A stretch of DNA of 52,070 nucleotides from Candidatus Peregrinibacteria bacterium CG_4_9_14_0_2_um_filter_41_14 (GTDB lineage Bacteria > Patescibacteriota > Gracilibacteria > UBA1369 > UM-FILTER-41-14), in assembly GCA_002788755.1 (NCBI GenBank), contig PFRW01000050.1, positions 1 to 52,070 on the forward strand. Reading direction: 5' to 3'. Below are positions 1 through 52,070 of the stretch, one piece after another. The translations under genes and the position numbers were made by a program. Positions within the stretch are counted from its first letter, which is position 1. Every line of letters begins with the position of its first letter. The notes under the pieces are model-generated. The model made no database searches, was not told the origin of the DNA, and saw only the letters and a program-made list of their open reading frames with translations.

Positions 1-578
1 CCTTGGCTCTCTGTTTCGGGGACACGTTGAACACGGTGGACGCCGCTTTCAAACTGAAGTTTGCCGTAGGCACCGGCGCCGGCCACTTTAAAAATAATTT
101 CTTTATAACCACCGGCGGAACCGAGGTTTTCGCCTAATAACTCCACTTTCCAACCTTGCAGTTCGGCATAACGCATGTACATACGGGCGAGGTCACCGGC
201 AAATAAGGAGGCCTCGTCGCCACCGGAGCCGGCACGGATTTCAACAATACAGTTTTTGTGGACGTTGGGATCTTTGGGGATAAGGGCGACTTTTACGGCT
301 TCGTTTAGTTCGGTGATTTCGGCTTTGGCTTCTTCAAGCTGCATTTGGGCTAACTCTTTGAGGTCGTGGTCTGATTCTGTTGCTAAAATTTGTTCGGCTT
401 CGGTTTTGCGGGCGATTGCTTGAGACAACTGTTCGTGCAAACGCGCCAGTGGCTCTACTTCGGCACGGCGAATTAGGAGTTTTTGGTAGCTGGCTTGATC
501 GGGCATCATATCGGGGTCGGCAACTTTGCGATCAAGTTCTTTTAGTTCATCTGCAAATTTGGTGAGCTTATCAATCAT
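1..578 (-). CDS. prfA: peptide chain release factor 1, N-terminal ~192 aa (3' end runs off the window)
   Basis: Absent from the ORF track because no stop lies in the window. My reverse-strand translation from the ATG at 578-576 gives [19 protein letters not shown]...[29 protein letters not shown]...[22 protein letters not shown]. This is the conserved RF1 core that precedes the GGQ loop. Confidence 0.9.
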
Positions 579-583
579 GAGGT

Positions 584-1405
584 CTAGTTAGTGAATACAA
601 ATATTCTAGGTTTATCGGCAAGGTCATTATACACATTTCCCTCTTTTCCCAATACTGCTTTAGCTAATTGTTGAATTGATCGACTTTGATCAAGGCCGAT
701 TTCGCAAATTAAGTTTTTAAAAGGGAGATGGCGGTCGGCCAATTGTGTAAACAAAAGGCGGTAGTGATCCAGCCCATCTTTGCCGCTGTATAGCGCCTGC
801 GTGGGTTCGTATTGGCTTGTTTCTGCGCCCACGTCGGCGGAATCTTGGCAAATATAGGGGAGATTGGCAAGGATACAATCAAAATATGCGGCTGCGGGTA
901 GGGCGGAAAGCAAATCGGATTCGATAATGGTGACCAACTTACTGGTGCAAAGGGCAAGATTATTGGTGCGGGCCACTTCGACGGTTTGAGGATAGAGTTC
1001 GATAGCGGTTACTTGGGAGTTGGGAAATTCAAGCGCGGCGGTAATGGCAAGGCAGCCGGTGCCGGTGCCTACATCTAAAATTGAGATTTCGTCTTCTATA
1101 TGATATATGGTTTTTAAGTGATCGATTAAGTGCTCGGACTCTGGCCGCGGAATCAGGGTGTGATTATTAACTACAAAGTTGCGGCCGTAAAATTCTTTGG
1201 AGCCGACTATGTAAGCAATGGGTTCATTATTTTTGCGTCGGGCAAGTAGGTCTTGGTAAAGAGCAAATTCGGAATTGATAAGTTCGCGTTCGTTATGGGC
1301 AATGAGGTAGCTTCTATCTACCTTGAGGACATGAGCCAGCAGCACCTCTTTATCGAGGCTTTTTAATTGTGGATCAATTTGGAGGGCACTTTTAATGGTA
1401 TTCAT
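584..1405 (-). CDS. prmC: release-factor glutamine N5-methyltransferase (HemK/PrmC)
   Basis: The ORF-track frame is 584..1450 and opens with TTG. I prefer the ATG at 1405 (MNTIKSALQ...) because a terminator hairpin occupies 1411-1445. It has the SAM loop [12 protein letters not shown] and the catalytic NLPY (NPPY variant), and ends 5 nt before the prfA start. Confidence 0.85.
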
Positions 1406-1410
1406 AACAC

Positions 1411-1445
1411 TAAAAAGCACCCCCTTAAAAGAGAGTGCTTTTTTG
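1411..1445 (-). terminator. intrinsic terminator after rpsU
   Basis: On the minus strand, AAAAGCAC-(loop)-GTGCTTTT forms an 8-bp stem followed by a T run. It begins about 15 nt after the rpsU stop. Confidence 0.65.
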
Positions 1446-1460
1446 AACAATAGCTATAGG

Positions 1461-1667
1461 CTAATAGAACTTTTCTTTTCGTCTTTTTTCACGATACTCT
1501 TCGCGTTTAATCGCTTCGGCTCTCACTCGCGTCTTAGTTTTGTCTTTGACAAAATGTTGCTTTTCGCGGTAATCATTTAATTTATGACTACGTTGAAGCA
1601 GTTTTTTGAAGCGTGAAAGCATTCGTTCGAATGATTCGCGTGGATCTCGTGTTACGTGTACAAACAT
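1461..1667 (-). CDS. rpsU: 30S ribosomal protein bS21
   Basis: 68-aa highly basic protein. RESFERMLSRFKKLLQRSHKLNDYREKQHFVKDKTKTRVR fits the S21 pattern (ESFE..LRRFKK ... R..R). Confidence 0.85.
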   Translation of the reverse strand: MFVHVTRDPRESFERMLSRFKKLLQRSHKLNDYREKQHFVKDKTKTRVRAEAIKREEYREKRRKEKFY

Positions 1668-1692
1668 ACGGTTTCTTACTTAAACTGTGGGG

Positions 1693-1721
1693 ATTTTAGG
1701 GGGAGACGGAGTGATTGTCAA
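1693..1721 (-). promoter_or_regulatory. sigma70-type promoter for rpsU
   Basis: Minus strand reads TTGACA (1721-1716), a 17-nt spacer, then TAAAAT (1698-1693), about 26 nt upstream of the rpsU ATG. Confidence 0.6.
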
Positions 1722-1736
1722 ATGAAAAAAGAGAAA

Positions 1737-2525
1737 TTAAAGGATACTAAGGCTCAAGGACTCAGCCCATAAAACCCTTAGCGAGCCGCGAAACGCCCTA
1801 ATATGGCAGTGATAGCAAGGATCATTCAGATACACGTGAACGCCATCCCCACCACGACCACCATAGAGCGCACCACCATGTCTGTATGCTTCGTTAGTTA
1901 AAAGATAACTCTGGGTTGTACGATCAAACACACCTTGGCTTTGAAGTGCCCCCTGGTATTGCAATAGGGACATCAGGCTCATCCCCATTGCCGCAGCCAT
2001 CTCAACCGCACTTCCATTAACAGGAAATCTCGGGTGGGTTGCTCTTCTCCAAGCTGCTGCTTTTGCATCATAGACACAGTTTCTGCCACTTAATGGTGAT
2101 TCTTTGGAACATGTACCAATATCAAAACCACTATCGTCAAAGTTATACACGTTTGGCTCGTGCCCTGCTTTCATCATCTTTCCCACTGATTCTAGTGCCT
2201 CAAGATTTGCTAACAGAGCGTCTTTCACTCGGTTCCAGTCTAGATCTTGGTGTAAGTTGGGCTGTGCCTCAAAATTAGCCTTGAGTCCAACGAGTGCCAT
2301 TGTTAAACGTCCTGCCTGATCTAGTTCGTCTGGAGTGCAGTATTGTAATGTCCCATTAGCATACTCAGCCGCCTCAGGAAATTCATCATACACTCCAACG
2401 TGCATATTGTAGCGAATACTCACTACATCTGCTACCTTCCCTTCCACAGCACCTCGTATTTCTTCTAATCTCACATTGAGTGTTGGTTGTGGTACTGCTC
2501 CTAAGGGCTCTTGCACATGCTCCAT
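1737..2525 (-). CDS. DUF4256-family protein
   Basis: The C-terminal two thirds match my memory of DUF4256: ...GHEPNVY...D.GTCSKESP.GRN.VYD..A...R...P..GSAVEMAAAMG..L......Q..G.FD..T.S.L.T.......GGAL.G.R....V.VY.N.....H...AFRGSLRV. The ORF track starts at GTG 2606. The ATG at 2525 (MEHVQEPL) seems more likely. Confidence 0.6.
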   Translation of the reverse strand: MEHVQEPLGAVPQPTLNVRLEEIRGAVEGKVADVVSIRYNMHVGVYDEFPEAAEYANGTLQYCTPDELDQAGRLTMALVGLKANFEAQPNLHQDLDWNRVKDALLANLEALESVGKMMKAGHEPNVYNFDDSGFDIGTCSKESPLSGRNCVYDAKAAAWRRATHPRFPVNGSAVEMAAAMGMSLMSLLQYQGALQSQGVFDRTTQSYLLTNEAYRHGGALYGGRGGDGVHVYLNDPCYHCHIRAFRGSLRVLWAESLSLSIL

Positions 2526-2650
2526 AAATAGTGAGTGGATTATTAATACGGTGCTAACTATAAAACTAGTTGGATGTTTTGTCAGGTGTATCAACTTGAA
2601 TTCCACAGTTTGGTTTCAGCGCATAGCCCTCGCTGCGCTCGGGCTGGCTT

Positions 2651-4570
<1,920 letters not shown>

Positions 4571-4667
4571 TTACTTCTATTTTTAAATTTTGAGCGTGTA
4601 CAGATTAGCAGATTTTTGTGGTAACGCCAGTAAAACTAGTTTAAACGTTTCAAGATTACGAAAAATG

Positions 4668-4676
4668 TGCTATAAT
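4668..4676 (+). promoter_or_regulatory. extended -10 element (TGcTATAAT) upstream of the AI-2E transporter gene
   Basis: TG at 4668-4669 and TATAAT at 4671-4676, 26 nt before the ATG at 4702. The -35 is weak. Confidence 0.45.
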
Positions 4677-4701
4677 AAGGTCAGTAATAATTTGTTGGAA
4701 G

Positions 4702-5793
4702 ATGACAGAAAATAATAACCATGTTGCCTTTAAAGACCTGCAGAAGTACTTCTTTTTGGGCATTACGCTTTTGCTATTGTTTGGGTTTTTATATTTTATT
4801 TCACCATTTTTTGGCATGTTGATCATTGTCAGCGTAATTGCGGTGGATGTTTTCCCGCTAACGGACTGGATTACCAAAAAAGTCAAATATCGATCTGTGG
4901 CATCCTTAATCACACTTTTAATCGTTTTGGTGTTGATTGTGACGCCATTTACCTTGTTTGCTTTGTATTTAACAGATGAAGCTAATCTTGCGTATCAAAA
5001 ACTAACCTCTACTAACGAACTAACGTTTGAAGGAATAAAACTGATACCGGAGCGTTTAAAAGGTACAGCCATTGGCAGCTGGGTGGTTGCGACTTGGGAA
5101 TCATTGCCTTTTTCGACTGAAGACATTGTGGCATTTACACAAGATAATCTTAAAAACATTAGCTCCACAATTGTTGGACAAACTACAAATCTATTTAAGC
5201 AGGTGTCCTTATTCTTGGTCTATTTAATCGTCTTTTTTGTTACGCTTTATGCGTTTTTGTTGGATGGCAAGGGTATTACAGCTCGCATCAAACGCTTGTT
5301 GCCTATTCCCAATCGCCATAAAGATGCACTGTTTGAGAGACTGAATGTGCTAAGTAAAGGGATTGTTTACGGTGTATTTGGTGCTGCAATTGTGCAAGGT
5401 TTCTTAGCCGGTCTAGGCTTTGCTATTGCCGGAATTGGCAATGCTGCTTTTTGGGGAACGGTTATGGCGCTAATGTCACCGGTTCCTTATATTGGAACTG
5501 CTGTTATTTGGGTGCCGGCGGGAATCTATTTAATTTTGACCAATCATTTGTTTGCCGGTGTATTTTTGCTTGTTTGGGGCACCTTTGTTGTAGGGCTTGC
5601 CGACAACTTTGTTAAACCATACTTAATTGGCAAATCAGCAGCTATCAATCCATTACTAATTTTGCTAACACTGCTTGGCGGTGTCTTGGCTTTTGGTTTA
5701 CAGGGATTAATCTTCGGGCCATTTTTGCTAACGCTGTTACTTGGCTTTATCCATATATACGAAAGCGAATATAGGGATGTTTTAAAAGACTAA
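4702..5793 (+). CDS. AI-2E family (PerM/UPF0118) transporter
   Basis: Polytopic membrane protein of 363 aa. It has the family-typical ...SPVPYIGTAVIWVPAGIYL... segment and a C-terminal FVKPYLIGK motif. Confidence 0.75.
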   Translation: MTENNNHVAFKDLQKYFFLGITLLLLFGFLYFISPFFGMLIIVSVIAVDVFPLTDWITKKVKYRSVASLITLLIVLVLIVTPFTLFALYLTDEANLAYQKLTSTNELTFEGIKLIPERLKGTAIGSWVVATWESLPFSTEDIVAFTQDNLKNISSTIVGQTTNLFKQVSLFLVYLIVFFVTLYAFLLDGKGITARIKRLLPIPNRHKDALFERLNVLSKGIVYGVFGAAIVQGFLAGLGFAIAGIGNAAFWGTVMALMSPVPYIGTAVIWVPAGIYLILTNHLFAGVFLLVWGTFVVGLADNFVKPYLIGKSAAINPLLILLTLLGGVLAFGLQGLIFGPFLLTLLLGFIHIYESEYRDVLKD

Positions 5794-7283
5794 TTTTGCT
5801 GAACTCTTTGGAGACGGTCGACTACCTGTGGTAGTTCTTGGCTTAGGTATTCCTCAAAGGTTGTGCCTAGGCTGGATTCGCTAACATACAGTTCGAGTTG
5901 TTGGAGGAGCAGGGTTAGGGGCTCAGCTAGCGCTTCGCCTGTTAACTTGTTTGCGGTTTCTAAATCTAATAGGTGACGGATTTGGGACACTCTTTCAATA
6001 ACTAGGGCATTTACAATGTCGGCCTTACTAATTGTTACTTTATATAGTTTTTGGTCTAGTGTGTTAAGAACCTCATAGGCAGCCAATGTGTTTTTGCCCG
6101 GATAGTTATGCAATTGTGACAAAAGGCGTTCCTTTAAGATAAATAGGGTTGATGGCTTGTCGGTTTTGGCAATTTCTGATTTATAGTATTCAAAGTAAGT
6201 GTTGGCGTACTGCCAGGTGGACTGGCTTTCGATGGCGTAGACCCAAAGCTGATTCAACTGTGTTGCACTTAGGACAAGGGCACCGCTTTTAATCATAGCT
6301 GTTTTAATGGGTGCGTAAATACTGTCATCGCCCACGCTGCCATATAACTGAAGCCACTGAGAAACGATTGGCACGGATGCCTTTTTATCATCACTAATCA
6401 GTTGATTTAAACGGGTATTAAAGTCTGTCATTTGCGCTTCGGCTTTGTCGACCTGATTAATTAGGTAAAGCTCACGCGCAGACTCTAGGCTTTGAGACAA
6501 CATGTTAATTGTGACCAGATTGCGTTTGACCGGGTTGTAGATGAACTTTTCGAGAAATGGGATAGTGGAATAAGTGAGACTGCCTTTGTAGGAGAGGTCG
6601 AGCACTGTCTTTTGTTGTAAGTATGAATCTAAGTTAAATGTGTAAACCGTGGCAAGGGGGAGGGGTTTTGTAAAATACTGTTTGCTCAATTTTTCGGCAA
6701 CAGTGTTGTAGCTAAAAGTGGCCCATGCAGCATCAATATCCGCTTCATTAAATTGGATTTGCTGTGATTGAGCCAAATAATGATCAATTTGTTCCAAGGG
6801 TAAATTTAGCTTTAGTCTATGGTTACCTTGCAGGGCTTGTACAGTAACGACTCCGTTTAGCTTGGTTAAGAGACCTAAACTAAACGGTTCGGGGGCAATG
6901 CCAAAATTTTGTGTTTGAATAAAAAATGGGCTGTCACTAAAGCGGTGTTCAAAAACGATGCCACCTTCAATCAATTTTAAATGAACGATATCGTTATTTA
7001 ATGCCACAATTTTGAGCACGGTGTTGGCCGGAGCAATAACGGAGACGTCGTTAAATTTAAAGGCTGCAGTTTTGCTTAGACGTATATAGCGCGGTGTCTC
7101 CCCCTTCATGCGTTCATGCCAACGGTTATTTTGATCGGTTCTAATTTCAAAAGTGCTACTAACCGGAAACTCAATTAGCTGCTGTGACTTTGAGGTAAGA
7201 TTTGAACTTGGCAGACTTTCCAGCAAGATGGTTAATCCGACTAGGATGAGACTTAGGGCAAGAACAATGATTTTCTTATACAT
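5790..7283 (-). CDS. membrane-anchored hypothetical protein (FecR-like beta domain plus long helical domain)
   Basis: N-terminal signal-anchor KIIVLALSLILVGLTILL. Residues ~65-115 (IRLSKTAAFKFNDVSVIAPANTVLKIVALNNDIVHLKLIEGGIVFEH) resemble a FecR sensor domain. The remainder is predicted helical. Confidence 0.5.
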   Translation of the reverse strand: MYKKIIVLALSLILVGLTILLESLPSSNLTSKSQQLIEFPVSSTFEIRTDQNNRWHERMKGETPRYIRLSKTAAFKFNDVSVIAPANTVLKIVALNNDIVHLKLIEGGIVFEHRFSDSPFFIQTQNFGIAPEPFSLGLLTKLNGVVTVQALQGNHRLKLNLPLEQIDHYLAQSQQIQFNEADIDAAWATFSYNTVAEKLSKQYFTKPLPLATVYTFNLDSYLQQKTVLDLSYKGSLTYSTIPFLEKFIYNPVKRNLVTINMLSQSLESARELYLINQVDKAEAQMTDFNTRLNQLISDDKKASVPIVSQWLQLYGSVGDDSIYAPIKTAMIKSGALVLSATQLNQLWVYAIESQSTWQYANTYFEYYKSEIAKTDKPSTLFILKERLLSQLHNYPGKNTLAAYEVLNTLDQKLYKVTISKADIVNALVIERVSQIRHLLDLETANKLTGEALAEPLTLLLQQLELYVSESSLGTTFEEYLSQELPQVVDRLQRVQQN

Positions 7284-7342
7284 ATGTACAAATTATCCTT
7301 TAATTATAGCAAAATTCGCATGTTTTGACAATGCAGAGGTGA

Positions 7343-9022
7343 GTGTGGTTAAGTAGAAACATGTTAACTAATACAAACATGCGAATGAAAAAACTAATAC
7401 TTGTCTTGGGGGTTTTGCTACTATTGCCTAGCTCTGTTTTTGCTCTTAGTACAACGCCAGTTCCTCGTGGTGAATTTATTAAAATTATTTTAGATGCCAA
7501 TAATGTGGTGCCAGCCGCAACAGAAACTGACTTTGAGGGGGTTAGCCCAGAGTTGGCTCCTTATTTGGAGGAGATGCGTAAATTAGGCTTAATCTACTAC
7601 AACGCTTATAGTCCAACTTTTAATGAAGAACGGCCGTTTGCACTTTGGCGGTCTTTGTCATTACTAATGAAGTTGGAAGGAATTCCGGTGCCGATTACAT
7701 TTGACGAAGCTAAGTTTAAAGAAGTGTTTCCAACCTTAGTGCCGGGCGCTTTTTATGCACCAACAATGTTTCGCGCATATCAGGTTGGTCTGGTTGACCC
7801 TTTTAAGCAAGCTATTTGGCCAATTAACCCAACTACCGAAGGTGACGTGGCAATTATGCTGGCAAATCTAGCTTTATACGAAGATAAAATCGATCAGGCG
7901 CTAGACACACCAAATCCAAGCATAAATGACAATACTATTTCTCCTATACAACCAAACGGCTCGTTGACTAATAGCGATAAATATCCGATTTTGCTGGATG
8001 TATGGGATAAAATTACAAAAGAGTATGTTGATAAAAATAAATTAAGTGAGGATGATTTAATTTTTGGGGCAATTGAGGGGCTAGTGAATCGAGTTGGCGA
8101 TCCTTACAGTGTTTTTCAGGAACCGGAAGTAGCGGCAGCTTTTCAAAACTCTTTAAGTAACGAAATTCAGGGGATTGGGGCATCATTGGCTTTGGATGAT
8201 GCCGGCAATGTCGTAATCGTATCTCCACTTAACGATTCTCCGGCAGAAAGAGCAGGCTTGCGCCCCGGCGACGTTGTTAACAGCATTGATGGCAAAGTTA
8301 TCACTAATTTTACTTTGGTGGAGGTTGTACGCTTAATTCAAGGGGAGCCCGGCACGCAGGTGCGACTGGTAATTAAACGTGGGAGTTCGGTGTTAAACTT
8401 TACAATTGTGAGAGAGCGGATTTCGGTAGCGTCGGTTGTTGGTGAAGTTACAGCAGATGACATTTTAATTATTACCGTGAATAACTTTGGCTTTGGCACA
8501 GCCAGTAGTTTTGCAAGTTTTGTAAATCAGACCAATGCCGGTAATCTAAATGGTGTTATTATTGATTTGCGCAATAATCCTGGGGGCTTTTTGGATGCAG
8601 CCGTGGATATTGCCGGTAACTTTTTGGCTAAAGGCAAAGTAGTAACTCGTTTGGTCGGGCCAACTGTTTCAGAGACTGAGTATTCTACCGGTAGTGCAAA
8701 ATTGGCAAATGTGCCGACTTATGTGCTTATGAATAAGGGCAGCGCGTCAGCGTCCGAGATTTTGGCGGCGGCTTTGCATGACCATCACCAAGCGACCTTA
8801 ATTGGTGAAACTTCGTTTGGTAAAGGGACGGTCCAAGAAATTTCGACTTATTTGGACTCATCCTCGCTGAAATTAACGATTGCCAAGTGGCTTACGCCAA
8901 GTGGCATAAATATCCATGGCACTGGTATTAAGCCGGATATCTACGTTCAATATACCGATGCAGATAGAACCGCAGGCGTTGATCCTCAGCTAAATAAAGC
9001 CTTAAACGAAATTAGGAATTAG
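7343..9022 (+). CDS. S41 family C-terminal processing peptidase with N-terminal SLH-like repeats
   Basis: PDZ domain (SPAERAGLRPGDVVNSIDG), RNNPGG, the catalytic Ser motif GSASASEILA and the Lys motif FGKGTVQ. The track start is GTG 7343. ATG 7379/7385 (MRMKKLILVLG...) gives a cleaner signal peptide. Confidence 0.88.
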   Translation: MWLSRNMLTNTNMRMKKLILVLGVLLLLPSSVFALSTTPVPRGEFIKIILDANNVVPAATETDFEGVSPELAPYLEEMRKLGLIYYNAYSPTFNEERPFALWRSLSLLMKLEGIPVPITFDEAKFKEVFPTLVPGAFYAPTMFRAYQVGLVDPFKQAIWPINPTTEGDVAIMLANLALYEDKIDQALDTPNPSINDNTISPIQPNGSLTNSDKYPILLDVWDKITKEYVDKNKLSEDDLIFGAIEGLVNRVGDPYSVFQEPEVAAAFQNSLSNEIQGIGASLALDDAGNVVIVSPLNDSPAERAGLRPGDVVNSIDGKVITNFTLVEVVRLIQGEPGTQVRLVIKRGSSVLNFTIVRERISVASVVGEVTADDILIITVNNFGFGTASSFASFVNQTNAGNLNGVIIDLRNNPGGFLDAAVDIAGNFLAKGKVVTRLVGPTVSETEYSTGSAKLANVPTYVLMNKGSASASEILAAALHDHHQATLIGETSFGKGTVQEISTYLDSSSLKLTIAKWLTPSGINIHGTGIKPDIYVQYTDADRTAGVDPQLNKALNEIRN

Positions 9023-11007
9023 GCCTGCTGGGCCTGTTCAGCAAGAATTTCTTCCGGATTGGTGGTGATAATTTTATCTTCACCGTACGAGGCAATGATT
9101 TGAATGGCCACGTGCTTATTTCCTGCAAAAAATAGGCCTTGGCCAACATTGCTGTTTAGTAATAAGTAGCGCTCCCCTTCTGTTAAATTAAAAATCTGGC
9201 TCAGCAGTTCAACCGCCGATGGTGACTGTTTGAGCAACAGCTGCATAGATGAGTTGGTAATGATCGGTTTGCCGTATTTGCTTTTGAGGAAATCTTCAAC
9301 ATCTTGAGTAATGGTCGTAACACCTAGGTAATATTTACGAGCACGTTTGACTAAGCCGTGTAAAAACTTGGCGGAATCTTCAAACTGCATCATGGTCCAG
9401 GCCTCATCTACAATTAAGAGTCGGCGTTTTAGCGAGCTTCGCACTTGATTCCAAATGTAATTTAAAATGATGTACATGGCGATTGGTCGTAATTGGTCTT
9501 CTAAATCACGTACGCTAAAGACAACTAGACCTGTGTTTAAATTAACGTTTGTTGGCTTATTAAAGACACCAGCGTAGGTACCGCTAATGTATTTTTCCAG
9601 TTTTTGCACAATCACTTCGGCGCCCTTAATACCTTTTAAAATACTGAAGAGATCTTCCATGGTTGGCGGCTCCATGCCTGTTGGGTCAACCATGTCCATG
9701 GTGATTCCTTTTAGGGCATAGACATCGATTAAGGCTTTGTCGACCAAGCTTTCTTCGAGCGGGCTAGAAGAGCCAAGCATTAATTTGAGAAGGCCTTGAA
9801 GGGTAATAATATTAGTACGTAGGAGGTCACCCGGTTTTGGTTGTTCGTCAATTAGGGCTGCGGGGAGGTCAAATGGATTAATCCGGCGATCTGCATTTAG
9901 TGAAACGCGTAAATATGAGCCGCCCACAGTTTGAGCCAGTTCTTCATACTCATTTTCCGGATCGATGACAATTACGTCGGTTCCGAGCATAAGGCTGCGG
10001 AGGATTTCCAATTTAACAGCGTAAGATTTACCGGCACCGGACTTGGCAAACACAACGGAGTTAGCATTTTCGAGATTAAAACGATCAAAAATAATCAAAC
10101 TTTCGTTATGGCGATTAAGGCCGTATAAAATACCTTCGTTTGTAGTTAGGTCACTTGAACTAAACGGGAAAGTGGAAGATAGCGGTGAGGTGTTCATATT
10201 ACGGTGAATTTCGATTTCGTCTAAACATAATGGTAAAGTTGAGTTTAGTGCTTGTTCTGCACGTAAATCGGCACGTCTGGTTAGGACCAGCTTACCACCG
10301 AGTAAACTTTCGATTTGCTTGGATAGCTTATTAAGTTGATCTTCGTCTTCGGCATAAATAGTAATGTACATGCCAAACTGAAAGAATTTTTCTTGCCCAC
10401 GTTGAATTTGGGTTCGGAGGTTTTCGGCATCTTCCAGCTGTGTTTCTAGGGCTGGATCGCGCACAAGGCCTTTTTCTTGGTTAATGCGCATTGCGGAGTG
10501 CATTTGTGTGACTTTGCGTTTAAGAATCTTCATAATTGCTGCAGATTCGATAGGGTAAATAAACTGAGCAATATCGATTGTTGCATCAAAATTAACCAAT
10601 GGGTTCATCCAGTTTGTTTCGATATAACGCGGATAAGTAAAAACGAAAAAACTGCGAGCGTATAGGCCGCTGACTTTCATTTTATCAAAATAGATCTCCA
10701 TTGCCGAAGGGGCAATGAGGTCTTTAATAGAGGCGAGGCCTTGATTATAGGCTTTTTCAGCTTCTATTAGGCGGGTGCGCTCGGCGGGTGTGAGTTTTTC
10801 GGGTTTTGTGGATGCGGGCTTCGCTGCAGGGGGCTGGGCCTTCGCTGACGCTTCGGCTGCTTCAGAAGGCACGGCCTTTGCTGACGCTCCGGCTTTGTTC
10901 TGATACCAATGCTGAATTGGCCCTAACACCTTATCAATAAGGGACGTTTTGGCCGCAATGGGAGCTGGGGCTTCTGTTGGAACCGGCTTGGTTGGTAAAG
11001 TTGGCAT
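9019..11007 (-). CDS. VirB4/TrbE-family type IV secretion ATPase
   Basis: Walker A FAKSGAGKSYAVK followed by VIVIDPENEYEEL, and Walker B RRLLIVDEAWTMM followed by RKYYLGVTTITQDVEDF. The N-terminal ~90 aa form an Ala/Pro/Lys-rich low-complexity extension. Confidence 0.8.
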   Translation of the reverse strand: MPTLPTKPVPTEAPAPIAAKTSLIDKVLGPIQHWYQNKAGASAKAVPSEAAEASAKAQPPAAKPASTKPEKLTPAERTRLIEAEKAYNQGLASIKDLIAPSAMEIYFDKMKVSGLYARSFFVFTYPRYIETNWMNPLVNFDATIDIAQFIYPIESAAIMKILKRKVTQMHSAMRINQEKGLVRDPALETQLEDAENLRTQIQRGQEKFFQFGMYITIYAEDEDQLNKLSKQIESLLGGKLVLTRRADLRAEQALNSTLPLCLDEIEIHRNMNTSPLSSTFPFSSSDLTTNEGILYGLNRHNESLIIFDRFNLENANSVVFAKSGAGKSYAVKLEILRSLMLGTDVIVIDPENEYEELAQTVGGSYLRVSLNADRRINPFDLPAALIDEQPKPGDLLRTNIITLQGLLKLMLGSSSPLEESLVDKALIDVYALKGITMDMVDPTGMEPPTMEDLFSILKGIKGAEVIVQKLEKYISGTYAGVFNKPTNVNLNTGLVVFSVRDLEDQLRPIAMYIILNYIWNQVRSSLKRRLLIVDEAWTMMQFEDSAKFLHGLVKRARKYYLGVTTITQDVEDFLKSKYGKPIITNSSMQLLLKQSPSAVELLSQIFNLTEGERYLLLNSNVGQGLFFAGNKHVAIQIIASYGEDKIITTNPEEILAEQAQQA

Positions 11008-11061
11008 AGGTATTGGTTCTATTTATCTAGTAATTCTAGCATAAATAGAGCTCAAAGTCTA

Positions 11062-11511
11062 CTAACTCCTACCTAAAGTACGGTTTACATTAGCTCTCGT
11101 AATTCTTCTGACATGACTTGCCGGTGTAAGATTTGGATATAGCTTTGAAAGAAAGCGCTGTGTTGTTTGATCAAACCGGTCAAAATCACCATTTAAAAGG
11201 CACTCCTCGTAGGCATTGCGATCGGGGGTTATCCGTTTTAGTGTTTCATTAATATTATAACTTCGTGCCAAATCCAGCCCAAACCACTGATTGGCTAATG
11301 ACTTATAGGCGTCAGAGCTTAAACCATACTTTGGTGCTTGAGTTAGATAATCCAGCCACTTATAAGCGGGCGGCAAATTACTCTTGCCATCAATTTTCCG
11401 GATGAACTGTTTAAACCGATTTGGGGTGAACTCCTGCTGGGTAAGCGTTTCGAAGCGTTGCTTGTACGATTCATTATTGTCATAACTTTCTGGCACAATT
11501 TCCGGTAACAT
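11062..11511 (-). CDS. hypothetical protein (149 aa), likely co-transcribed with the VirB4-like gene
   Basis: ATG-initiated ORF 54 nt upstream of the VirB4-like gene on the same strand. I recognise no motif, TM helix or signal peptide. Confidence 0.5.
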   Translation of the reverse strand: MLPEIVPESYDNNESYKQRFETLTQQEFTPNRFKQFIRKIDGKSNLPPAYKWLDYLTQAPKYGLSSDAYKSLANQWFGLDLARSYNINETLKRITPDRNAYEECLLNGDFDRFDQTTQRFLSKLYPNLTPASHVRRITRANVNRTLGRS

Positions 11512-11610
11512 AAGATTTATCCTAAAGGATAATGGTTAACTTTAACATAAATCTATACATATGTCTATGTATTAAATTCTAATCTGCCCTCTCCTTTAAA
11601 AAGATTTCCC

Positions 11611-11639
11611 TTGGCTAGCTTAGTGAATTAAGCTATACA
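11611..11639 (+). promoter_or_regulatory. sigma70-type promoter for gyrA
   Basis: TTGGCT (11611-11616), a 17-nt spacer, then TATACA (11634-11639), 34 nt before the gyrA ATG. Confidence 0.45.
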
Positions 11640-11673
11640 TACTATGATTAAAAGTAACTAAATAAAAATATAT

Positions 11674-14226
11674 ATGGCAGAAGAAAACAACAATAACGAA
11701 CAGAGTGATCAGCTTTTTGGCGAAGGTGAAGAGGTCACCAGAGATCGACTAAAGGACATAAATATTACAGAAGAAATGGAGAAAAATTACCTCACATATG
11801 CAATGAGTGTAATTGTTTCACGGGCGCTTCCTGATGTAAGAGATGGTTTAAAGCCTGTACATCGTCGTATTTTATATGCGATGAAGGATTTAGGTTTGAC
11901 GTCGAGTGCCAAATTTAGGAAGTCTGCTACCGTTGTCGGTGAAGTGTTGGGTAAATACCATCCGCATGGTGATACGGCGGTTTACGACTCTTTGGTTCGT
12001 TTAGCGCAGGATTTCTCGATGCGTTATATGCTGATAAATGGACAAGGTAACTTTGGTTCGGTGGATGGCGATAATGCTGCGGCCATGCGTTATACTGAGG
12101 TTAAATTACAAAAAATTACGGACGAAATGTTGGCTGATATTGAAAAAGAGACCGTTGATTTTAGAGACAACTATGATGGCTCACAACGAGAACCAACTGT
12201 ATTGCCGACTAAAATTCCTCAGCTACTGCTAAATGGTGGTATGGGAATTGCCGTGGCAATGGCAACATCGATTCCGCCACATAATTTGAGAGAAGTAATG
12301 GATGCGGTAATTCATCTATTGGATGATCCGGAGGCAGGAGTAGATGATTTAATGCAACATATTAAAGGGCCCGATTTTCCAACCGGAGGCACTATTTATG
12401 ACCAAGAAGCAATTAAAACAATGTATGCAACTGGGCGTGGAGGAATTGTAATGCGAGCTAGAGCAAATATTGAGGAATCTGGGCAGGGTCGACATAGAAT
12501 TATTTTTAGTGAAATTCCATACCAAGTAAATAAGTCGACTTTGATTACCAAAATTGCCGACTTGGTTCGAGATAAAAAAATCATGCATATTAGCGACATT
12601 CGTGACGAGTCAAATCGCGAAGGGATGCGCATTGTTATCGAGTTAATGAAGTCAGCATATCCTAAAAAGGTTCTAAATCAGCTTTATAAGATGAGCCAGT
12701 TACAGACTCGGTTTAATATGAATATGATCGCTTTGGTGGATGGTTTGCAGCCACGGTTACTTAATTTAAAACAAGTAATTGGCTATTTTATTGCCCATCG
12801 CAAGGAGGTTATTGTGAGACGTACTGAGTTTGATTTACAAAAAGCTAAAGACCGTGCACATATTTTAGAAGGCTTGAAGGTAGCGTTGGATCATATTGAT
12901 GCTGTAATTGCCACAATCCGTGGTTCGGCAACTAAAGAAATTGCGCATGATGAGTTAATGGAGAAATTCTCACTTTCAGATAAGCAAGCGACAGCGATTT
13001 TAGAAATGCGATTACAAACTTTAGCTGGTTTAGAAAGACAAAAAATTGAAGATGAATTAGCCGAAAAATTGGCATTAATTATTGAACTGGAATCAATTTT
13101 GATGGATCCAAGTAAAATTTTGACAATTATTAGAGAAGAATCTTTAGCAATAAAAGAAAAGTATGGGGATGAGCGTAAAACAGAGGTAGTGCCAACAGCG
13201 CTTGGTGATATTACATCTCTGGATACCGTGCCAAATAAACCGATGATTGTGACAATTACAGAAGAAAATTATGTTAAGCGTATGCCGCCAACAACTTTCC
13301 GGGCGCAAAAACGTGGTGGAAAGGGAGTAATTGGCTTAACGACAAAAGAAGATGATGAAATTATGGGGATATATTATGCAATGAACCATGATGATATTTT
13401 GTTTTTTACGGACAAAGGGCGTGTCTTTCAGCTTAAGGCATTTGAAATTCCAGAGGCGGCTAGAACAGCTAAGGGGCAAGCAATTATCAATTTGTTACAA
13501 TTAGAAAAGGATGAGCGTGTTACTTCTGTTTTAGTTATTGGTACCGAATTTAAGGGTAAATATCTAATTATGGGAACCAAGGAAGGTACAGTTAAAAAGA
13601 CAGAGATGAATGAATACAAAAATCTCAAACGAAATGGCTTAATTGCAATCAAATTGCGCAAAGGCGATTCGTTGGAATGGGTGCGACAAGTTGATCCTCA
13701 AGATGAAATCATTATTGTGACAAATGGTGGAAAATGTATCCGTTTTGACGAGGCTGATGCCAGACCAATGGGACGTTCGGCAATGGGCGTGCGTGGAATT
13801 CGCTTAAAGAAAGAGGATTTTGTTGTGGAAATGAATGTGGTTAAGGCACCGGATAAAACTAAATTGTTTGTGATTATGGAAAACGGTATTGGTAAATGCA
13901 CCGAGATTACCGAGTATCGTAAGCAAAACCGTGGTGGTGCGGGAATTTTAACTGCCCATGTTACTAAAAAAACAGGGAAAATTGTAGGAGCGAGAGCCAT
14001 TGAAGAAGGTGTTAATGCCGACTTAATTATTGTTTCTAAATCCGGGCAAATTATTCGTCTGCAAACAGATAATATTCCGGAGCAAGGTCGGGCAACGCAA
14101 GGTGTATACATAATGCGTGTTCGTGGTGAAGATAAAGTGGCTTCGCTATCGTTAATCAGCAATCCCCTTGCGGAGGAAGGTGAAGAAGAGGAAGTAGATG
14201 AAAACCAAGAAGTACTGCCTGTTTAG
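11674..14226 (+). CDS. gyrA: DNA gyrase subunit A
   Basis: KYHPHGD, the catalytic-Tyr motif AAMRYTE, C-terminal beta-pinwheel repeats and an acidic tail. 850 aa. Confidence 0.97.
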
Positions 14227-14248
14227 ATCTAATTTTTGCTAAAAAATT

Positions 14249-15478
14249 ATGCGCACTGCTACCCGTTTAATTATTGCCGGTTTACTGGTTAGTTTAATGG
14301 GGGCAGGGCTTGCATTTGCTGCTAATGCCGACTTGTACGTTACTCAGGGGGGCATTAGTTTAGCAACGGACAATGTTTTTGAAGGCTCGCCGGTGCGAAT
14401 TTATGCAACGGTTGGCAATAATGGCACTAAAGATGCCCGCGGTTTAGTTCGATTTTTTTTAGATACGGATGTGTTAAAAATCGGGAGTGATCAGCCAGTT
14501 GCCGTAATAGCCAACAATAGCGACGTGGCATATGTTGATTTATATCCACCGAAAGGACAGCACACGATTATTGTGCGCGTGTTGCCGTGGGACCCAAGCG
14601 AGGATGCGCCCGGCAACAATATAGCCAGCCGAGCAATTTGGGTAAAAGCTGATAATGATCATGACAAAATTGCGGACGATGAAGATACAGATGATGATAA
14701 TGATGGCGTGATTGACACAAAAGATGCCTTCCCTTTTGATAAGAATGAAAGTTTAGATTCAGACTCCGATGGCCAAGGCAACAACACTGACTTTGACGAT
14801 GATAACGATGGTGTACCGGATGAAAATGATGCACTCCCTCTAGATCCAACCGACAGTGAAGACAGAGATGGCGATGGCATAGGCGATAAAGCCGATCCCG
14901 ACGATGACGGTGATAACTTAGATGATGCTGACGAACTAATGATTGGTTTAGACCCTACCAAACCGGACACAGATGGTGACGGAGTTTTGGACGGTGATGA
15001 TGCTTTTCCATTTGATCCAAAGCTAGCATATGACACAGATAAAGATGGTATTGGTAATGAAATCGATAAAGATGATGATGGCGATGGAATTGTTGATGAG
15101 GAAGATCCCATGCCATTAAACGCAGGGCCAAAACTTGAAGTAAACTTGAGTACGATTAAAGCAGCAAACTTTAGAATTGTTTTTGATGCCGGGCGTTCTT
15201 TTGATCCGGACGGGGAGATTGCCAAAATTGTTTGGGATTTTGATGGCGTAATTAAGGAAGGACCTCAAGTTGTACATGTTTTTCAGGAGCCCGGTCTTAA
15301 AAAGGTGACGGTAACTGCGTTTGATAACATGGGTGAAGGTCGCAAACGAGTATATGAAATTAAAGTATGGGGGTTTGGGACTGTGTTAATTTTAATGTTC
15401 ACCCTAATTGTACTTGCTCTTGCATTTACAATTGGAGTTATTTATAGTCTGCGTGCTCAAAAAAATTCCAATTTATAG
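14249..15478 (+). CDS. surface protein: signal peptide, CARDB-like domain, thrombospondin type-3-like Ca-binding repeats, PKD domain, C-terminal TM anchor
   Basis: Signal peptide LLVSLMGAGLAFA. There are at least 7 D.D.DG..D..D repeats (for example DTDDDNDGVIDTKD and DSDSDGQGNNTD). PKD signature FDAGRSFDPDGEIAKIVWDFDG...VTVTAFDNMGEG. C-terminal helix VLILMFTLIVLALAFTIGVIY. Confidence 0.75.
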   Translation: MRTATRLIIAGLLVSLMGAGLAFAANADLYVTQGGISLATDNVFEGSPVRIYATVGNNGTKDARGLVRFFLDTDVLKIGSDQPVAVIANNSDVAYVDLYPPKGQHTIIVRVLPWDPSEDAPGNNIASRAIWVKADNDHDKIADDEDTDDDNDGVIDTKDAFPFDKNESLDSDSDGQGNNTDFDDDNDGVPDENDALPLDPTDSEDRDGDGIGDKADPDDDGDNLDDADELMIGLDPTKPDTDGDGVLDGDDAFPFDPKLAYDTDKDGIGNEIDKDDDGDGIVDEEDPMPLNAGPKLEVNLSTIKAANFRIVFDAGRSFDPDGEIAKIVWDFDGVIKEGPQVVHVFQEPGLKKVTVTAFDNMGEGRKRVYEIKVWGFGTVLILMFTLIVLALAFTIGVIYSLRAQKNSNL

Positions 15479-15519
15479 GTTTAGCCGTGCCTTAACTCGG
15501 TATCATTAACCATTTGACT

Positions 15520-15825
15520 ATGAAACCTAATATTCACCCAGAAATGTACGACGTTGTATTTGTAGACTCTTCTAGTGGAGCTCAGTTTATTACAACATCA
15601 ACAGTTAAAAGCGAAGAAACAGTAAAAATAGGTGGTAAAGAGTATTTCGTAATTAAAGTAGAAACTACATCCGATACACATCCGTTCTTTACAGGTAAAC
15701 AAAGATTACTTGATACGGCCGGTCGTGTTGATAAATTCCGAGCTAAGCAAAAGGCAGCTGCCAAATATGATGCCGAAAACCCAGCCGAGGTTGAAGAAGA
15801 AGCTATGGTTGCTGAGGAAGCGTAA
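15520..15825 (+). CDS. rpmE: 50S ribosomal protein bL31, type B, with acidic C-terminal extension
   Basis: MKPNIHPEMYDV... and HPFFTGKQR motifs, with no CxxC zinc motif. The track start at 15514 is TTG and the ATG at 15520 gives the canonical N-terminus. Confidence 0.88.
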   Translation: MKPNIHPEMYDVVFVDSSSGAQFITTSTVKSEETVKIGGKEYFVIKVETTSDTHPFFTGKQRLLDTAGRVDKFRAKQKAAAKYDAENPAEVEEEAMVAEEA

Positions 15826-17446
15826 GGCTGCGTGAATTATAAGGAAAAACTCGCATATTAATTGTAGCTTCTTGATTAAAGATTTGTTTTGCAAAATTCT
15901 CTAGATCTGCTTGAAATGCATCCAGTTGATCTTGTTGAGTTGCAGGTATCTTGATATCAAAGCCAATGGTATATTTGGTAATGTTGCTTAATTCAAATTC
16001 ACTATTAGTGTCGATATTTTGCCATTTTATTGTGAGGTTTGTAATGTCGGCATTAGTGACTATGTTTTGGTCGAAAAAATTATGAAATCTAAGAATTAAG
16101 TCTTGGTGATAGATTTCGGCAGGTGTGAGTTTGGGGATTATATCGGTTTCACTGTATTGGGGAATGATAGTCCAAATTATGTTTGCTGTTTCTCGAACTT
16201 GTAATTTGGCTTGGAAGCCAGCGATTAATTGCTGTTGTTCATCCTTGGTAAGACTTTCGCCTGGTGTTAAAGTAATAATAGGTTTGATAGCCCAGGCCAT
16301 TTTCGAGGTATCAGCTGCTTCCTTAGTTACATCTGCAACTTCCAGTTTGACAATTGTAGCGGTTGGGAGCTTTTCTTTTAGAAAGTCGCGAAACTGGGTG
16401 GAAATTACATCGACGGGATCAGGCTTACTTTTTTGGGTTTCGGAAATAATACTGGCGACAGGAATGATATCAATTTTGAGGTCGACTTTACGGCTTAGTG
16501 ATTGACCAAGTTCGTCAGCAATTGCGTTTTTGGTTTCCAGATAGAATTCTGAGCCTTGTGGAATTCTGATTGTGCCGGATATTTGAGCGCTATCGTTAGT
16601 TACGTTTAATAATTTTAGCTCACTAAGTTTGGCATTTGGAATTTTTTCACTTAATACATTTTCCAAATAATTTTTTGCTTTGAGCTCGATGCTAATGCGT
16701 GTAGAAATCTTTTGAAGGGAGGAGACTAGCGGGATTGAGATAAGACCAATCAGTAACAGTAAAATCGTAATATCTTTAAAGGCATTGATTTGTTTAAAAC
16801 GTTGATTTGGGGCAAAACCATAAAGAAAGAACATGATAATTCCTACAAAGACAATTGCGACTAAATTGGTAAAGAAGAGAAATAAACTCCCGCTAAACTG
16901 CGCATAATTGTGAAAGGCGAGTTCGATTCCGGCTACGGCAAGTGGCGGTAACAGGGCGGCGGACATAGCCACACCGGCGACGCTTTCGCTATAGCGTGTG
17001 GAAGAAAGAGATAGGAAGACGACAATGGCTGATGCCAAAGCAATAAACAAATCGAGGAGGTTGGGCGTAGTGCGCGCAAGAATTTCGACTGTTTCAATCT
17101 GCAATGGTACTAAGCTGGCGGTTAAAAAACCAATGCCAACAGCTAGCATTACACTAATTAAGATAATCCTTAATCCCCTGGTAATATTAGATGACTGGCC
17201 TGTGGTTATACCAAAAGCGAGAAGTTCGATTGGTCTAAAGAGAGGGGCAATCAGCATCGCACCAATAACAATGGCGATTGAATTTTGCAACAAACCTAAA
17301 CTGGCAATAATACTGGATAAAATGATTTCGATCCAGTAGGCAGTATCGGCACGGAACTCTTCAATTAGTTTTGTGGACATGGCACTTTTTTGACCGTCGC
17401 TTAGTCCAAGAAGAGCGAATTTCTGTTTTTTGGGGATTTCCTCCAT
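15803..17446 (-). CDS. DUF389-family membrane protein with long C-terminal soluble domain
   Basis: IIASLGLLQNSIAIVIGAMLIAPLFRPI matches the DUF389 core (vIGAMliaPL). The N-terminal half has about 6 TM helices and is followed by about 300 aa with no TM helices. Confidence 0.65.
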   Translation of the reverse strand: MEEIPKKQKFALLGLSDGQKSAMSTKLIEEFRADTAYWIEIILSSIIASLGLLQNSIAIVIGAMLIAPLFRPIELLAFGITTGQSSNITRGLRIILISVMLAVGIGFLTASLVPLQIETVEILARTTPNLLDLFIALASAIVVFLSLSSTRYSESVAGVAMSAALLPPLAVAGIELAFHNYAQFSGSLFLFFTNLVAIVFVGIIMFFLYGFAPNQRFKQINAFKDITILLLLIGLISIPLVSSLQKISTRISIELKAKNYLENVLSEKIPNAKLSELKLLNVTNDSAQISGTIRIPQGSEFYLETKNAIADELGQSLSRKVDLKIDIIPVASIISETQKSKPDPVDVISTQFRDFLKEKLPTATIVKLEVADVTKEAADTSKMAWAIKPIITLTPGESLTKDEQQQLIAGFQAKLQVRETANIIWTIIPQYSETDIIPKLTPAEIYHQDLILRFHNFFDQNIVTNADITNLTIKWQNIDTNSEFELSNITKYTIGFDIKIPATQQDQLDAFQADLENFAKQIFNQEATINMRVFPYNSRSLTLPQQP

Positions 17447-17507
17447 ATTTGTTGCTATGGGTATCTCTATATTGTACCATATTTTTCGATAATTGTTAGA
17501 ATAAAAT

Positions 17508-18662
17508 ATGTTTGAGTTTGAGATTAAAACTAAATCTAAAAATACTGCTGCGCGAACAGGTCAATTTGTTTTGCCGCGTGGCACTATTAAAACGCCTGTA
17601 TTTATGCCGTGCGGCACTAAAGGCATGGTAAAAACAATGCTTCCGGATGAGCTTAAGGCACTGGGTGTGGAGATTATTTTGGGAAATACTTATCATTTAT
17701 ATTTGAGGCCGGGTGAAAAGTTAATTGCACAAGAAGGCGGTTTACCAAAATGGAACAACTGGAATGCACCAATGCTATCGGACTCGGGAGGGTTTCAGGT
17801 TTTTTCTTTGCAGGGTACCCGTAATGATTCTGGTAAGTCGTTGATTAAAATTGATGAGGATGGCGTGGAGTTTAGGTCGTATTTAGATGGTTCAAAACAT
17901 TATTTTACGCCGGAGAAGGCCGTAGAAATTCAGTCGAAAATTGGTGCCGATATTATGATGGCTTTTGATGAGTGCTCCGCTGCTAATGTAACTAAAGATT
18001 ACGCACGAGCCGCCATGGGGCGGACACACCGCTGGTTTAAAAGATGCTACAAGCGACATGATGAGTTAGAGATGGGGGCCCCCACTAAACTGCCACAGGC
18101 TCTGTTTCCGATTGTACAAGGAGGAATGTTTGCGGATTTACGAACGGAGTCAGCTACATTTTTAAACGGATTTGATGCGCCAGGTGTGGCAATTGGTGGT
18201 TTGTCTGTTGGAGAAACTAAGGAGCAGATGTTGGCAATGTTGGATGTTGTGATGCCGATTTTGAATGATGATCGACCAAGGTATTTAATGGGTGTGGGGT
18301 CGCCGGATGATTTAATTGAAGGTGTGGCGCGCGGGGTTGATATGTTTGACTGCGTTTTACCCACAAGGCTGGCGAGACATGGTGCTTATTGGGATCAATT
18401 TGGTCGCCAAAATATTAAGCTGGAGCAGAATAGAGACGATAAGCGCCCACTAATGGAAGGGTGTGACTGTTCTACTTGTCAGCAGTTTGAACGAAGCTTT
18501 ATACGCCATCTATTTGTAGAAAAGGAAATTACGGGGCTGCGCTTATTAACAATTCATAACTTGCGCTACCTCACAAGATTAATGGAACAAATACGAGAAG
18601 CAATTGATAGGCAAGAATTTGACCAATTCCGCCAGCAGTTTTGGTTAAAATGGCGAGATTAG
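17508..18662 (+). CDS. tgt: tRNA-guanine(34) transglycosylase
   Basis: LSDSGGFQV catalytic region, GGLSVGE and the zinc site CDCSTC...H. 384 aa. Confidence 0.95.
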   Translation: MFEFEIKTKSKNTAARTGQFVLPRGTIKTPVFMPCGTKGMVKTMLPDELKALGVEIILGNTYHLYLRPGEKLIAQEGGLPKWNNWNAPMLSDSGGFQVFSLQGTRNDSGKSLIKIDEDGVEFRSYLDGSKHYFTPEKAVEIQSKIGADIMMAFDECSAANVTKDYARAAMGRTHRWFKRCYKRHDELEMGAPTKLPQALFPIVQGGMFADLRTESATFLNGFDAPGVAIGGLSVGETKEQMLAMLDVVMPILNDDRPRYLMGVGSPDDLIEGVARGVDMFDCVLPTRLARHGAYWDQFGRQNIKLEQNRDDKRPLMEGCDCSTCQQFERSFIRHLFVEKEITGLRLLTIHNLRYLTRLMEQIREAIDRQEFDQFRQQFWLKWRD

Positions 18663-18716
18663 ATTTTTATAATATTGCTATAATGCTAAAGTGAATGCCA
18701 ACTGTAATTAAAAATT

Positions 18717-19289
18717 ATGATTGGATATTTGAAAGGAAAAATTGTTCATATGGAAGCCAGAACAATTACGATTTTAACTGGTAGCGGTGTTGGCTATAGG
18801 GTTTTTGCGCCACAATCTTTATTATCTGCACAAGACATTAATATGGGAAATGAGGTTGAACTCTATATCTACACCCATTTTCGCCAAGACACTTTTGAGC
18901 TTTATGGATTTATGGAGAACTCGACTCTGATTTTCTTTGAGTCGTTAATTAGTATTAATGGTGTTGGACCAAAATTGGCGATGGATATATTGGCGGCGCC
19001 TATCCATAAAGTCCAAGAAGCAATTCAGGCTGAGGACACTAGATTCTTGCAGTCTATTAAGGGGCTTGGCAAAAAAACTTCAGAGCGGATGATTTTGGAG
19101 CTTAAAGGTAAATTACCTAAATTTTTGCATGATCGAGATGAAAATACTGTTCAGGTTTCGGATGATATTATTGAGGCATTGTTAAATTTGGGATACAAGC
19201 GTCGGCATGTTGATTTGGTTTTGGAGAAACTACCGGCCGACTTGGAAGCCGCTGAGGATATAATCAAATTTTTTCTACAAAACGTTTAA
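18717..19289 (+). CDS. ruvA: Holliday junction DNA helicase subunit RuvA
   Basis: MIGYLKGKI N-terminus, and helix-hairpin-helix motifs INGVGPKLA and IKGLGKKTSERM. Confidence 0.9.
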   Translation: MIGYLKGKIVHMEARTITILTGSGVGYRVFAPQSLLSAQDINMGNEVELYIYTHFRQDTFELYGFMENSTLIFFESLISINGVGPKLAMDILAAPIHKVQEAIQAEDTRFLQSIKGLGKKTSERMILELKGKLPKFLHDRDENTVQVSDDIIEALLNLGYKRRHVDLVLEKLPADLEAAEDIIKFFLQNV

Positions 19290-19363
19290 AGCTTGTAAAA
19301 GCGGTTTACGCGGTCGTAACTGGATAACATCTTGCCTTGCTGTAAATTTATTGCCGAAAACAA

Positions 19364-19391
19364 TTGCCTCATATCAATCTGGTCATATAAT
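19364..19391 (+). promoter_or_regulatory. sigma70-type promoter
   Basis: TTGCCT (19364-19369), a 16-nt spacer, then TATAAT (19386-19391), 32 nt upstream of the ATG at 19424. Confidence 0.55.
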
Positions 19392-19423
19392 GACATTAAT
19401 AAAAAATTTAAATAAAAACACAA

Positions 19424-20479
19424 ATGACACACCTCGATACTCTTCCCAAAGTTCAGGAATTGATTAATAGTTTATTGATCGTTTTGTCCGAGAAAGAAAA
19501 GTATATTGTGGAAAATCGCTTTAGCTTGAATGATCATCCACGCTTAACGTTAGAAAAGATTGGTGAAAAATACAACGTAACGCGAGAGCGCATCCGCCAA
19601 ATTGAAAAAAATGCATTACGCAAATTATCACGAAATGTGAACAATACACAGTTACGTGATTTGACCTCTATGGCACTGCAAATTTTGGAAGATAATGGTG
19701 GCGTAGTCAGTGAAAAAATGATGGTAAATGAAATGTTAAAACTAGCTGATAGCAAGGAAGGTATTGATGTGAGCAGTTTAAAATTAACTATCGATTTAGA
19801 TAAAGGTCTAGTGCGTGAGCATAACACAATCCGGTTTCGCCCTTTTTGGCGTTTGGTAGATCTAAAGCCACGTGATATTCGCAAGGCATGTGATGCGGTA
19901 AAAAAGGAATTGAAGAAAAATGAAAAAGTAATGAGTGCAGCAAAACTAGCAACACATTGCCAAGAAAAAAATGGAATTGCGTGTGCAAATGAAGCATTTA
20001 TAAAATCGGCCGCTCGCTTAGATCGTGACTTGAAGGTTGTTTCCGACGGTGTAGGTTTAGCAAGTTGGCGTGATATCAATCCAAAAACACTGCGTGATAA
20101 AATCTTCTATGTCTTTAATGAAATGAAGAAGCCACTGCATTACATCGATATTTCTAATCAAATTACAGAGCTTAGTTTTGATAATAAATCAGTTAATACA
20201 CAGGCTGTACATAATGAACTAATTAGATACGATGAGTTTATTTTGATTGGTCGTGGTATTTACGCCTTAAAATTTTGGGGATATGAAGAAGGGACAGTTG
20301 CTGATGTGATTGAAAAAGTTTTGATTGAACACGGTGAACTTGAACGTGATGAAATCGTGGAAAAGGTATTAGAAAAGCGCCAAGTCAAAAAAATCACAAT
20401 TTTGCTAAACCTAAAGAATAAAGATCAATTTACTAAAACTAAGACTGATAAGTACAAACTGACAACAGCAGCTAAGTAA
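19424..20479 (+). CDS. DNA-binding protein: sigma-70 region-4-like HTH plus C-terminal HARE-HTH/winged-helix domains
   Basis: LTLEKIGEKYNVTRERIRQIEKNALRKL is a textbook sigma region 4.2 HTH. I see no region 2. The C-terminal ...PLHYIDISNQI...VHNELIRYDEFILIGRGIYALKFWG fits HARE-HTH. Confidence 0.6.
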   Translation: MTHLDTLPKVQELINSLLIVLSEKEKYIVENRFSLNDHPRLTLEKIGEKYNVTRERIRQIEKNALRKLSRNVNNTQLRDLTSMALQILEDNGGVVSEKMMVNEMLKLADSKEGIDVSSLKLTIDLDKGLVREHNTIRFRPFWRLVDLKPRDIRKACDAVKKELKKNEKVMSAAKLATHCQEKNGIACANEAFIKSAARLDRDLKVVSDGVGLASWRDINPKTLRDKIFYVFNEMKKPLHYIDISNQITELSFDNKSVNTQAVHNELIRYDEFILIGRGIYALKFWGYEEGTVADVIEKVLIEHGELERDEIVEKVLEKRQVKKITILLNLKNKDQFTKTKTDKYKLTTAAK

Positions 20480-20547
20480 TTAGATCTGCTTTTGCTTGAC
20501 GATTGGGGTACGATTTGATAAAAAGGTCTACGTACCCTTATTATTAT

Positions 20548-20624
20548 GGGCGGTTAGCTCAGTTGGCTAGAGCGTCTGGTTTACACCCAGAAGGTCATTG
20601 GTTCGACCCCAATACCGCCCACCA
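20548..20624 (+). tRNA. tRNA-Val (anticodon TAC), CCA encoded
   Basis: GGGCGGTTAGCTCAGTTGGCTAGAGCGTCTGGTTTACACCCAGAAGGTCATTGGTTCGACCCCAATACCGCCCACCA folds as a cloverleaf. The anticodon loop is TTTACAC and the T-loop is GGTTCGA. Confidence 0.93.
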
Positions 20625-20633
20625 GGTAGACGA

Positions 20634-20678
20634 TAAAATAAAAAAATTCCCTCCTCACTAGCGTTCAAACGGAGGGGG
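20634..20678 (-). terminator. intrinsic terminator after the C39-like peptidase operon
   Basis: Minus strand reads CCCTCC, a 16-nt loop, GGAGGG, then TTTTTTTATTTTAT. The loop is rather large. Confidence 0.5.
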
Positions 20679-20731
20679 TCACAGGACACTGCAGTTAGGC
20701 GGCGTCGAAGTTAGATGTAACATCCTAGGGG

Positions 20732-21511
20732 TTAGGATTGTGGCTTTACAACGATCATGGCTTTGCGCTCGGTGAGGATGGGATTCTTGTGTCCGCTTGG
20801 ATAATCTCTAATAGCTTCAAAAAGTGTGGTGTATGAATATATGTAGTCTTTACCGTTACGTGTGCCTGGATCGTTAGTGATAAAATGAGATTTGGCGTCG
20901 TTGTAGCCGGTAATTACTAGGGCGTGGCGTTCGGGGCCGCCGTTGGTAAAATTGGGATTATGGAGCGCAATGCCGTTTGCGGGAATAACGATGATATTAC
21001 CGCTTGCCAATTGGCTGCGCATATCGTCAATTGTAAAGTCGTAAATTAGTTCTGTATTTGAATAATGCAAATAATCGGTCATTAGTCTTTGGGTGTCGGC
21101 GGCGGATGAGTCGTTGTGGAAACCATAATTTTCATCTTCGTAAGCGGACATGGCGAGGATTTCTGCTAAGGCTTCTGTGTTTGTGAGGGCTTGGCCGGTT
21201 GCCCATCCGTAGGCCATTAAAAGGGAGGCTTCTTCGCAACCGTCTTGCTGGCGGTCGTCCGCCCAATCACCAAATGGGGCTTGAGAGATAAATGGCACTT
21301 TGTGAATTTTTTCGGCAGGTAGCTGTTGTGGGGTGGCTTCGGATTCGTACTCAATCGGAATAATTTCGATTTGTCGCTGTGCTTCTTTAACCAAATTTTG
21401 TACTCGGTTAATTGGATTAAGTGACTGGCCCCAATAATACAAAATGAAGGTACTGGAGATGACAATTCCCATGATAATAATTAAGATTAAATTGCGTTGA
21501 CTAATTTTCAT
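20732..21511 (-). CDS. secreted/membrane-anchored C39-like (papain-fold) cysteine peptidase domain protein
   Basis: N-terminal TM helix LILIIIMGIVISSTFILYYW. VPFISQAPFGDWADDRQQDGCEEASLLMAYGW resembles the Peptidase_C39_2 Cys region, and HALVITGYND is a candidate His. Confidence 0.55.
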   Translation of the reverse strand: MKISQRNLILIIIMGIVISSTFILYYWGQSLNPINRVQNLVKEAQRQIEIIPIEYESEATPQQLPAEKIHKVPFISQAPFGDWADDRQQDGCEEASLLMAYGWATGQALTNTEALAEILAMSAYEDENYGFHNDSSAADTQRLMTDYLHYSNTELIYDFTIDDMRSQLASGNIIVIPANGIALHNPNFTNGGPERHALVITGYNDAKSHFITNDPGTRNGKDYIYSYTTLFEAIRDYPSGHKNPILTERKAMIVVKPQS

Positions 21512-21521
21512 TTATATAGGA

Positions 21522-22076
21522 TTATTTAATATACAGGACGGCACTATCGATTTTGTCACTTGGTTTAAGACCATCAATTTTGAAAGCGTGTGAAACAACT
21601 TTGCAACCGGGTCTTAGTTGTGGCCAAACAATTTTATAAAACTTTTGCATGGTATCTTTAAGGAGAAAGCAAAAAATGACGTCGGCATCTTTATAATCTT
21701 GGGTCCAAAAGTTTTTGTATTGAATTTTAGATCCAGGGGAAAATAGGGACTTTATTTTGGCTAAGACGTAAGTTGGAAAAGACAGTTCATACCCAACAGC
21801 ATTGGCGCCTTCTTTACTTGCGGCAAAAATGAGACGGCCGTCGCCACAGCCTAGGTCGTAGACTTTCTGACCTTTTGTAAGCTTAGCCAATGTCATCATT
21901 TTGCGTAAAACTTTTTTTGAAGTTGGGACAAAGGGGGCACCTGTTACCATGGCGTAAATACCGGGCAAGGAGATAATTAACATGCCGACAAAAATCCAAA
22001 TTGGCTCAATCTTAAGCAAATAAAGCAATGGTGAAAGGACAAGGACATAACCGGCAAGCAGAAAGGCTTCAAGCAT
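21522..22076 (-). CDS. class I SAM-dependent methyltransferase with N-terminal TM helices
   Basis: SAM motif I VYDLGCGDGRL, preceded by two hydrophobic helices. Confidence 0.7.
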   Translation of the reverse strand: MLEAFLLAGYVLVLSPLLYLLKIEPIWIFVGMLIISLPGIYAMVTGAPFVPTSKKVLRKMMTLAKLTKGQKVYDLGCGDGRLIFAASKEGANAVGYELSFPTYVLAKIKSLFSPGSKIQYKNFWTQDYKDADVIFCFLLKDTMQKFYKIVWPQLRPGCKVVSHAFKIDGLKPSDKIDSAVLYIK

Positions 22077-22713
22077 TGGTAATATTTAATAATTGTTCAA
22101 TCAAGTTTAGCTTGGTTTGCGTTGGTTTCCTATACATTTCTATTAATGCCAAAGCGATTTGACTGTAAATCCCCTCCCCTGCTTCTATTTTTTTAAAATG
22201 ATGCAAAAGTTGGGCTAGACCAAAATATTGCGGTCGATAACCAACATGCCTAAAATTGATCAAATAAATGCCATCACTGTTTTGAATAAGATGCTCCGGT
22301 AAAAATGCTGTATGGGTCCACAGCATTGCCGGCTGATTTGCCTTTTGGCTAAGATAACTACGAGCATCTTGAAGAATTGGTGAGGCTTCCGGTTCGTTGT
22401 ATTGGCTTAGCTGTTCTTTAAGCCAGCCCCATGCGGAGCGTTCTGCTATGGTTGACTGACATAATGGTTTGGGCATTTTCGAGACAAGCTTTTTGTAAGC
22501 GTAGATAATTGCGTTGAGGTCTTTTGGATGTTCGCCATTAATAAATTCTCTATTTAAAAAGTACTGCTGTTTGTGGACATCGTGGCCAAAACTATTAATG
22601 GCGGGAATCTTTAATGTGTTGCACGTAAATTGCAAATTAAATTGATGCAAAACTTTGTACTCGGGTACGTCTTGTTGCTCGGTCCACAATTTAGTATGTG
22701 TGTTGGATGCCAT
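22069..22713 (-). CDS. hypothetical protein, possibly a degenerate kinase-like fold
   Basis: HTAFLPEHLIQNSDGIYLINFRHVG resembles the APH/choline-kinase catalytic segment (HGD..N....IDFE), but the Asp residues are replaced. This call is weak. Confidence 0.35.
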   Translation of the reverse strand: MASNTHTKLWTEQQDVPEYKVLHQFNLQFTCNTLKIPAINSFGHDVHKQQYFLNREFINGEHPKDLNAIIYAYKKLVSKMPKPLCQSTIAERSAWGWLKEQLSQYNEPEASPILQDARSYLSQKANQPAMLWTHTAFLPEHLIQNSDGIYLINFRHVGYRPQYFGLAQLLHHFKKIEAGEGIYSQIALALIEMYRKPTQTKLNLIEQLLNITNA

Positions 22714-23242
22714 TTTCGGTAATTATGTATTCGACACTTTGGTCAAAAGTTTCTGTTGGTAGGGTTTCGCTTGTAATGCACTCACTATAGTTAACGCCGA
22801 TGGTAACGCCTTGAAACTCTTTTAGATAGCGATCGTAACAGCCTTTGCCGTAGCCAAGTCGATCTCCTTGTAAGTCAAAAACGATGGCCGGCACAATGAG
22901 GCAATCGGGTGTTTGGGGTTGTTTGTTAGTGATGATTGGCTCTGGGATACCAAATTGACCGTCTTTAAAATCCTTTAAATCTGATACCTGATAAAAACTA
23001 ATTGTGTTATCCGCAGTGGTAATCGGGAATAAAAATTGCTGTGGGTTTTGCTCGACAAGCGGTAGTAAGTTGACCTCGCTGCGGACCGGGTAGTAGATGC
23101 CGATGCTTGTAGACATTTGTGCCTCAATTAGATTAGCAAGGTGGACTCTGATGTATTTACTTTTTTGGGTGCGCTCGCTTTCGGAGATGGCTTCTCGCAT
23201 TAATAGAAACTGCTGCCGTAATTGGGCTTTAAAAGAATGCAA
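22691..23242 (-). CDS. 5-formyltetrahydrofolate cyclo-ligase
   Basis: The C-terminal GDRLGYGKGCYDRYL motif is typical of MTHFS, and the size fits (183 aa). Confidence 0.78.
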   Translation of the reverse strand: MHSFKAQLRQQFLLMREAISESERTQKSKYIRVHLANLIEAQMSTSIGIYYPVRSEVNLLPLVEQNPQQFLFPITTADNTISFYQVSDLKDFKDGQFGIPEPIITNKQPQTPDCLIVPAIVFDLQGDRLGYGKGCYDRYLKEFQGVTIGVNYSECITSETLPTETFDQSVEYIITENGIQHTY

Positions 23243-23882
23243 GAATAATGGGAATTAAAAAAATAGATAAGGCGCCAATGATAATCATTACAACCACATT
23301 AACTGGGTGTGGATCGGTACCAATTTCGGCATAACCGCGTGTAAAAAAGAAGGTTTGGCCAACAATAGATGAAGTAATTAACAATAGCCCCCACCACGGT
23401 GTATTAAGCGCGATAAGTGGTGCCAACATAAATAAAAAGGAAAAGAAGGTGATGGAAATTAAGCCTACCGAAAAAGTGTCGGGGCTTTCCGACTTAAACT
23501 TGGTAAAGAGCATGACATAAAATGCGATTGTGATCACGAAAAAACTGACCGTAAAAAACTCAGCCAACTGCGAGATACCGCCCTGCCCTAGTGCCACATT
23601 AATGCCAATGGGAATTAATGGCACAAACATAGTTTGGACAGCTCGCCACAAATTATGAGGAAAAGAGAAAATGGAAAAACAAGCAAAATAAAAAAATATA
23701 GCTACAAAAGCCCCGATTGCCGGCAAAATATACCACTTTGGATCTAAATTAAATCCTCCATTTGGATACGCCAAACGAAAAGTATAAATTGTTAGCGATG
23801 GCAATAAAGCCAAATACAAAAAATAGAGATTTTTTAAAACCATTAGGGTACGGTCGTGGATTTTGAGGTGGGCTATTTTCAT
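23229..23882 (-). CDS. polytopic membrane protein, unknown function
   Basis: 217 aa with about 6-7 hydrophobic helices. It is the first gene of a five-gene minus-strand operon whose genes overlap. Confidence 0.55.
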   Translation of the reverse strand: MKIAHLKIHDRTLMVLKNLYFLYLALLPSLTIYTFRLAYPNGGFNLDPKWYILPAIGAFVAIFFYFACFSIFSFPHNLWRAVQTMFVPLIPIGINVALGQGGISQLAEFFTVSFFVITIAFYVMLFTKFKSESPDTFSVGLISITFFSFLFMLAPLIALNTPWWGLLLITSSIVGQTFFFTRGYAEIGTDPHPVNVVVMIIIGALSIFLIPIILAFF

Positions 23883-23899
23883 GCTGCAATTTTATCCGA

Positions 23900-23988
23900 T
23901 GGTGGGCAAGAGAGGACTTGAACCTCCACGGCCATAGATGGCCACTAGCCCCTCAAGCTAGCGCGTCTACCAATTCCGCCACTTGCCC
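23900..23988 (-). tRNA. tRNA-Leu (anticodon GAG), long variable arm, CCA encoded
   Basis: The reverse complement is GGGCAAGTGGCGGAATTGGTAGACGCGCTAGCTTGAGGGGCTAGTGGCCATCTATGGCCGTGGAGGTTCAAGTCCTCTCTTGCCCACCA. The anticodon loop is TTGAGGG. Confidence 0.92.
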
Positions 23989-24120
23989 ATGTTTGTGCCT
24001 ATTATTTTTACTATAGTTTGGCTGCTTATACAAGTGTTTGCACTTGATCTTTTTACCCGACATTATTAGAATCTTTAATACAAAAAATTTACATAAATTT
24101 ATTTTGTTAATATTTACATT

Positions 24121-25335
24121 ATGAATACAAGAAAAAGTACAGTTGCGCTGACTTTGGTTGGGTCTTTGGTATTGGGATTTGCGGGCGGCTCCCTTGGGGC
24201 GGCTACGACCAATTTGTTTGGAAGTGACACGGACTTGGTGGGTGACAGTGGGCAGGTTCAACAAACACAAATTGTGGAAGAAGGGTCGCAAACAATAGAT
24301 GCGATTGAAAAAGTACAACCCGCAGTAGTCTCAATTGTGGCAACAAGAGATTTGCAAATTGTCAGACGCTCACCGTCATCGCTATTTAATCCGTTTATGC
24401 CGGTTCCACAAGAAGCGCCGCAAGTGGAAACACAACGCCAGCAAGTTAGTGGTGGATCCGGATTTATTGTTTCGGCAGATGGATTGGTCCTTACCAATAA
24501 ACATGTAGTAAGGGACGAGGATGCTGATTACTCAGTTGTACTTAATAATGGTGAGGAATATACGGCCGAGGTAGTCAGTAGAGATCCGGCAAATGACTTA
24601 GCTGTAATTCAAATACTGGAAGGTGAAGATAAGAGTAAGCCAAAAGATTTGCCGATTGTGGAATTTGGCGAAAGTGACAATTTAAAAATTGGCCAAAAAG
24701 TAATTGCGATTGGCAATGCCCTTGGTGAATTTCAAAATACGGTAACATCTGGAATTGTGAGTGCGATTAGCCGACAAATTGAAGCATCGGATTCTATGGG
24801 TGGAAATAGGGATGTCTTAACAAACTTATTGCAAACTGATGCAGCCATTAATGCCGGTAATAGTGGTGGTCCGTTAATTAATTTATCTGGACAGGTTGTA
24901 GGCGTAAATACGGCAATTGCGTCTGGCGCAAATGGTATTGGTTTTGCCATTCCGATTGACGATGTAAAGCCGGTAGTAAGCAGCGTTAAAGAGTTTGGGG
25001 AAATTGTGCGACCTCAGTTAGGTGTAAGATATGTGCTGTTATCTAAGACCAATGCTGAAAATTTTGAAATAGATGTGGACCACGGTGCCTACCTAGCGGG
25101 TAATGACTCCGAGGCTCTACCGGCAGTATTAAAAGACTCGCCGGCGGACAAGGCGGGACTACAGGCAAAAGATGTGATTTTAGAAGTGGACGGCAAAGAG
25201 ATTAATGAAACTTTTGGCTTACAAGAAGCAATTAGAAACAAAAAGCCAGATGACAAGGTTAACCTTACAATTTGGCGTGATGGCAAGAGTATAGAAAAGA
25301 CTGTAACCCTAGAAGCTTTTGAACCACAAAAATAG
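24121..25335 (+). CDS. htrA: HtrA/DegP-family serine protease with PDZ domain
   Basis: Catalytic triad contexts TNKHVV, NDLAVIQ and GNSGGPLINLSGQVVGVNTA, plus a C-terminal PDZ (SPADKAGLQAKDVILEVDG). Confidence 0.9.
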   Translation: MNTRKSTVALTLVGSLVLGFAGGSLGAATTNLFGSDTDLVGDSGQVQQTQIVEEGSQTIDAIEKVQPAVVSIVATRDLQIVRRSPSSLFNPFMPVPQEAPQVETQRQQVSGGSGFIVSADGLVLTNKHVVRDEDADYSVVLNNGEEYTAEVVSRDPANDLAVIQILEGEDKSKPKDLPIVEFGESDNLKIGQKVIAIGNALGEFQNTVTSGIVSAISRQIEASDSMGGNRDVLTNLLQTDAAINAGNSGGPLINLSGQVVGVNTAIASGANGIGFAIPIDDVKPVVSSVKEFGEIVRPQLGVRYVLLSKTNAENFEIDVDHGAYLAGNDSEALPAVLKDSPADKAGLQAKDVILEVDGKEINETFGLQEAIRNKKPDDKVNLTIWRDGKSIEKTVTLEAFEPQK

Positions 25336-25954
25336 TAATGTTCAGCAAATCGCGATTAATGGTTATGATCGAAACTTTTCATATTTTGTAAATGACGAGT
25401 CAACAAAAGACATTGCCATTGTTGATCCGGGGGACATTAGTTTATTGGAACAAATTATTGATGAGGGGAACTGGCGACCAAAAATGATTTTACTAACCCA
25501 TAGTCATCATGACCATGTGGAGGCGGTCGCTCCCCTTGTTGCTCATTACGATATTCCTGTTTACTTGCACGAAAATGCCATGGACAGAGTTGACGTCCCC
25601 TCACACTTGATACGCCTAATTAATGATGGGACAAAAATTGCATTAGGTAATTTGAAAATAGAAGTTTTGTATACACCGGGGCATATTGATGATGCGGTCT
25701 GTTTCTATATATCGGCAGAGCAAGCTTTGGACGGTACACCAAAACTGCTAACTGGTGATACCCTATTTGTTGAAGGGTGTGGACGTTCTGATTTTCCCCT
25801 TAGCAACCCAACAGATTTAAAGGCAAGTCTAAGGCGTATTAGCCAACTACCAAATAACACCGAGGTTTTTCCCGGACACGATTATGGTAGCAAACCTATT
25901 TCTACGATTGAATGGGAAAAAGTACAGAATCGGCATATGCAAATTTATAGATAA
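25319..25954 (+). CDS. MBL-fold metallo-hydrolase (glyoxalase II-like)
   Basis: HSHHDH zinc motif, YTPGH and GD..F. It has a TTG start that overlaps the end of htrA. Confidence 0.8.
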   Translation: MNHKNSNVQQIAINGYDRNFSYFVNDESTKDIAIVDPGDISLLEQIIDEGNWRPKMILLTHSHHDHVEAVAPLVAHYDIPVYLHENAMDRVDVPSHLIRLINDGTKIALGNLKIEVLYTPGHIDDAVCFYISAEQALDGTPKLLTGDTLFVEGCGRSDFPLSNPTDLKASLRRISQLPNNTEVFPGHDYGSKPISTIEWEKVQNRHMQIYR

Positions 25955-26026
25955 CTTATTCCAGTTCATGTATTGACAAAATAGACATAAGTTATTATAA
26001 TTTCTGCCTGATTTTAAATATGCCTT

Positions 26027-28927
26027 ATGGAACATAATAATCTTGGTACCGAGAGTTTACCTACTAATAAAGTACCCGTAAATAATACATTACACGTACC
26101 TGTTGAAAATCCAGGTAAGCACCTTGTAAAACTTGGTGAATGCAATTTCGCAGTGCAAATTACGGATAAAGGTAATGTAATAATTTTAAGTGATAGGACA
26201 GATCATGCTGTTGCAGTTAATAAGAAGAACTTTGAAATTGCAAAAGTACAATTTAACGAAGACGGTGAAGTTACACTTGTGGATAATGCTCAAGTACTTA
26301 ATGGTAACTTAGTAGATGTTGATGAAGATGCTGGAAAGATTGAGTTTGACTTTGGATATAAACGCGGCCGTTACAGCTTAATAGCAGTTTATAAGGAAGA
26401 TAAAAAAGGATCTGAAGTAGTTGTTGAATCGATTAATGAGGAAATACAAAAAGTTGTGGCAAAGACTGAAAAAGTTTCAGAACTGTTGCAATCTGGCGAT
26501 AGTCAATACGGTATCGATATTAGAAATGGCGTTTTACGAGAATGCTTATCGATTCATACTGATAACTATGGTGCGTATTTAACCAACGTTTCGGATACGC
26601 CAGGTCAAACAACTTATATGCTAGAAGTACTTCGCCCTTTAACAAGTGAAGAGGCTACAGCTGAAACAGCAACGCCACGCGAAGACCGTAGGATTACCGG
26701 TCCGATTACAATAACTGTAACTGATTCTGTTTCTGAAGGCATTAAATTGATCACAGCAGATTCACTAAAACAGGGTAAGCACCAACAAGTCATGATCTCT
26801 AATCATGGCAAGAAAATTGAATTAAATGGAGAAATCACTAATGATGCAATGGATTTCACTATTAGTGTTGCGGTAGATGGTACAATAAATATTGTATCAA
26901 ATACAGAATTACGCACCTTTCATCATGCAAAATCTGCAATGGAATCTACAGTGTTACGAGGAGAGAAGGAAAATGATACGCAATCAATTATTCAGCCGCC
27001 AACTGAACCTCCAACTCAACCACAAATTATGCATACTATTGATAAATCCCATGTAGTTGGTGAATCGCGCGAATTAACGCAAATTGGCGAAACAATTAAT
27101 GTGGTATTGCAAAACGGTGTGGAAATGTTAGTGACGATTGGTGATGACGATTACCATGTTATCCAAGAAGAAGGTGCAGACAGGCTAACGGTTACTGATT
27201 TGCAAAATAATCAGCTGACACAATTAAGCCCATCTACCGACTTCCGTGTTGGTACGACGTTAAGCTCTAATAATGGTGACGCAAAGGTTGAGCTAAAAGT
27301 TCGTACAAATGATAATGGTTTGCCCGTTGTTAGTATTACTAAACTTGCCGGTATTGTAAGTTATTTGGTTGCAGATAATAGTCCTCAGCCACAAACTGTT
27401 GATATACCTACGCCACCAGAGCCAACATTAGATGAATTACAACCAGAACGTGTAAGTGTTGATCTAAAGGCAAATCAAGCGCAAATAGGAATTGATCTTA
27501 GTTATGGGATACAAACTTTGTATTTGGGAAGCCAAAACCATATTATTTACTTAAGACGTATTACTGACGATAGATATAGTATTCAAATTCGCGATGAATC
27601 AGATGCCACCAAAAAACATACTTACTACGTTGCCGAGATTACTGTTTCACGAGATAGAAATGGCAAACCAATACTATGCAACTTGGGAGATAGTACGGAG
27701 GCTCTATTTGTAAATGTTAATACAATCGATATTAAATTTCATGACTTAGATTTTTCTTTATGCCTAGCAGATGATGGTACTTGGGAAATTGAAGCTAATT
27801 GTGACTTAAAAACAATATATTATTTTGCCCCAAATACACCAAAATCAGAAGTTTGTGACTTAAGAACACCAAACGACCTTGACGCCAAATTAGCAGATGG
27901 TGAACCCGTATCAGACTATAATCCTAGCTCATATTTACCACGTGGCGATCAAAAAGATCCATTGGTTAGAGATAAAACATACCGTGAATTAACTATGGGG
28001 AATAATACTGATGAGACAGCAAAAACAAGAATGGAGGCGGCATATCAATCAATAAAATTGCATTTGACTAGACTAAACGTGGAGAGCCCTTCTGAAGACG
28101 ACGTATTAGGTTGGGGACGTATACTTGCCGACATTGATAAAAATGACAATGCAAGTAAAGTTAATTATTTGGCAGATGTTCTTGGTCTCAATAATCGCAA
28201 GAAATCATTAATTAATGAGCTTAATATAATTAGTAGTAACGTCTCAATATATTACCAAGCACATCAAAATAATATCAAGCATGCAAAAGGTCAAATTGCT
28301 GCATCGGAAGAGATTGTGGCACGATGGGAACATCAGGTGAGTTATTTATTTAAGATACTTGGAGCAACACAAATTGTGGAACCTACTGAACTGGTAAAAT
28401 TTGCAGAATTTGTAGCGGACAAGGCAAAAAGCCAAACCGAAGTTGAGTTGCATGAGACAATTAAAAATCATCTTGGTATAAAGGAACCAAAAATGAATAC
28501 ACTTGCAAAAATGTGGCGCTCTCTTTTCCCAAGTAAGGCCAAGCAAGCTGAAGCAAATAACATAAAATTATTGCAGCATAAGTTAAACAGCATTTTGCAA
28601 ATGACGTCTCAACTAGAAAAAAATAGAGATTATATTAGAAAGACAGAACTAAACTCAATTAAGCCAGTATTTGAATTTATGGGAAAGGTATCTAGTACTA
28701 ACTTTGATAAAGTTATTAAAATGGCTAATGAAAACTATGGGTTTGCCGTTTTAAATAAAAAATTTGGTGATCCAAGTGATCCAACGTATGCAAAAATAGC
28801 TAATGATTTACGTACGATGGAAATGGGCTTTCCCGACGAATTTCCAGCGACTACCAGAGATGGTATCGATGTCAAAATTGTATATTCTAAATTTGAAACG
28901 CCAATACTGGTAGTCGAAGATTTTTAA
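26027..28927 (+). CDS. large hypothetical protein (966 aa), no signal peptide or TM helix
   Basis: Uninterrupted ATG-initiated ORF that is visibly more AT-rich than its neighbours. The N-terminal ~620 aa look like reiterated beta-rich modules separated by P/Q/T linkers. The C-terminal ~300 aa are helical and Lys-rich. Confidence 0.7.
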   Translation: MEHNNLGTESLPTNKVPVNNTLHVPVENPGKHLVKLGECNFAVQITDKGNVIILSDRTDHAVAVNKKNFEIAKVQFNEDGEVTLVDNAQVLNGNLVDVDEDAGKIEFDFGYKRGRYSLIAVYKEDKKGSEVVVESINEEIQKVVAKTEKVSELLQSGDSQYGIDIRNGVLRECLSIHTDNYGAYLTNVSDTPGQTTYMLEVLRPLTSEEATAETATPREDRRITGPITITVTDSVSEGIKLITADSLKQGKHQQVMISNHGKKIELNGEITNDAMDFTISVAVDGTINIVSNTELRTFHHAKSAMESTVLRGEKENDTQSIIQPPTEPPTQPQIMHTIDKSHVVGESRELTQIGETINVVLQNGVEMLVTIGDDDYHVIQEEGADRLTVTDLQNNQLTQLSPSTDFRVGTTLSSNNGDAKVELKVRTNDNGLPVVSITKLAGIVSYLVADNSPQPQTVDIPTPPEPTLDELQPERVSVDLKANQAQIGIDLSYGIQTLYLGSQNHIIYLRRITDDRYSIQIRDESDATKKHTYYVAEITVSRDRNGKPILCNLGDSTEALFVNVNTIDIKFHDLDFSLCLADDGTWEIEANCDLKTIYYFAPNTPKSEVCDLRTPNDLDAKLADGEPVSDYNPSSYLPRGDQKDPLVRDKTYRELTMGNNTDETAKTRMEAAYQSIKLHLTRLNVESPSEDDVLGWGRILADIDKNDNASKVNYLADVLGLNNRKKSLINELNIISSNVSIYYQAHQNNIKHAKGQIAASEEIVARWEHQVSYLFKILGATQIVEPTELVKFAEFVADKAKSQTEVELHETIKNHLGIKEPKMNTLAKMWRSLFPSKAKQAEANNIKLLQHKLNSILQMTSQLEKNRDYIRKTELNSIKPVFEFMGKVSSTNFDKVIKMANENYGFAVLNKKFGDPSDPTYAKIANDLRTMEMGFPDEFPATTRDGIDVKIVYSKFETPILVVEDF

Positions 28928-30177
28928 ACTGTGCCGGCCACAGGGAATTGTTCACACACTTCCCTAACCTGTGCTTTAATATTTTCTAACTCGGTTGGAT
29001 TGTCGGCATTAGATAATGCGCCGTCGATCCACTGGGCTAGTTTTTTAATTTCTGCTTCTTTAAAACCGCGGGTGGTAATGGCTGGTGTACCTAGGCGAAC
29101 ACCGGATGGGTCAAATGGGCTGCGCTCGTCAAAGGGGACCATGTTTTTGTTACAGGAAACGCCAATTTGTTCGAGAGCGTGTTCGGCTTCTTGGCCGCTA
29201 AGACCTTTGGATTTGATGGTGTCTAACAACATTAAGTGGTTATCGGTGCCGCCGGTAATAATGACGTGGCCCATATCTACTAGAGATTGAGCAAGGGTTT
29301 GTGCGTTAACAATAACTTGTTTGGCGTAATCTTGAAATTCCGGTTGAAGGGCTTCTTTAAAGGCTACGGCTTTGGCAGCGTTAATGTGGTCGTGGGGGCC
29401 GCCTTGCATGCCGGGGAATACGGCTTTGTCGATTTCTTTGGCGAAGGGTTCTTTACAGAGGATGAGTGCTCCACGAGGCCCGCGCAGGGTTTTATGGGTG
29501 GTTGTGGAAACGACGTCAAATAGTGGGGTTGGATTTTCCAGTTGTTTACCGGCAATTAAACCGGCAATGTGAGCGATATCGGCAAAAGTAATGGCGCCAA
29601 CTTCGTCGGCGATCTCTTTAAATTTGGCCCAGTCTAAATCGCGTGAATAAGCACTAAAGCCAGCAACAATTACTTTTGGCTTGTGTTCGTGAGCGAGGCG
29701 GCGAACTTCATCCATGTCGATTAAATGGGTTTCGGGATCAACTCCATACTGAACAAAGTTGTACAGTTTGCCGGAAAAGTTGACGGGATGGCCGTGGCTT
29801 AAGTGACCACCGTGAGCAAGGCTCATACCTAAAATTGTGTCACCCGGTTGAGCTATGGCAAAATAAACGGCAGCGTTAGCCGGAGAACCGGATAAAGCTT
29901 GTACATTGGCATGCTCGGCACCAAACAACGCTTTGGCACGATCTATGGCTAAGCCTTCGATTGTATCAACATTTTCTTGGCCGGCATAATAGCGTTTGCC
30001 AATGTAACCTTCGGAATATTTATTGGTAAAAACAGATGCCATGGTTTCCAGTACCGGTAACGACACGTGATTTTCGGAAGCAATTAGCTCTAATTCATAT
30101 AGTTGTCTTCGCTCTTCGGCCCGGATTGCGTCGTAAACTTGCTGATCTTGTTGCTTAAGCTCAGTGTAGGGAAACAT
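28924..30177 (-). CDS. glyA: serine hydroxymethyltransferase
   Basis: PLP-lysine motif VVSTTTHKTLRGPRG. Full length, 417 aa. Confidence 0.97.
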   Translation of the reverse strand: MFPYTELKQQDQQVYDAIRAEERRQLYELELIASENHVSLPVLETMASVFTNKYSEGYIGKRYYAGQENVDTIEGLAIDRAKALFGAEHANVQALSGSPANAAVYFAIAQPGDTILGMSLAHGGHLSHGHPVNFSGKLYNFVQYGVDPETHLIDMDEVRRLAHEHKPKVIVAGFSAYSRDLDWAKFKEIADEVGAITFADIAHIAGLIAGKQLENPTPLFDVVSTTTHKTLRGPRGALILCKEPFAKEIDKAVFPGMQGGPHDHINAAKAVAFKEALQPEFQDYAKQVIVNAQTLAQSLVDMGHVIITGGTDNHLMLLDTIKSKGLSGQEAEHALEQIGVSCNKNMVPFDERSPFDPSGVRLGTPAITTRGFKEAEIKKLAQWIDGALSNADNPTELENIKAQVREVCEQFPVAGTV

Positions 30178-30209
30178 AACAGAGATGTATTAAAAATTAG
30201 GGCAGCTAA

Positions 30210-30238
30210 AAAATAGAGGATCCGACTCTAACTGTCAA
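30210..30238 (-). promoter_or_regulatory. sigma70-type promoter for glyA
   Basis: Minus strand reads TTGACA (30238-30233), a 17-nt spacer, then TATTTT (30215-30210). Confidence 0.55.
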
Positions 30239-30249
30239 ACTTGGTTTAC

Positions 30250-31839
30250 TTAATCTTTTTTGATGATAATTAGGGTCATATCATCTTTTTGTTCAAACTT
30301 ACCACGAAAATCATTGACGTCTTTAAAAGTGGCTTTTTGAATGGCGTCAGCTGTTTTAAGTTCGCCATACTTACTAAATGTTTCAGTTAGACGTTCCATA
30401 CCATATGTATCTTTTTCGTTTTGCCAGGCTTCGGGGAGACCATCACTGTAAAGCATGATGGCATCACCTTTTTTTAGGTCGAGCTCAACCTCTTCCAGTT
30501 GATCGTGAATTTCGGGGAGCATGCCAAGGGCAATGCCGCCGGGGGCAGTGAGATCCACTGTTTTGTCGGCTGTGTTGTATTTAAGAATTTGTTCGTGACC
30601 GGCGTTTACGTAGCTTAGTTTTTTCTTTTGAAAATCATATTTTACTAAGGCAAGGGTAATAAAAATGGCACCGCTGGTTTTGGCCTTTAGCGTAACGTTT
30701 ACTTTGGCCAGTAATTTAACGGGGTCCGGCTCTTCCGGTGCAAGCATGGCGATCATAGCGTTGGCGGTTGTGGAAAGCAGACCGGCAGAAATACCGTGGC
30801 CCGTCACATCGCCTAAATAGCAGTACAAATAATTACCTTTTTCGTTATCAATTCTAATTAGATCATACACGTCACCACTCACACCGGCGGCGGGAACTAA
30901 TTCGGCAGAAACATCGATCTGTTCAAAATCGGGAATATCTTTTGGTAATAGGGCTTGTTGGATTTTGGTAGCAAGTTCGATTTCCTTTTGGGTTTTTTCT
31001 TGATAGACGCGGGCTTCAATTCCTTTTTTGAGGTCGGTGGCCATTTGATTGACAGCTTTGGCCAAGATGCCCACTTCGTCTTTTGACTTAATTTGGGCGC
31101 GTTGGTCTAAATTACCTTGTGCAATATCTTCTACAATTTTGGTGAGCTTGCGTAAAGGACGGGCGATTGTGCCGGCAAATAAAAGGCCGATTAAAATACT
31201 AAATAAGATGGCAGCAAGCGCAACCATACCAATATTTATGGCTGCCTGCTGAAGACGAGTCCATAAATTTAAATAAGAAACATTGTAGGCAACGGCATAA
31301 GTATTGGAGACCGGATAAACAATATTTGCGATCTGGAAATTTTGTGGATTTGGTTGTGTTAAAAAGGGAATGCCTTCTTTGCTAACAAAGTGGTATTGGC
31401 CGGTGTCTGCTTTTTCCAGGTAATAAACTTCACCCAAAATAGTTTTAAGGGATGGGTTTTGGGCTTGAATACGTTCTTGATACACAGGATCGGTTATGTT
31501 CTCTCTACTTGGGCCTTTGTATTGCTCCTCTTTTTCGGTGGTGCTGTTGTATAAAAGTTTGCCACTGTAATCGTACACTTCTACGCCTAATACATCGCTA
31601 TTTTTGCGTAATAAATCTTTCATTTGCGGATTGAACAACACAAAACTCTCGGATGGCAAATATTCTCCGACAAGAGTGGCCATTCTGCTGGCGGTCAGTT
31701 CCGAAAAATTGCGAGCATTTAAATAAATATCGTTACTGATTTCCTGCTTATTTTGGTAAATTAAAACAGCGGCGGTCGCAGAGATAGACAAAACGATAAG
31801 TGTTGTCAGCAAGAGGCTGATTTGAGAACGTAGTTTCAT
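30250..31839 (-). CDS. membrane sensor phosphatase: extracytoplasmic domain, HAMP, PP2C/SpoIIE
   Basis: TM1 LLLTTLIVLSISATAAVLI, a ~170-aa outside domain and a second TM helix. HAMP domain (RPLRKLTKIVEDIAQGNLDQRAQIKSKDEVGILAKAVNQMATDL). SpoIIE motifs GDVYDL, LGDVTGHGISAG and LYSDGLPE. Confidence 0.82.
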   Translation of the reverse strand: MKLRSQISLLLTTLIVLSISATAAVLIYQNKQEISNDIYLNARNFSELTASRMATLVGEYLPSESFVLFNPQMKDLLRKNSDVLGVEVYDYSGKLLYNSTTEKEEQYKGPSRENITDPVYQERIQAQNPSLKTILGEVYYLEKADTGQYHFVSKEGIPFLTQPNPQNFQIANIVYPVSNTYAVAYNVSYLNLWTRLQQAAINIGMVALAAILFSILIGLLFAGTIARPLRKLTKIVEDIAQGNLDQRAQIKSKDEVGILAKAVNQMATDLKKGIEARVYQEKTQKEIELATKIQQALLPKDIPDFEQIDVSAELVPAAGVSGDVYDLIRIDNEKGNYLYCYLGDVTGHGISAGLLSTTANAMIAMLAPEEPDPVKLLAKVNVTLKAKTSGAIFITLALVKYDFQKKKLSYVNAGHEQILKYNTADKTVDLTAPGGIALGMLPEIHDQLEEVELDLKKGDAIMLYSDGLPEAWQNEKDTYGMERLTETFSKYGELKTADAIQKATFKDVNDFRGKFEQKDDMTLIIIKKD

Positions 31840-31855
31840 AAGTCAGATCATATAT

Positions 31856-33325
31856 TTATTTTGAGATCGCTTCAACTAAAACTATACTGTCCAACCTAAC
31901 TGGCACTTTGTATCCATTACGAGTAATATAGGGGAATCGCCCATAAAATAGAGGGATTCCGTAGGGATCTTTAAAACTGATGATCGACATTAGCTCTTGC
32001 AATATTGTCAATCGTGCTTGTTCTTCGTAGGTTGTGTTTAAATTGGCAAGCAGTTTATCGACTTCAGAATTGTGATATTGTGACACATTGTATTTAAGTG
32101 ATTTAAAAATTGTATTTAGAAAGTTTGTGCCTGTACCAAGATCACTACGCCAGCCTAAAAAGAGCAACTGTACGTCTTCCACCATGTAACTATCAAAAAT
32201 CTGATCTTGCTCAACTAAGTAAGCTTCGGCATTAAGGCCTAAGGCATTAAGTTCGTGTTCTAAATCCAAACCAAATAAACTTAATGTGGGCGGTACGGCA
32301 AAGCGTATTAACTGACCGTTAAGGCCAAGCTCTGTTGTTAGGGCTTTGCGCTCTTCAAAATTCTTGAGTTGAGGAACAATACTGGGGTTATATCCTAAAA
32401 CTCCCGAACTAACAAATTGTGCGGCAGGCGTACCTTGTCCAGATGTCAACTCCTCCATTTGTTCATATGGCCAAACCTGTAAAAGTTTTTGACGATTTTG
32501 AGCTGATGACCAAAAAGAGTTAGCGGGATTCCAAATAAAGAAACTAACGGTCAAATCCGGTTGAGACCTTAATGTAAAATTACTGTCCGCCAGCTGTTCA
32601 CTTAAATCGACAGAAAAAGGTAAAACGGCAACGACGTCTGTGCTGCTTTTGGCTGTTTCAAAACGGGCATCTTTATCGAAGACCGATTGATAGCTAATGT
32701 TTGGAATTAACGGCGGGTTATTCCAGTGTTTTGCAAACGCTTTGTAGTTAACTTGGTTGCTAGTTTTACTAACAAATTGATAGGGGCCGGTGCCGTTAGG
32801 GGCTTCGGCAAGGGCAGCTAGATTAGTAGTACTAATGATTGGTACTTGCGTTAATTTCCGGAAAAATTCCGGATCCGGCTCATTTAATTTAAAAGTTACG
32901 GTTTCGGGAGCATTAGTTTCGATCCTCTTAATATTTTCAATTAAATCAACCAAATGTGGACTGCGGGTTTTTTGAATAGTGTCAAAAGTTTGCTTAATAT
33001 GATCCAACGTTAAATCGGTACCATCGTGAAATTTAACGTTACTACGGATTTTAAACTGCCATGTTATTTCATCAACCTTACCAAAAGTGTAAGCCAGTTG
33101 TGGTTGGATTTTTAATTGATCATTAAAATCGACCAGCCGCTCGTAAATCGGATGTAAATACTGGCGGTCAATAGCAACTACGGAATAAGGGTCGAGCGAA
33201 TTAAGCGGCTCGGCAACTAAAACTTTGGCGGACTTTAAGGTGGCGGCGGAACCGTTGCTGCTAAAAAGACTGCAGCCACTAAGTAAAAAGGTTAGGCATA
33301 AAAGGATGGCGATTATTTTTTTCAT
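31856..33325 (-). CDS. family-5 (peptide/nickel type) solute-binding lipoprotein, orphan
   Basis: Lipobox LLSGCS. Its length (489 aa) and bilobal SBP_bac_5-like sequence fit the family (..GTGPYQFVS.. region). I see no permease or ATPase genes nearby. Confidence 0.7.
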   Translation of the reverse strand: MKKIIAILLCLTFLLSGCSLFSSNGSAATLKSAKVLVAEPLNSLDPYSVVAIDRQYLHPIYERLVDFNDQLKIQPQLAYTFGKVDEITWQFKIRSNVKFHDGTDLTLDHIKQTFDTIQKTRSPHLVDLIENIKRIETNAPETVTFKLNEPDPEFFRKLTQVPIISTTNLAALAEAPNGTGPYQFVSKTSNQVNYKAFAKHWNNPPLIPNISYQSVFDKDARFETAKSSTDVVAVLPFSVDLSEQLADSNFTLRSQPDLTVSFFIWNPANSFWSSAQNRQKLLQVWPYEQMEELTSGQGTPAAQFVSSGVLGYNPSIVPQLKNFEERKALTTELGLNGQLIRFAVPPTLSLFGLDLEHELNALGLNAEAYLVEQDQIFDSYMVEDVQLLFLGWRSDLGTGTNFLNTIFKSLKYNVSQYHNSEVDKLLANLNTTYEEQARLTILQELMSIISFKDPYGIPLFYGRFPYITRNGYKVPVRLDSIVLVEAISK

Positions 33326-33339
33326 ATTTGTTTTTATGA

Positions 33340-34677
33340 TTAGGAATTGCGAAGATTTTGCATCATTTTAATCTTTGCCTGTAAGATGGCACCGCTACCA
33401 ATATCGGTGCGGTATTCGATTGGACCTTCGATTTGCCCAAGGCCGGTTAGGGCTTGTTCTCGTGCTTCTTCAATTGTTGCGCCCATGCCCACAAATGCAA
33501 TGGCGCGTGATCCAGACATTTCCAGTTCATAATATGCATCAGTTTCGTTGAGAAGATTAACTGAGGCAAAATAAACTTTGGCGGGATAATCCCCTTTGTT
33601 AAGTTTAATGATTGCACCTTTTTGCGGATTTTCGGGGTACCCTTTTGGTACGGCGTAAACGCAAACGGTCGCTTGTTTTGTAAATTCGGCAGGAAACTTA
33701 TTGAGATCTCCTGCTAAAATCGCTTCGCACAGTTCCACAAAATCGTCTTTAAGAAGGTTGAGCAGATTCATTGCTTCCGGGTCACCAAAGCGAGCGTTGT
33801 ACTCAATAACGCGAACACCATTGCTGGTTACCATAAAGCCACCGTAAAGGACGCCGGTAAAGGGGGTGCCGGTTTCGGTTTTAACGGCTTTAAGAATTTG
33901 TTGATTGATTTGGCGAGCGTCTTGCAAGTCGTTTGCTTCCAAAAAGGGGAGGCTGCCATCGCTATCGCTATAAGTGCCCATACCACCTGTGTTGGGGCCC
34001 TCGTCGCCGTTGTAAGCGCGCTTATGATCTTGAACGGCGGGAAATGTATATAAGTTTTCACCATCGGCTAATGCAAGCAAGCTGAACTCTTGACCAACTA
34101 ACTTTTCTTCAATTACAACACGATCGCAGTCGGCTAAACACTCTTCGGCAAAGGCAACGCCTGCGTTAATATCTGGTAAATGTTCACCGGACAACTTCAC
34201 GCCTTTTCCACCTAAAAGGCCGTCATATTTAATAACAAAATTGCCACCAAGTTCATCGGCTAAAAAGGCGCTGATGCCGTCGGCATTGTGAAAAACTTTA
34301 AATTTTGGAAGGCCGGGGATTTGATATTTAGCCATTAACTCCCTCGTAAAGGCTTTGGACGTTTCCAGTTGCGCAGTAATTTTTAAAGGAGCAACAGATC
34401 GTAAATTATTATGTTGAAGTAAAAAATCGCCAAGGCCTTGCCCAATGGGGTCATCGGGGCCGATTACGACAAAGTCAGGACTAACCTCGCTGGCAAAAGC
34501 AGAAATTGCTTCAAAATCACTTGAACTGCCGACTTTGTACTGTATACTTAGTTGCTTAATGCCAGGATTAATAGCTTGTCCAAAAGCATATAGTTCGACT
34601 TGGTGCTTACTATTGATAAGGGCTTCGGCTAGGGCATGCTCGCGGGCACCATTACCAATTAATAAGATTTTTCTCAT
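33340..34677 (-). CDS. purD: phosphoribosylamine-glycine ligase
   Basis: MRKILLIGNGAREHALA N-terminus, ATP-grasp core, GPNTGGMG and IEYNARFGDPE. Confidence 0.92.
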   Translation of the reverse strand: MRKILLIGNGAREHALAEALINSKHQVELYAFGQAINPGIKQLSIQYKVGSSSDFEAISAFASEVSPDFVVIGPDDPIGQGLGDFLLQHNNLRSVAPLKITAQLETSKAFTRELMAKYQIPGLPKFKVFHNADGISAFLADELGGNFVIKYDGLLGGKGVKLSGEHLPDINAGVAFAEECLADCDRVVIEEKLVGQEFSLLALADGENLYTFPAVQDHKRAYNGDEGPNTGGMGTYSDSDGSLPFLEANDLQDARQINQQILKAVKTETGTPFTGVLYGGFMVTSNGVRVIEYNARFGDPEAMNLLNLLKDDFVELCEAILAGDLNKFPAEFTKQATVCVYAVPKGYPENPQKGAIIKLNKGDYPAKVYFASVNLLNETDAYYELEMSGSRAIAFVGMGATIEEAREQALTGLGQIEGPIEYRTDIGSGAILQAKIKMMQNLRNS

Positions 34678-36143
34678 AAAAGCTGCATTTTAAGGTCTTT
34701 GTCTCCTTTTTCGATGGCCATATTTTCCAAGTACGCTTCTGTAATTTCGGGAGTTGGATAGTTGCCGTCGAAACAGGCTGTACAAAATTTTCGATTAATT
34801 GATTTTGGTGGTTTGACACTTTCGATAAGATCGTCTAGGTCTTGGTAAAAGACGGCGTCCGCTTTAATGGATTTTGCAATTTCTGCAACACTCAAATTGT
34901 TAGCAACAAACTCGGATTTTGTTGGCATATCCACACCGTACATACAGGGGAATTTTAATGGTGGCGCACATGAGGCAAAATAGACTTTTTCGGCACCTTG
35001 CTCACGCACTAGTTCAACTATTTTACGAGAAGTATTACCCCGCACAATACTATCGTCCACAATTAAAACTTTCTTTCCTTTTAATTCTAAAGGGATTGGA
35101 TTGAGCTTACGTCGGATTGATTTTTGGCGTTCGGCTTGAACAGGCATAATAAAGGTACGGCCAATATACCGATTTTTAATTAAACCTTCACGGTATTTGA
35201 CTCCTAGTGCGTATGCAAGCGTTACGGCAGCTGTACGTGCTGTATCTGGTACCGGAATAACAACATCGATTTCGATGCCGGAATCTTTAATTTTCTTAGC
35301 TAGTTGCTCCCCCATTCTTAATCTTGACTTATAAACACTAACGTTATCCATTAATGAGTCAGGCCGCGCTAGGTAGACATATTCAAAAATGCATGCGCGG
35401 TGTTCGATTTTTTCGGCGCAAATTTGCTTGTGGACTTTCTTATTTTCATCAATATAGATTACTTCTCCCGGTTGAATATCTTCAACAACTTCAAAACCGT
35501 TGCTGGTTAGGGCAACACTTTCGGACGCAATCATGTATTCAACGCCACCTGTGGCAGTTTGTCTTTTACCGTAAATTAGCGGACGGATGCCGTGCGGGTC
35601 TCTAAAGGCAAACATCCCCTGCCCCGCAATTAGACCAATTACAGAGTAACTGCCGGTGAGGCGCTTGTAGACATTTTTCATAACTCCAAAGAAAACATCG
35701 GGAGCGAGTTGTCGTTCGGCATCGGTCTGTAGCTCATGTCCTAACACATTTAAGAGCATTTCGGAGTCGGAACTACTGTTTAAATAGCGGTTATCTTCTT
35801 CGGTAATGATGTGCTTGAGTTCGTTATAGTTTGTTAAATTACCATTATGAATAAGGGCAATTCCGTATGGCGAATTAATAATAAAAGGCTGAGCCGCCGT
35901 AGGATCCATATTTCCCGCAGTGCGATAACGTACATGCCCAATACCAATTGCCCCAGTTAAATGATTAAACGAGTCCGGTGTAATAACATCCGACACAAGT
36001 CCATTGTCCTTTTTCAGATGGAAGTGTCCGTCGTACGTCACAATGCCGGCGGCGTCCTGTCCTCTGTGTTGAAGCATGAGTAGTGCTTCGTAAATGTCAA
36101 AAACGACATTGTCTTCCCCATGAATACCAACGATTCCACACAT
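34674..36143 (-). CDS. purF: amidophosphoribosyltransferase
   Basis: Ntn nucleophile MCGIVGI, PRPP loop VLIVDDSIVRGNTS and C-terminal Cys ligands. Confidence 0.95.
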   Translation of the reverse strand: MCGIVGIHGEDNVVFDIYEALLMLQHRGQDAAGIVTYDGHFHLKKDNGLVSDVITPDSFNHLTGAIGIGHVRYRTAGNMDPTAAQPFIINSPYGIALIHNGNLTNYNELKHIITEEDNRYLNSSSDSEMLLNVLGHELQTDAERQLAPDVFFGVMKNVYKRLTGSYSVIGLIAGQGMFAFRDPHGIRPLIYGKRQTATGGVEYMIASESVALTSNGFEVVEDIQPGEVIYIDENKKVHKQICAEKIEHRACIFEYVYLARPDSLMDNVSVYKSRLRMGEQLAKKIKDSGIEIDVVIPVPDTARTAAVTLAYALGVKYREGLIKNRYIGRTFIMPVQAERQKSIRRKLNPIPLELKGKKVLIVDDSIVRGNTSRKIVELVREQGAEKVYFASCAPPLKFPCMYGVDMPTKSEFVANNLSVAEIAKSIKADAVFYQDLDDLIESVKPPKSINRKFCTACFDGNYPTPEITEAYLENMAIEKGDKDLKMQLL

Positions 36144-36152
36144 AATAAAGGA

Positions 36153-37010
36153 TTAAGATTGATTATTTTGTCGCTTTGCTGCAATGACAACGTTCTCCAT
36201 TAAACAAGCAACCGTCATGGGTCCTGCGCCGCCGGGAACGGGCGTAATGTAGCTGGCTTTTTTCGCAATTTCGTCAAAATCAACATCGCCGCATAGTTTG
36301 CCATCTACACGATTGCAGCCAATATCAACAACAACGGCGCCGTCTTTAACCATGTCGGCGGTAATTAGATTGGGTCGGCCAACGGCCACAATTAAAATAT
36401 CGGCACGTTTGGTGTTGGCAGCTAAATCTTTTGTATGAATGTGGCAAGTGGTCACGGTTGCGTCTCGATTTAGCATCATAATGGTCATTGGTTTGCCAAC
36501 AATATTACTATGCCCAACTACGGTTACATCTTGGCCCTCAATTGGTAAGTTATAGTACTCAAGCATTTTAATAACGCCTTTTGGGGTGCAAGGTACAAGC
36601 CCTTCAAACTCTTTACTTAAAAACATTTTGCCAACGTTGTAAGCATGAAAACCGTCGACATCTTTGTCGGGGTTAATTCTTTTTAATAAAACAGGAACAT
36701 TGAGGTGCTGTGGTAATGGTAGCTGAATTAAGATGCCGTGAATTTCGGGATTGGTGTTGAGTTCGTCGATTTTGGCTTCTAGTACTGCTTGTTCTACAGT
36801 GCTTGCATACGAAATCTGCTCCCACAAAACGCCGGTAGCTTCACAACTTTTCTCTTTTTGACGAACATAGCTTAAAGATCCCAAATCTTCGCCAACTAAA
36901 ATTACGGCCAACTTAGGGTGAATATGTTCCGCTTGCAATGCCTCTACATCTTTTTGCACTGTGGCGAGAACAGAGTCGCTAACGAGTCGACCATCAAGAA
37001 TATTGGCCAT
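36153..37010 (-). CDS. folD: bifunctional methylenetetrahydrofolate dehydrogenase/cyclohydrolase
   Basis: MANILDGRL start at the ATG at 37010 (the track start 37022 is TTG). YVRQKEK and TPVPGGAGPMTVACLMEN motifs. Confidence 0.95.
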   Translation of the reverse strand: MANILDGRLVSDSVLATVQKDVEALQAEHIHPKLAVILVGEDLGSLSYVRQKEKSCEATGVLWEQISYASTVEQAVLEAKIDELNTNPEIHGILIQLPLPQHLNVPVLLKRINPDKDVDGFHAYNVGKMFLSKEFEGLVPCTPKGVIKMLEYYNLPIEGQDVTVVGHSNIVGKPMTIMMLNRDATVTTCHIHTKDLAANTKRADILIVAVGRPNLITADMVKDGAVVVDIGCNRVDGKLCGDVDFDEIAKKASYITPVPGGAGPMTVACLMENVVIAAKRQNNQS

Positions 37011-37104
37011 AGGCTTAATCAATATTATTACACAGCCAATTTACAAGCTTAATTGCACTTTGGCAACCGGTAATGCTATATTGTGGTCAAAATTAACAAA
37101 AATT

Positions 37105-37689
37105 ATGTTTATCACTTTTTATGGGATTAATAACATTGGAAAAACGACACACGCTAAACGTTTTGCACAAAGATGCGAAGAACTTGCCGGCCTAAAAGTA
37201 AAATATCTAAAATTCCCACTTTACGACCTCCCTCCCTCCGGCCCCTTTTTAAACGAGCAACTCCGTGGCGATGCCGGCCAAACAGTAACAGAGGAAGAAT
37301 TGCAAACCTGGTTTGTTGTAAACCGATGGCAACACCAACCGCAACTAATGCGTGACCTTGCCGAATACGACGTTGTTGTTGCCGAAGATTATGTGCAAAC
37401 CGGCATTGCCTGGGGCACTGCTAAAGGCGCATCTGAAGAGTGGCTGGAGGCGATTAATGCTCCCCTGCTTAAAGAGGATGTTAGTGTTTTAATGCTTGGG
37501 GAACGCAGCAAGGATGCAATGGAAGAACAACATGTGCATGAAACTAACGATGAATTGATCGCTAAATGCGATGAGGTACTCCGCCGCAGGGCCAGCCGAT
37601 TAGGCTGGCTGACAGTAGAAGTGCAGCCGGAGAAGGATGATACGGAGGCGTTGGTTTGGGAGATGTTGAAGGGAAAGCTTGGGGCTTAA
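37105..37689 (+). CDS. thymidylate-kinase-like P-loop nucleotide kinase
   Basis: FITFYGINNIGKTTHAKRF is a P-loop of EG.DG.GKTT type. AEDYVQTGIAWG occupies the place of the Tmk DRY...AYQ motif. The track ORF from GTG 36961 overlaps folD and is rejected in favour of the ATG at 37105. Confidence 0.55.
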   Translation: MFITFYGINNIGKTTHAKRFAQRCEELAGLKVKYLKFPLYDLPPSGPFLNEQLRGDAGQTVTEEELQTWFVVNRWQHQPQLMRDLAEYDVVVAEDYVQTGIAWGTAKGASEEWLEAINAPLLKEDVSVLMLGERSKDAMEEQHVHETNDELIAKCDEVLRRRASRLGWLTVEVQPEKDDTEALVWEMLKGKLGA

Positions 37690-37740
37690 TTACTAAAATT
37701 GGCTAATTCTGCTATAATTGCTGGATAGTTAATCTGCGAT

Positions 37741-38310
37741 ATGAGTACTACTCCGCAAGTGACTGGCAGTAAGACACCTGATTACCCAGAGGGATCTAAT
37801 CGTCCCGTAGTTGTTGGCGTGCCAATTGAGCTACTTAGAGGGGAGGCAAACGGGCAGGTTGTGGCAGCACTGAATGAACCTCCGGAGCTCCCTACTCTTA
37901 AACTTCAAGCAGTTCAGCGACCCGATCAGCCTACGGAAGCAAAAGTGGATGTTGAAGTCTCGGCAAGCTTGCCGGGTCCTTTTGAAAGCCTGTATCAGAT
38001 ATTAAATCTTACATTTGCGGATACTTTCGATAAATCAGATTTCATGAAGACGGCTATACAACGAGCTGGTATATTGGATAAATTACCGAACAAGAAGATG
38101 AAAAAGGAGTTCTTAATGATGACACTACCTAAACAAAGCCAAATCGACTCCGATGCTTTACTTACGCATTATACTGAGTGCTGGGATTATGCGTTACAAA
38201 ATGAAACTGCACCAGACTTGGAGGAAATATCGCTCTGGTGCGTAATTAAATTACATATCAGTAAATTAGGCATAAGTTATATACCTGCCAGGATACAAAG
38301 AATCTACTGA
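37741..38310 (+). CDS. hypothetical protein (189 aa)
   Basis: ATG-initiated ORF with a Pro-rich N-terminal half. I recognise no motif. Confidence 0.5.
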   Translation: MSTTPQVTGSKTPDYPEGSNRPVVVGVPIELLRGEANGQVVAALNEPPELPTLKLQAVQRPDQPTEAKVDVEVSASLPGPFESLYQILNLTFADTFDKSDFMKTAIQRAGILDKLPNKKMKKEFLMMTLPKQSQIDSDALLTHYTECWDYALQNETAPDLEEISLWCVIKLHISKLGISYIPARIQRIY

Positions 38311-38400
38311 ACGAATTGATAGAATTACTAAAAAGACTTTACGTAATCGACGGAGCCAGTCTAAATGCCATTAGTGTGAAATACATTGCGGGTTGGCCCC

Positions 38401-38829
38401 CTACCCCGTACTCCCAAACCCGCCTCTACTCTCCCCTGCTACCTCGTCACTCTCTACCAGTTGAGGGATGCCGACTTTAACGAAGATGCCTTGGGCAATG
38501 CGTTCGCCGCGGTCGACGGTGACGGTTTCTTTGGTAAAGTTGTAGACTTGGATGCCGAGTTCGTCGGTTTCGCCGCAGTAATCTTGGTCAATAATGCCGA
38601 TAGAGTGTGGCTTCATTAGGCCTTTTTTGCGTGGGGTGGAACTGCGGCTAACTAGCATGAGCATGTAGCCTTCCGGCACTTGCACAATTAAATTGGCGGG
38701 GATAATGGCAATGGCGGCGGGCTCAATTGTTATGCTTGTACGAGCATATAAATCAAAGCCAACGGCGCCTTTGGTGTGAAATTCCGGTAATGGGAGGGAT
38801 TTATCAATCCGTTTAATTTTTACTTGCAT
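38401..38829 (-). CDS. dut: dUTP diphosphatase
   Basis: All five trimeric dUTPase motifs are present: AVGFDL, SRSS, GIIDQDYCGE, RIAQ and RGGFGSTG. Confidence 0.9.
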   Translation of the reverse strand: MQVKIKRIDKSLPLPEFHTKGAVGFDLYARTSITIEPAAIAIIPANLIVQVPEGYMLMLVSRSSTPRKKGLMKPHSIGIIDQDYCGETDELGIQVYNFTKETVTVDRGERIAQGIFVKVGIPQLVESDEVAGESRGGFGSTG

Positions 38830-39790
38830 CTTTTTCGAGTTCTAGAGTTCGATTAAGGGCTTCGAGGGCAACTTCCAGTTGTTGGTCGTTTGGTTCACTC
38901 GTTGTTAGGCGTTGGAACCAAAGTCCCGGCACAACAAACATTCTCACAAAAAAGTTATTACGGTGTTTGGCGCTCAGCTTAAGTGCTTCGTAAGCAATAC
39001 CGGCAATTAGCGGTAGGACAAAGATGCGTTGACCAAACTGAATCCAAAATTCCGGATTGCGGGGAATAAATGTATAAACAACAATACTAATTAAAATGAC
39101 CATAAAAATAAAGCTAGTTCCGCAACGTGGATGAAAACGGGACTGCTTGCGCGCACCATTAACGGTTGTGAGATCTTCATTATTTTCGTAGGCAAAAACG
39201 GATTTATGTTCGGCACCATGGTATTCAAAAACGCGGCCAATGCTGGGGATCATGCTAATACCGGCAATATATAAAACAAAAATTGCGATTTTAATGCCAC
39301 CATCAACCAGGTTGTAGAGAATATCACTTTGTTGAAGCAGTGGGATGTAATTACGTAAAAACTCAGTTGTGTATAATGGCACAAGCTTAAACAGAACGAG
39401 AGCAAAGCCAAGAGCAACGATGATATTTACAACAAACAACACCATACCCCAAATTTCCTTGCCCAGATCGGTTTTGTGCGAATCGATTTCTTCGTCAATT
39501 TTTCGTTTTTGAATAATTTCCTCTTCGGTTTCTACGGCTTCTTCGGCAGATAAATTAATGGACTTCATCCCTAAAATTAACATTTCAACCATATTAACCA
39601 CACCGCGAACAATGGGGATATTTAAAAAGCGCCACCGTTGAATGACACTCTTAAAGGGCCAATCGTGTATTTTGATTGACCCATCTTGTTTACGTACTGC
39701 AATTGCAACGAAGTTGGCTGAGCGCATCATTACCCCTTCTATAAGGGCTTGGCCACCAACGGCAAAATCAAATTTTGGCTTATCTATCAT
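38813..39790 (-). CDS. DUF1385-family membrane protein
   Basis: GGQALIEGVMMRS near the N-terminus and EYHGAEHK are hallmarks of DUF1385. The ATG at 39790 (MIDKPKF...) is preferred over the track TTG at 39817. Confidence 0.8.
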   Translation of the reverse strand: MIDKPKFDFAVGGQALIEGVMMRSANFVAIAVRKQDGSIKIHDWPFKSVIQRWRFLNIPIVRGVVNMVEMLILGMKSINLSAEEAVETEEEIIQKRKIDEEIDSHKTDLGKEIWGMVLFVVNIIVALGFALVLFKLVPLYTTEFLRNYIPLLQQSDILYNLVDGGIKIAIFVLYIAGISMIPSIGRVFEYHGAEHKSVFAYENNEDLTTVNGARKQSRFHPRCGTSFIFMVILISIVVYTFIPRNPEFWIQFGQRIFVLPLIAGIAYEALKLSAKHRNNFFVRMFVVPGLWFQRLTTSEPNDQQLEVALEALNRTLELEKDASKN

Positions 39791-39855
39791 ATTATAAATT
39801 TTTATTAGACTCGCCAAGTAAATTACCTTTCTAAACTTGAGCGGTCAATAAAGAT

Positions 39856-40551
39856 TTATAACGCCATCACCTCTTGAGTTTCAATCATTACACTCGGCCC
39901 CATGCTTGTAGTTAAATGAACCGCTTTTACATAGGTGCCTTTTGCACCACTTGGCTTAGCATCTAAAATTGCTTTTAGAAGTGCCTTGAGATTTTCTTCA
40001 AGTTTTTCATTTGCAAAAGAAACTTTGCCAAAAATATTGTGAATAATGCCGGTTTTATCTGTACGAAACTCAATTTTACCTTTCATAATTTGCTCAATAA
40101 TTTTGGCAGGTTCAGGAGTAACAGTTCCGGCTTTAGGACTAGGCATTAAGCCTTGTTGCCCCAATGTTTTGGCAACCTTACCTAACTTGGCCATTAACGC
40201 GGGCATGGCAACAACCATGTCAAAATCTGTCCAGCCTTTTTCAATTTTTGCGATTATTGTTTCATTGCCGGCATCGATTGCACCGGCTTTAATGGCTTCG
40301 TCCACTTTATCATCACTAACAATGGCAACCACGCGTACGGTTTTACCTGTACCATGTGGTAACATAATTGTTGAACGAACGATTTGATCAGCATGCTTAG
40401 GATCAACACCCAAACGGATGTGAATTTCGCATGAAGCGTCAAATTTAGTTGTGTTTGTTTCTTTTAAAAGTGCGATAGCCTCACTAATACTGTAAATTGG
40501 TTTAACCACTTTAGCTTTTGCGTCGCGATATTTTTTTCCGTGTTTAGCCAT
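39856..40551 (-). CDS. rplA: 50S ribosomal protein uL1
   Basis: MAKHGKKY...DASCEIHIRLGVDPKHADQIVRSTIMLPHGTGK matches L1. Confidence 0.96.
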   Translation of the reverse strand: MAKHGKKYRDAKAKVVKPIYSISEAIALLKETNTTKFDASCEIHIRLGVDPKHADQIVRSTIMLPHGTGKTVRVVAIVSDDKVDEAIKAGAIDAGNETIIAKIEKGWTDFDMVVAMPALMAKLGKVAKTLGQQGLMPSPKAGTVTPEPAKIIEQIMKGKIEFRTDKTGIIHNIFGKVSFANEKLEENLKALLKAILDAKPSGAKGTYVKAVHLTTSMGPSVMIETQEVMAL

Positions 40552-40624
40552 AATTGTATAATTAAATGATAGTGGTGTTAACGTCCTGGCGTGTGGACTC
40601 CCACAAAATAAATACTTAAATAAA

Positions 40625-41071
40625 TTATCCTTCTACCTTAACACCCATACTGCGAGCCGTACCACCAATAATTTTGGCAGCCTGTTCAACCGTATGCGCG
40701 TTTAGATCTTCCATTTTGATGGTTGCCACTGCTTCTAATTGTTTTTGAGTGATTGTACCAACCTTGGTTTTATTTGGTTCTCCGGAACCTTTTGGCAAAT
40801 TGATCGCTTTTTTAATTAAGAAAGCGGCTGGAGATGTTTTGGTAATGAAACTAAAAGTACGGTCTTCGTAAATTGTAATTTCGGCCGGAACGATTGCATC
40901 GCCCATGTCTTTTGTTTCATTATTGAACTGCGTACAAAACTCTTGAATCTGAATTCCGTGAGGACCTAGCGCAGAACCAACCGGTGGCGCCGGATTTGCC
41001 TTGCCGGCAGGAATTTGTAATTTAACAATTGATTTAATTTTTTTACCACTTTTACCACTTGGAGCAGCCAT
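40625..41071 (-). CDS. rplK: 50S ribosomal protein uL11
   Basis: [31 protein letters not shown] matches the L11 N-terminal domain. Confidence 0.96.
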
Positions 41072-41249
41072 GAAAAACGGGTTAATTTGCTAAGCTTTTT
41101 TACAGGTTTTGCCTGTTTTCGTCAAGGCAAAAAAGCATAAAAGGCTGAATTTATTGACTCTATTGCTTCGACTATGGTATTATTTTTTAGAAATAAGTTT
41201 CCGGCCGTGGTTTATATACCACACCTAGCGGGAAATTTGTTTCTTTTTT

Positions 41250-41699
41250 TTATTTGGAATCTGGAAATATGGATATTAGAAATTTTTGATCAGTAATTTT
41301 GCTTTCCTTTATCTGCACATAAAAGAACTCATCCGCTAACGTAATTCCGCCAAAACGATGAAGTATATGATTTGAATTACTTGGATCATCCTTTGATATT
41401 GGGGTATTTTTCGAGTTTTTGATCAATTCGATGCCGCAGGGATAGAACTTAAGTCGCCTGGTTCTATCTTTCCAGTTTTTCTGATTAAGATGTTGCCAGA
41501 ATAATCCTAAAAATATTTTCTCGTTCCGAAAATAGGCAGATCGTATGTATGGTCTACGTTTTGTATTCGCCTTAATTTGCCTATACAGACTGAAAGCCTT
41601 TTTATACACATCAATGTATTTTGTGCCAGTAAATGGCTTGGTGCTAGTTTGATATACTTTCATAGTTATTATCTTACTTAGCAGCAAAGTATACATCAA
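41250..41699 (-). CDS. small basic hypothetical protein
   Basis: Very AT-rich ORF. The track start is TTG, and ATG alternatives lie at 41696 and 41663 (MKVYQTSTKP...). It is Lys/Arg-rich and I recognise no family. Confidence 0.45.
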   Translation of the reverse strand: MMYTLLLSKIITMKVYQTSTKPFTGTKYIDVYKKAFSLYRQIKANTKRRPYIRSAYFRNEKIFLGLFWQHLNQKNWKDRTRRLKFYPCGIELIKNSKNTPISKDDPSNSNHILHRFGGITLADEFFYVQIKESKITDQKFLISIFPDSK

Positions 41700-41748
41700 A
41701 AATTTTTTATATTTTTGAAAGAAATCTATTCAACCTTGCGTATCAGTT

Positions 41749-41764
41749 AATGCAAGCTTGCATT
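41749..41764. promoter_or_regulatory. perfect 16-bp palindrome AATGCAAGCTTGCATT in a divergent intergenic region
   Basis: Read directly from the sequence. It lies between the divergent genes 41250-41699 (-) and 41785-42318 (+) and is a candidate operator for a dimeric regulator. Confidence 0.35.
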
Positions 41765-41784
41765 TATTGTCTAACTTAAACAAA

Positions 41785-42318
41785 ATGACAAATACAACAA
41801 AGTCCACATTGGTCACGCTCCTGGCGTTATCGCTCTTAATTGTGGGCACTTCGGTTGTCTCGGCGCAGGACGCCAATAAGGCAACCGGCCAATTTTTGAG
41901 ATCACCTTGGGGAAATCCCGAGTCGGTTAAGGCGGTTGAGCAGGGCGATTTTAATGCATGGCGCGATGCCGTTGCGCCCAAAGCAACATTCGACGCTTTA
42001 GTAAAAGCCAACAAACTTAAAGCGGATGGTGATCTTAAAGGTGCCAAAGCGGTTTTAGATGAAGCCGGCGTTAAAGGCCCAATGGGTGGCGGGCAACACA
42101 TGATGTTTAGAGGCGAAAGCCAGAATCACGAAGCCATTCACGCCGCAATAGAAAACAACGAATTTACAGCATGGAAGGCGGCAATGGCCGACTTGCCAAA
42201 TGCTGATAAATTTGTCACTGAGGAAAACTTTAACAGTATGGTAAAAATGCACGAACTTAAGGAATCCGGAGATAAGGAAGGCTTAAGGACTTTAAGAATG
42301 GACCGTTTGAAAAAGTAG
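41785..42318 (+). CDS. secreted helical protein with two internal repeats
   Basis: Signal peptide MTNTTKSTLVTLLALSLLIVGTSVVSAQD. Repeat 1 is AVEQGDFNAWRDAV...FDALVKANKLKADGDLKGAKAVL and repeat 2 is AIENNEFTAWKAAM...FNSMVKMHELKESGDKEGLRTL. The track start at 41758 is a TTG inside the palindrome. Confidence 0.6.
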   Translation: MTNTTKSTLVTLLALSLLIVGTSVVSAQDANKATGQFLRSPWGNPESVKAVEQGDFNAWRDAVAPKATFDALVKANKLKADGDLKGAKAVLDEAGVKGPMGGGQHMMFRGESQNHEAIHAAIENNEFTAWKAAMADLPNADKFVTEENFNSMVKMHELKESGDKEGLRTLRMDRLKK

Positions 42319-42342
42319 CGTCTTCAAGAAACGTAATCAAAA

Positions 42343-42378
42343 AATCTCGCTCGGGAAGATCCCTGAGTGGGATTTTTT
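42343..42378 (+). terminator. intrinsic terminator
   Basis: TCTCGCTCGGG-AAGAT-CCC(T)GAGTGGGA forms a stem of about 11 bp with one bulge, followed by TTTTTT. It starts 25 nt after the stop at 42318. Confidence 0.7.
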
Positions 42379-42484
42379 GGTGAGGGTGGAAAGTATGGTA
42401 TCCATAATAGACGAAGGACATTTGATCCTCAACCCACTGCTATCGACAATACAATCACCGGTACTAATGCAGAGATAACCTCCA

Positions 42485-43195
42485 CTACAACAACAACCCC
42501 ATAAACGGCTTAAACGTCTCGTGATACTGCTTGGAATAGGCTAGGGCAAAAATGGAATTGCCGCTGATGGTGACGACAAAGACTTCGTTGATTTTGGCTT
42601 TGTGGTTGAGGTAGAAGGAGTTGTCGCCAAATTGATTGGTTTCGTTTACATCGATGCTGGTTATGGTTTTGGCTTGGGTTTTGATTTGGGTATAGAGTTT
42701 GCGGGCGTCTTGTTGATTTTTGAGCGTAAATTCGTAGACGGCGCCGAGGACATTTTTATTTGCGCCTTCACCAAGAACCAGCTGACCAAGGGCAACGTCA
42801 TCAGGGTTAACGTCTGTTTCAATCACATCAAAAACTTTGCCGCTAAAATTTACCGGTTGGTACTTAATATTAGGAATGTCGAGAGAAGGCAGTAAATCAA
42901 CAACTTTTTGGCTAACTTTTACACTGACGCCGCTAATTTGAGTATCGTCGTTAACGGGCAAATCGATGTTTTCTACAGTTTCGGTTACAGGAGTGGTGTC
43001 TGTAATTGGCTCAATATCCTTGATTTCGTCGAAAGATGCGGGAGGAGTGCTGTCTAAATTATCTAAATTGGTTAAGAGATTGGCGCTGGCACTGCTAGGA
43101 TACAGCTTGGACAAGTAATCTTGCGTGACAAGTTCGGCGGTAATACTTAAAACAATTACGGCAAAGATAATCGAAAAGATGGTAAACTTTTGCAT
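42485..43195 (-). CDS. membrane-anchored extracytoplasmic hypothetical protein
   Basis: N-terminal anchor FTIFSIIFAVIVLSITA. It begins 4 nt after the nusG stop on the same strand. I recognise no family. Confidence 0.55.
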   Translation of the reverse strand: MQKFTIFSIIFAVIVLSITAELVTQDYLSKLYPSSASANLLTNLDNLDSTPPASFDEIKDIEPITDTTPVTETVENIDLPVNDDTQISGVSVKVSQKVVDLLPSLDIPNIKYQPVNFSGKVFDVIETDVNPDDVALGQLVLGEGANKNVLGAVYEFTLKNQQDARKLYTQIKTQAKTITSIDVNETNQFGDNSFYLNHKAKINEVFVVTISGNSIFALAYSKQYHETFKPFMGLLL

Positions 43196-43199
43196 AGGT

Positions 43200-43745
43200 C
43201 TATTTCTTTTTAACTTGTGTGAACTCTAGTTCCACAGGTGTTTCGCGACCGAAAATGGTAATAAGGACCTTAACTTTACCTTTTTCATGATCAACTTCCT
43301 TAACATTGCCTTCGTAATTTTGGAATGGACCATCCAAGACAGTAACTTGATCCCCTTCTTGAAAATCGATTTTGAATTTAGGTTGGCTTTTGCCCATATG
43401 TCTTTCAACAACACGCCACTCTTCCGGCGATACCGGTACAGGGATTGTACCTGCGCCCACAAAGCCGGTAACGTTGGGTGTATTACGAACCACGTACCAA
43501 GAATCATCGTTTACGGTCATTTCGATAAGCACATAACCGGGGAAGATTGTACGTTCAACCTCTTTTGGTTGACCGTTTTTCATGATAATTTGCTTTTCTT
43601 TTGGAACGACAACACCAAAAATTAACTCTTGCATGTTCATAGACTCGATACGTTGTTCCAATGCTTTTTTTACAGCGTCTTCGTAACCGGAATAAGTATG
43701 AATTACATACCAGTTTCGTCCTGTATTAGCGGCTTGTTTAGCCAT
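43200..43745 (-). CDS. nusG: transcription termination/antitermination factor NusG
   Basis: NGN domain WYVIHTYSGYE and KOW motif GDQVTVLDGPFQNYEGNVKEVD. Confidence 0.95.
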   Translation of the reverse strand: MAKQAANTGRNWYVIHTYSGYEDAVKKALEQRIESMNMQELIFGVVVPKEKQIIMKNGQPKEVERTIFPGYVLIEMTVNDDSWYVVRNTPNVTGFVGAGTIPVPVSPEEWRVVERHMGKSQPKFKIDFQEGDQVTVLDGPFQNYEGNVKEVDHEKGKVKVLITIFGRETPVELEFTQVKKK

Positions 43746-43765
43746 AGAAAATGAGAGTTAAAATG

Positions 43766-44110
43766 CTAGTTTGCTGGTTGTTCAGCTGGGGTAGTTTCTG
43801 CTGGGGTGGGTTCGGGTACAACAACTGTGTTTGTTGTTGTTACTCCTTCGGCGTCAACGCCTACGCTAAGATCGCCTGCGTCGATGGTTGGTGTTTCGGT
43901 GGCGGGGGCTTCTTGACCAAATCCGCTTGTAATACTATAGTTTACGACTGCTTGGTAGCCTGCGTTAAAAACATAGTCTAACCCACCAATAACTAAGGCA
44001 AGTACAACTGTAAAGACAACAGTATACGTGGTCAATTTAATGGTTTGTTGCATTGTCGGCCAAGATACTTTGCTAAGTTCCTTAAAGCTATTTTTGATGT
44101 AGTTGATCAT
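43766..44110 (-). CDS. secE: preprotein translocase subunit SecE with Thr/Pro/Glu-rich C-terminal extension
   Basis: FKELSKVSWPT followed by a single TM helix (YTVVFTVVLALVIGGLDYVF), positioned directly upstream of nusG. The ATG at 44110 is preferred over the track GTG at 44116. Confidence 0.8.
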   Translation of the reverse strand: MINYIKNSFKELSKVSWPTMQQTIKLTTYTVVFTVVLALVIGGLDYVFNAGYQAVVNYSITSGFGQEAPATETPTIDAGDLSVGVDAEGVTTTNTVVVPEPTPAETTPAEQPAN

Positions 44111-44242
44111 GTGCACAGGTTAAGTTGATCTAATATTAAAAAGCCCGCTTTTGGGCTTGTTCTATTTAATTATAGCGATTTAAGTTATTTATGCAATCTT
44201 TTTTTAAGTGCCTGAGTTTGGATTGGCTTTGTACCATAGCTG

Positions 44243-44251
44243 TGTTATAAT
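44243..44251 (+). promoter_or_regulatory. extended -10 element (TGtTATAAT) upstream of the pilin-module locus
   Basis: TG at 44243-44244 and TATAAT at 44246-44251, 26 nt before the ATG at 44278. Confidence 0.45.
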
Positions 44252-44277
44252 AACTAGATTAAATTAGCTTAAACAAT

Positions 44278-45186
44278 ATGAAATTTGGGCTGAGAAGTTT
44301 ACTTTTGACTATGGCAACAGTACTGACATTATTTGCTGGAAACCTCTACATGGTGCCGCAAACAAATGCTTTTTTTGACTTGGCGACAGATCAATATACG
44401 CAGTTTTTGCCGGGTACAACAGGTAGTACATTGCAAGAGCGTGCCGGTAATCTTTTAAGTAGAGCGACGAATATTGTGCGGCTAGTGATTGCACCAATTG
44501 CCATTTTAATTATGTTAACCGGTAGCATTAGGATGGTAATGGCTCGTGGTGATGAAGAGGCATACAAAAAAGGCACACGGACACTGGTATATGGTACGGC
44601 CGGTATTGCCATTGTGGCTTTATCCGGTGATCTTGCACAACTGTTATCACCGGAAAGTGGGGGTCTGTTGGGTAGTGACGCTGTATTGCGTGAACGTGGT
44701 CTTATTTTTGATAACACACTGAGGATCGTTTTAACTTTTGTGAAATATGTGGCGGGAACGGTTGCCGTTGCTATGTTAGTGCGTATTGGATTCCGATTGG
44801 TGGCTTTTAGTGCCTCGGATGACGAATTGGCGGAAGACAAAAAGAATATGGGTTTAATTGCTGCCGGTCTTGTAGTTCTGATTTTTAGCGATACCTTAAT
44901 TAGAAAAGTTTTATACAAGGTCGACTCGCCTGTAGATGGTGCTGTTAGTGCTGATTTACCACAAGCTATGAAAGAGCTGGTGGGGTTTATTAATTTAATT
45001 GTGACTTTTGTGGGGCCAATTGCCCTGATTACTTTAGTGGCGGGTGGCGTGATGTATGCTGCTTCCGGTGTTAACGAGGAACTGCAAGCTAAGGCCAAAA
45101 AGATGATTGGCGTTTCGCTGGGAGGGATCATTTTAATTTATGGTGCCTTTGCGATTGTAAATACCTTTATTGTTGGTCGATTTTAA
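44278..45186 (+). CDS. polytopic membrane protein made of three tandem VirB2/TrbC-like pilin-hairpin modules
   Basis: Signal peptide ending ...PQTNA. The modules lie at about aa 62-123, 147-212 and 231-298. Each is a hydrophobic helix, then a loop such as ARGDEEAYKKG, SASDDELAEDKKN or ASGVNEELQAKAKK, then a second hydrophobic helix. The last ends AFAIVNTFI. Confidence 0.65.
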   Translation: MKFGLRSLLLTMATVLTLFAGNLYMVPQTNAFFDLATDQYTQFLPGTTGSTLQERAGNLLSRATNIVRLVIAPIAILIMLTGSIRMVMARGDEEAYKKGTRTLVYGTAGIAIVALSGDLAQLLSPESGGLLGSDAVLRERGLIFDNTLRIVLTFVKYVAGTVAVAMLVRIGFRLVAFSASDDELAEDKKNMGLIAAGLVVLIFSDTLIRKVLYKVDSPVDGAVSADLPQAMKELVGFINLIVTFVGPIALITLVAGGVMYAASGVNEELQAKAKKMIGVSLGGIILIYGAFAIVNTFIVGRF

Positions 45187-45193
45187 TCAAATT

Positions 45194-46231
45194 ATGTTGA
45201 AACTGTTTAAAACAATACCGTTAATCGTCATGCTGGCTTGCAGCCTGTTTGTAACCACAGTGCCTAGTGCCTTGGCTTTTAAGATTGATGTTAATGTAGT
45301 GCCAAAAGAAGATAACACGCCTCTAATTGATGAAAAAACTTCGCCACTACAATTTTTTGAGAACATTGGAAATGCGACAGATTTAAATAATATCAAAAAT
45401 GAAACCGGTGCAAACGTTGTGAGCGAAGGTGGTCTTGGCCAAATTACGGGACTGCTAAGTAAAATCATTAATATTATTAAATGGGCGATTGGTGGTGTAG
45501 CGGTAATATTTACAATTTGGACGGCGGTGCGCATGCTAACGGCAACCGATGAGGCTGAAGCAGTAATGACTGATGCAAAAAAGGGACTCACCTATTTATT
45601 AATTGGACTATTTTCGGTTTTTGCAATTGAGATTTTTGTGAATAATGTGCTGGTGATTGGTGATGGCAACTTTTTGGGCAGTGTGGATGCGGCAAGAAAT
45701 GCTGCCGGGGCGGCTAGTGCCGAAATTAGGGGCATCTATAACTTAGGTGAAATATTTTTGGGGATTTTTGCGGTGGGAATCATCATCTTTAATGGCTTTA
45801 AAATGGTGACCAATGCCGGCAATGATGAAGCGCTGGACAATGCCAAAAAGAATATTGGCTGGGGTATTGCCGGAATTGTATTGGTTGGTCTATCGGAGCT
45901 GATTGTGAAAGACATTTTGTTTGTAGATGCAGGGCAAGGTGGCTTTGATATTGAAAGAGCCAAACAACTAATTGTCCAGTTAACTAATTTTATTTCCGGA
46001 TTTATTGCGGTTACGGCGGTAGTCATGTTTATTTATGCAGGTTACTTATACATCTTTTCGGCCGTTGGTGATGACAATACCGAAAAAGTTAAGCAAGCAA
46101 TTTTGGGTGCTATTATTGGCATAATTATTGCTGCCGGTGCTTATGGATTAGTTAATACTTTTGTAAAATTTGAAGCACCAACATTTTCAGAGGTAATTCA
46201 AGGACAAATTGACAGTGGATTGGGGAATTAA
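45194..46231 (+). CDS. second polytopic protein with three pilin-hairpin modules
   Basis: Signal peptide MLKLFKTIPLIVMLACSLFVTTVPSALA. The three module loops are TATDEAEAVMTDAKKG, NAGNDEALDNAKKN and SAVGDDNTEKVKQA, each flanked by hydrophobic helices. The last module ends GLVNTFV. The track start at 45170 is TTG. Confidence 0.65.
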   Translation: MLKLFKTIPLIVMLACSLFVTTVPSALAFKIDVNVVPKEDNTPLIDEKTSPLQFFENIGNATDLNNIKNETGANVVSEGGLGQITGLLSKIINIIKWAIGGVAVIFTIWTAVRMLTATDEAEAVMTDAKKGLTYLLIGLFSVFAIEIFVNNVLVIGDGNFLGSVDAARNAAGAASAEIRGIYNLGEIFLGIFAVGIIIFNGFKMVTNAGNDEALDNAKKNIGWGIAGIVLVGLSELIVKDILFVDAGQGGFDIERAKQLIVQLTNFISGFIAVTAVVMFIYAGYLYIFSAVGDDNTEKVKQAILGAIIGIIIAAGAYGLVNTFVKFEAPTFSEVIQGQIDSGLGN

Positions 46232-46281
46232 GTAACGAAGCAAATCTTGGTTTCGTCAACTGGTTTTATGATTTAATACTC

Positions 46282-46311
46282 GCCCTTCCTTTCCATAAAG
46301 GGGCTTTTCTG
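46282..46311 (+). terminator. possible intrinsic terminator or attenuator between the pilin-module genes and the giant gene
   Basis: GCCCTT, an 11-nt loop, then AGGGGC (6 bp including one G-U pair), followed by TTTTCTGTT. Confidence 0.4.
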
Positions 46312-46341
46312 TTATACTTATAAGATTTATTTGAGGAAATT

Positions 46342-49300
46342 ATGCGTAAATTACTTTCTTTAATCGGTAAGTTCCTAACTGGAGCCATTCTTGCAACCAT
46401 GCTAATGGTGGCATTTGGTGGTACTGAGATTGTGGCAGCGCAAGATCTTTGCGGGTCTATCTCTGGTGACTTTGGGGGGTTTATTGATTGTAATGATCAA
46501 ATTACTTCTTTTACTCAGTTTTCGGGTGGCTTGGAGCCGGTGGCGGCTACGGGGCTAGATCCAAATTTAACGAGAACAGATAACGCGAGAGATTTTATTA
46601 AAAGTATTGTTAACTTTGCGCTGAGCTTTCTTGGTTTAATTGCGCTGGTCATTGTGATTTACGGTGGCTTTTTGTATGTAACCGATGCCGGTGCGGGTGA
46701 ACAGTCCGAAAAAGGGAAAAAGGCGATCATGTATGCGATTATTGGTATTTTGATTATTTTGAGTTCGTTTGCAATTGTAAACACGGTGCTAAAGGCGCCG
46801 GGTGACATTGGCACAAGTGGGCAGCCGGGTGGTCCGGGACAAACCAATGTGCAACAGTTAGCAAACTACAACAGTGCGGCCGAGCAAACTAAAGATGCAA
46901 CCTTGGAATTTATTAGAGCTTATGAAAATTACTTTAATCAAAGTGTACTGCTGCAAAAAATTATGACTTACAAGGCAGATAAGCTAACAACCAGACAAGA
47001 CATAATTGACTACCTTCAATTTGTACGTCGCAATTTAGCTGATCTTGAACGTCGGAATGGCACATCAGAGGGGACGGCTAATCTTTCGCAAGCATCGCTG
47101 GCGGCACGAATTACGATTGATAATGTTGTGGACCCGTCGTTGCAATTAATGGAAGACACGATTCAAGCCGAAACAACCGAGGAAGCCTATGTTAAGGCTT
47201 ACCGTAATGGTATTGGGAGCTTTATTGATGATTCACGCAAACTTGTGGACGATGTGGTAGAAGGTGTGTCTTCTGCCGGTACTGCAATTAAGAGTGTCTT
47301 TACGGGCGGTGATGCCGGTTTAAATAAGCGTGCTGAAGATATTAACTGTTACTTACCACCGGAATTCCGCGCTGCAGATAGATCCTTTGATTGTAAAGGA
47401 GCGCTAGAAAGCACGAAGACGAACAAAGGTAGTGATATTATCGACAGTGTAAATGCCTATATTGAAGACATTGTGATTAAGAATGGCATTAACGTTGATT
47501 ACAATGACCGGCTTGAGGTGATTGTTAATAGCACACGTGATATTCAAGATAACCTATTAAACTTTGGGACTGTGCAAGTAACTCCGGAAGTGGATCGAAC
47601 CTTTACAGAGGTAATAAATTTATTGGGCGATGCTCGTGCGGAAAATATTGCATATCAAATTAATGTTGGTCCAAATGAGTTTGGCAGTAACCCAAATGTG
47701 ACAGCATCGGAAGCATTTCAACGAACAGCCGTTGTCCGTGATTTATTATTAAAATTTAATGATCTATATGAGCTGCTCAATAATATTGATTTTGTGGCGG
47801 CCTTTGTGACAGCAACAGCAACAAGAGGTAATGCGCCACTGGTGGTGCAATTTGATGGCTCCGGCTCATACGATCCTGCCGATCAATCTTTAACAGATGA
47901 AAACTACGAATGGGATTTAGATGGTGATGGTCAATTTGGACGCATTAATCCGGACAACGTGATGGACTGTAAAGAAGAGAAACATGCAGTTGTCACTTGT
48001 ACATATAAACAACCCGGTTCATACCGTGTAGCCTTGCGTGTTACCAGTAACCGTCCGGAACAAATTGCACCGGGACTTGCCTATATTACCGTAAGCGTGC
48101 AAGAGCCGGTGGCTAAAATCGATTTAAAGACTGTAATTGATAGTGAGGAAATAGTTGTGCGCAGTTATAATGCATCCGGTTTTATTGAACGGGATATTGA
48201 CGAAGTGAGAGTAACCTTAAATGAGGCATCCGCCGGCGAAGGCATGGTGTTTGATGCCCGTGGTACGGCGCTAAATTCCGAAGGCAAACAAATTGTGCGC
48301 TACAGTTGGGATTTTGGCGACAGAACCGCCAAGCTAACCGGCAGTGAACAAGAGGCCGGGCGCGTGGCACATGTTTATACTCAAAATGGAACATATAGTG
48401 TGGTGTTGGAAGTAGAAGATGAAACAGGTAATAAGGATCGTAAAATTTTCCGTGTAGTTGTCACTTCTTTGGCGGCAAATTTGCGAGTTAGTGAATTTAG
48501 AGGCGACCTAAATACCGAATTTACTTTTGATGCCGGCCGCTCTAAGAGTGATGGTGGTCAAATTACACAATACAATTGGTCGATTGCCGGCGTGGATGAT
48601 TTGGATGCGGAAAATGCGCCGACCTTAAAACACCGATTTGAAAGTCCGGGCACATATACTGTGACCGTGCAAATTCAAGATTCGGCCGGTAATGCCGACA
48701 CGGTTTCTACCGAAGTACTGGTAGAGTCGCAAACGCCAAAGGCATTCTTTACGGTTGAGTTTATTCCAAGTCAACCAAGTACGGTCATTTTGGATGCTTC
48801 CAATAGTTATGATCCGGACGAAGGTGATGTACTTAGTTTTCAATGGACCGTATTTAATGCCCGCGAAGGTACTGATTTTGAGGTATTATCCGGCAAACTA
48901 AAAGGCCCTCGGGCTGATGCCGAAAAACTTAAACTCAAATTTAACAAACAACGTAACTATGTTGTGGAACTTAAAGTAGCGGACCAATACGAAGATGATC
49001 GTTTACGAAAAGAAACCAGCTTACAAGCAGATGTAAATATTCAATCACTAGTAGATGTGACAATAGGTACGGATCATCAACAAGCAGCCATTTTAAGAGA
49101 CGGTAAAGCTGATGTCACTCTGCATTTTGTCTCTGACTTTGCCAAAACCATAGAAGTGGATTTTGGCGATCAGTCGCAAGAGGCGGGCGCTTTTACAAAT
49201 GGTAGCTTTAAGGTTAATCATACTTATACGCAGTCTGGTTTATACCGTGTAGTTGCGCATGCTTTTGGACCGGAAGGTGATGAAAACAGTGTCACAACAA

Positions 49301-51093
49301 CTGTGGCCGTTGGCCGTGGTGACGCAATTATTCCGGTTGTGGAAATTGACTATAATGGGGTTACATACCACTTGGATGATACCTTACCGGTAATAAGCCG
49401 TAATCAATCCGTAAAATTTAGTGCCGGAAAATCATTAAACAGTAATGGCACAAAAACGGGTCTGGAATATAGTTGGAACTTTGGAGATGGGCGCTTTGCC
49501 GATGGCGCAGCGGCCACTCATACATTTACGGACTTGGCACCAAATCCACCCGGATACTTTGAAGTAACACTGCAAGCGGGCAATAGCCTTGGTCAAAGTG
49601 AAACTATTAATTTTAACTTAAAAGTAGCCAGTGTGCCGCCGGTTATTAAAGATATTGTAGTAACGCCTCTTGTCGAAAATCCGGTGACACCATTTAATGT
49701 GCGTGTAGAAGCACAAGGTGCTGCCGATCCCGATGGATCAATTAAAGAATACCGTTTCTATTATTTTTCTGTTTTAGATCCGGGGCGCATCTTAGGAACT
49801 AAAATTGTGAAAGACCCCACAGCCGAGTTAGAAGTAGATACCTTTGGCGTTGAAGGTGACCGTAATGAATTCGCTTTTTGTGTCGATATTAAAGATAACG
49901 AAGGCAACACAGTTAACTGCCAAGAACGCTTTAAATTGGAAGACCTACCAAAACTAACTGCCACAAACGGCAAAAATGATCCGCCGGTTGCAAGTTTTGT
50001 TGTTGATCGAACCAATGTATTTGTTGGTGAAGAGATCAATTTTAGTAGTACTTCGTCAGATCCCGACGGTGAGATTGTTAGTTATCAATGGGATATTGAC
50101 GGTGATGGTAGTTTTGCCAACGATGAGCCAAAAACACAAAGTGCACTCGTACAAACATATACTCGTCGATCTGCAGAAACAGGTTATCGTGTGCGTCTCA
50201 AAGTTGTTGACGACAAGGGTGCGACTGCAATTTCGGAACCGGTAACAGTCTTTGTAGATAGTATCTTAAAGGCACCAACTGCCGCATTTACAACTAAAAT
50301 AACAAATAGCAAAGTTGATTTTGTGAATAATTCTCGTGCCGATACAAGTAAGGGTGGTGAGCTGGTCGTTAATAATTGGGATTTTGATTTGAGCCGTGAT
50401 AGCGATGGTGATGGCGACAAAACAAATGATGTTGATGCCACCGGTGCGACGCCAAGCCATACTTATGTTGAGGCTGGCACATATCAAGCTAAACTAGCGA
50501 TTGCCGATAATGAAGGCACTGAAGATAGCGTGATTAACACAATTATCATTACCAATGTATCCGCAGCAGGCCCAGCCATTAATAATGGTAAAAGCGCAGC
50601 AGGTTTAAGAGCGGTACTTGATACTGAACCGGCAATTGACCCGGTAACAGATACAATCTACCTGGAAGGTGCCGAAGCCAATGTTACTTTCTTTTTTGAT
50701 GCCAGTTTAGGTGACATTAAAAGTTATATTATTGATCGAAATATCTTCTTTGACACTAATGGTGGTCAACCAAATACGCCTGGTGATGGCATTCGCAATA
50801 ATGATGCTGACTTTATAACGCAAAATCCCCTAGTTCCTTACACAAGTAATTTCCGTCCGGAATGGGAACCTGTTGAAGTTCAGCTAACAGTTGTAGATGC
50901 TAATGGCAATGTTAGCCAAGATCGCGTTAAGGTAACATTTGCTAAACCGGGGCTAGGGCGAGCCACATTAAGTAATGTAAGTAGCACGATGCTAATAATC
51001 ATTCTTGCGATAGTAGGTGGACTTGGTGTATTATTATATGTTGGGTCTTTACTACTTTACCGGCCGAAACGCGGCAAACGTAAATTAAATTAA
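46342..51093 (+). CDS. giant surface protein (1583 aa): signal peptide, one pilin-hairpin module, helical region, about 10 PKD-like domains, C-terminal TM anchor
   Basis: GAGGA Shine-Dalgarno site 5 nt upstream. The module at aa ~83-152 reads FIKSIVNFALSFLGLIALVIVIYGGFLYVTDAGAGEQSEKGKKAIMYAIIGILIILSSFAIVNTVL. PKD signatures recur (YEWDLDGDG, YSWDFGDR, YSWNFGDG, YQWDIDGDG, ...GTY.V.L.V.D..G). The C-terminus is MLIIILAIVGGLGVLLYVGSLLLY followed by RPKRGKRKLN. Confidence 0.85.
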   Translation: MRKLLSLIGKFLTGAILATMLMVAFGGTEIVAAQDLCGSISGDFGGFIDCNDQITSFTQFSGGLEPVAATGLDPNLTRTDNARDFIKSIVNFALSFLGLIALVIVIYGGFLYVTDAGAGEQSEKGKKAIMYAIIGILIILSSFAIVNTVLKAPGDIGTSGQPGGPGQTNVQQLANYNSAAEQTKDATLEFIRAYENYFNQSVLLQKIMTYKADKLTTRQDIIDYLQFVRRNLADLERRNGTSEGTANLSQASLAARITIDNVVDPSLQLMEDTIQAETTEEAYVKAYRNGIGSFIDDSRKLVDDVVEGVSSAGTAIKSVFTGGDAGLNKRAEDINCYLPPEFRAADRSFDCKGALESTKTNKGSDIIDSVNAYIEDIVIKNGINVDYNDRLEVIVNSTRDIQDNLLNFGTVQVTPEVDRTFTEVINLLGDARAENIAYQINVGPNEFGSNPNVTASEAFQRTAVVRDLLLKFNDLYELLNNIDFVAAFVTATATRGNAPLVVQFDGSGSYDPADQSLTDENYEWDLDGDGQFGRINPDNVMDCKEEKHAVVTCTYKQPGSYRVALRVTSNRPEQIAPGLAYITVSVQEPVAKIDLKTVIDSEEIVVRSYNASGFIERDIDEVRVTLNEASAGEGMVFDARGTALNSEGKQIVRYSWDFGDRTAKLTGSEQEAGRVAHVYTQNGTYSVVLEVEDETGNKDRKIFRVVVTSLAANLRVSEFRGDLNTEFTFDAGRSKSDGGQITQYNWSIAGVDDLDAENAPTLKHRFESPGTYTVTVQIQDSAGNADTVSTEVLVESQTPKAFFTVEFIPSQPSTVILDASNSYDPDEGDVLSFQWTVFNAREGTDFEVLSGKLKGPRADAEKLKLKFNKQRNYVVELKVADQYEDDRLRKETSLQADVNIQSLVDVTIGTDHQQAAILRDGKADVTLHFVSDFAKTIEVDFGDQSQEAGAFTNGSFKVNHTYTQSGLYRVVAHAFGPEGDENSVTTTVAVGRGDAIIPVVEIDYNGVTYHLDDTLPVISRNQSVKFSAGKSLNSNGTKTGLEYSWNFGDGRFADGAAATHTFTDLAPNPPGYFEVTLQAGNSLGQSETINFNLKVASVPPVIKDIVVTPLVENPVTPFNVRVEAQGAADPDGSIKEYRFYYFSVLDPGRILGTKIVKDPTAELEVDTFGVEGDRNEFAFCVDIKDNEGNTVNCQERFKLEDLPKLTATNGKNDPPVASFVVDRTNVFVGEEINFSSTSSDPDGEIVSYQWDIDGDGSFANDEPKTQSALVQTYTRRSAETGYRVRLKVVDDKGATAISEPVTVFVDSILKAPTAAFTTKITNSKVDFVNNSRADTSKGGELVVNNWDFDLSRDSDGDGDKTNDVDATGATPSHTYVEAGTYQAKLAIADNEGTEDSVINTIIITNVSAAGPAINNGKSAAGLRAVLDTEPAIDPVTDTIYLEGAEANVTFFFDASLGDIKSYIIDRNIFFDTNGGQPNTPGDGIRNNDADFITQNPLVPYTSNFRPEWEPVEVQLTVVDANGNVSQDRVKVTFAKPGLGRATLSNVSSTMLIIILAIVGGLGVLLYVGSLLLYRPKRGKRKLN

Positions 51094-51103
51094 CCTTTCT
51101 ACT

Positions 51104-52070
51104 ATGGATGAAGATACAAATACCAATTCAAATCAACAACCGATCGAACCGGAAATGATTGATGTGCGTGAAACCCCTCAATATAAGGAGTATGAAGCGC
51201 AACAAGTAGCTGGCTCCGGATTATTGTTTGAAGACAACCCCGCTTTAAAGATGCAAGGCAATGTAAGTGCCGTGCCGGATGAGACTGTTGAAGAGGCTGT
51301 GGCTGCCGTGGAACAAATGGCTCCCGTGGAACCTGTGGAACCTGTGTCTCCCGAGCAACCCGTGGCTGCCGAGCAACCCGTGGTCACCGAGCAACCCGTG
51401 GCTCCCGTGGAACAAATGGCTCCCGTGGAACCTGTGTCTCCCGAACAACCCGTGGCTCCCGAGCAACCCGTGGCTGCCGAGCAACCCGTGGTCACCGAGC
51501 AACCCGTGGCTCCCGAACAACCCGTGGCTCCCGTGGAACAAATGGCTCCCGTGGAACCTGTGTCTCCCGAACAACCCGTGGCTCCCGAGCAACCCGTGGT
51601 CACCGAGCAACCTGTGGCTCCCGAACAACCCGTGGCTCCCGTGGAACAAATGGCTCCCGTGGAACCTGTGTCTCCCGAGCAACCTGTGGCTCCCGAGCAA
51701 CCTGTGGTCACCGAGCAACCTGTGTCTCCCGAACAACCCGTGGCTCCCGTGGAACAAATGGCTCCCGAACAACCTGTGTCTCCCGAACAACCTGTGTCTC
51801 CCGTGGAACAAATGGCTCCCGTGGAACCTGTGTCTCCCGAGCAACCCGTGGCTCCCGAGCAACCTGTGGTCACCGAGCAACCTGTGTCTCCCGAACAACC
51901 CGTGGCTCCCGTGGAACAAATGGCTCCCGTGGAACCTGTGTCTCCCGAGCAACCCGTGGCTGCCGAGCAACCCTTGGCTCCCGTCGTTCATCAGCATAAA
52001 AAAGGGCACCTACTTGGTATTATGCTGGGTCTAATTGCGGTTTTTGCGATTTTGGGAATTGGCTTTTCGG
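51104..52070 (+). CDS. repeat-rich membrane protein, partial (continues beyond the window): acidic N-terminus, about 38 V-A-P-E-Q-P-type hexapeptides, TM helix
   Basis: Not in the ORF track because there is no stop before the window end. My translation from the ATG at 51104 is MDEDTNTNSNQQPIEPEMIDVRETPQYKEYEAQQ...VEQMAPVEPVSPEQPVAPEQPVVTEQP...HQHKKGHLLGIMLGLIAVFAILGIGFS. Differences between units fall mainly at third positions of this frame (GAG/GAA, CCC/CCT). Confidence 0.75.
   Translation, partial: MDEDTNTNSNQQPIEPEMIDVRETPQYKEYEAQQVAGSGLLFEDNPALKMQGNVSAVPDETVEEAVAAVEQMAPVEPVEPVSPEQPVAAEQPVVTEQPVAPVEQMAPVEPVSPEQPVAPEQPVAAEQPVVTEQPVAPEQPVAPVEQMAPVEPVSPEQPVAPEQPVVTEQPVAPEQPVAPVEQMAPVEPVSPEQPVAPEQPVVTEQPVSPEQPVAPVEQMAPEQPVSPEQPVSPVEQMAPVEPVSPEQPVAPEQPVVTEQPVSPEQPVAPVEQMAPVEPVSPEQPVAAEQPLAPVVHQHKKGHLLGIMLGLIAVFAILGIGFS
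51299..51991 (+). repeat. in-frame 18-nt tandem repeat array with higher-order units of 54-126 nt
   Basis: The basic unit is GTGGCTCCCGAGCAACCC and variants (GTGTCTCCC..., GTGGTCACC..., ATGGCTCCCGTGGAACCT). I counted about 38 units plus one 9-nt half unit at 51335-51343. Super-repeat blocks starting at each GTGTCTCCC are 90, 126, 108, 108, 54, 108 and 54 nt. Confidence 0.9.

Follow-up and report, generated by a model that had tools for sequence, protein, structure and literature searches.

A conserved cassette of T4SS_pilin/VirB2-like hairpins and PKD arrays in Peribacteria/Peregrinibacteria-type Patescibacteria

The last part of the window (the whole stretch of 52,070 nucleotides analysed here) carries four consecutive genes on the forward strand, P1 to P4. 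The first three are the open reading frames that an earlier note had described at 44278-45186, 45194-46231 and 46342-51093; the fourth starts with an ATG at 51104 and its ORF continues beyond the end of the window. P2 begins 7 nt past the P1 stop; a TTG at 45170 is an alternative start codon for it. The features are as follows.

9019..11007, minus strand: VirB4-like ATPase (NCBIfam conju_CD1110 model, 371.9 bits against a cut-off of 325)
43200..44116, minus strand: secE-nusG, transcribed divergently from the cassette and its syntenic anchor
44223..44251, plus strand: promoter-like site TTGGCT-17-TG-TATAAT with an extended -10, 26 nt before the P1 ATG (consensus match only)
44278..45186, plus strand: P1, 302 aa; Sec signal peptide, then three T4SS_pilin/VirB2-like hairpins (PF18895 and hydropathy)
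44431..44649, plus strand: P1 module 1; PF18895 34.8 bits when scanned alone; own orthologous group (100%)
44689..44913, plus strand: P1 module 2; PF18895 25.6 bits alone, slightly below the cut-off of 26.6; own orthologous group (100%)
44950..45177, plus strand: P1 module 3; PF18895 22.7 bits and TrbC 17.7 bits alone; own orthologous group (100%)
45194..46231, plus strand: P2, 345 aa; signal peptide, then three hairpins (PF18895, TrbC, NCBIfam Mbov_0395 pilin-like model, AlphaFold2)
45425..45658, plus strand: P2 module 1; PF18895 43.8 bits alone
45713..45928, plus strand: P2 module 2; PF18895 37.3 bits alone
45959..46177, plus strand: P2 module 3; PF18895 34.3 bits and TrbC/VirB2 28.2 bits alone
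46290..46318, plus strand: second promoter-like site TTTCCA-17-TG-TATACT, in the 110-nt gap ahead of P3 (consensus match only)
46342..51093, plus strand: P3, 1583 aa; signal peptide, one hairpin, all-alpha spacer of ~330 aa, PKD array, C-terminal TM helix
46567..46797, plus strand: P3 hairpin (module 7); PF18895 38.9 bits and TrbC 23.5 bits alone
46816..47826, plus strand: P3 spacer between hairpin and PKD array; predicted helical, fast-evolving
47830..50961 (approximate bounds), plus strand: P3 PKD/Ig-like array (PKD_4, PKD and K319L-like_PKD matches)
50989..51045, plus strand: C-terminal TM helix of P3 (hydropathy); the basic tail RPKRGKRKLN comes after it
51104..52070, plus strand: P4, N-terminal part only; cytoplasmic low-complexity region and first TM helix (the window ends inside the gene)
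51339..51983, plus strand: tandem repeat, 18-nt unit, 35.8 copies, encoding PEQPVA-type repeats of the P4 cytoplasmic N-terminus

The extended -10 promoter claimed upstream of P1 is present as a consensus match; a promoter scan of the region returns 9 sites where 7.2 are expected.

The earlier note had also placed three copies of a pilin-hairpin module in P1, three in P2 and one at the N-terminus of P3. The Pfam T4SS_pilin model (PF18895, gathering cut-off 26.6 bits) matches all three proteins in this arrangement, with three stretches in P1 (60.5 bits for the whole protein), three in P2 (86.5 bits) and a single N-terminal stretch in P3 (29.9 bits). Five of the seven modules reach the cut-off when each is scanned alone. 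The TrbC/VirB2 model (PF04956, cut-off 27.9) matches at or near its threshold: P2 as a whole scores 26.8 bits, and in the single-module scan only P2 module 3 exceeds the cut-off. P2 also passes the NCBIfam Mbov_0395 pilin-like model (NF045849, 45.2 bits against a cut-off of 40), while P1 and P3 fall below it. The orthologues are named 'pilin' or 'TrbC/VirB2 family protein' by NCBI. By curated HMM thresholds the modules are T4SS_pilin/VirB2-like; that they form a pilus is putative.

One 1-residue indel suffices to align all seven modules, whose identity is 15-23%, and their profile matches none of the window's other ORFs. In the hydropathy profile, hydrophobic helices come in pairs after a signal peptide. 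AlphaFold2 models P2 as three helical hairpins (pLDDT 75.5) whose helices, at 31-43 residues, exceed a simple TM span; the placement of the hairpins relative to each other is uncertain (pTM 0.50). Sequence searches of the PDB with the module profiles match no solved VirB2, TraA or other pilin, and Foldseek with the P2 model returns only generic helical matches (best E 0.17).

In P3 the hairpin is followed by the spacer and by the PKD array, where PKD_4 matches seven stretches (215.9 bits, Pfam). A homology search with the spacer finds no homologues, and AlphaFold2 predicts it, with low confidence, to be all-alpha (pLDDT 51). The P3 orthologues have the same layout and range from 1476 to 2038 aa, with spacers of 181-490 aa (median 308). 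Since only about half of them have the C-terminal TM helix, this is not a core feature of P3.

The note's total of seven modules has to be raised to eight, because P4 also bears a hairpin. The part of P4 beyond the end of the window contains six PKD domains and this hairpin, which is divergent; in L002 the assembled protein has 764 aa. The P4 hairpin profile aligns with the module profile at an hhalign probability of 95.2% (E 2.5e-8), with a score of 41.3 compared with 14.7 for the reversed control; 20 shuffled controls also fail. The HMM of this hairpin matches bona fide pilin modules of another lineage at E 3e-11 to 6e-11. The distribution over P1-P4 is 3+3+1+1. Several assemblies break or collapse within the PEQPVA-type tandem repeat of P4.

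The same four-gene order (three pilin modules, three pilin modules, pilin plus PKD of ~1500-2000 aa, TM/hairpin plus PKD of ~700-850 aa) is syntenic in ~40 species-level genomes of Peribacteria, Peregrinibacteria and Gracilibacteria, at 28-47% identity. The full 3+3+1 pattern is found in 36 related loci and in the window. Three-module P1 orthologues are present in ~40 genomes, and the P2 homologues (n=45) have lengths of 310-380 aa. Gene junctions within the cassette are tight or overlapping, and in the relatives it is nearly always divergent from secE-nusG-rplK-rplA. The nearest neighbours of each module in other genomes are modules of the same position in 98-100% of cases (37 genomes). Module 7 is the best conserved (mean of 98 bits between orthologues). 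The cassette is a core-genome operon of Peribacteria/Peregrinibacteria-type Patescibacteria, which bears out the earlier view of a chromosomal locus rather than a fragment of a mobile element.

The only T4SS ATPase in the window is the VirB4 homologue, 33 kb from the cassette; its assignment in the earlier note is upheld by the CD1110-family model, and it is a candidate assembly motor. The genes around it are gyrA/gyrB, one for an S41 peptidase and a 149-aa ORF of unknown function. As had been claimed, no relaxase, coupling protein, VirB6 or integrase is found among the window's annotated ORFs, nor downstream of the locus. In none of the relatives do the ±10 kb around the cassette contain a T4SS gene, VirB4 included.

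Published work already covers VirB2-like pilin arrays in Patescibacteria, the chromosomal, non-conjugative T4SS of this group and the essentiality of these systems (PMC10633639, PMC12102498, PMC12857230). Southlakia epibionticum has six PF18895 pilins (SEML1_0014-0019) inside an essential T4SS cluster (PMC10633639), and 441 arrays are reported in Patescibacteria (Quiñonero-Coronel et al. 2025). These arrays, including the 'Sec secreted array' of TM7x, share with the cassette the PF18895 match and weak PF04956 match, a monoderm CPR genome in which divergent paralogues stand side by side, and an MPF-FATA-like VirB4 on the chromosome, near which no relaxase is seen; the six shaft-type hairpins of P1 and P2 compare with six pilin genes in S. 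epibionticum. The published arrays, however, are described as small genes that stay separate and are found mainly in Saccharimonadia and Microgenomatia, whereas here three hairpins are covalently fused in each of two polypeptides, two more are fused to PKD arrays, and the locus has a fixed place beside secE-nusG, away from virB4.

Canonical VirB2/TrbC and F-type TraA pilins share the signal peptide and the pair of hydrophobic helices with a short charged loop between them, with a marginal to threshold-level PF04956 match. They are, however, single hairpins of ~70-130 aa within T4SS operons of diderm bacteria; the cassette proteins P1 to P3 (302-1583 aa) are multi-module or fused, belong to a monoderm and lie away from T4SS genes. 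The Mbov_0395 family, like the cassette, comes from wall-less or monoderm lineages, but its members are single proteins (80-aa model) on mobile Mycoplasma ICEs next to VirB4, and the cassette is a core chromosomal operon without ICE genes. Modular type IV pilins such as PilB and PilC of Streptococcus sanguinis (PMC8179133, PMC9934059) also fuse a pilin module that polymerises or anchors to a bulky functional, adhesive one. Their fold and machinery are unrelated (class III signal peptide, prepilin peptidase, PilB ATPase) and the cassette has no such signal; the likeness is one of analogy, not homology. Pam pili (bioRxiv 10.64898/2026.03.03.709456) are CPR-specific surface filaments whose Ig-like domains are thought to contact the host, but their pilins polymerise through donor-strand exchange between Ig-like folds and involve chaperone-like factors. 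The PamR model scores 55 bits against P3, far under its cut-off of 300 and within a PKD domain, and components of a Pam operon are absent.

We consider the cassette to be, somewhat probably, the pilin/adhesin module of a dispersed, non-conjugative, monoderm-type T4SS of this lineage. P1, P2 and P3 would be exported by Sec through AXA-type signal peptides, with the Lys-rich loop of each hairpin facing the cytoplasm and its two ends outside the cell. P4, which lacks a signal peptide, would be held by an uncleaved TM helix after its repetitive cytoplasmic N-terminus. P1 and P2 would each contribute three covalently linked hairpins, and P3 and P4 one each, bearing a long extracellular PKD/Ig-like array. 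Because the eight positions form separate orthologous groups that predate the radiation of the lineage, we infer a hetero-oligomeric helical bundle of fixed composition, possibly a short pilus or stalk, from which the PKD arrays would project as adhesins toward a host or partner cell. The earlier idea of a hairpin base displaying a PKD stalk is supported to the extent that the hydropathy-based topology fits hairpins anchoring extracellular PKD arrays. The VirB4 ATPase would most likely aid assembly or extrusion. This functional link is less certain than the assembly: with T4SS genes missing from the ±10 kb around the cassette in every relative, it draws on analogy and on the presence of a VirB4 in the one contig. 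In Paceibacteria that grow with their hosts, the genes for T4SS pilins belong to the highly expressed set (PMC10936435).

The hairpins might instead remain in the cytoplasmic membrane as a static hetero-oligomeric platform independent of any T4SS, in which the 6-TM P1 and P2, with the hairpins of P3 and P4, hold the PKD arrays as adhesins or a surface coat. This is essentially the idea of the earlier note, and we regard it as possible but clearly less probable. It accords with the ~40 relatives that have no T4SS gene near the cassette, with the fixed housekeeping position, and with the anchoring at both ends of P3 in the window and in about half of the orthologues. For an extruded pilin, a long cytoplasmic domain and an N-terminal TM helix that stays uncleaved, as in P4, would be unusual, and covalent triple hairpins are without precedent among extruded VirB2 pilins. 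The hairpin family is, however, otherwise tied to T4SS clusters, and is essential in the T4SS locus of S. epibionticum. PMC12102498 gives pilin genes near virB4 in 1135 of 1948 assemblies and describes T4SS components as characteristically unclustered with virB4, and VirB6 as undetectable, in the class Gracilibacteria. With scattered genes the norm and a VirB4 encoded on the same contig, the earlier inference of T4SS independence from the distance of 33 kb is unsupported or overstated. The predicted helix lengths, beyond a simple TM span, also speak against a static platform. For a tip-displayed adhesin, the C-terminal anchor of the window's P3 would tether it back to the cell; about half of the orthologues have no such anchor.

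The reported lack of VirB6 in this class, and the polytopic, 6-helix nature of P1 and P2, would suit a VirB6-like or channel-like substitute, that is, a membrane conduit for uptake or exchange with the host, docked to the host envelope by the PKD proteins; a review speculates that the CPR T4SS/pilus serves as an uptake conduit (PMC12857230). We consider this improbable: P1 and P2 have only weak, chance-level matches to TrbL/VirB6 or transporter families at E ≤ 1, and it is the pilin model, not a channel family, that each helix pair fits. Much less probable still is an array of interchangeable paralogues for antigenic or host-range variation, as proposed for VirB2 of Bartonella and Anaplasma and suggested for CPR arrays. 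The modules are indeed strongly divergent (published CPR arrays average 25% identity), but interchangeable copies would lose their position-specific identity and fusion blocks independent expression; the strict orthologous group per position and the fixed 3+3+1(+1) architecture largely refute this reading. The family name and the NCBIfam match do come from conjugative systems, and hydrophobic hairpins can yield spurious HMM matches. A conjugative element or ICE fragment is nevertheless refuted by the synteny survey, together with the lack of integrase, relaxase and T4CP and a GC content like that of the rest of the window, and hairpins arisen by chance are refuted by the five threshold-passing single modules, the alignment of all seven in register and the failure of the reversed and shuffled controls. 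Either would now be hardly credible.

The earlier claim of an undescribed locus stands in part. Pilin arrays and T4SS of this kind are published, but in the literature library searched we find no description of covalent multi-hairpin fusions, hairpin-PKD 'modular pilins' or an architecture fixed across the class, and the main text of PMC12102498 mentions neither fusions nor PKD. The original observation is confirmed and its interpretation partly supported. The data point to a surface structure that is so far undescribed, made of known parts and reusing one hairpin eight times, in ultra-small, probably host-attached bacteria (Peribacteria/Peregrinibacteria). The theme recurs elsewhere in CPR: L056 encodes an eight-module pilin protein, a single pilin, a pilin-PKD and a TM-PKD protein, and in L054 and L055 hairpins are fused to proteins of 301-2173 aa.

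The cassette comprises four adjacent genes on the same strand, whose products carry hairpins of the predicted T4SS pilin type. The first three hold seven such modules, numbered from P1m1 to P3m1.

Cassette genes and promoter-like sites in the window
44223-44251, + strand: extended -10 promoter-like site, consensus match only
44278-45186, + strand: P1, 302 aa, three hairpins
45194-46231, + strand: P2, 345 aa, three hairpins
46290-46318, + strand: weaker promoter-like site, consensus match only
46342-51093, + strand: P3, 1583 aa, one hairpin and seven PKD stretches (Pfam)
ATG at 51104, running past the end of the window, + strand: P4, the fourth gene

At the gathering cut-off of the Pfam T4SS_pilin family (PF18895, 26.6 bits), whole P1 scores 60.5 bits over three stretches, P2 86.5 bits over three and P3 29.9 bits over one. 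The seven modules that the earlier note had read in a 3+3+1 layout are thereby borne out, and the fourth gene adds an eighth. Searched singly from P1m1 to P3m1, the modules score 34.8, 25.6, 22.7, 43.8, 37.3, 34.3 and 38.9 bits, five of the seven above the cut-off. The TrbC/VirB2 family (PF04956, cut-off 27.9 bits) recognizes only module 3 of P2 (28.2 bits), the other matches being sub-threshold. P2 also passes the NCBIfam model 'Mbov_0395 pilin-like conjugal transfer protein' with a score of 45.2 against a cut-off of 40. At 15-23% identity the modules can be aligned in register, the only indel being one residue long, and the alignment has a K.KK loop. When the seven-module profile was run against the other ORFs of the window there were zero matches, and no further module was found outside the cassette.

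By hydropathy, P1, P2 and P3 each have a signal peptide ahead of hydrophobic helices arranged in pairs. An AlphaFold2 model of P2, built with 41 homologues, contains three helical hairpins (H81-116/121-152, H164-206/211-242 and H253-288/293-323) with a mean pLDDT of 75.5; the pTM of 0.50 makes their mutual arrangement uncertain. Foldseek comparison of this model with the PDB returned generic helical proteins (best E 0.17), a three-hairpin chain being a poor query for a 70-aa pilin. Profiles of the module built from 7 sequences (A1) and 49 sequences (A5) retrieved no pilin from the PDB at E ≤ 10, and their matches were at chance level. The label 'pilin' for these hairpins rests on computational families, and we know of no PF18895 member for which polymerization has been shown.

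The complete P4 was taken from other assemblies of the same contig that reach further than the window. It is a protein of approximately 764 aa with a cytoplasmic low-complexity N-terminus, a transmembrane (TM) helix, a helix-TAKKEDKPAKKKG-helix hairpin and six PKD domains. A profile of this hairpin from 34 sequences (33 related loci and the window) was aligned with the pilin-module profile by hhalign, giving a probability of 95.2%, E 2.5e-8 and a score of 41.3 over 68 columns, against 14.7 for the reversed module alignment and at most 11.9 for 20 column shuffles. The P4-hairpin HMM also matches accepted pilin modules of another lineage (E 3e-11 to 6e-11). Since the P4 hairpin matches the module profile and passes these controls, we count eight hairpins in the operon, arranged 3+3+1+1. 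The cassette is therefore an array in the sense of at least two adjacent divergent pilin genes. Its products (302, 345, 1583 and approximately 764 aa) depart from the small single-hairpin pilin format of about 70-150 aa.

The genes 3' of P4 gave no match to T4SS-related families and are not kept in relatives; conservation is limited to the four genes. P4 has in its cytoplasmic N-terminus an 18-nt tandem repeat (51339-51983, + strand; 35.8 copies) encoding PEQPVA-type repeats. Four other assemblies end within this repeat, one contains a 100-N gap and one has 291 nt compared with 885 nt in the window, so that the copy number given here is provisional and may vary. Past the end of the window, the related locus that carries the same contig further (L002) encodes two surface-type proteins (17349-18221 and 18211-19767), one with IG_AIR9 domains. 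In both, the C-terminus carries a '(A)EV(Q/P)GNTGP' motif and, after it, a hydrophobic helix and a basic tail, an arrangement that resembles a sorting signal. Their genes are not conserved beside the cassette in other lineages.

The cassette is widely conserved. The homologues of P2 number 45, are about 310-380 aa long and all contain PF18895; the source files name them 'hypothetical' or 'pilin'. One genome of each GTDB species was scanned with a 13-sequence alignment as query, which yielded 46 loci. Almost all of these bear the label Candidatus Peribacteria, Peregrinibacteria or Gracilibacteria, and the others have generic or other MAG labels. The 46 loci and three further ones were annotated by phmmer and hmmsearch. 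The recurring order is a three-hairpin pilin, a second three-hairpin pilin, a single hairpin with PKD domains (1476-2038 aa) and a PKD protein (about 700-850 aa). The full 3+3+1 pattern is present in 36 related loci as well as in the window; the others are mostly truncated by a contig end. Where the flank is long enough, the cassette is almost always divergent from secE-nusG-(236-aa ORF)-rplK-rplA. Some 40 species show the same fixed syntenic placement, and in four loci 2-3 kb are inserted between secE and P1. The 236-aa ORF between nusG and rplK (42485-43195, - strand) has an N-terminal hydrophobic segment and zero Pfam matches. It keeps this place in about 40 related loci and constitutes a lineage-specific insertion in an otherwise universal secE-nusG-rplK-rplA cluster.

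Orthology was examined in an all-against-all comparison of 259 modules drawn from 37 genomes. Of the five top matches that a module has in other genomes, 98-100% sit at that module's own position among the seven. The P3 hairpin is the most conserved module (mean 98 bits), and P1m3, P2m3 and P3m1 are mutually nearest relatives. Such position-specific matching indicates that the seven or eight hairpins are ancient and non-interchangeable parts. It argues strongly against an array for antigenic variation, which we rejected on this ground, and favours what would be a fixed hetero-oligomeric assembly.

The layout of P3 is also conserved among its orthologues: a hairpin at residues of approximately 80-160, a spacer of approximately 300 aa and the PKD array. 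The spacer sequence is fast-evolving. A search with aa 159-495 found no homologue, and one with aa 1-520 gave only nine matches; the AlphaFold2 model of residues 1-520 built from nine homologues is unreliable (pLDDT 51) and unsuited to a comparison of folds. Only roughly half of the orthologues share the C-terminal TM helix and basic tail of the window's P3 (50989-51093, + strand). In a clade without it, the proteins end in a conserved 'DKNIYFDT...EIKFK' domain.

Proteins with several hairpins are not confined to this cassette. Against 1.84 billion representative proteins, the seven-module profile gave 50,527 matching proteins at E ≤ 1e-3; tightening the limit to E ≤ 1e-10 leaves 5,350 of them, and E ≤ 1e-30 leaves 184. 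Among the best 150 matches, about 107 proteins have three matched stretches and 26 have four, while two, five, six, seven and eight stretches occur in 2, 4, 8, 2 and 1 proteins, respectively. Certain multi-hairpin proteins are made up of nearly identical recent repeats. One locus in another CPR lineage (L056, 9925-16481) encodes an 820-aa protein with eight hairpins in a chromosomal context unlike that of the window cassette. After this gene come a lone pilin, a fusion of pilin and PKD (383 aa) and a protein of 718 aa that combines a low-complexity cytoplasmic stretch with a TM helix and a PKD array; no VirB4 was found near the locus. Two other loci (L055, 9738-16256, and L054, 1-6389) contain hairpin fusions of 301, 590 and 2173 aa. 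The largest has one hairpin and is set in an array of single pilins, and the other two sit ahead of PKD proteins. The use of an alternative genetic code (table 25) revealed no canonical cassette at L053-L055. Given these chains and large fusions across lineages, the chaining of hairpins and their combination with large extracellular regions appears to be a recurrent CPR theme.

The kind of system to which the cassette belongs is known. Wang et al. 2023 (PMC10633639) described an essential T4SS cluster in Southlakia epibionticum that includes a series of predicted pilins; in the tables of that paper SEML1_0014-0019 are six single-hairpin PF18895 proteins. According to Quiñonero-Coronel et al. 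2025 (PMC12102498), VirB2-like pilins occur in 1,948 assemblies, in 1,135 of which a pilin is near virB4. The same paper reports 441 arrays of 2-11 pilin genes with approximately 25% mean identity and almost no relaxases, proposes a non-conjugative role, and describes for the class Gracilibacteria TrsD and VirB3 homologues unassociated with virB4 and an undetectable VirB6. Whether this monoderm T4SS has a pilus is treated as an open question in a 2025 review (PMC12857230). Multi-hairpin fusions, hairpin-PKD fusions and a secE-nusG-linked cassette are not mentioned in the available text of these three papers or in full-text library searches, which is not equivalent to absence from the literature. 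What is known is the kind of system, arrays of VirB2-like pilins in CPR with a non-conjugative T4SS; the cassette is a new variant in its architecture, with covalent triple hairpins, hairpin-PKD modular pilins, class-wide fixed synteny and position-specific orthology. The interpretation in the earlier note is supported in part: pilin hairpins in a non-mobile chromosomal locus are upheld, and the architecture, not the kind of system, is new.

The earlier note had also reported a VirB4 homologue, and this is real: it scores 371.9 bits with the CD1110-family model (cut-off 325). Together with the ORFs, PF18895 stretches, hydropathy, AlphaFold2 model and promoter matches, including the extended -10 site upstream of P1, this score confirms what had been observed in every particular.

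VirB4 homologue and other ORFs of the window
9019-11007, - strand: VirB4 homologue
26027-28927, + strand: 966 aa, large ORF without meaningful Pfam/NCBIfam match
5790-7283, - strand: 497 aa, large ORF without meaningful Pfam/NCBIfam match, one N-terminal TM helix
14249-15478, + strand, directly after gyrA: 409-aa predicted surface protein with CARDB, TSP3 and PKD domains

Judged by the CD1110-family HMM and the window ORFs scanned, among which there is no relaxase, coupling protein (T4CP) or integrase, this is an MPF-FATA-like VirB4 without a nearby relaxase or T4CP. The cassette lies 33 kb and about 30 genes from it in the window, outside a proximity of about 20 CDS, which is itself not general in the published survey (1,135 of 1,948 assemblies). 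In none of the related loci was a VirB4 match found within ±10 kb of the cassette. The module profile detected no single-module pilin adjoining VirB4, and the flanking 149-aa and 497-aa ORFs gave no family match. A link between cassette and VirB4 would rest on their co-occurrence on one contig and on analogy.

To judge from their sequences, P1-P3 would be exported by Sec, and each hairpin, once inserted, would have its two ends outside the cell. The loops, mixed acidic and Lys-rich, would then be cytoplasmic, fitting the positive-inside rule. The same membrane topology is established for VirB2-type pilins. It would be the sole topology that allows both the concatenation of hairpins by short external linkers (12-25 aa) and PKD arrays outside the cell. 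P4 may reach it through its uncleaved TM helix, with the repeat-rich N-terminus remaining in the cytoplasm.

Our preferred reading, held with moderate confidence, is that the eight hairpins come together in one hetero-oligomeric helical assembly of fixed make-up, either a short pilus or a stalk, from which PKD arms of two types would reach the host. On this view the lineage's scattered T4SS would have the cassette as its pilin/adhesin module, with the VirB4 at 9019-11007 supplying the power. The main rival, suggested by the earlier note, is a membrane-resident anchor independent of any T4SS; we regard it as a tentative second possibility. A bolder form, which we think rather improbable, is a closed, defined hetero-oligomeric nanostructure: a VirB2-derived surface organelle independent of T4SS, with the concatenated hairpins as a pre-assembled stalk or base and the hairpin-PKD 'modular pilins' as host-binding arms. 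The VirB2 hairpin would then be more generally a widespread CPR anchor for giant surface proteins (for example, the 820-aa eight-hairpin protein and the 2173-aa fusion). A conduit or VirB6 substitute is a minor possibility.

Other assignments were rejected. A conjugative element or ICE fragment does not agree with the lack of relaxase, coupling protein and integrase among the scanned ORFs, the synteny fixed in about 40 species and the unremarkable composition (the GC content of the locus does not stand out). The four-gene order in relatives is kept, and not inside ICE or T4SS clusters; the modules have significant similarity to pilin profiles, and a generic TM hairpin is not upheld. Neither of the two explanations that the earlier note had set against its own proposal is therefore sustained. 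The Pam pili of CPR are an Ig-fold donor-strand system, unlike the cassette, and the PamR model reaches 55.1 bits (cut-off 300) in a match confined to a PKD domain of P3. Type IV and sortase pili were discarded on direct reading of the sequences: the N-termini have the form of standard Sec signal peptides (MKFGLRSLLL..., MLKLFKTIPL..., MRKLLSLIGK...), not class III ones, and no LPXTG motif is present in P1-P4.

Patescibacteria represent a large share of bacterial diversity and their means of host contact are largely unknown. The T4SS and its VirB2-like pilins are essential in their sole genetically tractable species. To our knowledge, no pilus of a Patescibacteria T4SS has so far been observed, and pilins were believed to be missing from monoderm T4SSs. 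The cassette bears on this question in that its hairpins would cooperate in fixed positions, tolerate covalent chaining and anchor long PKD adhesin arrays, as expected of adjacent subunits of a surface-exposed assembly. Its products would be the first VirB2-type pilins of 'modular' design, paralleling the modular type IV pilins, and P1-P4 provide concrete targets across a whole class of uncultured bacteria.

Some further details concern the VirB4 region (9019-11511, - strand). The CD1110 match of VirB4 begins at model position 176, and the N-terminal domain seems to be missing. Directly upstream is the 149-aa ORF, which encodes a soluble protein without family match and may be a split TrsD-like piece. 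A convergent S41 peptidase gene overlaps the 3' end of VirB4 by 4 nt.

Follow-up and report, generated by a model that had tools for sequence, protein, structure and literature searches.

Two adjacent Peregrinibacteria genes each encode a signal peptide followed by three fused VirB2-like pilin hairpins

Why would two neighbouring genes each join three VirB2-like pilin hairpins within one reading frame, and what might such proteins form? VirB2-like pilins have only recently been recognised in the monoderm Patescibacteria, where they are essential for epibiotic growth in one genetically tractable species, the pilin series of Ca. Southlakia epibionticum ML1 being essential (PMC10633639), and where 441 arrays of 2-11 separate pilin genes have been described (PMC12102498). 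The PF18895 hairpin family and arrays of separate genes are thus already known; what is new here is the fusion of hairpins within one frame, found in a 52,070-nt stretch of DNA from an uncultured, ultra-small CPR bacterium of the Peregrinibacteria that was analysed as a whole (hereafter, the window).

Gene A (44278-45186, plus strand), an open reading frame of 302 aa, starts with a signal peptide of approximately residues 1-31 (...PQTNA, followed by FF) and continues with three VirB2-like hairpin modules. Gene B (45170-46231, plus strand) is built in the same manner; its signal peptide ends in ...VPSALA, followed by FK, and the protein comprises 353 aa when read from the TTG, or 345 aa with the ATG at 45194 as start codon. 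The modules of A lie at 44425-44649 (A1; residues 50-124; loop RGDEEAYKKGTR; Pfam match 44443-44625), 44668-44928 (A2; residues 131-217; loop SASDDELAEDKKN; Pfam match 44713-44901) and 44926-45171 (A3; residues 217-298; loop SGVNEELQAKAKK; Pfam match 44977-45168), and those of B at 45401-45667 (B1; residues 78-166; loop TATDEAEAVMTDAKKG; Pfam match 45437-45649, 42.8 bits), 45674-45934 (B2; residues 169-255; loop NAGNDEALDNAKKN; Pfam match 45743-45910) and 45944-46180 (B3; residues 259-337; loop SAVGDDNTEKVKQ; Pfam match 45962-46162), all on the plus strand. B2 and B3 are the positional counterparts of A2 and A3, and our own module HMM matched A1 with an E-value of 2e-27. For either protein, hydropathy displayed one N-terminal hydrophobic segment and six transmembrane segments; the signal peptides were judged by eye and from this hydropathy. 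AlphaFold2 modelled both as three long helix-loop-helix hairpins, with paired helices at residues 52-88/93-123, 134-176/181-216 and 227-262/267-299 of A and 89-124/129-161, 172-214/219-250 and 261-296/301-331 of B (pLDDT 69.5); the geometry between modules is unreliable in these models (pTM 0.45 and 0.38). Apart from the hairpins there is almost nothing in A and B, and since they have no ectodomain, neither protein can serve simply to anchor a domain that belongs to itself. With three hairpins each, their 302 and 353 aa do not match the size of single-hairpin proteins (about 100-180 aa), and databases name proteins of this type 'hypothetical protein' only.

Both proteins score above the gathering cut-off (26.6 bits) of PF18895 (T4SS_pilin), each in three separate stretches, A with 60.5 bits (E 1.7e-16) and B with 89.1 bits (E 2e-25), and four of the six modules pass singly in a six-frame search of the genome. 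As in VirB2/TrbC/TraA (PF04956), a leader is followed by a two-helix hydrophobic hairpin of ~75-85 residues with a short charged loop. Unlike these pilins, however, A and B carry three hairpins per chain in a monoderm host, and module 3 of B stays under the PF04956 cut-off (26.8 bits, E 6e-6, against 27.9), a profile to which A has no match. Besides, B just reaches the cut-off of the NF045849 model for the 'pilin-like conjugal transfer protein' of Mycoplasma ICEs (40.5 bits in two stretches; cut-off 40), while A remains below it (31.2 bits). This Mbov_0395 family shares the monoderm, MPF-FATA-type context, yet is a single hairpin of 80 positions. An hmmsearch of the PDB with full-length and module profiles, covering the solved F, pED208, T-pilus and R388 pilins, gave nothing below E 0.2, and Foldseek with the B model against the PDB returned generic helical proteins alone (E >= 0.2), negatives that weigh little as helical hairpins carry little signal. 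Because no solved VirB2/TraA pilin was matched, the label 'pilin' rests on PF18895 and the near-threshold TrbC matches.

The internal repeat is statistically supported by BLAST, hhalign and covariation. Pairwise BLAST of module against module gave E-values down to 5e-9, and hhalign of the six position-specific sub-alignments connected 15 of 15 pairs at 94.8-99.4% probability (E 5e-8 to 6e-22). At positions 2 and 3, the A and B modules are mutual best matches (A2 and B2, each other's best partner, at E 2.6e-21; A3 and B3 at E 6e-22), from which we conclude that the triplication is older than the duplication that separated A from B. In a mean-field DCA of 175 triple-module proteins (Meff 162), antiparallel pairs within a hairpin were enriched 5- to 7-fold for all three hairpins (top 60 pairs, p 3e-4 to 3e-3). 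Between modules, the signal from these 175 proteins was weak overall and absent for linker 1; five pairs among the top 100, with 1.5 expected (p 0.02), hint that helices 2b and 3a may pack antiparallel. Pfam, profile-profile comparison, covariation and AlphaFold2 agree on a signal peptide and three PF18895 VirB2-like hairpins in A as well as in B. This confirms the initial annotation, which had proposed two adjacent triple hairpin fusions, with the right coordinates and sizes and with a cleavable-looking signal peptide and six transmembrane helices in each. Where it spoke of short Lys-rich loops, the shared loop signature is real, but the pattern is acidic and then Lys-Lys (e.g. GDEEAYKK, NDEALDNAKK, GDDNTEKVK) rather than simply Lys-rich; likewise, linkers of 20-30 aa exist between the hydrophobic cores, whereas only 0-7 residues separate the module envelopes of A and B themselves, a distance that reaches about 40 residues in certain homologues.

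Judged from sequence comparison, the fusion is old and fixed. Exactly three modules were present in 42 of 42 full-length homologues, the 14-15 orthologues of gene A (21-60% identity) are all of the three-module type, and throughout the class the six module positions remain individually recognisable. The modules have thus diverged from one another while keeping their loop signature and do not stem from a recent duplication, as had been surmised. The family occurs in 122 of the 151 sampled genomes of the class (about 80%), TGA-recoded ones included, and sequence databases contain many proteins of the triple-hairpin type (308 representative clusters at E<=1e-30), although no description of it was found in the literature searched, which agrees with the earlier impression that none was known.

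A and B head a conserved operon in the neighbourhood of secE-nusG-rplKA. A 161-bp divergent spacer separates secE from gene A and contains a promoter-like site (44223-44251, plus strand; TTGGCT, a 17-nt spacer with TG, and TATAAT), called from its consensus match alone (10 of 12 positions). Downstream follows gene C (46342-51093, plus strand), whose product of 1583 aa combines a signal peptide and a single hairpin module with PKD domains, of which Pfam detects at least seven (PKD_4 in seven stretches, E 5e-65), and with a C-terminal transmembrane anchor. Its hairpin (residues 70-154; 46549-46803) passes PF18895 with 29.9 bits and lies under the cut-offs of PF04956 (18.7 bits against 27.9) and NF045849 (32.4 bits against 40). 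It groups with the position-3 modules, matching B3 with 76 and A3 with 62 bits, and the clade of A3, B3 and this hairpin received a support of 100/96. Gene D (51104-52070, plus strand; cut by the contig end) has an acidic N-terminus, PEQPVA-type repeats and then a transmembrane segment; it takes the fourth slot of the cassette, where relatives carry a PKD protein of 690-850 aa, and BLAST links it to the 840-aa PKD protein of one such locus (L004). The order of secE-nusG, two triple-hairpin genes, a PKD giant with one hairpin and a further PKD protein is kept in nearly all of 26 species-level genomes of the Peregrinibacteria/Peribacteria type, with gene C in third place behind A and B at almost every related locus, and the same cassette is also present on metagenome contigs.

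The sole recognisable T4SS motor in the window is a VirB4-like ATPase (9019-11007, minus strand; TraG P-loop 86.8 bits, AAA_10, TraC_F_IV). It is encoded 33 kb from A and B and outside their operon, with housekeeping genes in between, and no T4SS gene of the window adjoins the cassette, unlike what is seen for other PF18895 members, which lie in or near a T4SS cluster. T4SS genes are generally dispersed in the class Gracilibacteria (PMC12102498), and 145 of the 151 class genomes carry the VirB4-like ATPase as a single copy (42-73% identity). The proteins of 149 and 497 aa encoded next to virB4 were considered as membrane partners and discarded, neither being polytopic.

The fused proteins form a continuum with the single-hairpin arrays. 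Like the patescibacterial arrays, A and B belong to PF18895 and to the same phylum and are divergent paralogues side by side (~25% identity) with signal peptides. In contrast to the published arrays, which consist of separate genes only, paralogues are joined here in one frame, three per protein, with no intervening stops or leaders, at positions that are fixed class-wide, and away from virB4. Elsewhere, genes for proteins with 2-8 fused hairpins are interspersed in ordinary arrays whose other pilin genes encode a single hairpin: the partition is 8+1+1(PKD)+PKD at locus L044, 1+2+1+6+1 at L045, whose one array comprises genes with a single, with two and with more hairpins, and 4+4+...+1+1+PKD at L046, so that L045 and L046 hold fused and single forms together. 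In the manner of a Rosetta stone, these different splits indicate that the hairpins form one set, whose members can take each other's place whether they are fused or separate. The C46 array of the genome under study uses the same hairpin to anchor many unrelated ectodomains.

Taken as a whole, we give a probability of about one half to a reading in which A and B would be Sec-inserted, uncleaved six-helix membrane proteins, each a covalent pseudo-trimer of VirB2-like hairpins. Their three acidic/Lys-Lys loops would be cytoplasmic, and the N-terminus and both linkers external. That the proteins stay uncleaved is suggested by the linkers, which are short, conserved and devoid of signal-peptidase-like sites: the non-helical gaps in the models of A and B measure ~4-10 residues and are conserved stretches within long helices, and the linkers are homologous between the two proteins (G-x-[FL]-L-x-S, then [IV][KR]x[IV][LF][FY]xVD). 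Conserved cleavage-like motifs in the linkers had been envisaged, yet a scan of two alignments (25 B-type and 15 A-type sequences) by the (-3,-1) rule, a crude measure that covers signal-peptidase-like specificity, detected no conserved small-x-small site in either extracytoplasmic linker; conserved matches were confined to cytoplasmic loops or the interior of transmembrane helices. A and B might then contribute six non-equivalent hairpins to one hetero-oligomeric pilin-type assembly, in which these would join one another and the lone N-terminal hairpin of gene C. This assembly would probably be handled by the class-wide VirB4-like ATPase, would display PKD rods on the cell surface and may serve in adhesion. 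Fusion would set the order and stoichiometry of the hairpins, much as in the rotor of A/V-type ATPases. Duplicated, triplicated and multi-hairpin forms of the c/K proteolipids exist in archaeal A-type and V-type ATPases, where hairpins that normally oligomerise as separate subunits are fused head to tail, so that stoichiometry would be fixed and the copies could diverge. The likeness is one of working mode, not of membership, as sequence family and machine are unrelated.

Of the three functions that the initial annotation had considered, a pseudo-oligomeric base or platform is the best-supported direction, given that the module positions keep their identity, that A and B are nearly hairpin-only and that gene C supplies a seventh hairpin; the polyprotein and VirB6-like options fared worse (see below). 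We slightly prefer a short membrane platform or stalk over a long filament. PF18895 family members are not known to polymerise into an extracellular pilus. On the other hand, the number of hairpins per cassette varies (7, 10 or 11), and a polymer would account for this no less well than a fixed platform. A bolder and less probable version has the A/B trimers polymerise together into a tube resembling a pilus or stalk, with six non-equivalent positions and with the PKD giant contributing its hairpin at either the tip or the base.

Somewhat less probable still, and in our view unlikely, is that the hairpin is but a generic two-helix membrane module and that A and B, unrelated to any T4SS, organise or stabilise the envelope or the PKD proteins without VirB4-driven assembly. 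The location of the cassette beside secE-nusG-rplKA and far from virB4 would agree with such a scaffold, as would the many ectodomains anchored by this hairpin elsewhere in the genome and the lack of a match to solved pilins. Yet PF18895 genes cluster with virB4 in other Patescibacteria (1135 assemblies; PMC12102498), and Southlakia cannot do without those in its T4SS locus (PMC10633639). Moreover, B attains the cut-off of a conjugal transfer model, and within the class the VirB4-like ATPase and the cassette are equally universal.

VirB6/TrbL is a polytopic inner-membrane subunit with at least five transmembrane helices that is expected in every T4SS. Could A and B replace it as a channel or platform subunit of the class T4SS? 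They are polytopic too, with six transmembrane helices each, throughout the class; VirB6 homologues have been reported absent in the class Gracilibacteria (Quinonero-Coronel et al. 2025; PMC12102498), profile searches miss VirB6/TrbL in most genomes of this class, and PF04610 matches nothing in this genome. However, A and B have no similarity to TrbL/VirB6 profiles even at E<=1, and in one family (f16) all 13 genomes carry the triple pilins and 12 of the 13 a TrbL-domain protein as well. Besides, a separate VirB6-like candidate exists in the same genome on another contig (G000:C16, L043:1288-3219). This polytopic protein measures 643 aa, and besides a signal peptide it has ~6 transmembrane segments. 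It is homologous (E 1.7e-27) to a protein from the same class that has a near-threshold TrbL match (23-28 bits) and is encoded 8 kb from the virB4 of its own genome. The co-occurrence in f16 and this candidate led us to reject a complementary distribution of VirB6 and triple pilins, an idea prompted by the reported absence (PMC12102498), and they weaken the proposal of a VirB6-like channel that arose by pilin duplication to the point where we deem it improbable.

Conjugative pilins are heavily processed, by leader removal and, for TrbC/VirB2, by C-terminal trimming and cyclisation, and such processing might also cut A and B in both linkers to release three ordinary pilins each, like those of the published arrays. 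Helix 2 of each hairpin is oriented in-to-out like a signal peptide, and the mixture of gene types at L045 would also be in line with such precursors. Against this polyprotein option, which found no support and which we consider just as improbable, stand the missing small-x-small sites and the short, conserved nature of the linkers described above, the variable number of fused hairpins among relatives (2-8), and the finding that at none of the loci examined does the cassette contain or adjoin a gene for an S26 or TraF-like peptidase. A Sec-related role, raised by the adjacency of secE, has no supporting family match, a plasmid origin found no match for B in a tblastn against 72,556 plasmids, and a link to the CPR Pam pilus, whose description does not mention T4SS pilins (PMC13278184), fails on an NF058578 (PamR) match in gene C of 55 bits against a cut-off of 300, located on Ig-like repeats.

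Returning to covalent pilin trimers as the preferred reading, their significance lies in what they imply for divergent pilins in general. Hairpins that are tied together in one chain, in an order fixed throughout the class, must act together in one assembly, and the fused forms thereby argue against the published idea that pilin paralogues represent alternative or antigenic variants (PMC12102498). The strategy of fusing membrane hairpins is otherwise known from ATPase rotor subunits. Besides, the cassette points to two PKD adhesin-like proteins as partners that can be tested, and the trimers offer a defined and abundant structural target, considering their spread over the databases and the sampled class genomes. 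If the tube reading were true, this would be the first T4SS-type appendage built from fused subunits and a core host-attachment organelle of a whole CPR class (Peregrinibacteria, Peribacteria and Gracilibacteria, TGA-recoded lineages included), and, by the Rosetta-stone argument, the divergent pilins of the published patescibacterial arrays would co-assemble rather than substitute for one another.

Four co-oriented genes, A to D, lie divergently from secE-nusG on this contig of an uncultured Patescibacteria/CPR bacterium (genome ~0.96 Mb, 90% complete), whose nearest relatives in public genomes carry the labels Candidatus Peribacteria, Peregrinibacteria or Gracilibacteria. A consensus-matching, promoter-like site (TTGGCT-17-TATAAT, plus strand) separates secE-nusG from A (44278-45186, +), which encodes 302 aa as initially annotated; for B (45170-46231, +), the annotated 345 aa hold from the ATG at 45194, with 353 aa from a TTG. 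Gene C (46342-51093, +) encodes 1583 aa, and D (51104-52070, +) is truncated by the contig end. The start of gene D is acidic and runs into PEQPVA-type hexapeptides, repeated dozens of times, and then a TM segment; since the contig stops right after these, the break is probably one of assembly. In relatives, this slot is taken by a PKD protein of 690-850 aa. Besides, the nusG-rplK gap (41072-43195) holds 236-aa and 186-aa proteins without Pfam matches, and relatives likewise have one or two unrelated Pfam-less genes there (L005, L007, L011). Conservation in this lineage extends even to the break in the secE-nusG-rplKA cluster.

A and B each gave three distinct matches to Pfam T4SS_pilin (PF18895, VirB2-like), at E 1.7e-16 and 2e-25, respectively, and C gave a single N-terminal one. 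Module 3 of B scored 26.8 bits against TrbC/VirB2 (PF04956), slightly under the 27.9 cut-off, and B reached that of NCBIfam NF045849 (Mycoplasma ICE pilin-like conjugal transfer protein). Hydropathy assigned each protein a signal-peptide-like segment and six TM segments, while AlphaFold2, run on family alignments, predicted three long helix-loop-helix hairpins for both (for B, hairpin pLDDT 70-87 at a pTM of 0.45; for A, about 62-82 at 0.38; both pTM values are low). The annotation of two adjacent genes with three pilin hairpins apiece is thus borne out. The internal repeat is also statistically sound: BLAST between modules gave E-values down to 5e-9, hhalign of six position-specific sub-alignments returned 94.8-99.4% probability in 15/15 pairs, and mean-field DCA of 175 non-identical triple-module proteins found intra-hairpin antiparallel pairs 5- to 7-fold enriched in every hairpin. 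The modules do share a loop signature, yet it comprises acidic residues followed by Lys-Lys and is not simply Lys-rich, and the linkers, initially put at 20-30 aa, are short and conserved (~4-10 non-helical residues).

Sequence comparison shows that the fusion is ancient and fixed, with the identity of each of the six module positions retained. Exactly three modules were present in 42/42 full-length homologues from a word-indexed search (26-61% identity). When 124 modules were placed in a tree, A3, B3 and the C module fell into one clade (100/96), while A1, A2, B1 and B2 each formed their own; in profile comparisons, A2 paired best with B2 (2.6e-21) and A3 with B3 (6e-22). Together with linker motifs common to A and B, this places the triple arrangement before the A/B duplication, in agreement with the initial view that the modules are diverged and not recently duplicated.

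The cassette, two three-hairpin genes followed by a hairpin-PKD giant (about 1400-1800 aa) and a PKD protein (about 700-850 aa), divergent from rplA-rplK-(1-2 genes)-nusG-secE, kept its order in nearly all of 26 species-level genomes and several metagenome contigs. At E<=1e-20, a B-family profile matched 122/151 sampled class genomes, in most cases at two neighbouring genes, which marks the cassette as a class-wide core. Among 190 sampled Patescibacteria outside the class, only one- or two-module partial matches occurred, in 13 genomes. Run on 1.84 billion representative proteins, the B-family profile gave 35,387 matches at E<=1e-3 (308 at E<=1e-30), and homologues were named only 'hypothetical protein'; tblastn with B against 72,556 plasmids retrieved no similar sequence. 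TGA-recoded lineages are known within the class, and the matched genomes include ones reading TGA as sense. Triple-pilin and VirB4 homologues from several class genomes (G043, G140, G047, G030 and others) contain 8-37 in-frame TGA codons, which fits such recoding, so that the cassette is either older than the change of code or straddles it.

Hairpins are divided differently among polypeptides in different lineages. Counted with our module HMM among the best 147 new representatives, there were three per protein in 100, four in 20, five in 3, six in 7, seven in 2 and eight in 1. Of three multi-hairpin loci looked up, L044 (7001-9463) encodes an 820-aa, 8-hairpin protein followed by a single pilin, a pilin-PKD protein and a PKD protein; L045 (1777-3435) has a 6-hairpin protein inside an array of 1+2+1+6+1 hairpins; and L046 (5628-8659) has two 4-hairpin proteins, then single pilins and a PKD protein. 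Seen through these partitions, the fused genes are the intragenic form of the published VirB2-like arrays of 2-11 genes (Quinonero-Coronel et al. 2025, PMC12102498) and of the pilin series essential in Southlakia (PMC10633639), from which they differ in joining hairpins within one polypeptide. The genome of this contig also carries an ordinary single-hairpin array (contig C46, 20688-24072, minus strand) of five pilin-like proteins (111, 159, 176, 417 and 263 aa), in each of which a signal peptide and a variable ectodomain precede the C-terminal hairpin. Its direct neighbours are an FtsK-like gene and a type IV pilus cluster (pseudopilin/PilC) and do not include virB4.

A signal peptide and an even helix number per module put linkers outside and loops inside, the topology of membrane-embedded VirB2. 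As A and B are essentially hairpins alone, they do not serve to anchor ectodomains of their own and must act through contacts among hairpins (and with lipids). Conservation specific to each position, linkers that are short, conserved and free of (-3,-1) signal-peptidase-type sites, the variable splitting of hairpins in relatives, and the hairpin-PKD giant that invariably follows, with a hairpin most similar to position 3, point to one hetero-oligomer, built from A, B and the N-terminal part of C, on which PKD rods would be displayed. Covariation hinted at antiparallel packing of helices 2b/3a (DCA, p 0.02) and gave no signal across linker 1. Multi-hairpin ATPase c/K subunits are a well-known parallel for order and stoichiometry set by fusion. 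Of the three initial proposals, the pseudo-oligomeric base or platform is the best supported; the assembly may be a finite platform or stalk or a filament, the latter kept alive by non-constant hairpin totals per cassette (7, 10, 11). Its obvious candidate motor would be the VirB4-like ATPase (9019-11007, minus strand; TraG P-loop, AAA_10, TraC_F_IV), a single-copy protein in 145/151 class genomes (42-73% identity), although it is not linked to the cassette and has no adjoining membrane T4SS partner within the window. This conservation is unusually high for a T4SS gene; the gene converges on one for an S41/PDZ C-terminal processing peptidase (7343-9022).

A scaffold independent of any T4SS is the least improbable alternative, albeit an unlikely one, since the 'pilin' label stems from Pfam-level similarity and no solved pilin matched the A/B family. 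Quite doubtful is that A and B, as VirB6-like channel components, stand in for the VirB6 reported absent from this class (PMC12102498): a PF04610 search of the source genome found no match, but family f16 within the class holds both a TrbL-domain protein and triple pilins, and the source genome encodes a separate 643-aa polytopic candidate (contig C16; L043, 1288-3219) with a signal peptide, ~six TM segments and a hydrophilic tail. We therefore rejected complementarity between VirB6 and triple pilins. The candidate, lacking a Pfam match of its own, is probably this genome's divergent VirB6, as it shares homology (E 1.7e-27) with a protein from the same class whose TrbL/VirB6 match is near threshold and whose gene lies close to virB4 in its own genome. 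Equally hard to maintain is cleavage of A/B precursors into single pilins, as the (-3,-1) scan found no conserved motif in the linkers and the cassette has no protease gene.

The CPR Pam pilus, an Ig-fold, donor-strand system, is unrelated. Consistent with the initial annotation, our literature search found no paper on several VirB2-like hairpins in one polypeptide. The triple-hairpin proteins are real and ancient, occur class-wide, and represent a hitherto undescribed variant of a component that is known but poorly understood. The differently partitioned cassettes provide a Rosetta-stone argument that the hairpins belong to one set, and covariation supports the hairpins at all three positions.

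Follow-up and report, generated by a model that had tools for sequence, protein, structure and literature searches.

The window analysed here is a 52,070-nt stretch of contig PFRW01000050.1 from Candidatus Peregrinibacteria bacterium CG_4_9_14_0_2_um_filter_41_14, a member of the ultra-small, uncultured CPR bacteria. An open reading frame with an ATG start, encoding a protein of 1583 aa, was confirmed at 46342..51093 on the forward strand. It is the third gene of an operon that encodes, in order, two triple-hairpin proteins, the hairpin-PKD protein of 1583 aa, and a protein with a TM helix and six PKD domains, and that is divergent from secE-nusG-rplK-rplA (Table 1). Apart from the pilin operon, the window contains a single T4SS-type gene, which encodes a VirB4-like ATPase and lies approximately 35 kb from that operon; no genes for VirB6, VirB8 or VirB3 were recognised in the window. 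In Gracilibacteria, dispersed T4SS genes have been reported as typical and VirB6 homologues as absent. A C-terminal TM helix and a basic tail are also present in a second surface protein of the window (14249-15478).

Table 1. Features of the pilin-domain operon, the 1583-aa protein, and the VirB4-like gene in the window
Feature	Position	Strand	Description
VirB4-like ATPase	9019..11007	-	NCBIfam conju_CD1110, 371.9 bits (cut-off 325); Pfam TraG P-loop, AAA_10, TraC_F_IV
Operon gene 1	44278..45186	+	302 aa; signal peptide; three VirB2-like hairpins (aa 54-125, 143-214, 228-300); PF18895 E 1.7e-16, 3 stretches; syntenic in ~75 loci
Operon gene 2	45170..46231	+	353 aa; TTG start or ATG at 45194; signal peptide; three VirB2-like hairpins (aa 90-163, 180-252, 262-334); PF18895 E 2e-25, 3 stretches; TrbC E 6e-6; syntenic
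GAGGA Shine-Dalgarno-like site	46333..46337	+	4 nt before the ATG; read directly
Signal peptide	46342..46440	+	aa 1-33, ...EIVAA/QD; hydrophobic segment aa 4-33; equivalent N-terminus in orthologues
Pre-hairpin segment	46441..46581	+	aa 34-80; conserved; Cys37/Cys50; TSFTxFxGGL...GYDxxLT motif; predicted extracytoplasmic
VirB2-like pilin hairpin	46582..46797	+	aa 81-152; TM helix, loop TDAGAGEQSEKGKKA, second TM helix
Gly/Pro-rich hinge	46798..46839	+	aa 153-166; pLDDT <50, coil in model
All-helical stalk	46840..47802	+	aa 167-487; Cys336/Cys351 pair; AF2 model
Array of ten PKD-like Ig modules	47803..50940	+	aa 488-1533
C-terminal module and stop codon	50941..51093	+	aa 1534-1583; juxtamembrane GLGRATLSNVSS, TM helix ~aa 1548-1572, tail RPKRGKRKLN
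Operon gene 4	51104..52070	+	cut by window end; acidic Pro/Glu/Val-rich tandem-repeat N-terminus, then first TM helix; syntenic

Domain organisation of the 1583-aa protein

From the N- to the C-terminus, the protein comprises a signal peptide, a VirB2-like hairpin, a Gly-rich hinge, a helical region, ten PKD-like modules, and a TM helix with a basic tail. The same order had been read from the sequence in a first-pass annotation, and the Pfam, hydropathy and hairpin-profile data agree with that reading. The hydropathy scan identified only four hydrophobic segments (aa 4-33, 84-118, 125-154 and 1540-1574). The K-rich KGKK loop and the basic tail fall inside, and the PKD region is predicted to be extracytoplasmic, as had been proposed from the positive-inside rule; this topology fits the sequence. 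Four closely spaced Cys pairs (37/50, 336/351, 543/553 and 1180/1193) all lie in segments predicted to be outside, to which the paired Cys of the protein are confined. Six residues of the pre-hairpin segment (C37, C50, F57, G62, L76 and T77) are invariant in A1, and the family-wide mean identity of this segment is 36%. The AlphaFold model used (47-sequence alignment, mean pLDDT 72; a shallower model of aa 1-500 built from a 6-sequence alignment, with a pLDDT of 47, was set aside) contains the two hairpin helices (82-114 and 119-151), a coil hinge and an all-helical region extending to residue 480, as expected from the first reading.

T4SS_pilin (PF18895; curated cut-off, 26.6 bits) matched aa 81-148 with 29.9 bits when the whole protein was searched and with 35.7 bits (E 9e-9) when the N-terminal 163 aa were searched alone. 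The NCBIfam Mbov_0395 pilin-like model matched the hairpin with 32.4 bits, and the TrbC/VirB2 profile (PF04956) scored 23.8 bits (E 5e-5), under its cut-off of 27.9. No solved T4SS pilin was recovered when the hairpin profile was compared with PDB sequences, and no pilin was present among the Foldseek PDB matches of the N-terminal model. The layout is that of a pilin, in which a short positive loop (...EKGKKA) separates two hydrophobic helices downstream of a signal peptide; with approximately 1430 residues after the hairpin, the protein is not a stand-alone small pilin. PF18895 was detected in the products of all three genes, and the N-terminal hairpin is the module that is also found in both upstream genes, as the first-pass annotation had suggested. 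Because a separate signal peptide precedes it, the hairpin is not a simple uncleaved signal anchor. Its closest relatives in the operon are the third hairpins of genes 1 and 2 (32-42% identity, versus 17-37% for the others). The hairpin is the most conserved region of the protein, and the loop residues G117, G125, K126 and K127 are nearly invariant in the family. Its identity across the family is 66%, compared with 15% for the C-terminal TM helix, a contrast that favours a role of the hairpin in assembly over one as a plain anchor.

The hinge is Gly-rich in the family consensus and is disordered at residues 152-166 in the AlphaFold model. The stalk that follows consists, in the model, of helices 167-208, 218-240, 250-308, 362-407, 415-430 and 455-480. 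With 16% identity over approximately 320 aa, it is listed as the least conserved region of the family. No Pfam match to the stalk was obtained at E<=10, and neither a VirB5-like nor any other family could therefore be assigned. A Foldseek search of PDB with the N-terminal model, including the helical region, yielded no match with E <0.06; the matches were generic long-helix proteins (ClyA, AhlB, PaxB and ciliary MIPs; E>=0.065, TM<=0.25). The idea of a ClyA-type alpha-pore-forming toxin (best E 0.065, TM-scores 0.12-0.25) was rejected.

The array had been estimated to contain about ten PKD domains, and this number is borne out when three approaches are combined. Pfam detected seven significant stretches each with PKD_4 (PF18911/PF00801 group; 215.9 bits, E 5e-65) and PKD (175.2 bits). 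With a profile derived from the two best PKD domains of the protein itself, nine modules were detected: modules 1-4 at 488-583, 621-707, 713-794 and 800-895, and further modules at 922-990, 1010-1095, 1216-1303, 1313-1403 and 1434-1533. The one module left (1096-1215) was recognised by hhalign only, matching the PKD8 profile with 91.6% probability (E 8e-7); searched alone against Pfam, it gave no match. In all, hhalign tied modules 5, 7 and 10 to the other modules.

At the C-terminus, a recognised sorting signal that is cleaved would leave the protein released or anchored at one end only. None of the NCBIfam sorting-signal models (LPXTG/sortase, PEP-CTERM, PGF-CTERM, GlyGly-CTERM and others) matched the C-terminus of the 1583-aa protein at E<=10, and nine orthologous C-termini gave a single PEPxxWA match at chance level (E 0.18, 11.7 bits versus a cut-off of 35); the 10 C-termini thus carry no recognised signal of this type. 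In the alignment of C-termini, most orthologues share a conserved G-A-N-[LIV]-F motif located directly before the TM helix and after the last PKD strand, which could be an unrecognised processing site. It is degenerate in the 1583-aa protein (GRATLS).

Conservation of the protein family and its operon

At least 92 full-length orthologues (1404-1763 aa, 28-50% identity) were found, all with PF18895 and PKD domains in the same order, and the protein is therefore not a one-off fusion. When the N-terminal 500 aa were used as a query, 95 of the best 150 cluster representatives were at least 1300 aa long. In public records, the orthologues are named solely 'PKD domain-containing protein', and no publication on this hairpin-PKD protein family was found in the literature searched. 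All ten PKD modules have an occupancy of at least 0.86 in the 92 orthologues, with 29-49% identity across the family, modules 8-9 being the most conserved. A comparison of PKD copy number among relatives had been proposed in the first-pass annotation; it revealed little variation, all ten modules being positionally orthologous across the family. The claim of anchoring at both ends fared differently in its two parts: it is predicted to hold for the 1583-aa protein itself and does not define the family. In approximately 13 of the 73 complete orthologues (counted as species), the C-terminal module is missing, the last PKD domain forms the end of the protein, and the next gene begins right behind it; the second anchor is therefore dispensable.

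The four-gene operon was found in approximately 75 of 85 loci of species representatives from Peribacteria, Peregrinibacteria and Gracilibacteria, where it is divergent from nusG-rplK-rplA. This synteny, conserved in approximately 75 species, is strong support for a functional link between the 1583-aa protein and the pilin-domain genes upstream of it. In the hairpins of genes 1 and 2, conservation is position-specific across genomes. T4SS_pilin hairpins also occur fused to other extracellular domains (P0006 and P0008).

Gene 4, truncated in the window, contains a tandem array of 18/54-bp units at 51339-51983, and its orthologues contain two further TM helices and six PKD domains and lack a C-terminal TM helix. 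TM2-TM3 of these orthologues reached a best E of 1e-4, in one orthologue, against our hairpin profile and E values of 0.016 and 0.9, amid noise, in Pfam, which weakly supports the assignment of this segment as an eighth pilin hairpin.

Concerning translation, the GAGGA site upstream of the ATG is real, and such Shine-Dalgarno-like sites precede only 4 of the 41 genes in the window, in agreement with the rarity noted earlier. It is not conserved, being present at 3 of 77 orthologous loci, and was rejected as a family feature. The attenuator hairpin suggested at 46282-46311 was not substantiated, because the predicted folding of the 110-nt leader is not superior to that of shuffled sequence (z -1.33).

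Proposed role and alternative explanations

Our preferred reading, held with modest confidence, is that four proteins form a conserved surface apparatus with VirB2-type pilin domains in CPR bacteria of the Peribacteria/Peregrinibacteria/Gracilibacteria lineage, and that the 1583-aa protein is its large, displayed subunit. On the evidence of sequence and comparison, the signal peptide directs Sec export, and the hairpin is predicted to insert into the membrane with both ends outside and the KGKK loop inside. Approximately 1390 residues are thereby placed outside the membrane, first as a variable helical stalk and then as a ten-module PKD rod, and in this organism the C-terminal stop-transfer helix and basic tail are predicted to tie the far end back to the membrane. 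The hairpin may pack with the six hairpins that genes 1 and 2 supply, perhaps joined by the hairpin-like TM2-TM3 segment of gene 4, into a membrane-embedded or short protruding oligomer. Assuming 3.5-4 nm per PKD module and 8-9 nm for the helical bundle, stalk and rod would have a contour length of approximately 45-50 nm, and it is the rod that would be exposed and make contact with the envelope or a host cell. The geometry (loop versus free rod) may be tuned by the second anchor, which would be non-essential, since one subclade lacks the C-terminal module. Use of the apparatus for surface contact is most likely, whereas a role in adhesion may be assumed from the general behaviour of PKD/Ig arrays only. 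With its fixed number of domains and near-universal conservation, the protein resembles a structural envelope component more closely than a typical fast-evolving adhesin. The 1583-aa protein could plausibly be inserted into a pilin polymer or nucleate one.

In F- and T-type pili, both termini of the pilin face outward, and a C-terminal extension could therefore be displayed on such a structure. In line with the pilin polymer proposed in the first-pass annotation, a T4SS driven by VirB4 might polymerise the hairpin into an extruded pilus of the VirB2 type that consists of the upstream gene products, with the fusion acting as a minor pilin (at the tip or base, or as a nucleator) that carries an adhesin; since its C-terminal TM helix would keep it tethered, the fusion would mark or anchor the pilus base. 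We regard this as unlikely, even though the hairpin is a T4SS_pilin member that weakly matches TrbC, most resembles the third hairpin of each upstream gene, and shares the window with a virB4 gene, and even though reviews regard a pilus as possible in Patescibacteria (PMC12857230). A C-terminal membrane anchor is hard to square with extraction of the hairpin, except within approximately 50 nm of the base, no solved pilus is known to contain triple pilins joined covalently, and no match to solved pilins was obtained; the reported lack of VirB6 homologues in Gracilibacteria and the dispersal of the T4SS genes also speak against it. Alternatively, the hairpin could be nothing but a robust double-pass anchor; the four proteins would then form a scaffold of the envelope with a housekeeping role, either S-layer-like or wall-spanning, that has nothing to do with secretion or a pilus. 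The near-universal synteny beside secE-nusG-rplKA, the fixed domain number with positional orthology, the distance of the operon from virB4, and the fusion of T4SS_pilin hairpins to other extracellular domains would all fit such a scaffold, as would the surface protein at 14249-15478, whose TM helix and basic tail suggest that membrane-tethered Ig proteins are generic here. Nevertheless, a plain anchor would not be expected to remain so highly conserved while the other TM helix drifts, the position-specific conservation of the triple hairpins indicates specific helix-helix packing, and the near-invariant loop residues suggest a specific interaction, which makes the scaffold improbable in our judgement.

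The third alternative concerns the C-terminus only. Sorting signals such as those of the LPXTG and PEP-CTERM classes generally consist of a motif, a TM helix and a basic tail. The C-terminal layout matches this form, most orthologues have kept the juxtamembrane motif right behind the final PKD strand, and one subclade works without the C-terminal module. If the C-terminal helix belonged to an unrecognised tripartite signal (G-A-N-[LIV]-F, TM helix, basic tail) and were cleaved, the mature protein would be held by the hairpin only, moved to the wall, or released. This is very unlikely given that, chance matches aside, the NCBIfam models found no sorting signal in the 10 C-termini, that the motif is degenerate in the 1583-aa protein and occurs in no other ORF in the flanking DNA of the 85 loci, and that no sortase-like gene was seen in the window.

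A bolder reading is that the four products build a T4SS-type, VirB2-fold tube or filament in a monoderm CPR bacterium, with subunits that are partly concatenated (3 + 3 hairpins). One subunit would bear a membrane-tied Ig rod of approximately 45-50 nm, which would serve as an integral adhesin and, at the foot of a conduit for host contact, as a tether, ruler or sheath. We consider this reading unlikely; if true, neither a fusion of pilin and adhesin nor a 'poly-pilin' would have been known before in the T4SS superfamily, and the protein would supply the missing adhesin of the Patescibacteria system.

Relation to known surface systems

The 1583-aa protein resembles VirB2/TrbC pilins, specifically those of Patescibacteria (PF18895) and of the Mycoplasma ICE (Mbov_0395), in its predicted signal peptide, two hydrophobic helices and short Lys-rich loop, in its PF18895 score above the cut-off, in the accompanying array of pilin-domain genes, and in the presence of a VirB4 gene in the same genome. 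Whereas known pilins of this group are stand-alone proteins of approximately 70-120 aa, here the hairpin is followed by the stalk, ten PKD modules and a second TM segment, the neighbouring 'pilins' are covalent triple hairpins, and the operon lies far from virB4. Membrane-tethered PKD/Ig-repeat proteins of monoderm bacteria and archaea share the tandem PKD array with Asp-rich loops and the C-terminal TM helix with a basic tail. The Asp-rich loops of such arrays are probably Ca-binding. These proteins have neither an N-terminal pilin hairpin nor a pilin-domain operon, whereas in the present family the number and order of domains are fixed across a class-level clade.

Surface adhesins of Gram-positive conjugation systems, such as PrgB (pCF10), and the VirB5 tip adhesin of Gram-negative T4SS are comparable in their role, in that the 1583-aa protein would likewise be exposed at the surface and make contact in concert with a T4SS-type apparatus. 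Neither in sequence nor in fold was a similarity to them found, and the protein is unlike both, PrgB being LPXTG-anchored and VirB5 a small helical protein without a pilin fusion. In a published survey of Patescibacteria, no adhesin resembling PrgB was detected (PMC12102498). Pam pili of CPR bacteria (PamA/PamB) are likewise CPR-specific Ig-like surface filaments; Pam pilins, which are found mainly in Saccharimonadia and Microgenomatia, differ in being assembled by donor-strand exchange with chaperone-usher-like factors (bioRxiv 10.64898/2026.03.03.709456). The weak PamR match of the 1583-aa protein (NF058578, 55.1 bits versus a cut-off of 300) lies over a PKD module and was rejected as reflecting the generic Ig-like fold.

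Among monoderms, VirB2-like pilins are confined to Patescibacteria. In the single cultured species tested, the pilin arrays and the T4SS are essential, and no adhesin was found in a survey of 3,035 genomes (PMC12102498; PMC12857230). The four-gene set may be the missing attachment part of the CPR pilin system. Gene-level surveys have missed intragenic pilin repeats and pilin-domain fusions. In the hairpin-PKD family, a pilin module is covalently coupled to a large, predicted exposed Ig-domain rod, beside concatenated pilins, throughout a class-level clade. Its ten PKD domains provide an easily tagged target for antibodies or nanobodies, with which the pilin-domain assembly, its protrusion and its contact with the host could be located.

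Domain architecture of the gene 3 protein

The ORF that the first-pass annotation had proposed for gene 3, encoding the hairpin-plus-PKD protein (Table), is real, and its product, which ends in RPKRGKRKLN, contains only four hydrophobic segments in a Kyte-Doolittle scan (aa 4-33, 84-118, 125-154, and 1540-1574). The Pfam T4SS_pilin model (PF18895; curated cut-off, 26.6 bits) matched aa 81-148 at 29.9 bits in the full protein and at 35.7 bits (E = 9e-9) when the N-terminal 163 aa were searched alone. The canonical TrbC/VirB2 model of Pfam reached 23.8 bits, under its cut-off of 27.9, and the match to the Mycoplasma ICE 'Mbov_0395 pilin-like' family in NCBIfam was sub-threshold. These profile matches establish that the hairpin is homologous to the CPR T4SS_pilin proteins. 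In an AlphaFold model of the N-terminal part (47 orthologues in the alignment; mean pLDDT, 72), the hairpin helices span residues 82-114 and 119-151, the Gly-rich hinge (152-166) is disordered, and only long helices follow as far as residue 480. The order of hairpin, hinge, and helical region suggested earlier is correct. A Foldseek search of the helical region, one of the checks proposed in the first-pass annotation, yielded nothing significant in PDB (best E-value, 0.065; TM-scores ≤0.25), and no Pfam match was found at E ≤ 10; we describe this region as a variable helical stalk without a recognized relative. ClyA-type toxins were among the generic long-helix neighbours, which we do not consider meaningful.

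Seven PKD stretches were significant with Pfam, and a profile built from the two best PKD domains of the protein itself found nine modules. The 120-aa gap between them (1096-1215) had no Pfam match when searched alone and was linked to PKD8 by profile-profile comparison (91.6% probability, E = 8e-7), which also linked modules 5 and 10 (~98%). The earlier count of about ten PKD-like domains was therefore correct. A comparison of PKD copy number among relatives had likewise been proposed: all ten modules are present in a 92-sequence alignment with an occupancy of at least 0.86, each with its own conserved signature, indicating that their number and order are fixed. The 10th, 50th, and 90th percentiles of orthologue length are 1485, 1587, and 1665 aa, respectively, and in one species (locus L064) the protein is expanded to 2032 aa by extra modules, giving at least 11 PKD domains.

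Coordinates of the features discussed
Feature	Position	Strand	Remarks
VirB4 neighbour	5790-7283	-	497-aa secreted protein
VirB4-like ATPase	9019-11007	-	NCBIfam conju_CD1110, 371.9 bits (cut-off, 325)
VirB4 neighbour	11062-11511	-	149 aa
CARDB/PKD surface protein	14249-15478	+	409 aa
ORF	26027-28927	+	966 aa
Gene 1, triple hairpin	44278-45186	+	exactly three hairpins (Pfam and own profile)
Gene 2, triple hairpin	45170-46231	+	exactly three hairpins
Sigma-70-like site	46290-46318		TTTCCA-17-TATACT
GAGGA	46333-46337		Shine-Dalgarno-like
Gene 3, hairpin-plus-PKD	46342-51093	+	ATG start, 1583 aa
Gene 4	51104-52070	+	fourth operon gene; runs off window end
Tandem array at gene 4 start	51339-51983	+	18/54-bp repeat, ~36 or 12 copies, 79-80% matches

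Family, operon, and conservation

A full-protein search retrieved 92 full-length relatives (1404-1763 aa; 28-50% identity), all of which carry PF18895 plus PKD domains and are named at most 'PKD domain-containing protein' in their sources. An exhaustive search of representatives with the N-terminal 500 aa of gene 3 returned 57 proteins at E ≤ 1e-30 and 905 at E ≤ 1e-10; 95 of the best 150 are at least 1300 aa long, and many of the shorter ones are multi-hairpin proteins with 3-8 hairpins. Judged by these matches, gene 3 is a member of a conserved family and not a chance fusion. As many as 8 hairpins occur in one protein (e.g. P0125, 820 aa), and two other proteins, P0006 and P0008 (~450-474 aa), begin with the same T4SS_pilin hairpin but continue with an extracellular domain of another kind, rich in Cys; in CPR bacteria the hairpin is thus reused at the N-terminus of proteins that display other domains.

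As the first-pass annotation had read, the hairpin module is common to gene 3 and both upstream ORFs (genes 1 and 2), whose products have a signal peptide and six TM helices, forming covalent triple VirB2-like hairpins. The neighbourhood is shared by three distant orthologues, and a genome scan detected 222 loci in species-representative genomes, nearly all titled Candidatus Peribacteria, Peregrinibacteria, Gracilibacteria, or Patescibacteria. When 85 of these loci were annotated with our own hairpin and PKD profiles, ~75 showed the order triple-hairpin, triple-hairpin, hairpin-plus-PKD, and 6-PKD protein (~300-390 aa for both triple-hairpin proteins, 1367-2032 aa, and 686-865 aa, respectively). 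The operon is always divergent from nusG-rplK-rplA, and gene order and orientation in the window agree with this. By these comparisons, the ten-PKD pilin fusion and the concatenated-pilin operon are conserved across Peribacteria, Peregrinibacteria, and Gracilibacteria. This CPR-specific operon also lies next to nusG in MAGs titled 'Bacteroidetes bacterium' and 'Nitrospirota bacterium' (L027, JAJRSV010000178.1; L070 and L077, JAUVQE01...), titles that are probably due to binning contamination or mislabelling.

In gene 4 orthologues, an N-terminus of low complexity, probably cytoplasmic, is followed by three TM helices and six PKD domains, with no C-terminal TM helix; their TM2-TM3 pair encloses a Lys-rich loop, and its resemblance to the pilin hairpin is weak. 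The tandem array of gene 4 encodes an acidic, Pro/Glu/Val-rich region of the (E)QPV(A/S/V)P type before the first TM helix, whereas the low-complexity N-termini of the orthologues have another composition (Gln/Pro/Ala-rich).

In the family alignment, mean identity to the query is 66% for the hairpin, 36% for the pre-hairpin segment with the Cys37/Cys50 pair, 29-49% for the PKD modules, 16% for the stalk, and 15% for the C-terminal TM helix. Since its conservation is four times that of the protein's other membrane segment, the hairpin does not behave as a plain anchor; the pattern fits a module under packing constraints. All three hairpins of genes 1 and 2 show position-specific conservation between genomes, and their third hairpins are nearest to that of gene 3 (32-42% identity).

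Membrane topology and possible assembly

The signal peptide, the Lys-rich loop of the hairpin, and the basic C-terminal tail give a predicted out-in-out ... out-in layout, and each of the four pairs of neighbouring Cys residues (37/50, 336/351, 543/553, and 1180/1193) is placed outside by this prediction, as disulfides should be. Anchoring at both ends, as proposed earlier, is thus the best prediction for the gene 3 protein but does not extend to the whole family: ~13 of the 73 complete orthologous genes in the loci stop directly after the last PKD domain (...EIKFK, then stop), with gene 4 starting beside the stop codon. By this comparison, the C-terminal anchor is dispensable for the core function of the family. 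The subclade ending in ...EIKF(K) without the helix comprises L024, L037, L044, L052, L057, L060, L062, L064, L068, L070, L081, and L082. In most orthologues the last PKD strand is separated from the TM helix by a conserved G-A-N-[LIV]-F motif, which together with the helix and the basic tail has the three-part look of a sorting signal. This position is degenerate in the gene 3 protein (GRATLS), and no sorting-signal model in NCBIfam matched its C-terminus or nine others. The 409-aa surface protein in the window combines a signal peptide with a CARDB domain, Asp-rich repeats resembling thrombospondin type 3, and one PKD domain, and it ends in a TM helix followed by a basic tail. It shows that tethering by a C-terminal TM helix is a generic feature of Ig-type proteins in this genome.

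The VirB4-like ATPase gene, ~35 kb away from gene 3, is the one T4SS-type gene besides the pilin operon and stands alone; VirB6, VirB3, and VirB8 were not recognizable in the window. Its neighbours include an S41 peptidase gene and the two tabulated ORFs, which had no Pfam or NCBIfam match.

Sequence comparison establishes the domain order, predicted topology, class-level orthology and synteny, and regional ranking of conservation; the first-pass observation was confirmed and its interpretation partly supported. Through its hairpin, the gene 3 protein may dock into an oligomer that also contains the six hairpins of genes 1 and 2. The stalk and ten PKD modules would be exposed; at 3.5-4 nm per PKD module and 8-9 nm for the helical bundle, their extended length would be roughly 45-50 nm, and this rod could contact the envelope or a host cell. 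Pilins in solved F- and T-type pili have both termini facing outward, so that a C-terminal extension could be displayed on a pilus. However, the protein has a C-terminal anchor, the pilins are concatenated, and no T4SS genes are linked, all of which makes a membrane-embedded or short assembly likelier than a long extruded pilus. The four-gene set might instead be an envelope scaffold, a reading that accords with its housekeeping-like conservation but leaves the conservation of the hairpin unexplained; docking through the hairpin is the reading that we prefer.

A published survey covering 3,035 genomes of Patescibacteria described arrays of VirB2-like pilin genes, reported that an adhesin such as PrgB was not found and that Gracilibacteria lack VirB6 and have dispersed T4SS genes, and made no mention of intragenic pilin repeats ('poly-pilins') or pilin-PKD fusions (PMC12102498). 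Giant PKD-containing membrane proteins receive no more than a general mention in work on Vampirococcus (PMC8080830), and our literature search found no paper on the hairpin-plus-PKD family. Pam pili, recently described in CPR bacteria, are a different system that works by donor-strand exchange; the PamR model of NCBIfam scored 55 bits against gene 3, under its cut-off of 300. The gene 3 product is an architecturally new version of a known module, with a fixed rod of ten PKD domains attached to a VirB2-like pilin domain. The family is of interest mainly because it offers a tractable way to ask what form the Patescibacteria pilin/T4SS apparatus takes and how it touches the host.

Expression signals in the window

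The window is chromosomal and of CPR/Patescibacteria type, containing gyrB, gyrA, tgt, glyA, purD, purF, folD, rplA, rplK, nusG, and secE. The 966-aa ORF has one weak hydrophobic segment only and no match in Pfam or NCBIfam. Shine-Dalgarno-like sites precede 4 of the 41 genes, and upstream regions are A/T-rich instead, which suggests that translation initiation is largely SD-independent in this genome. The GAGGA of gene 3 accordingly stands out in the window, as noted earlier, but it is not kept in the family (3 of 77 orthologous genes have an SD site) and was treated as incidental. The attenuator hairpin suggested earlier for the leader is not supported, the leader folding no better than shuffled sequence (z = -1.33). 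The sigma-70-like site is a consensus match only.
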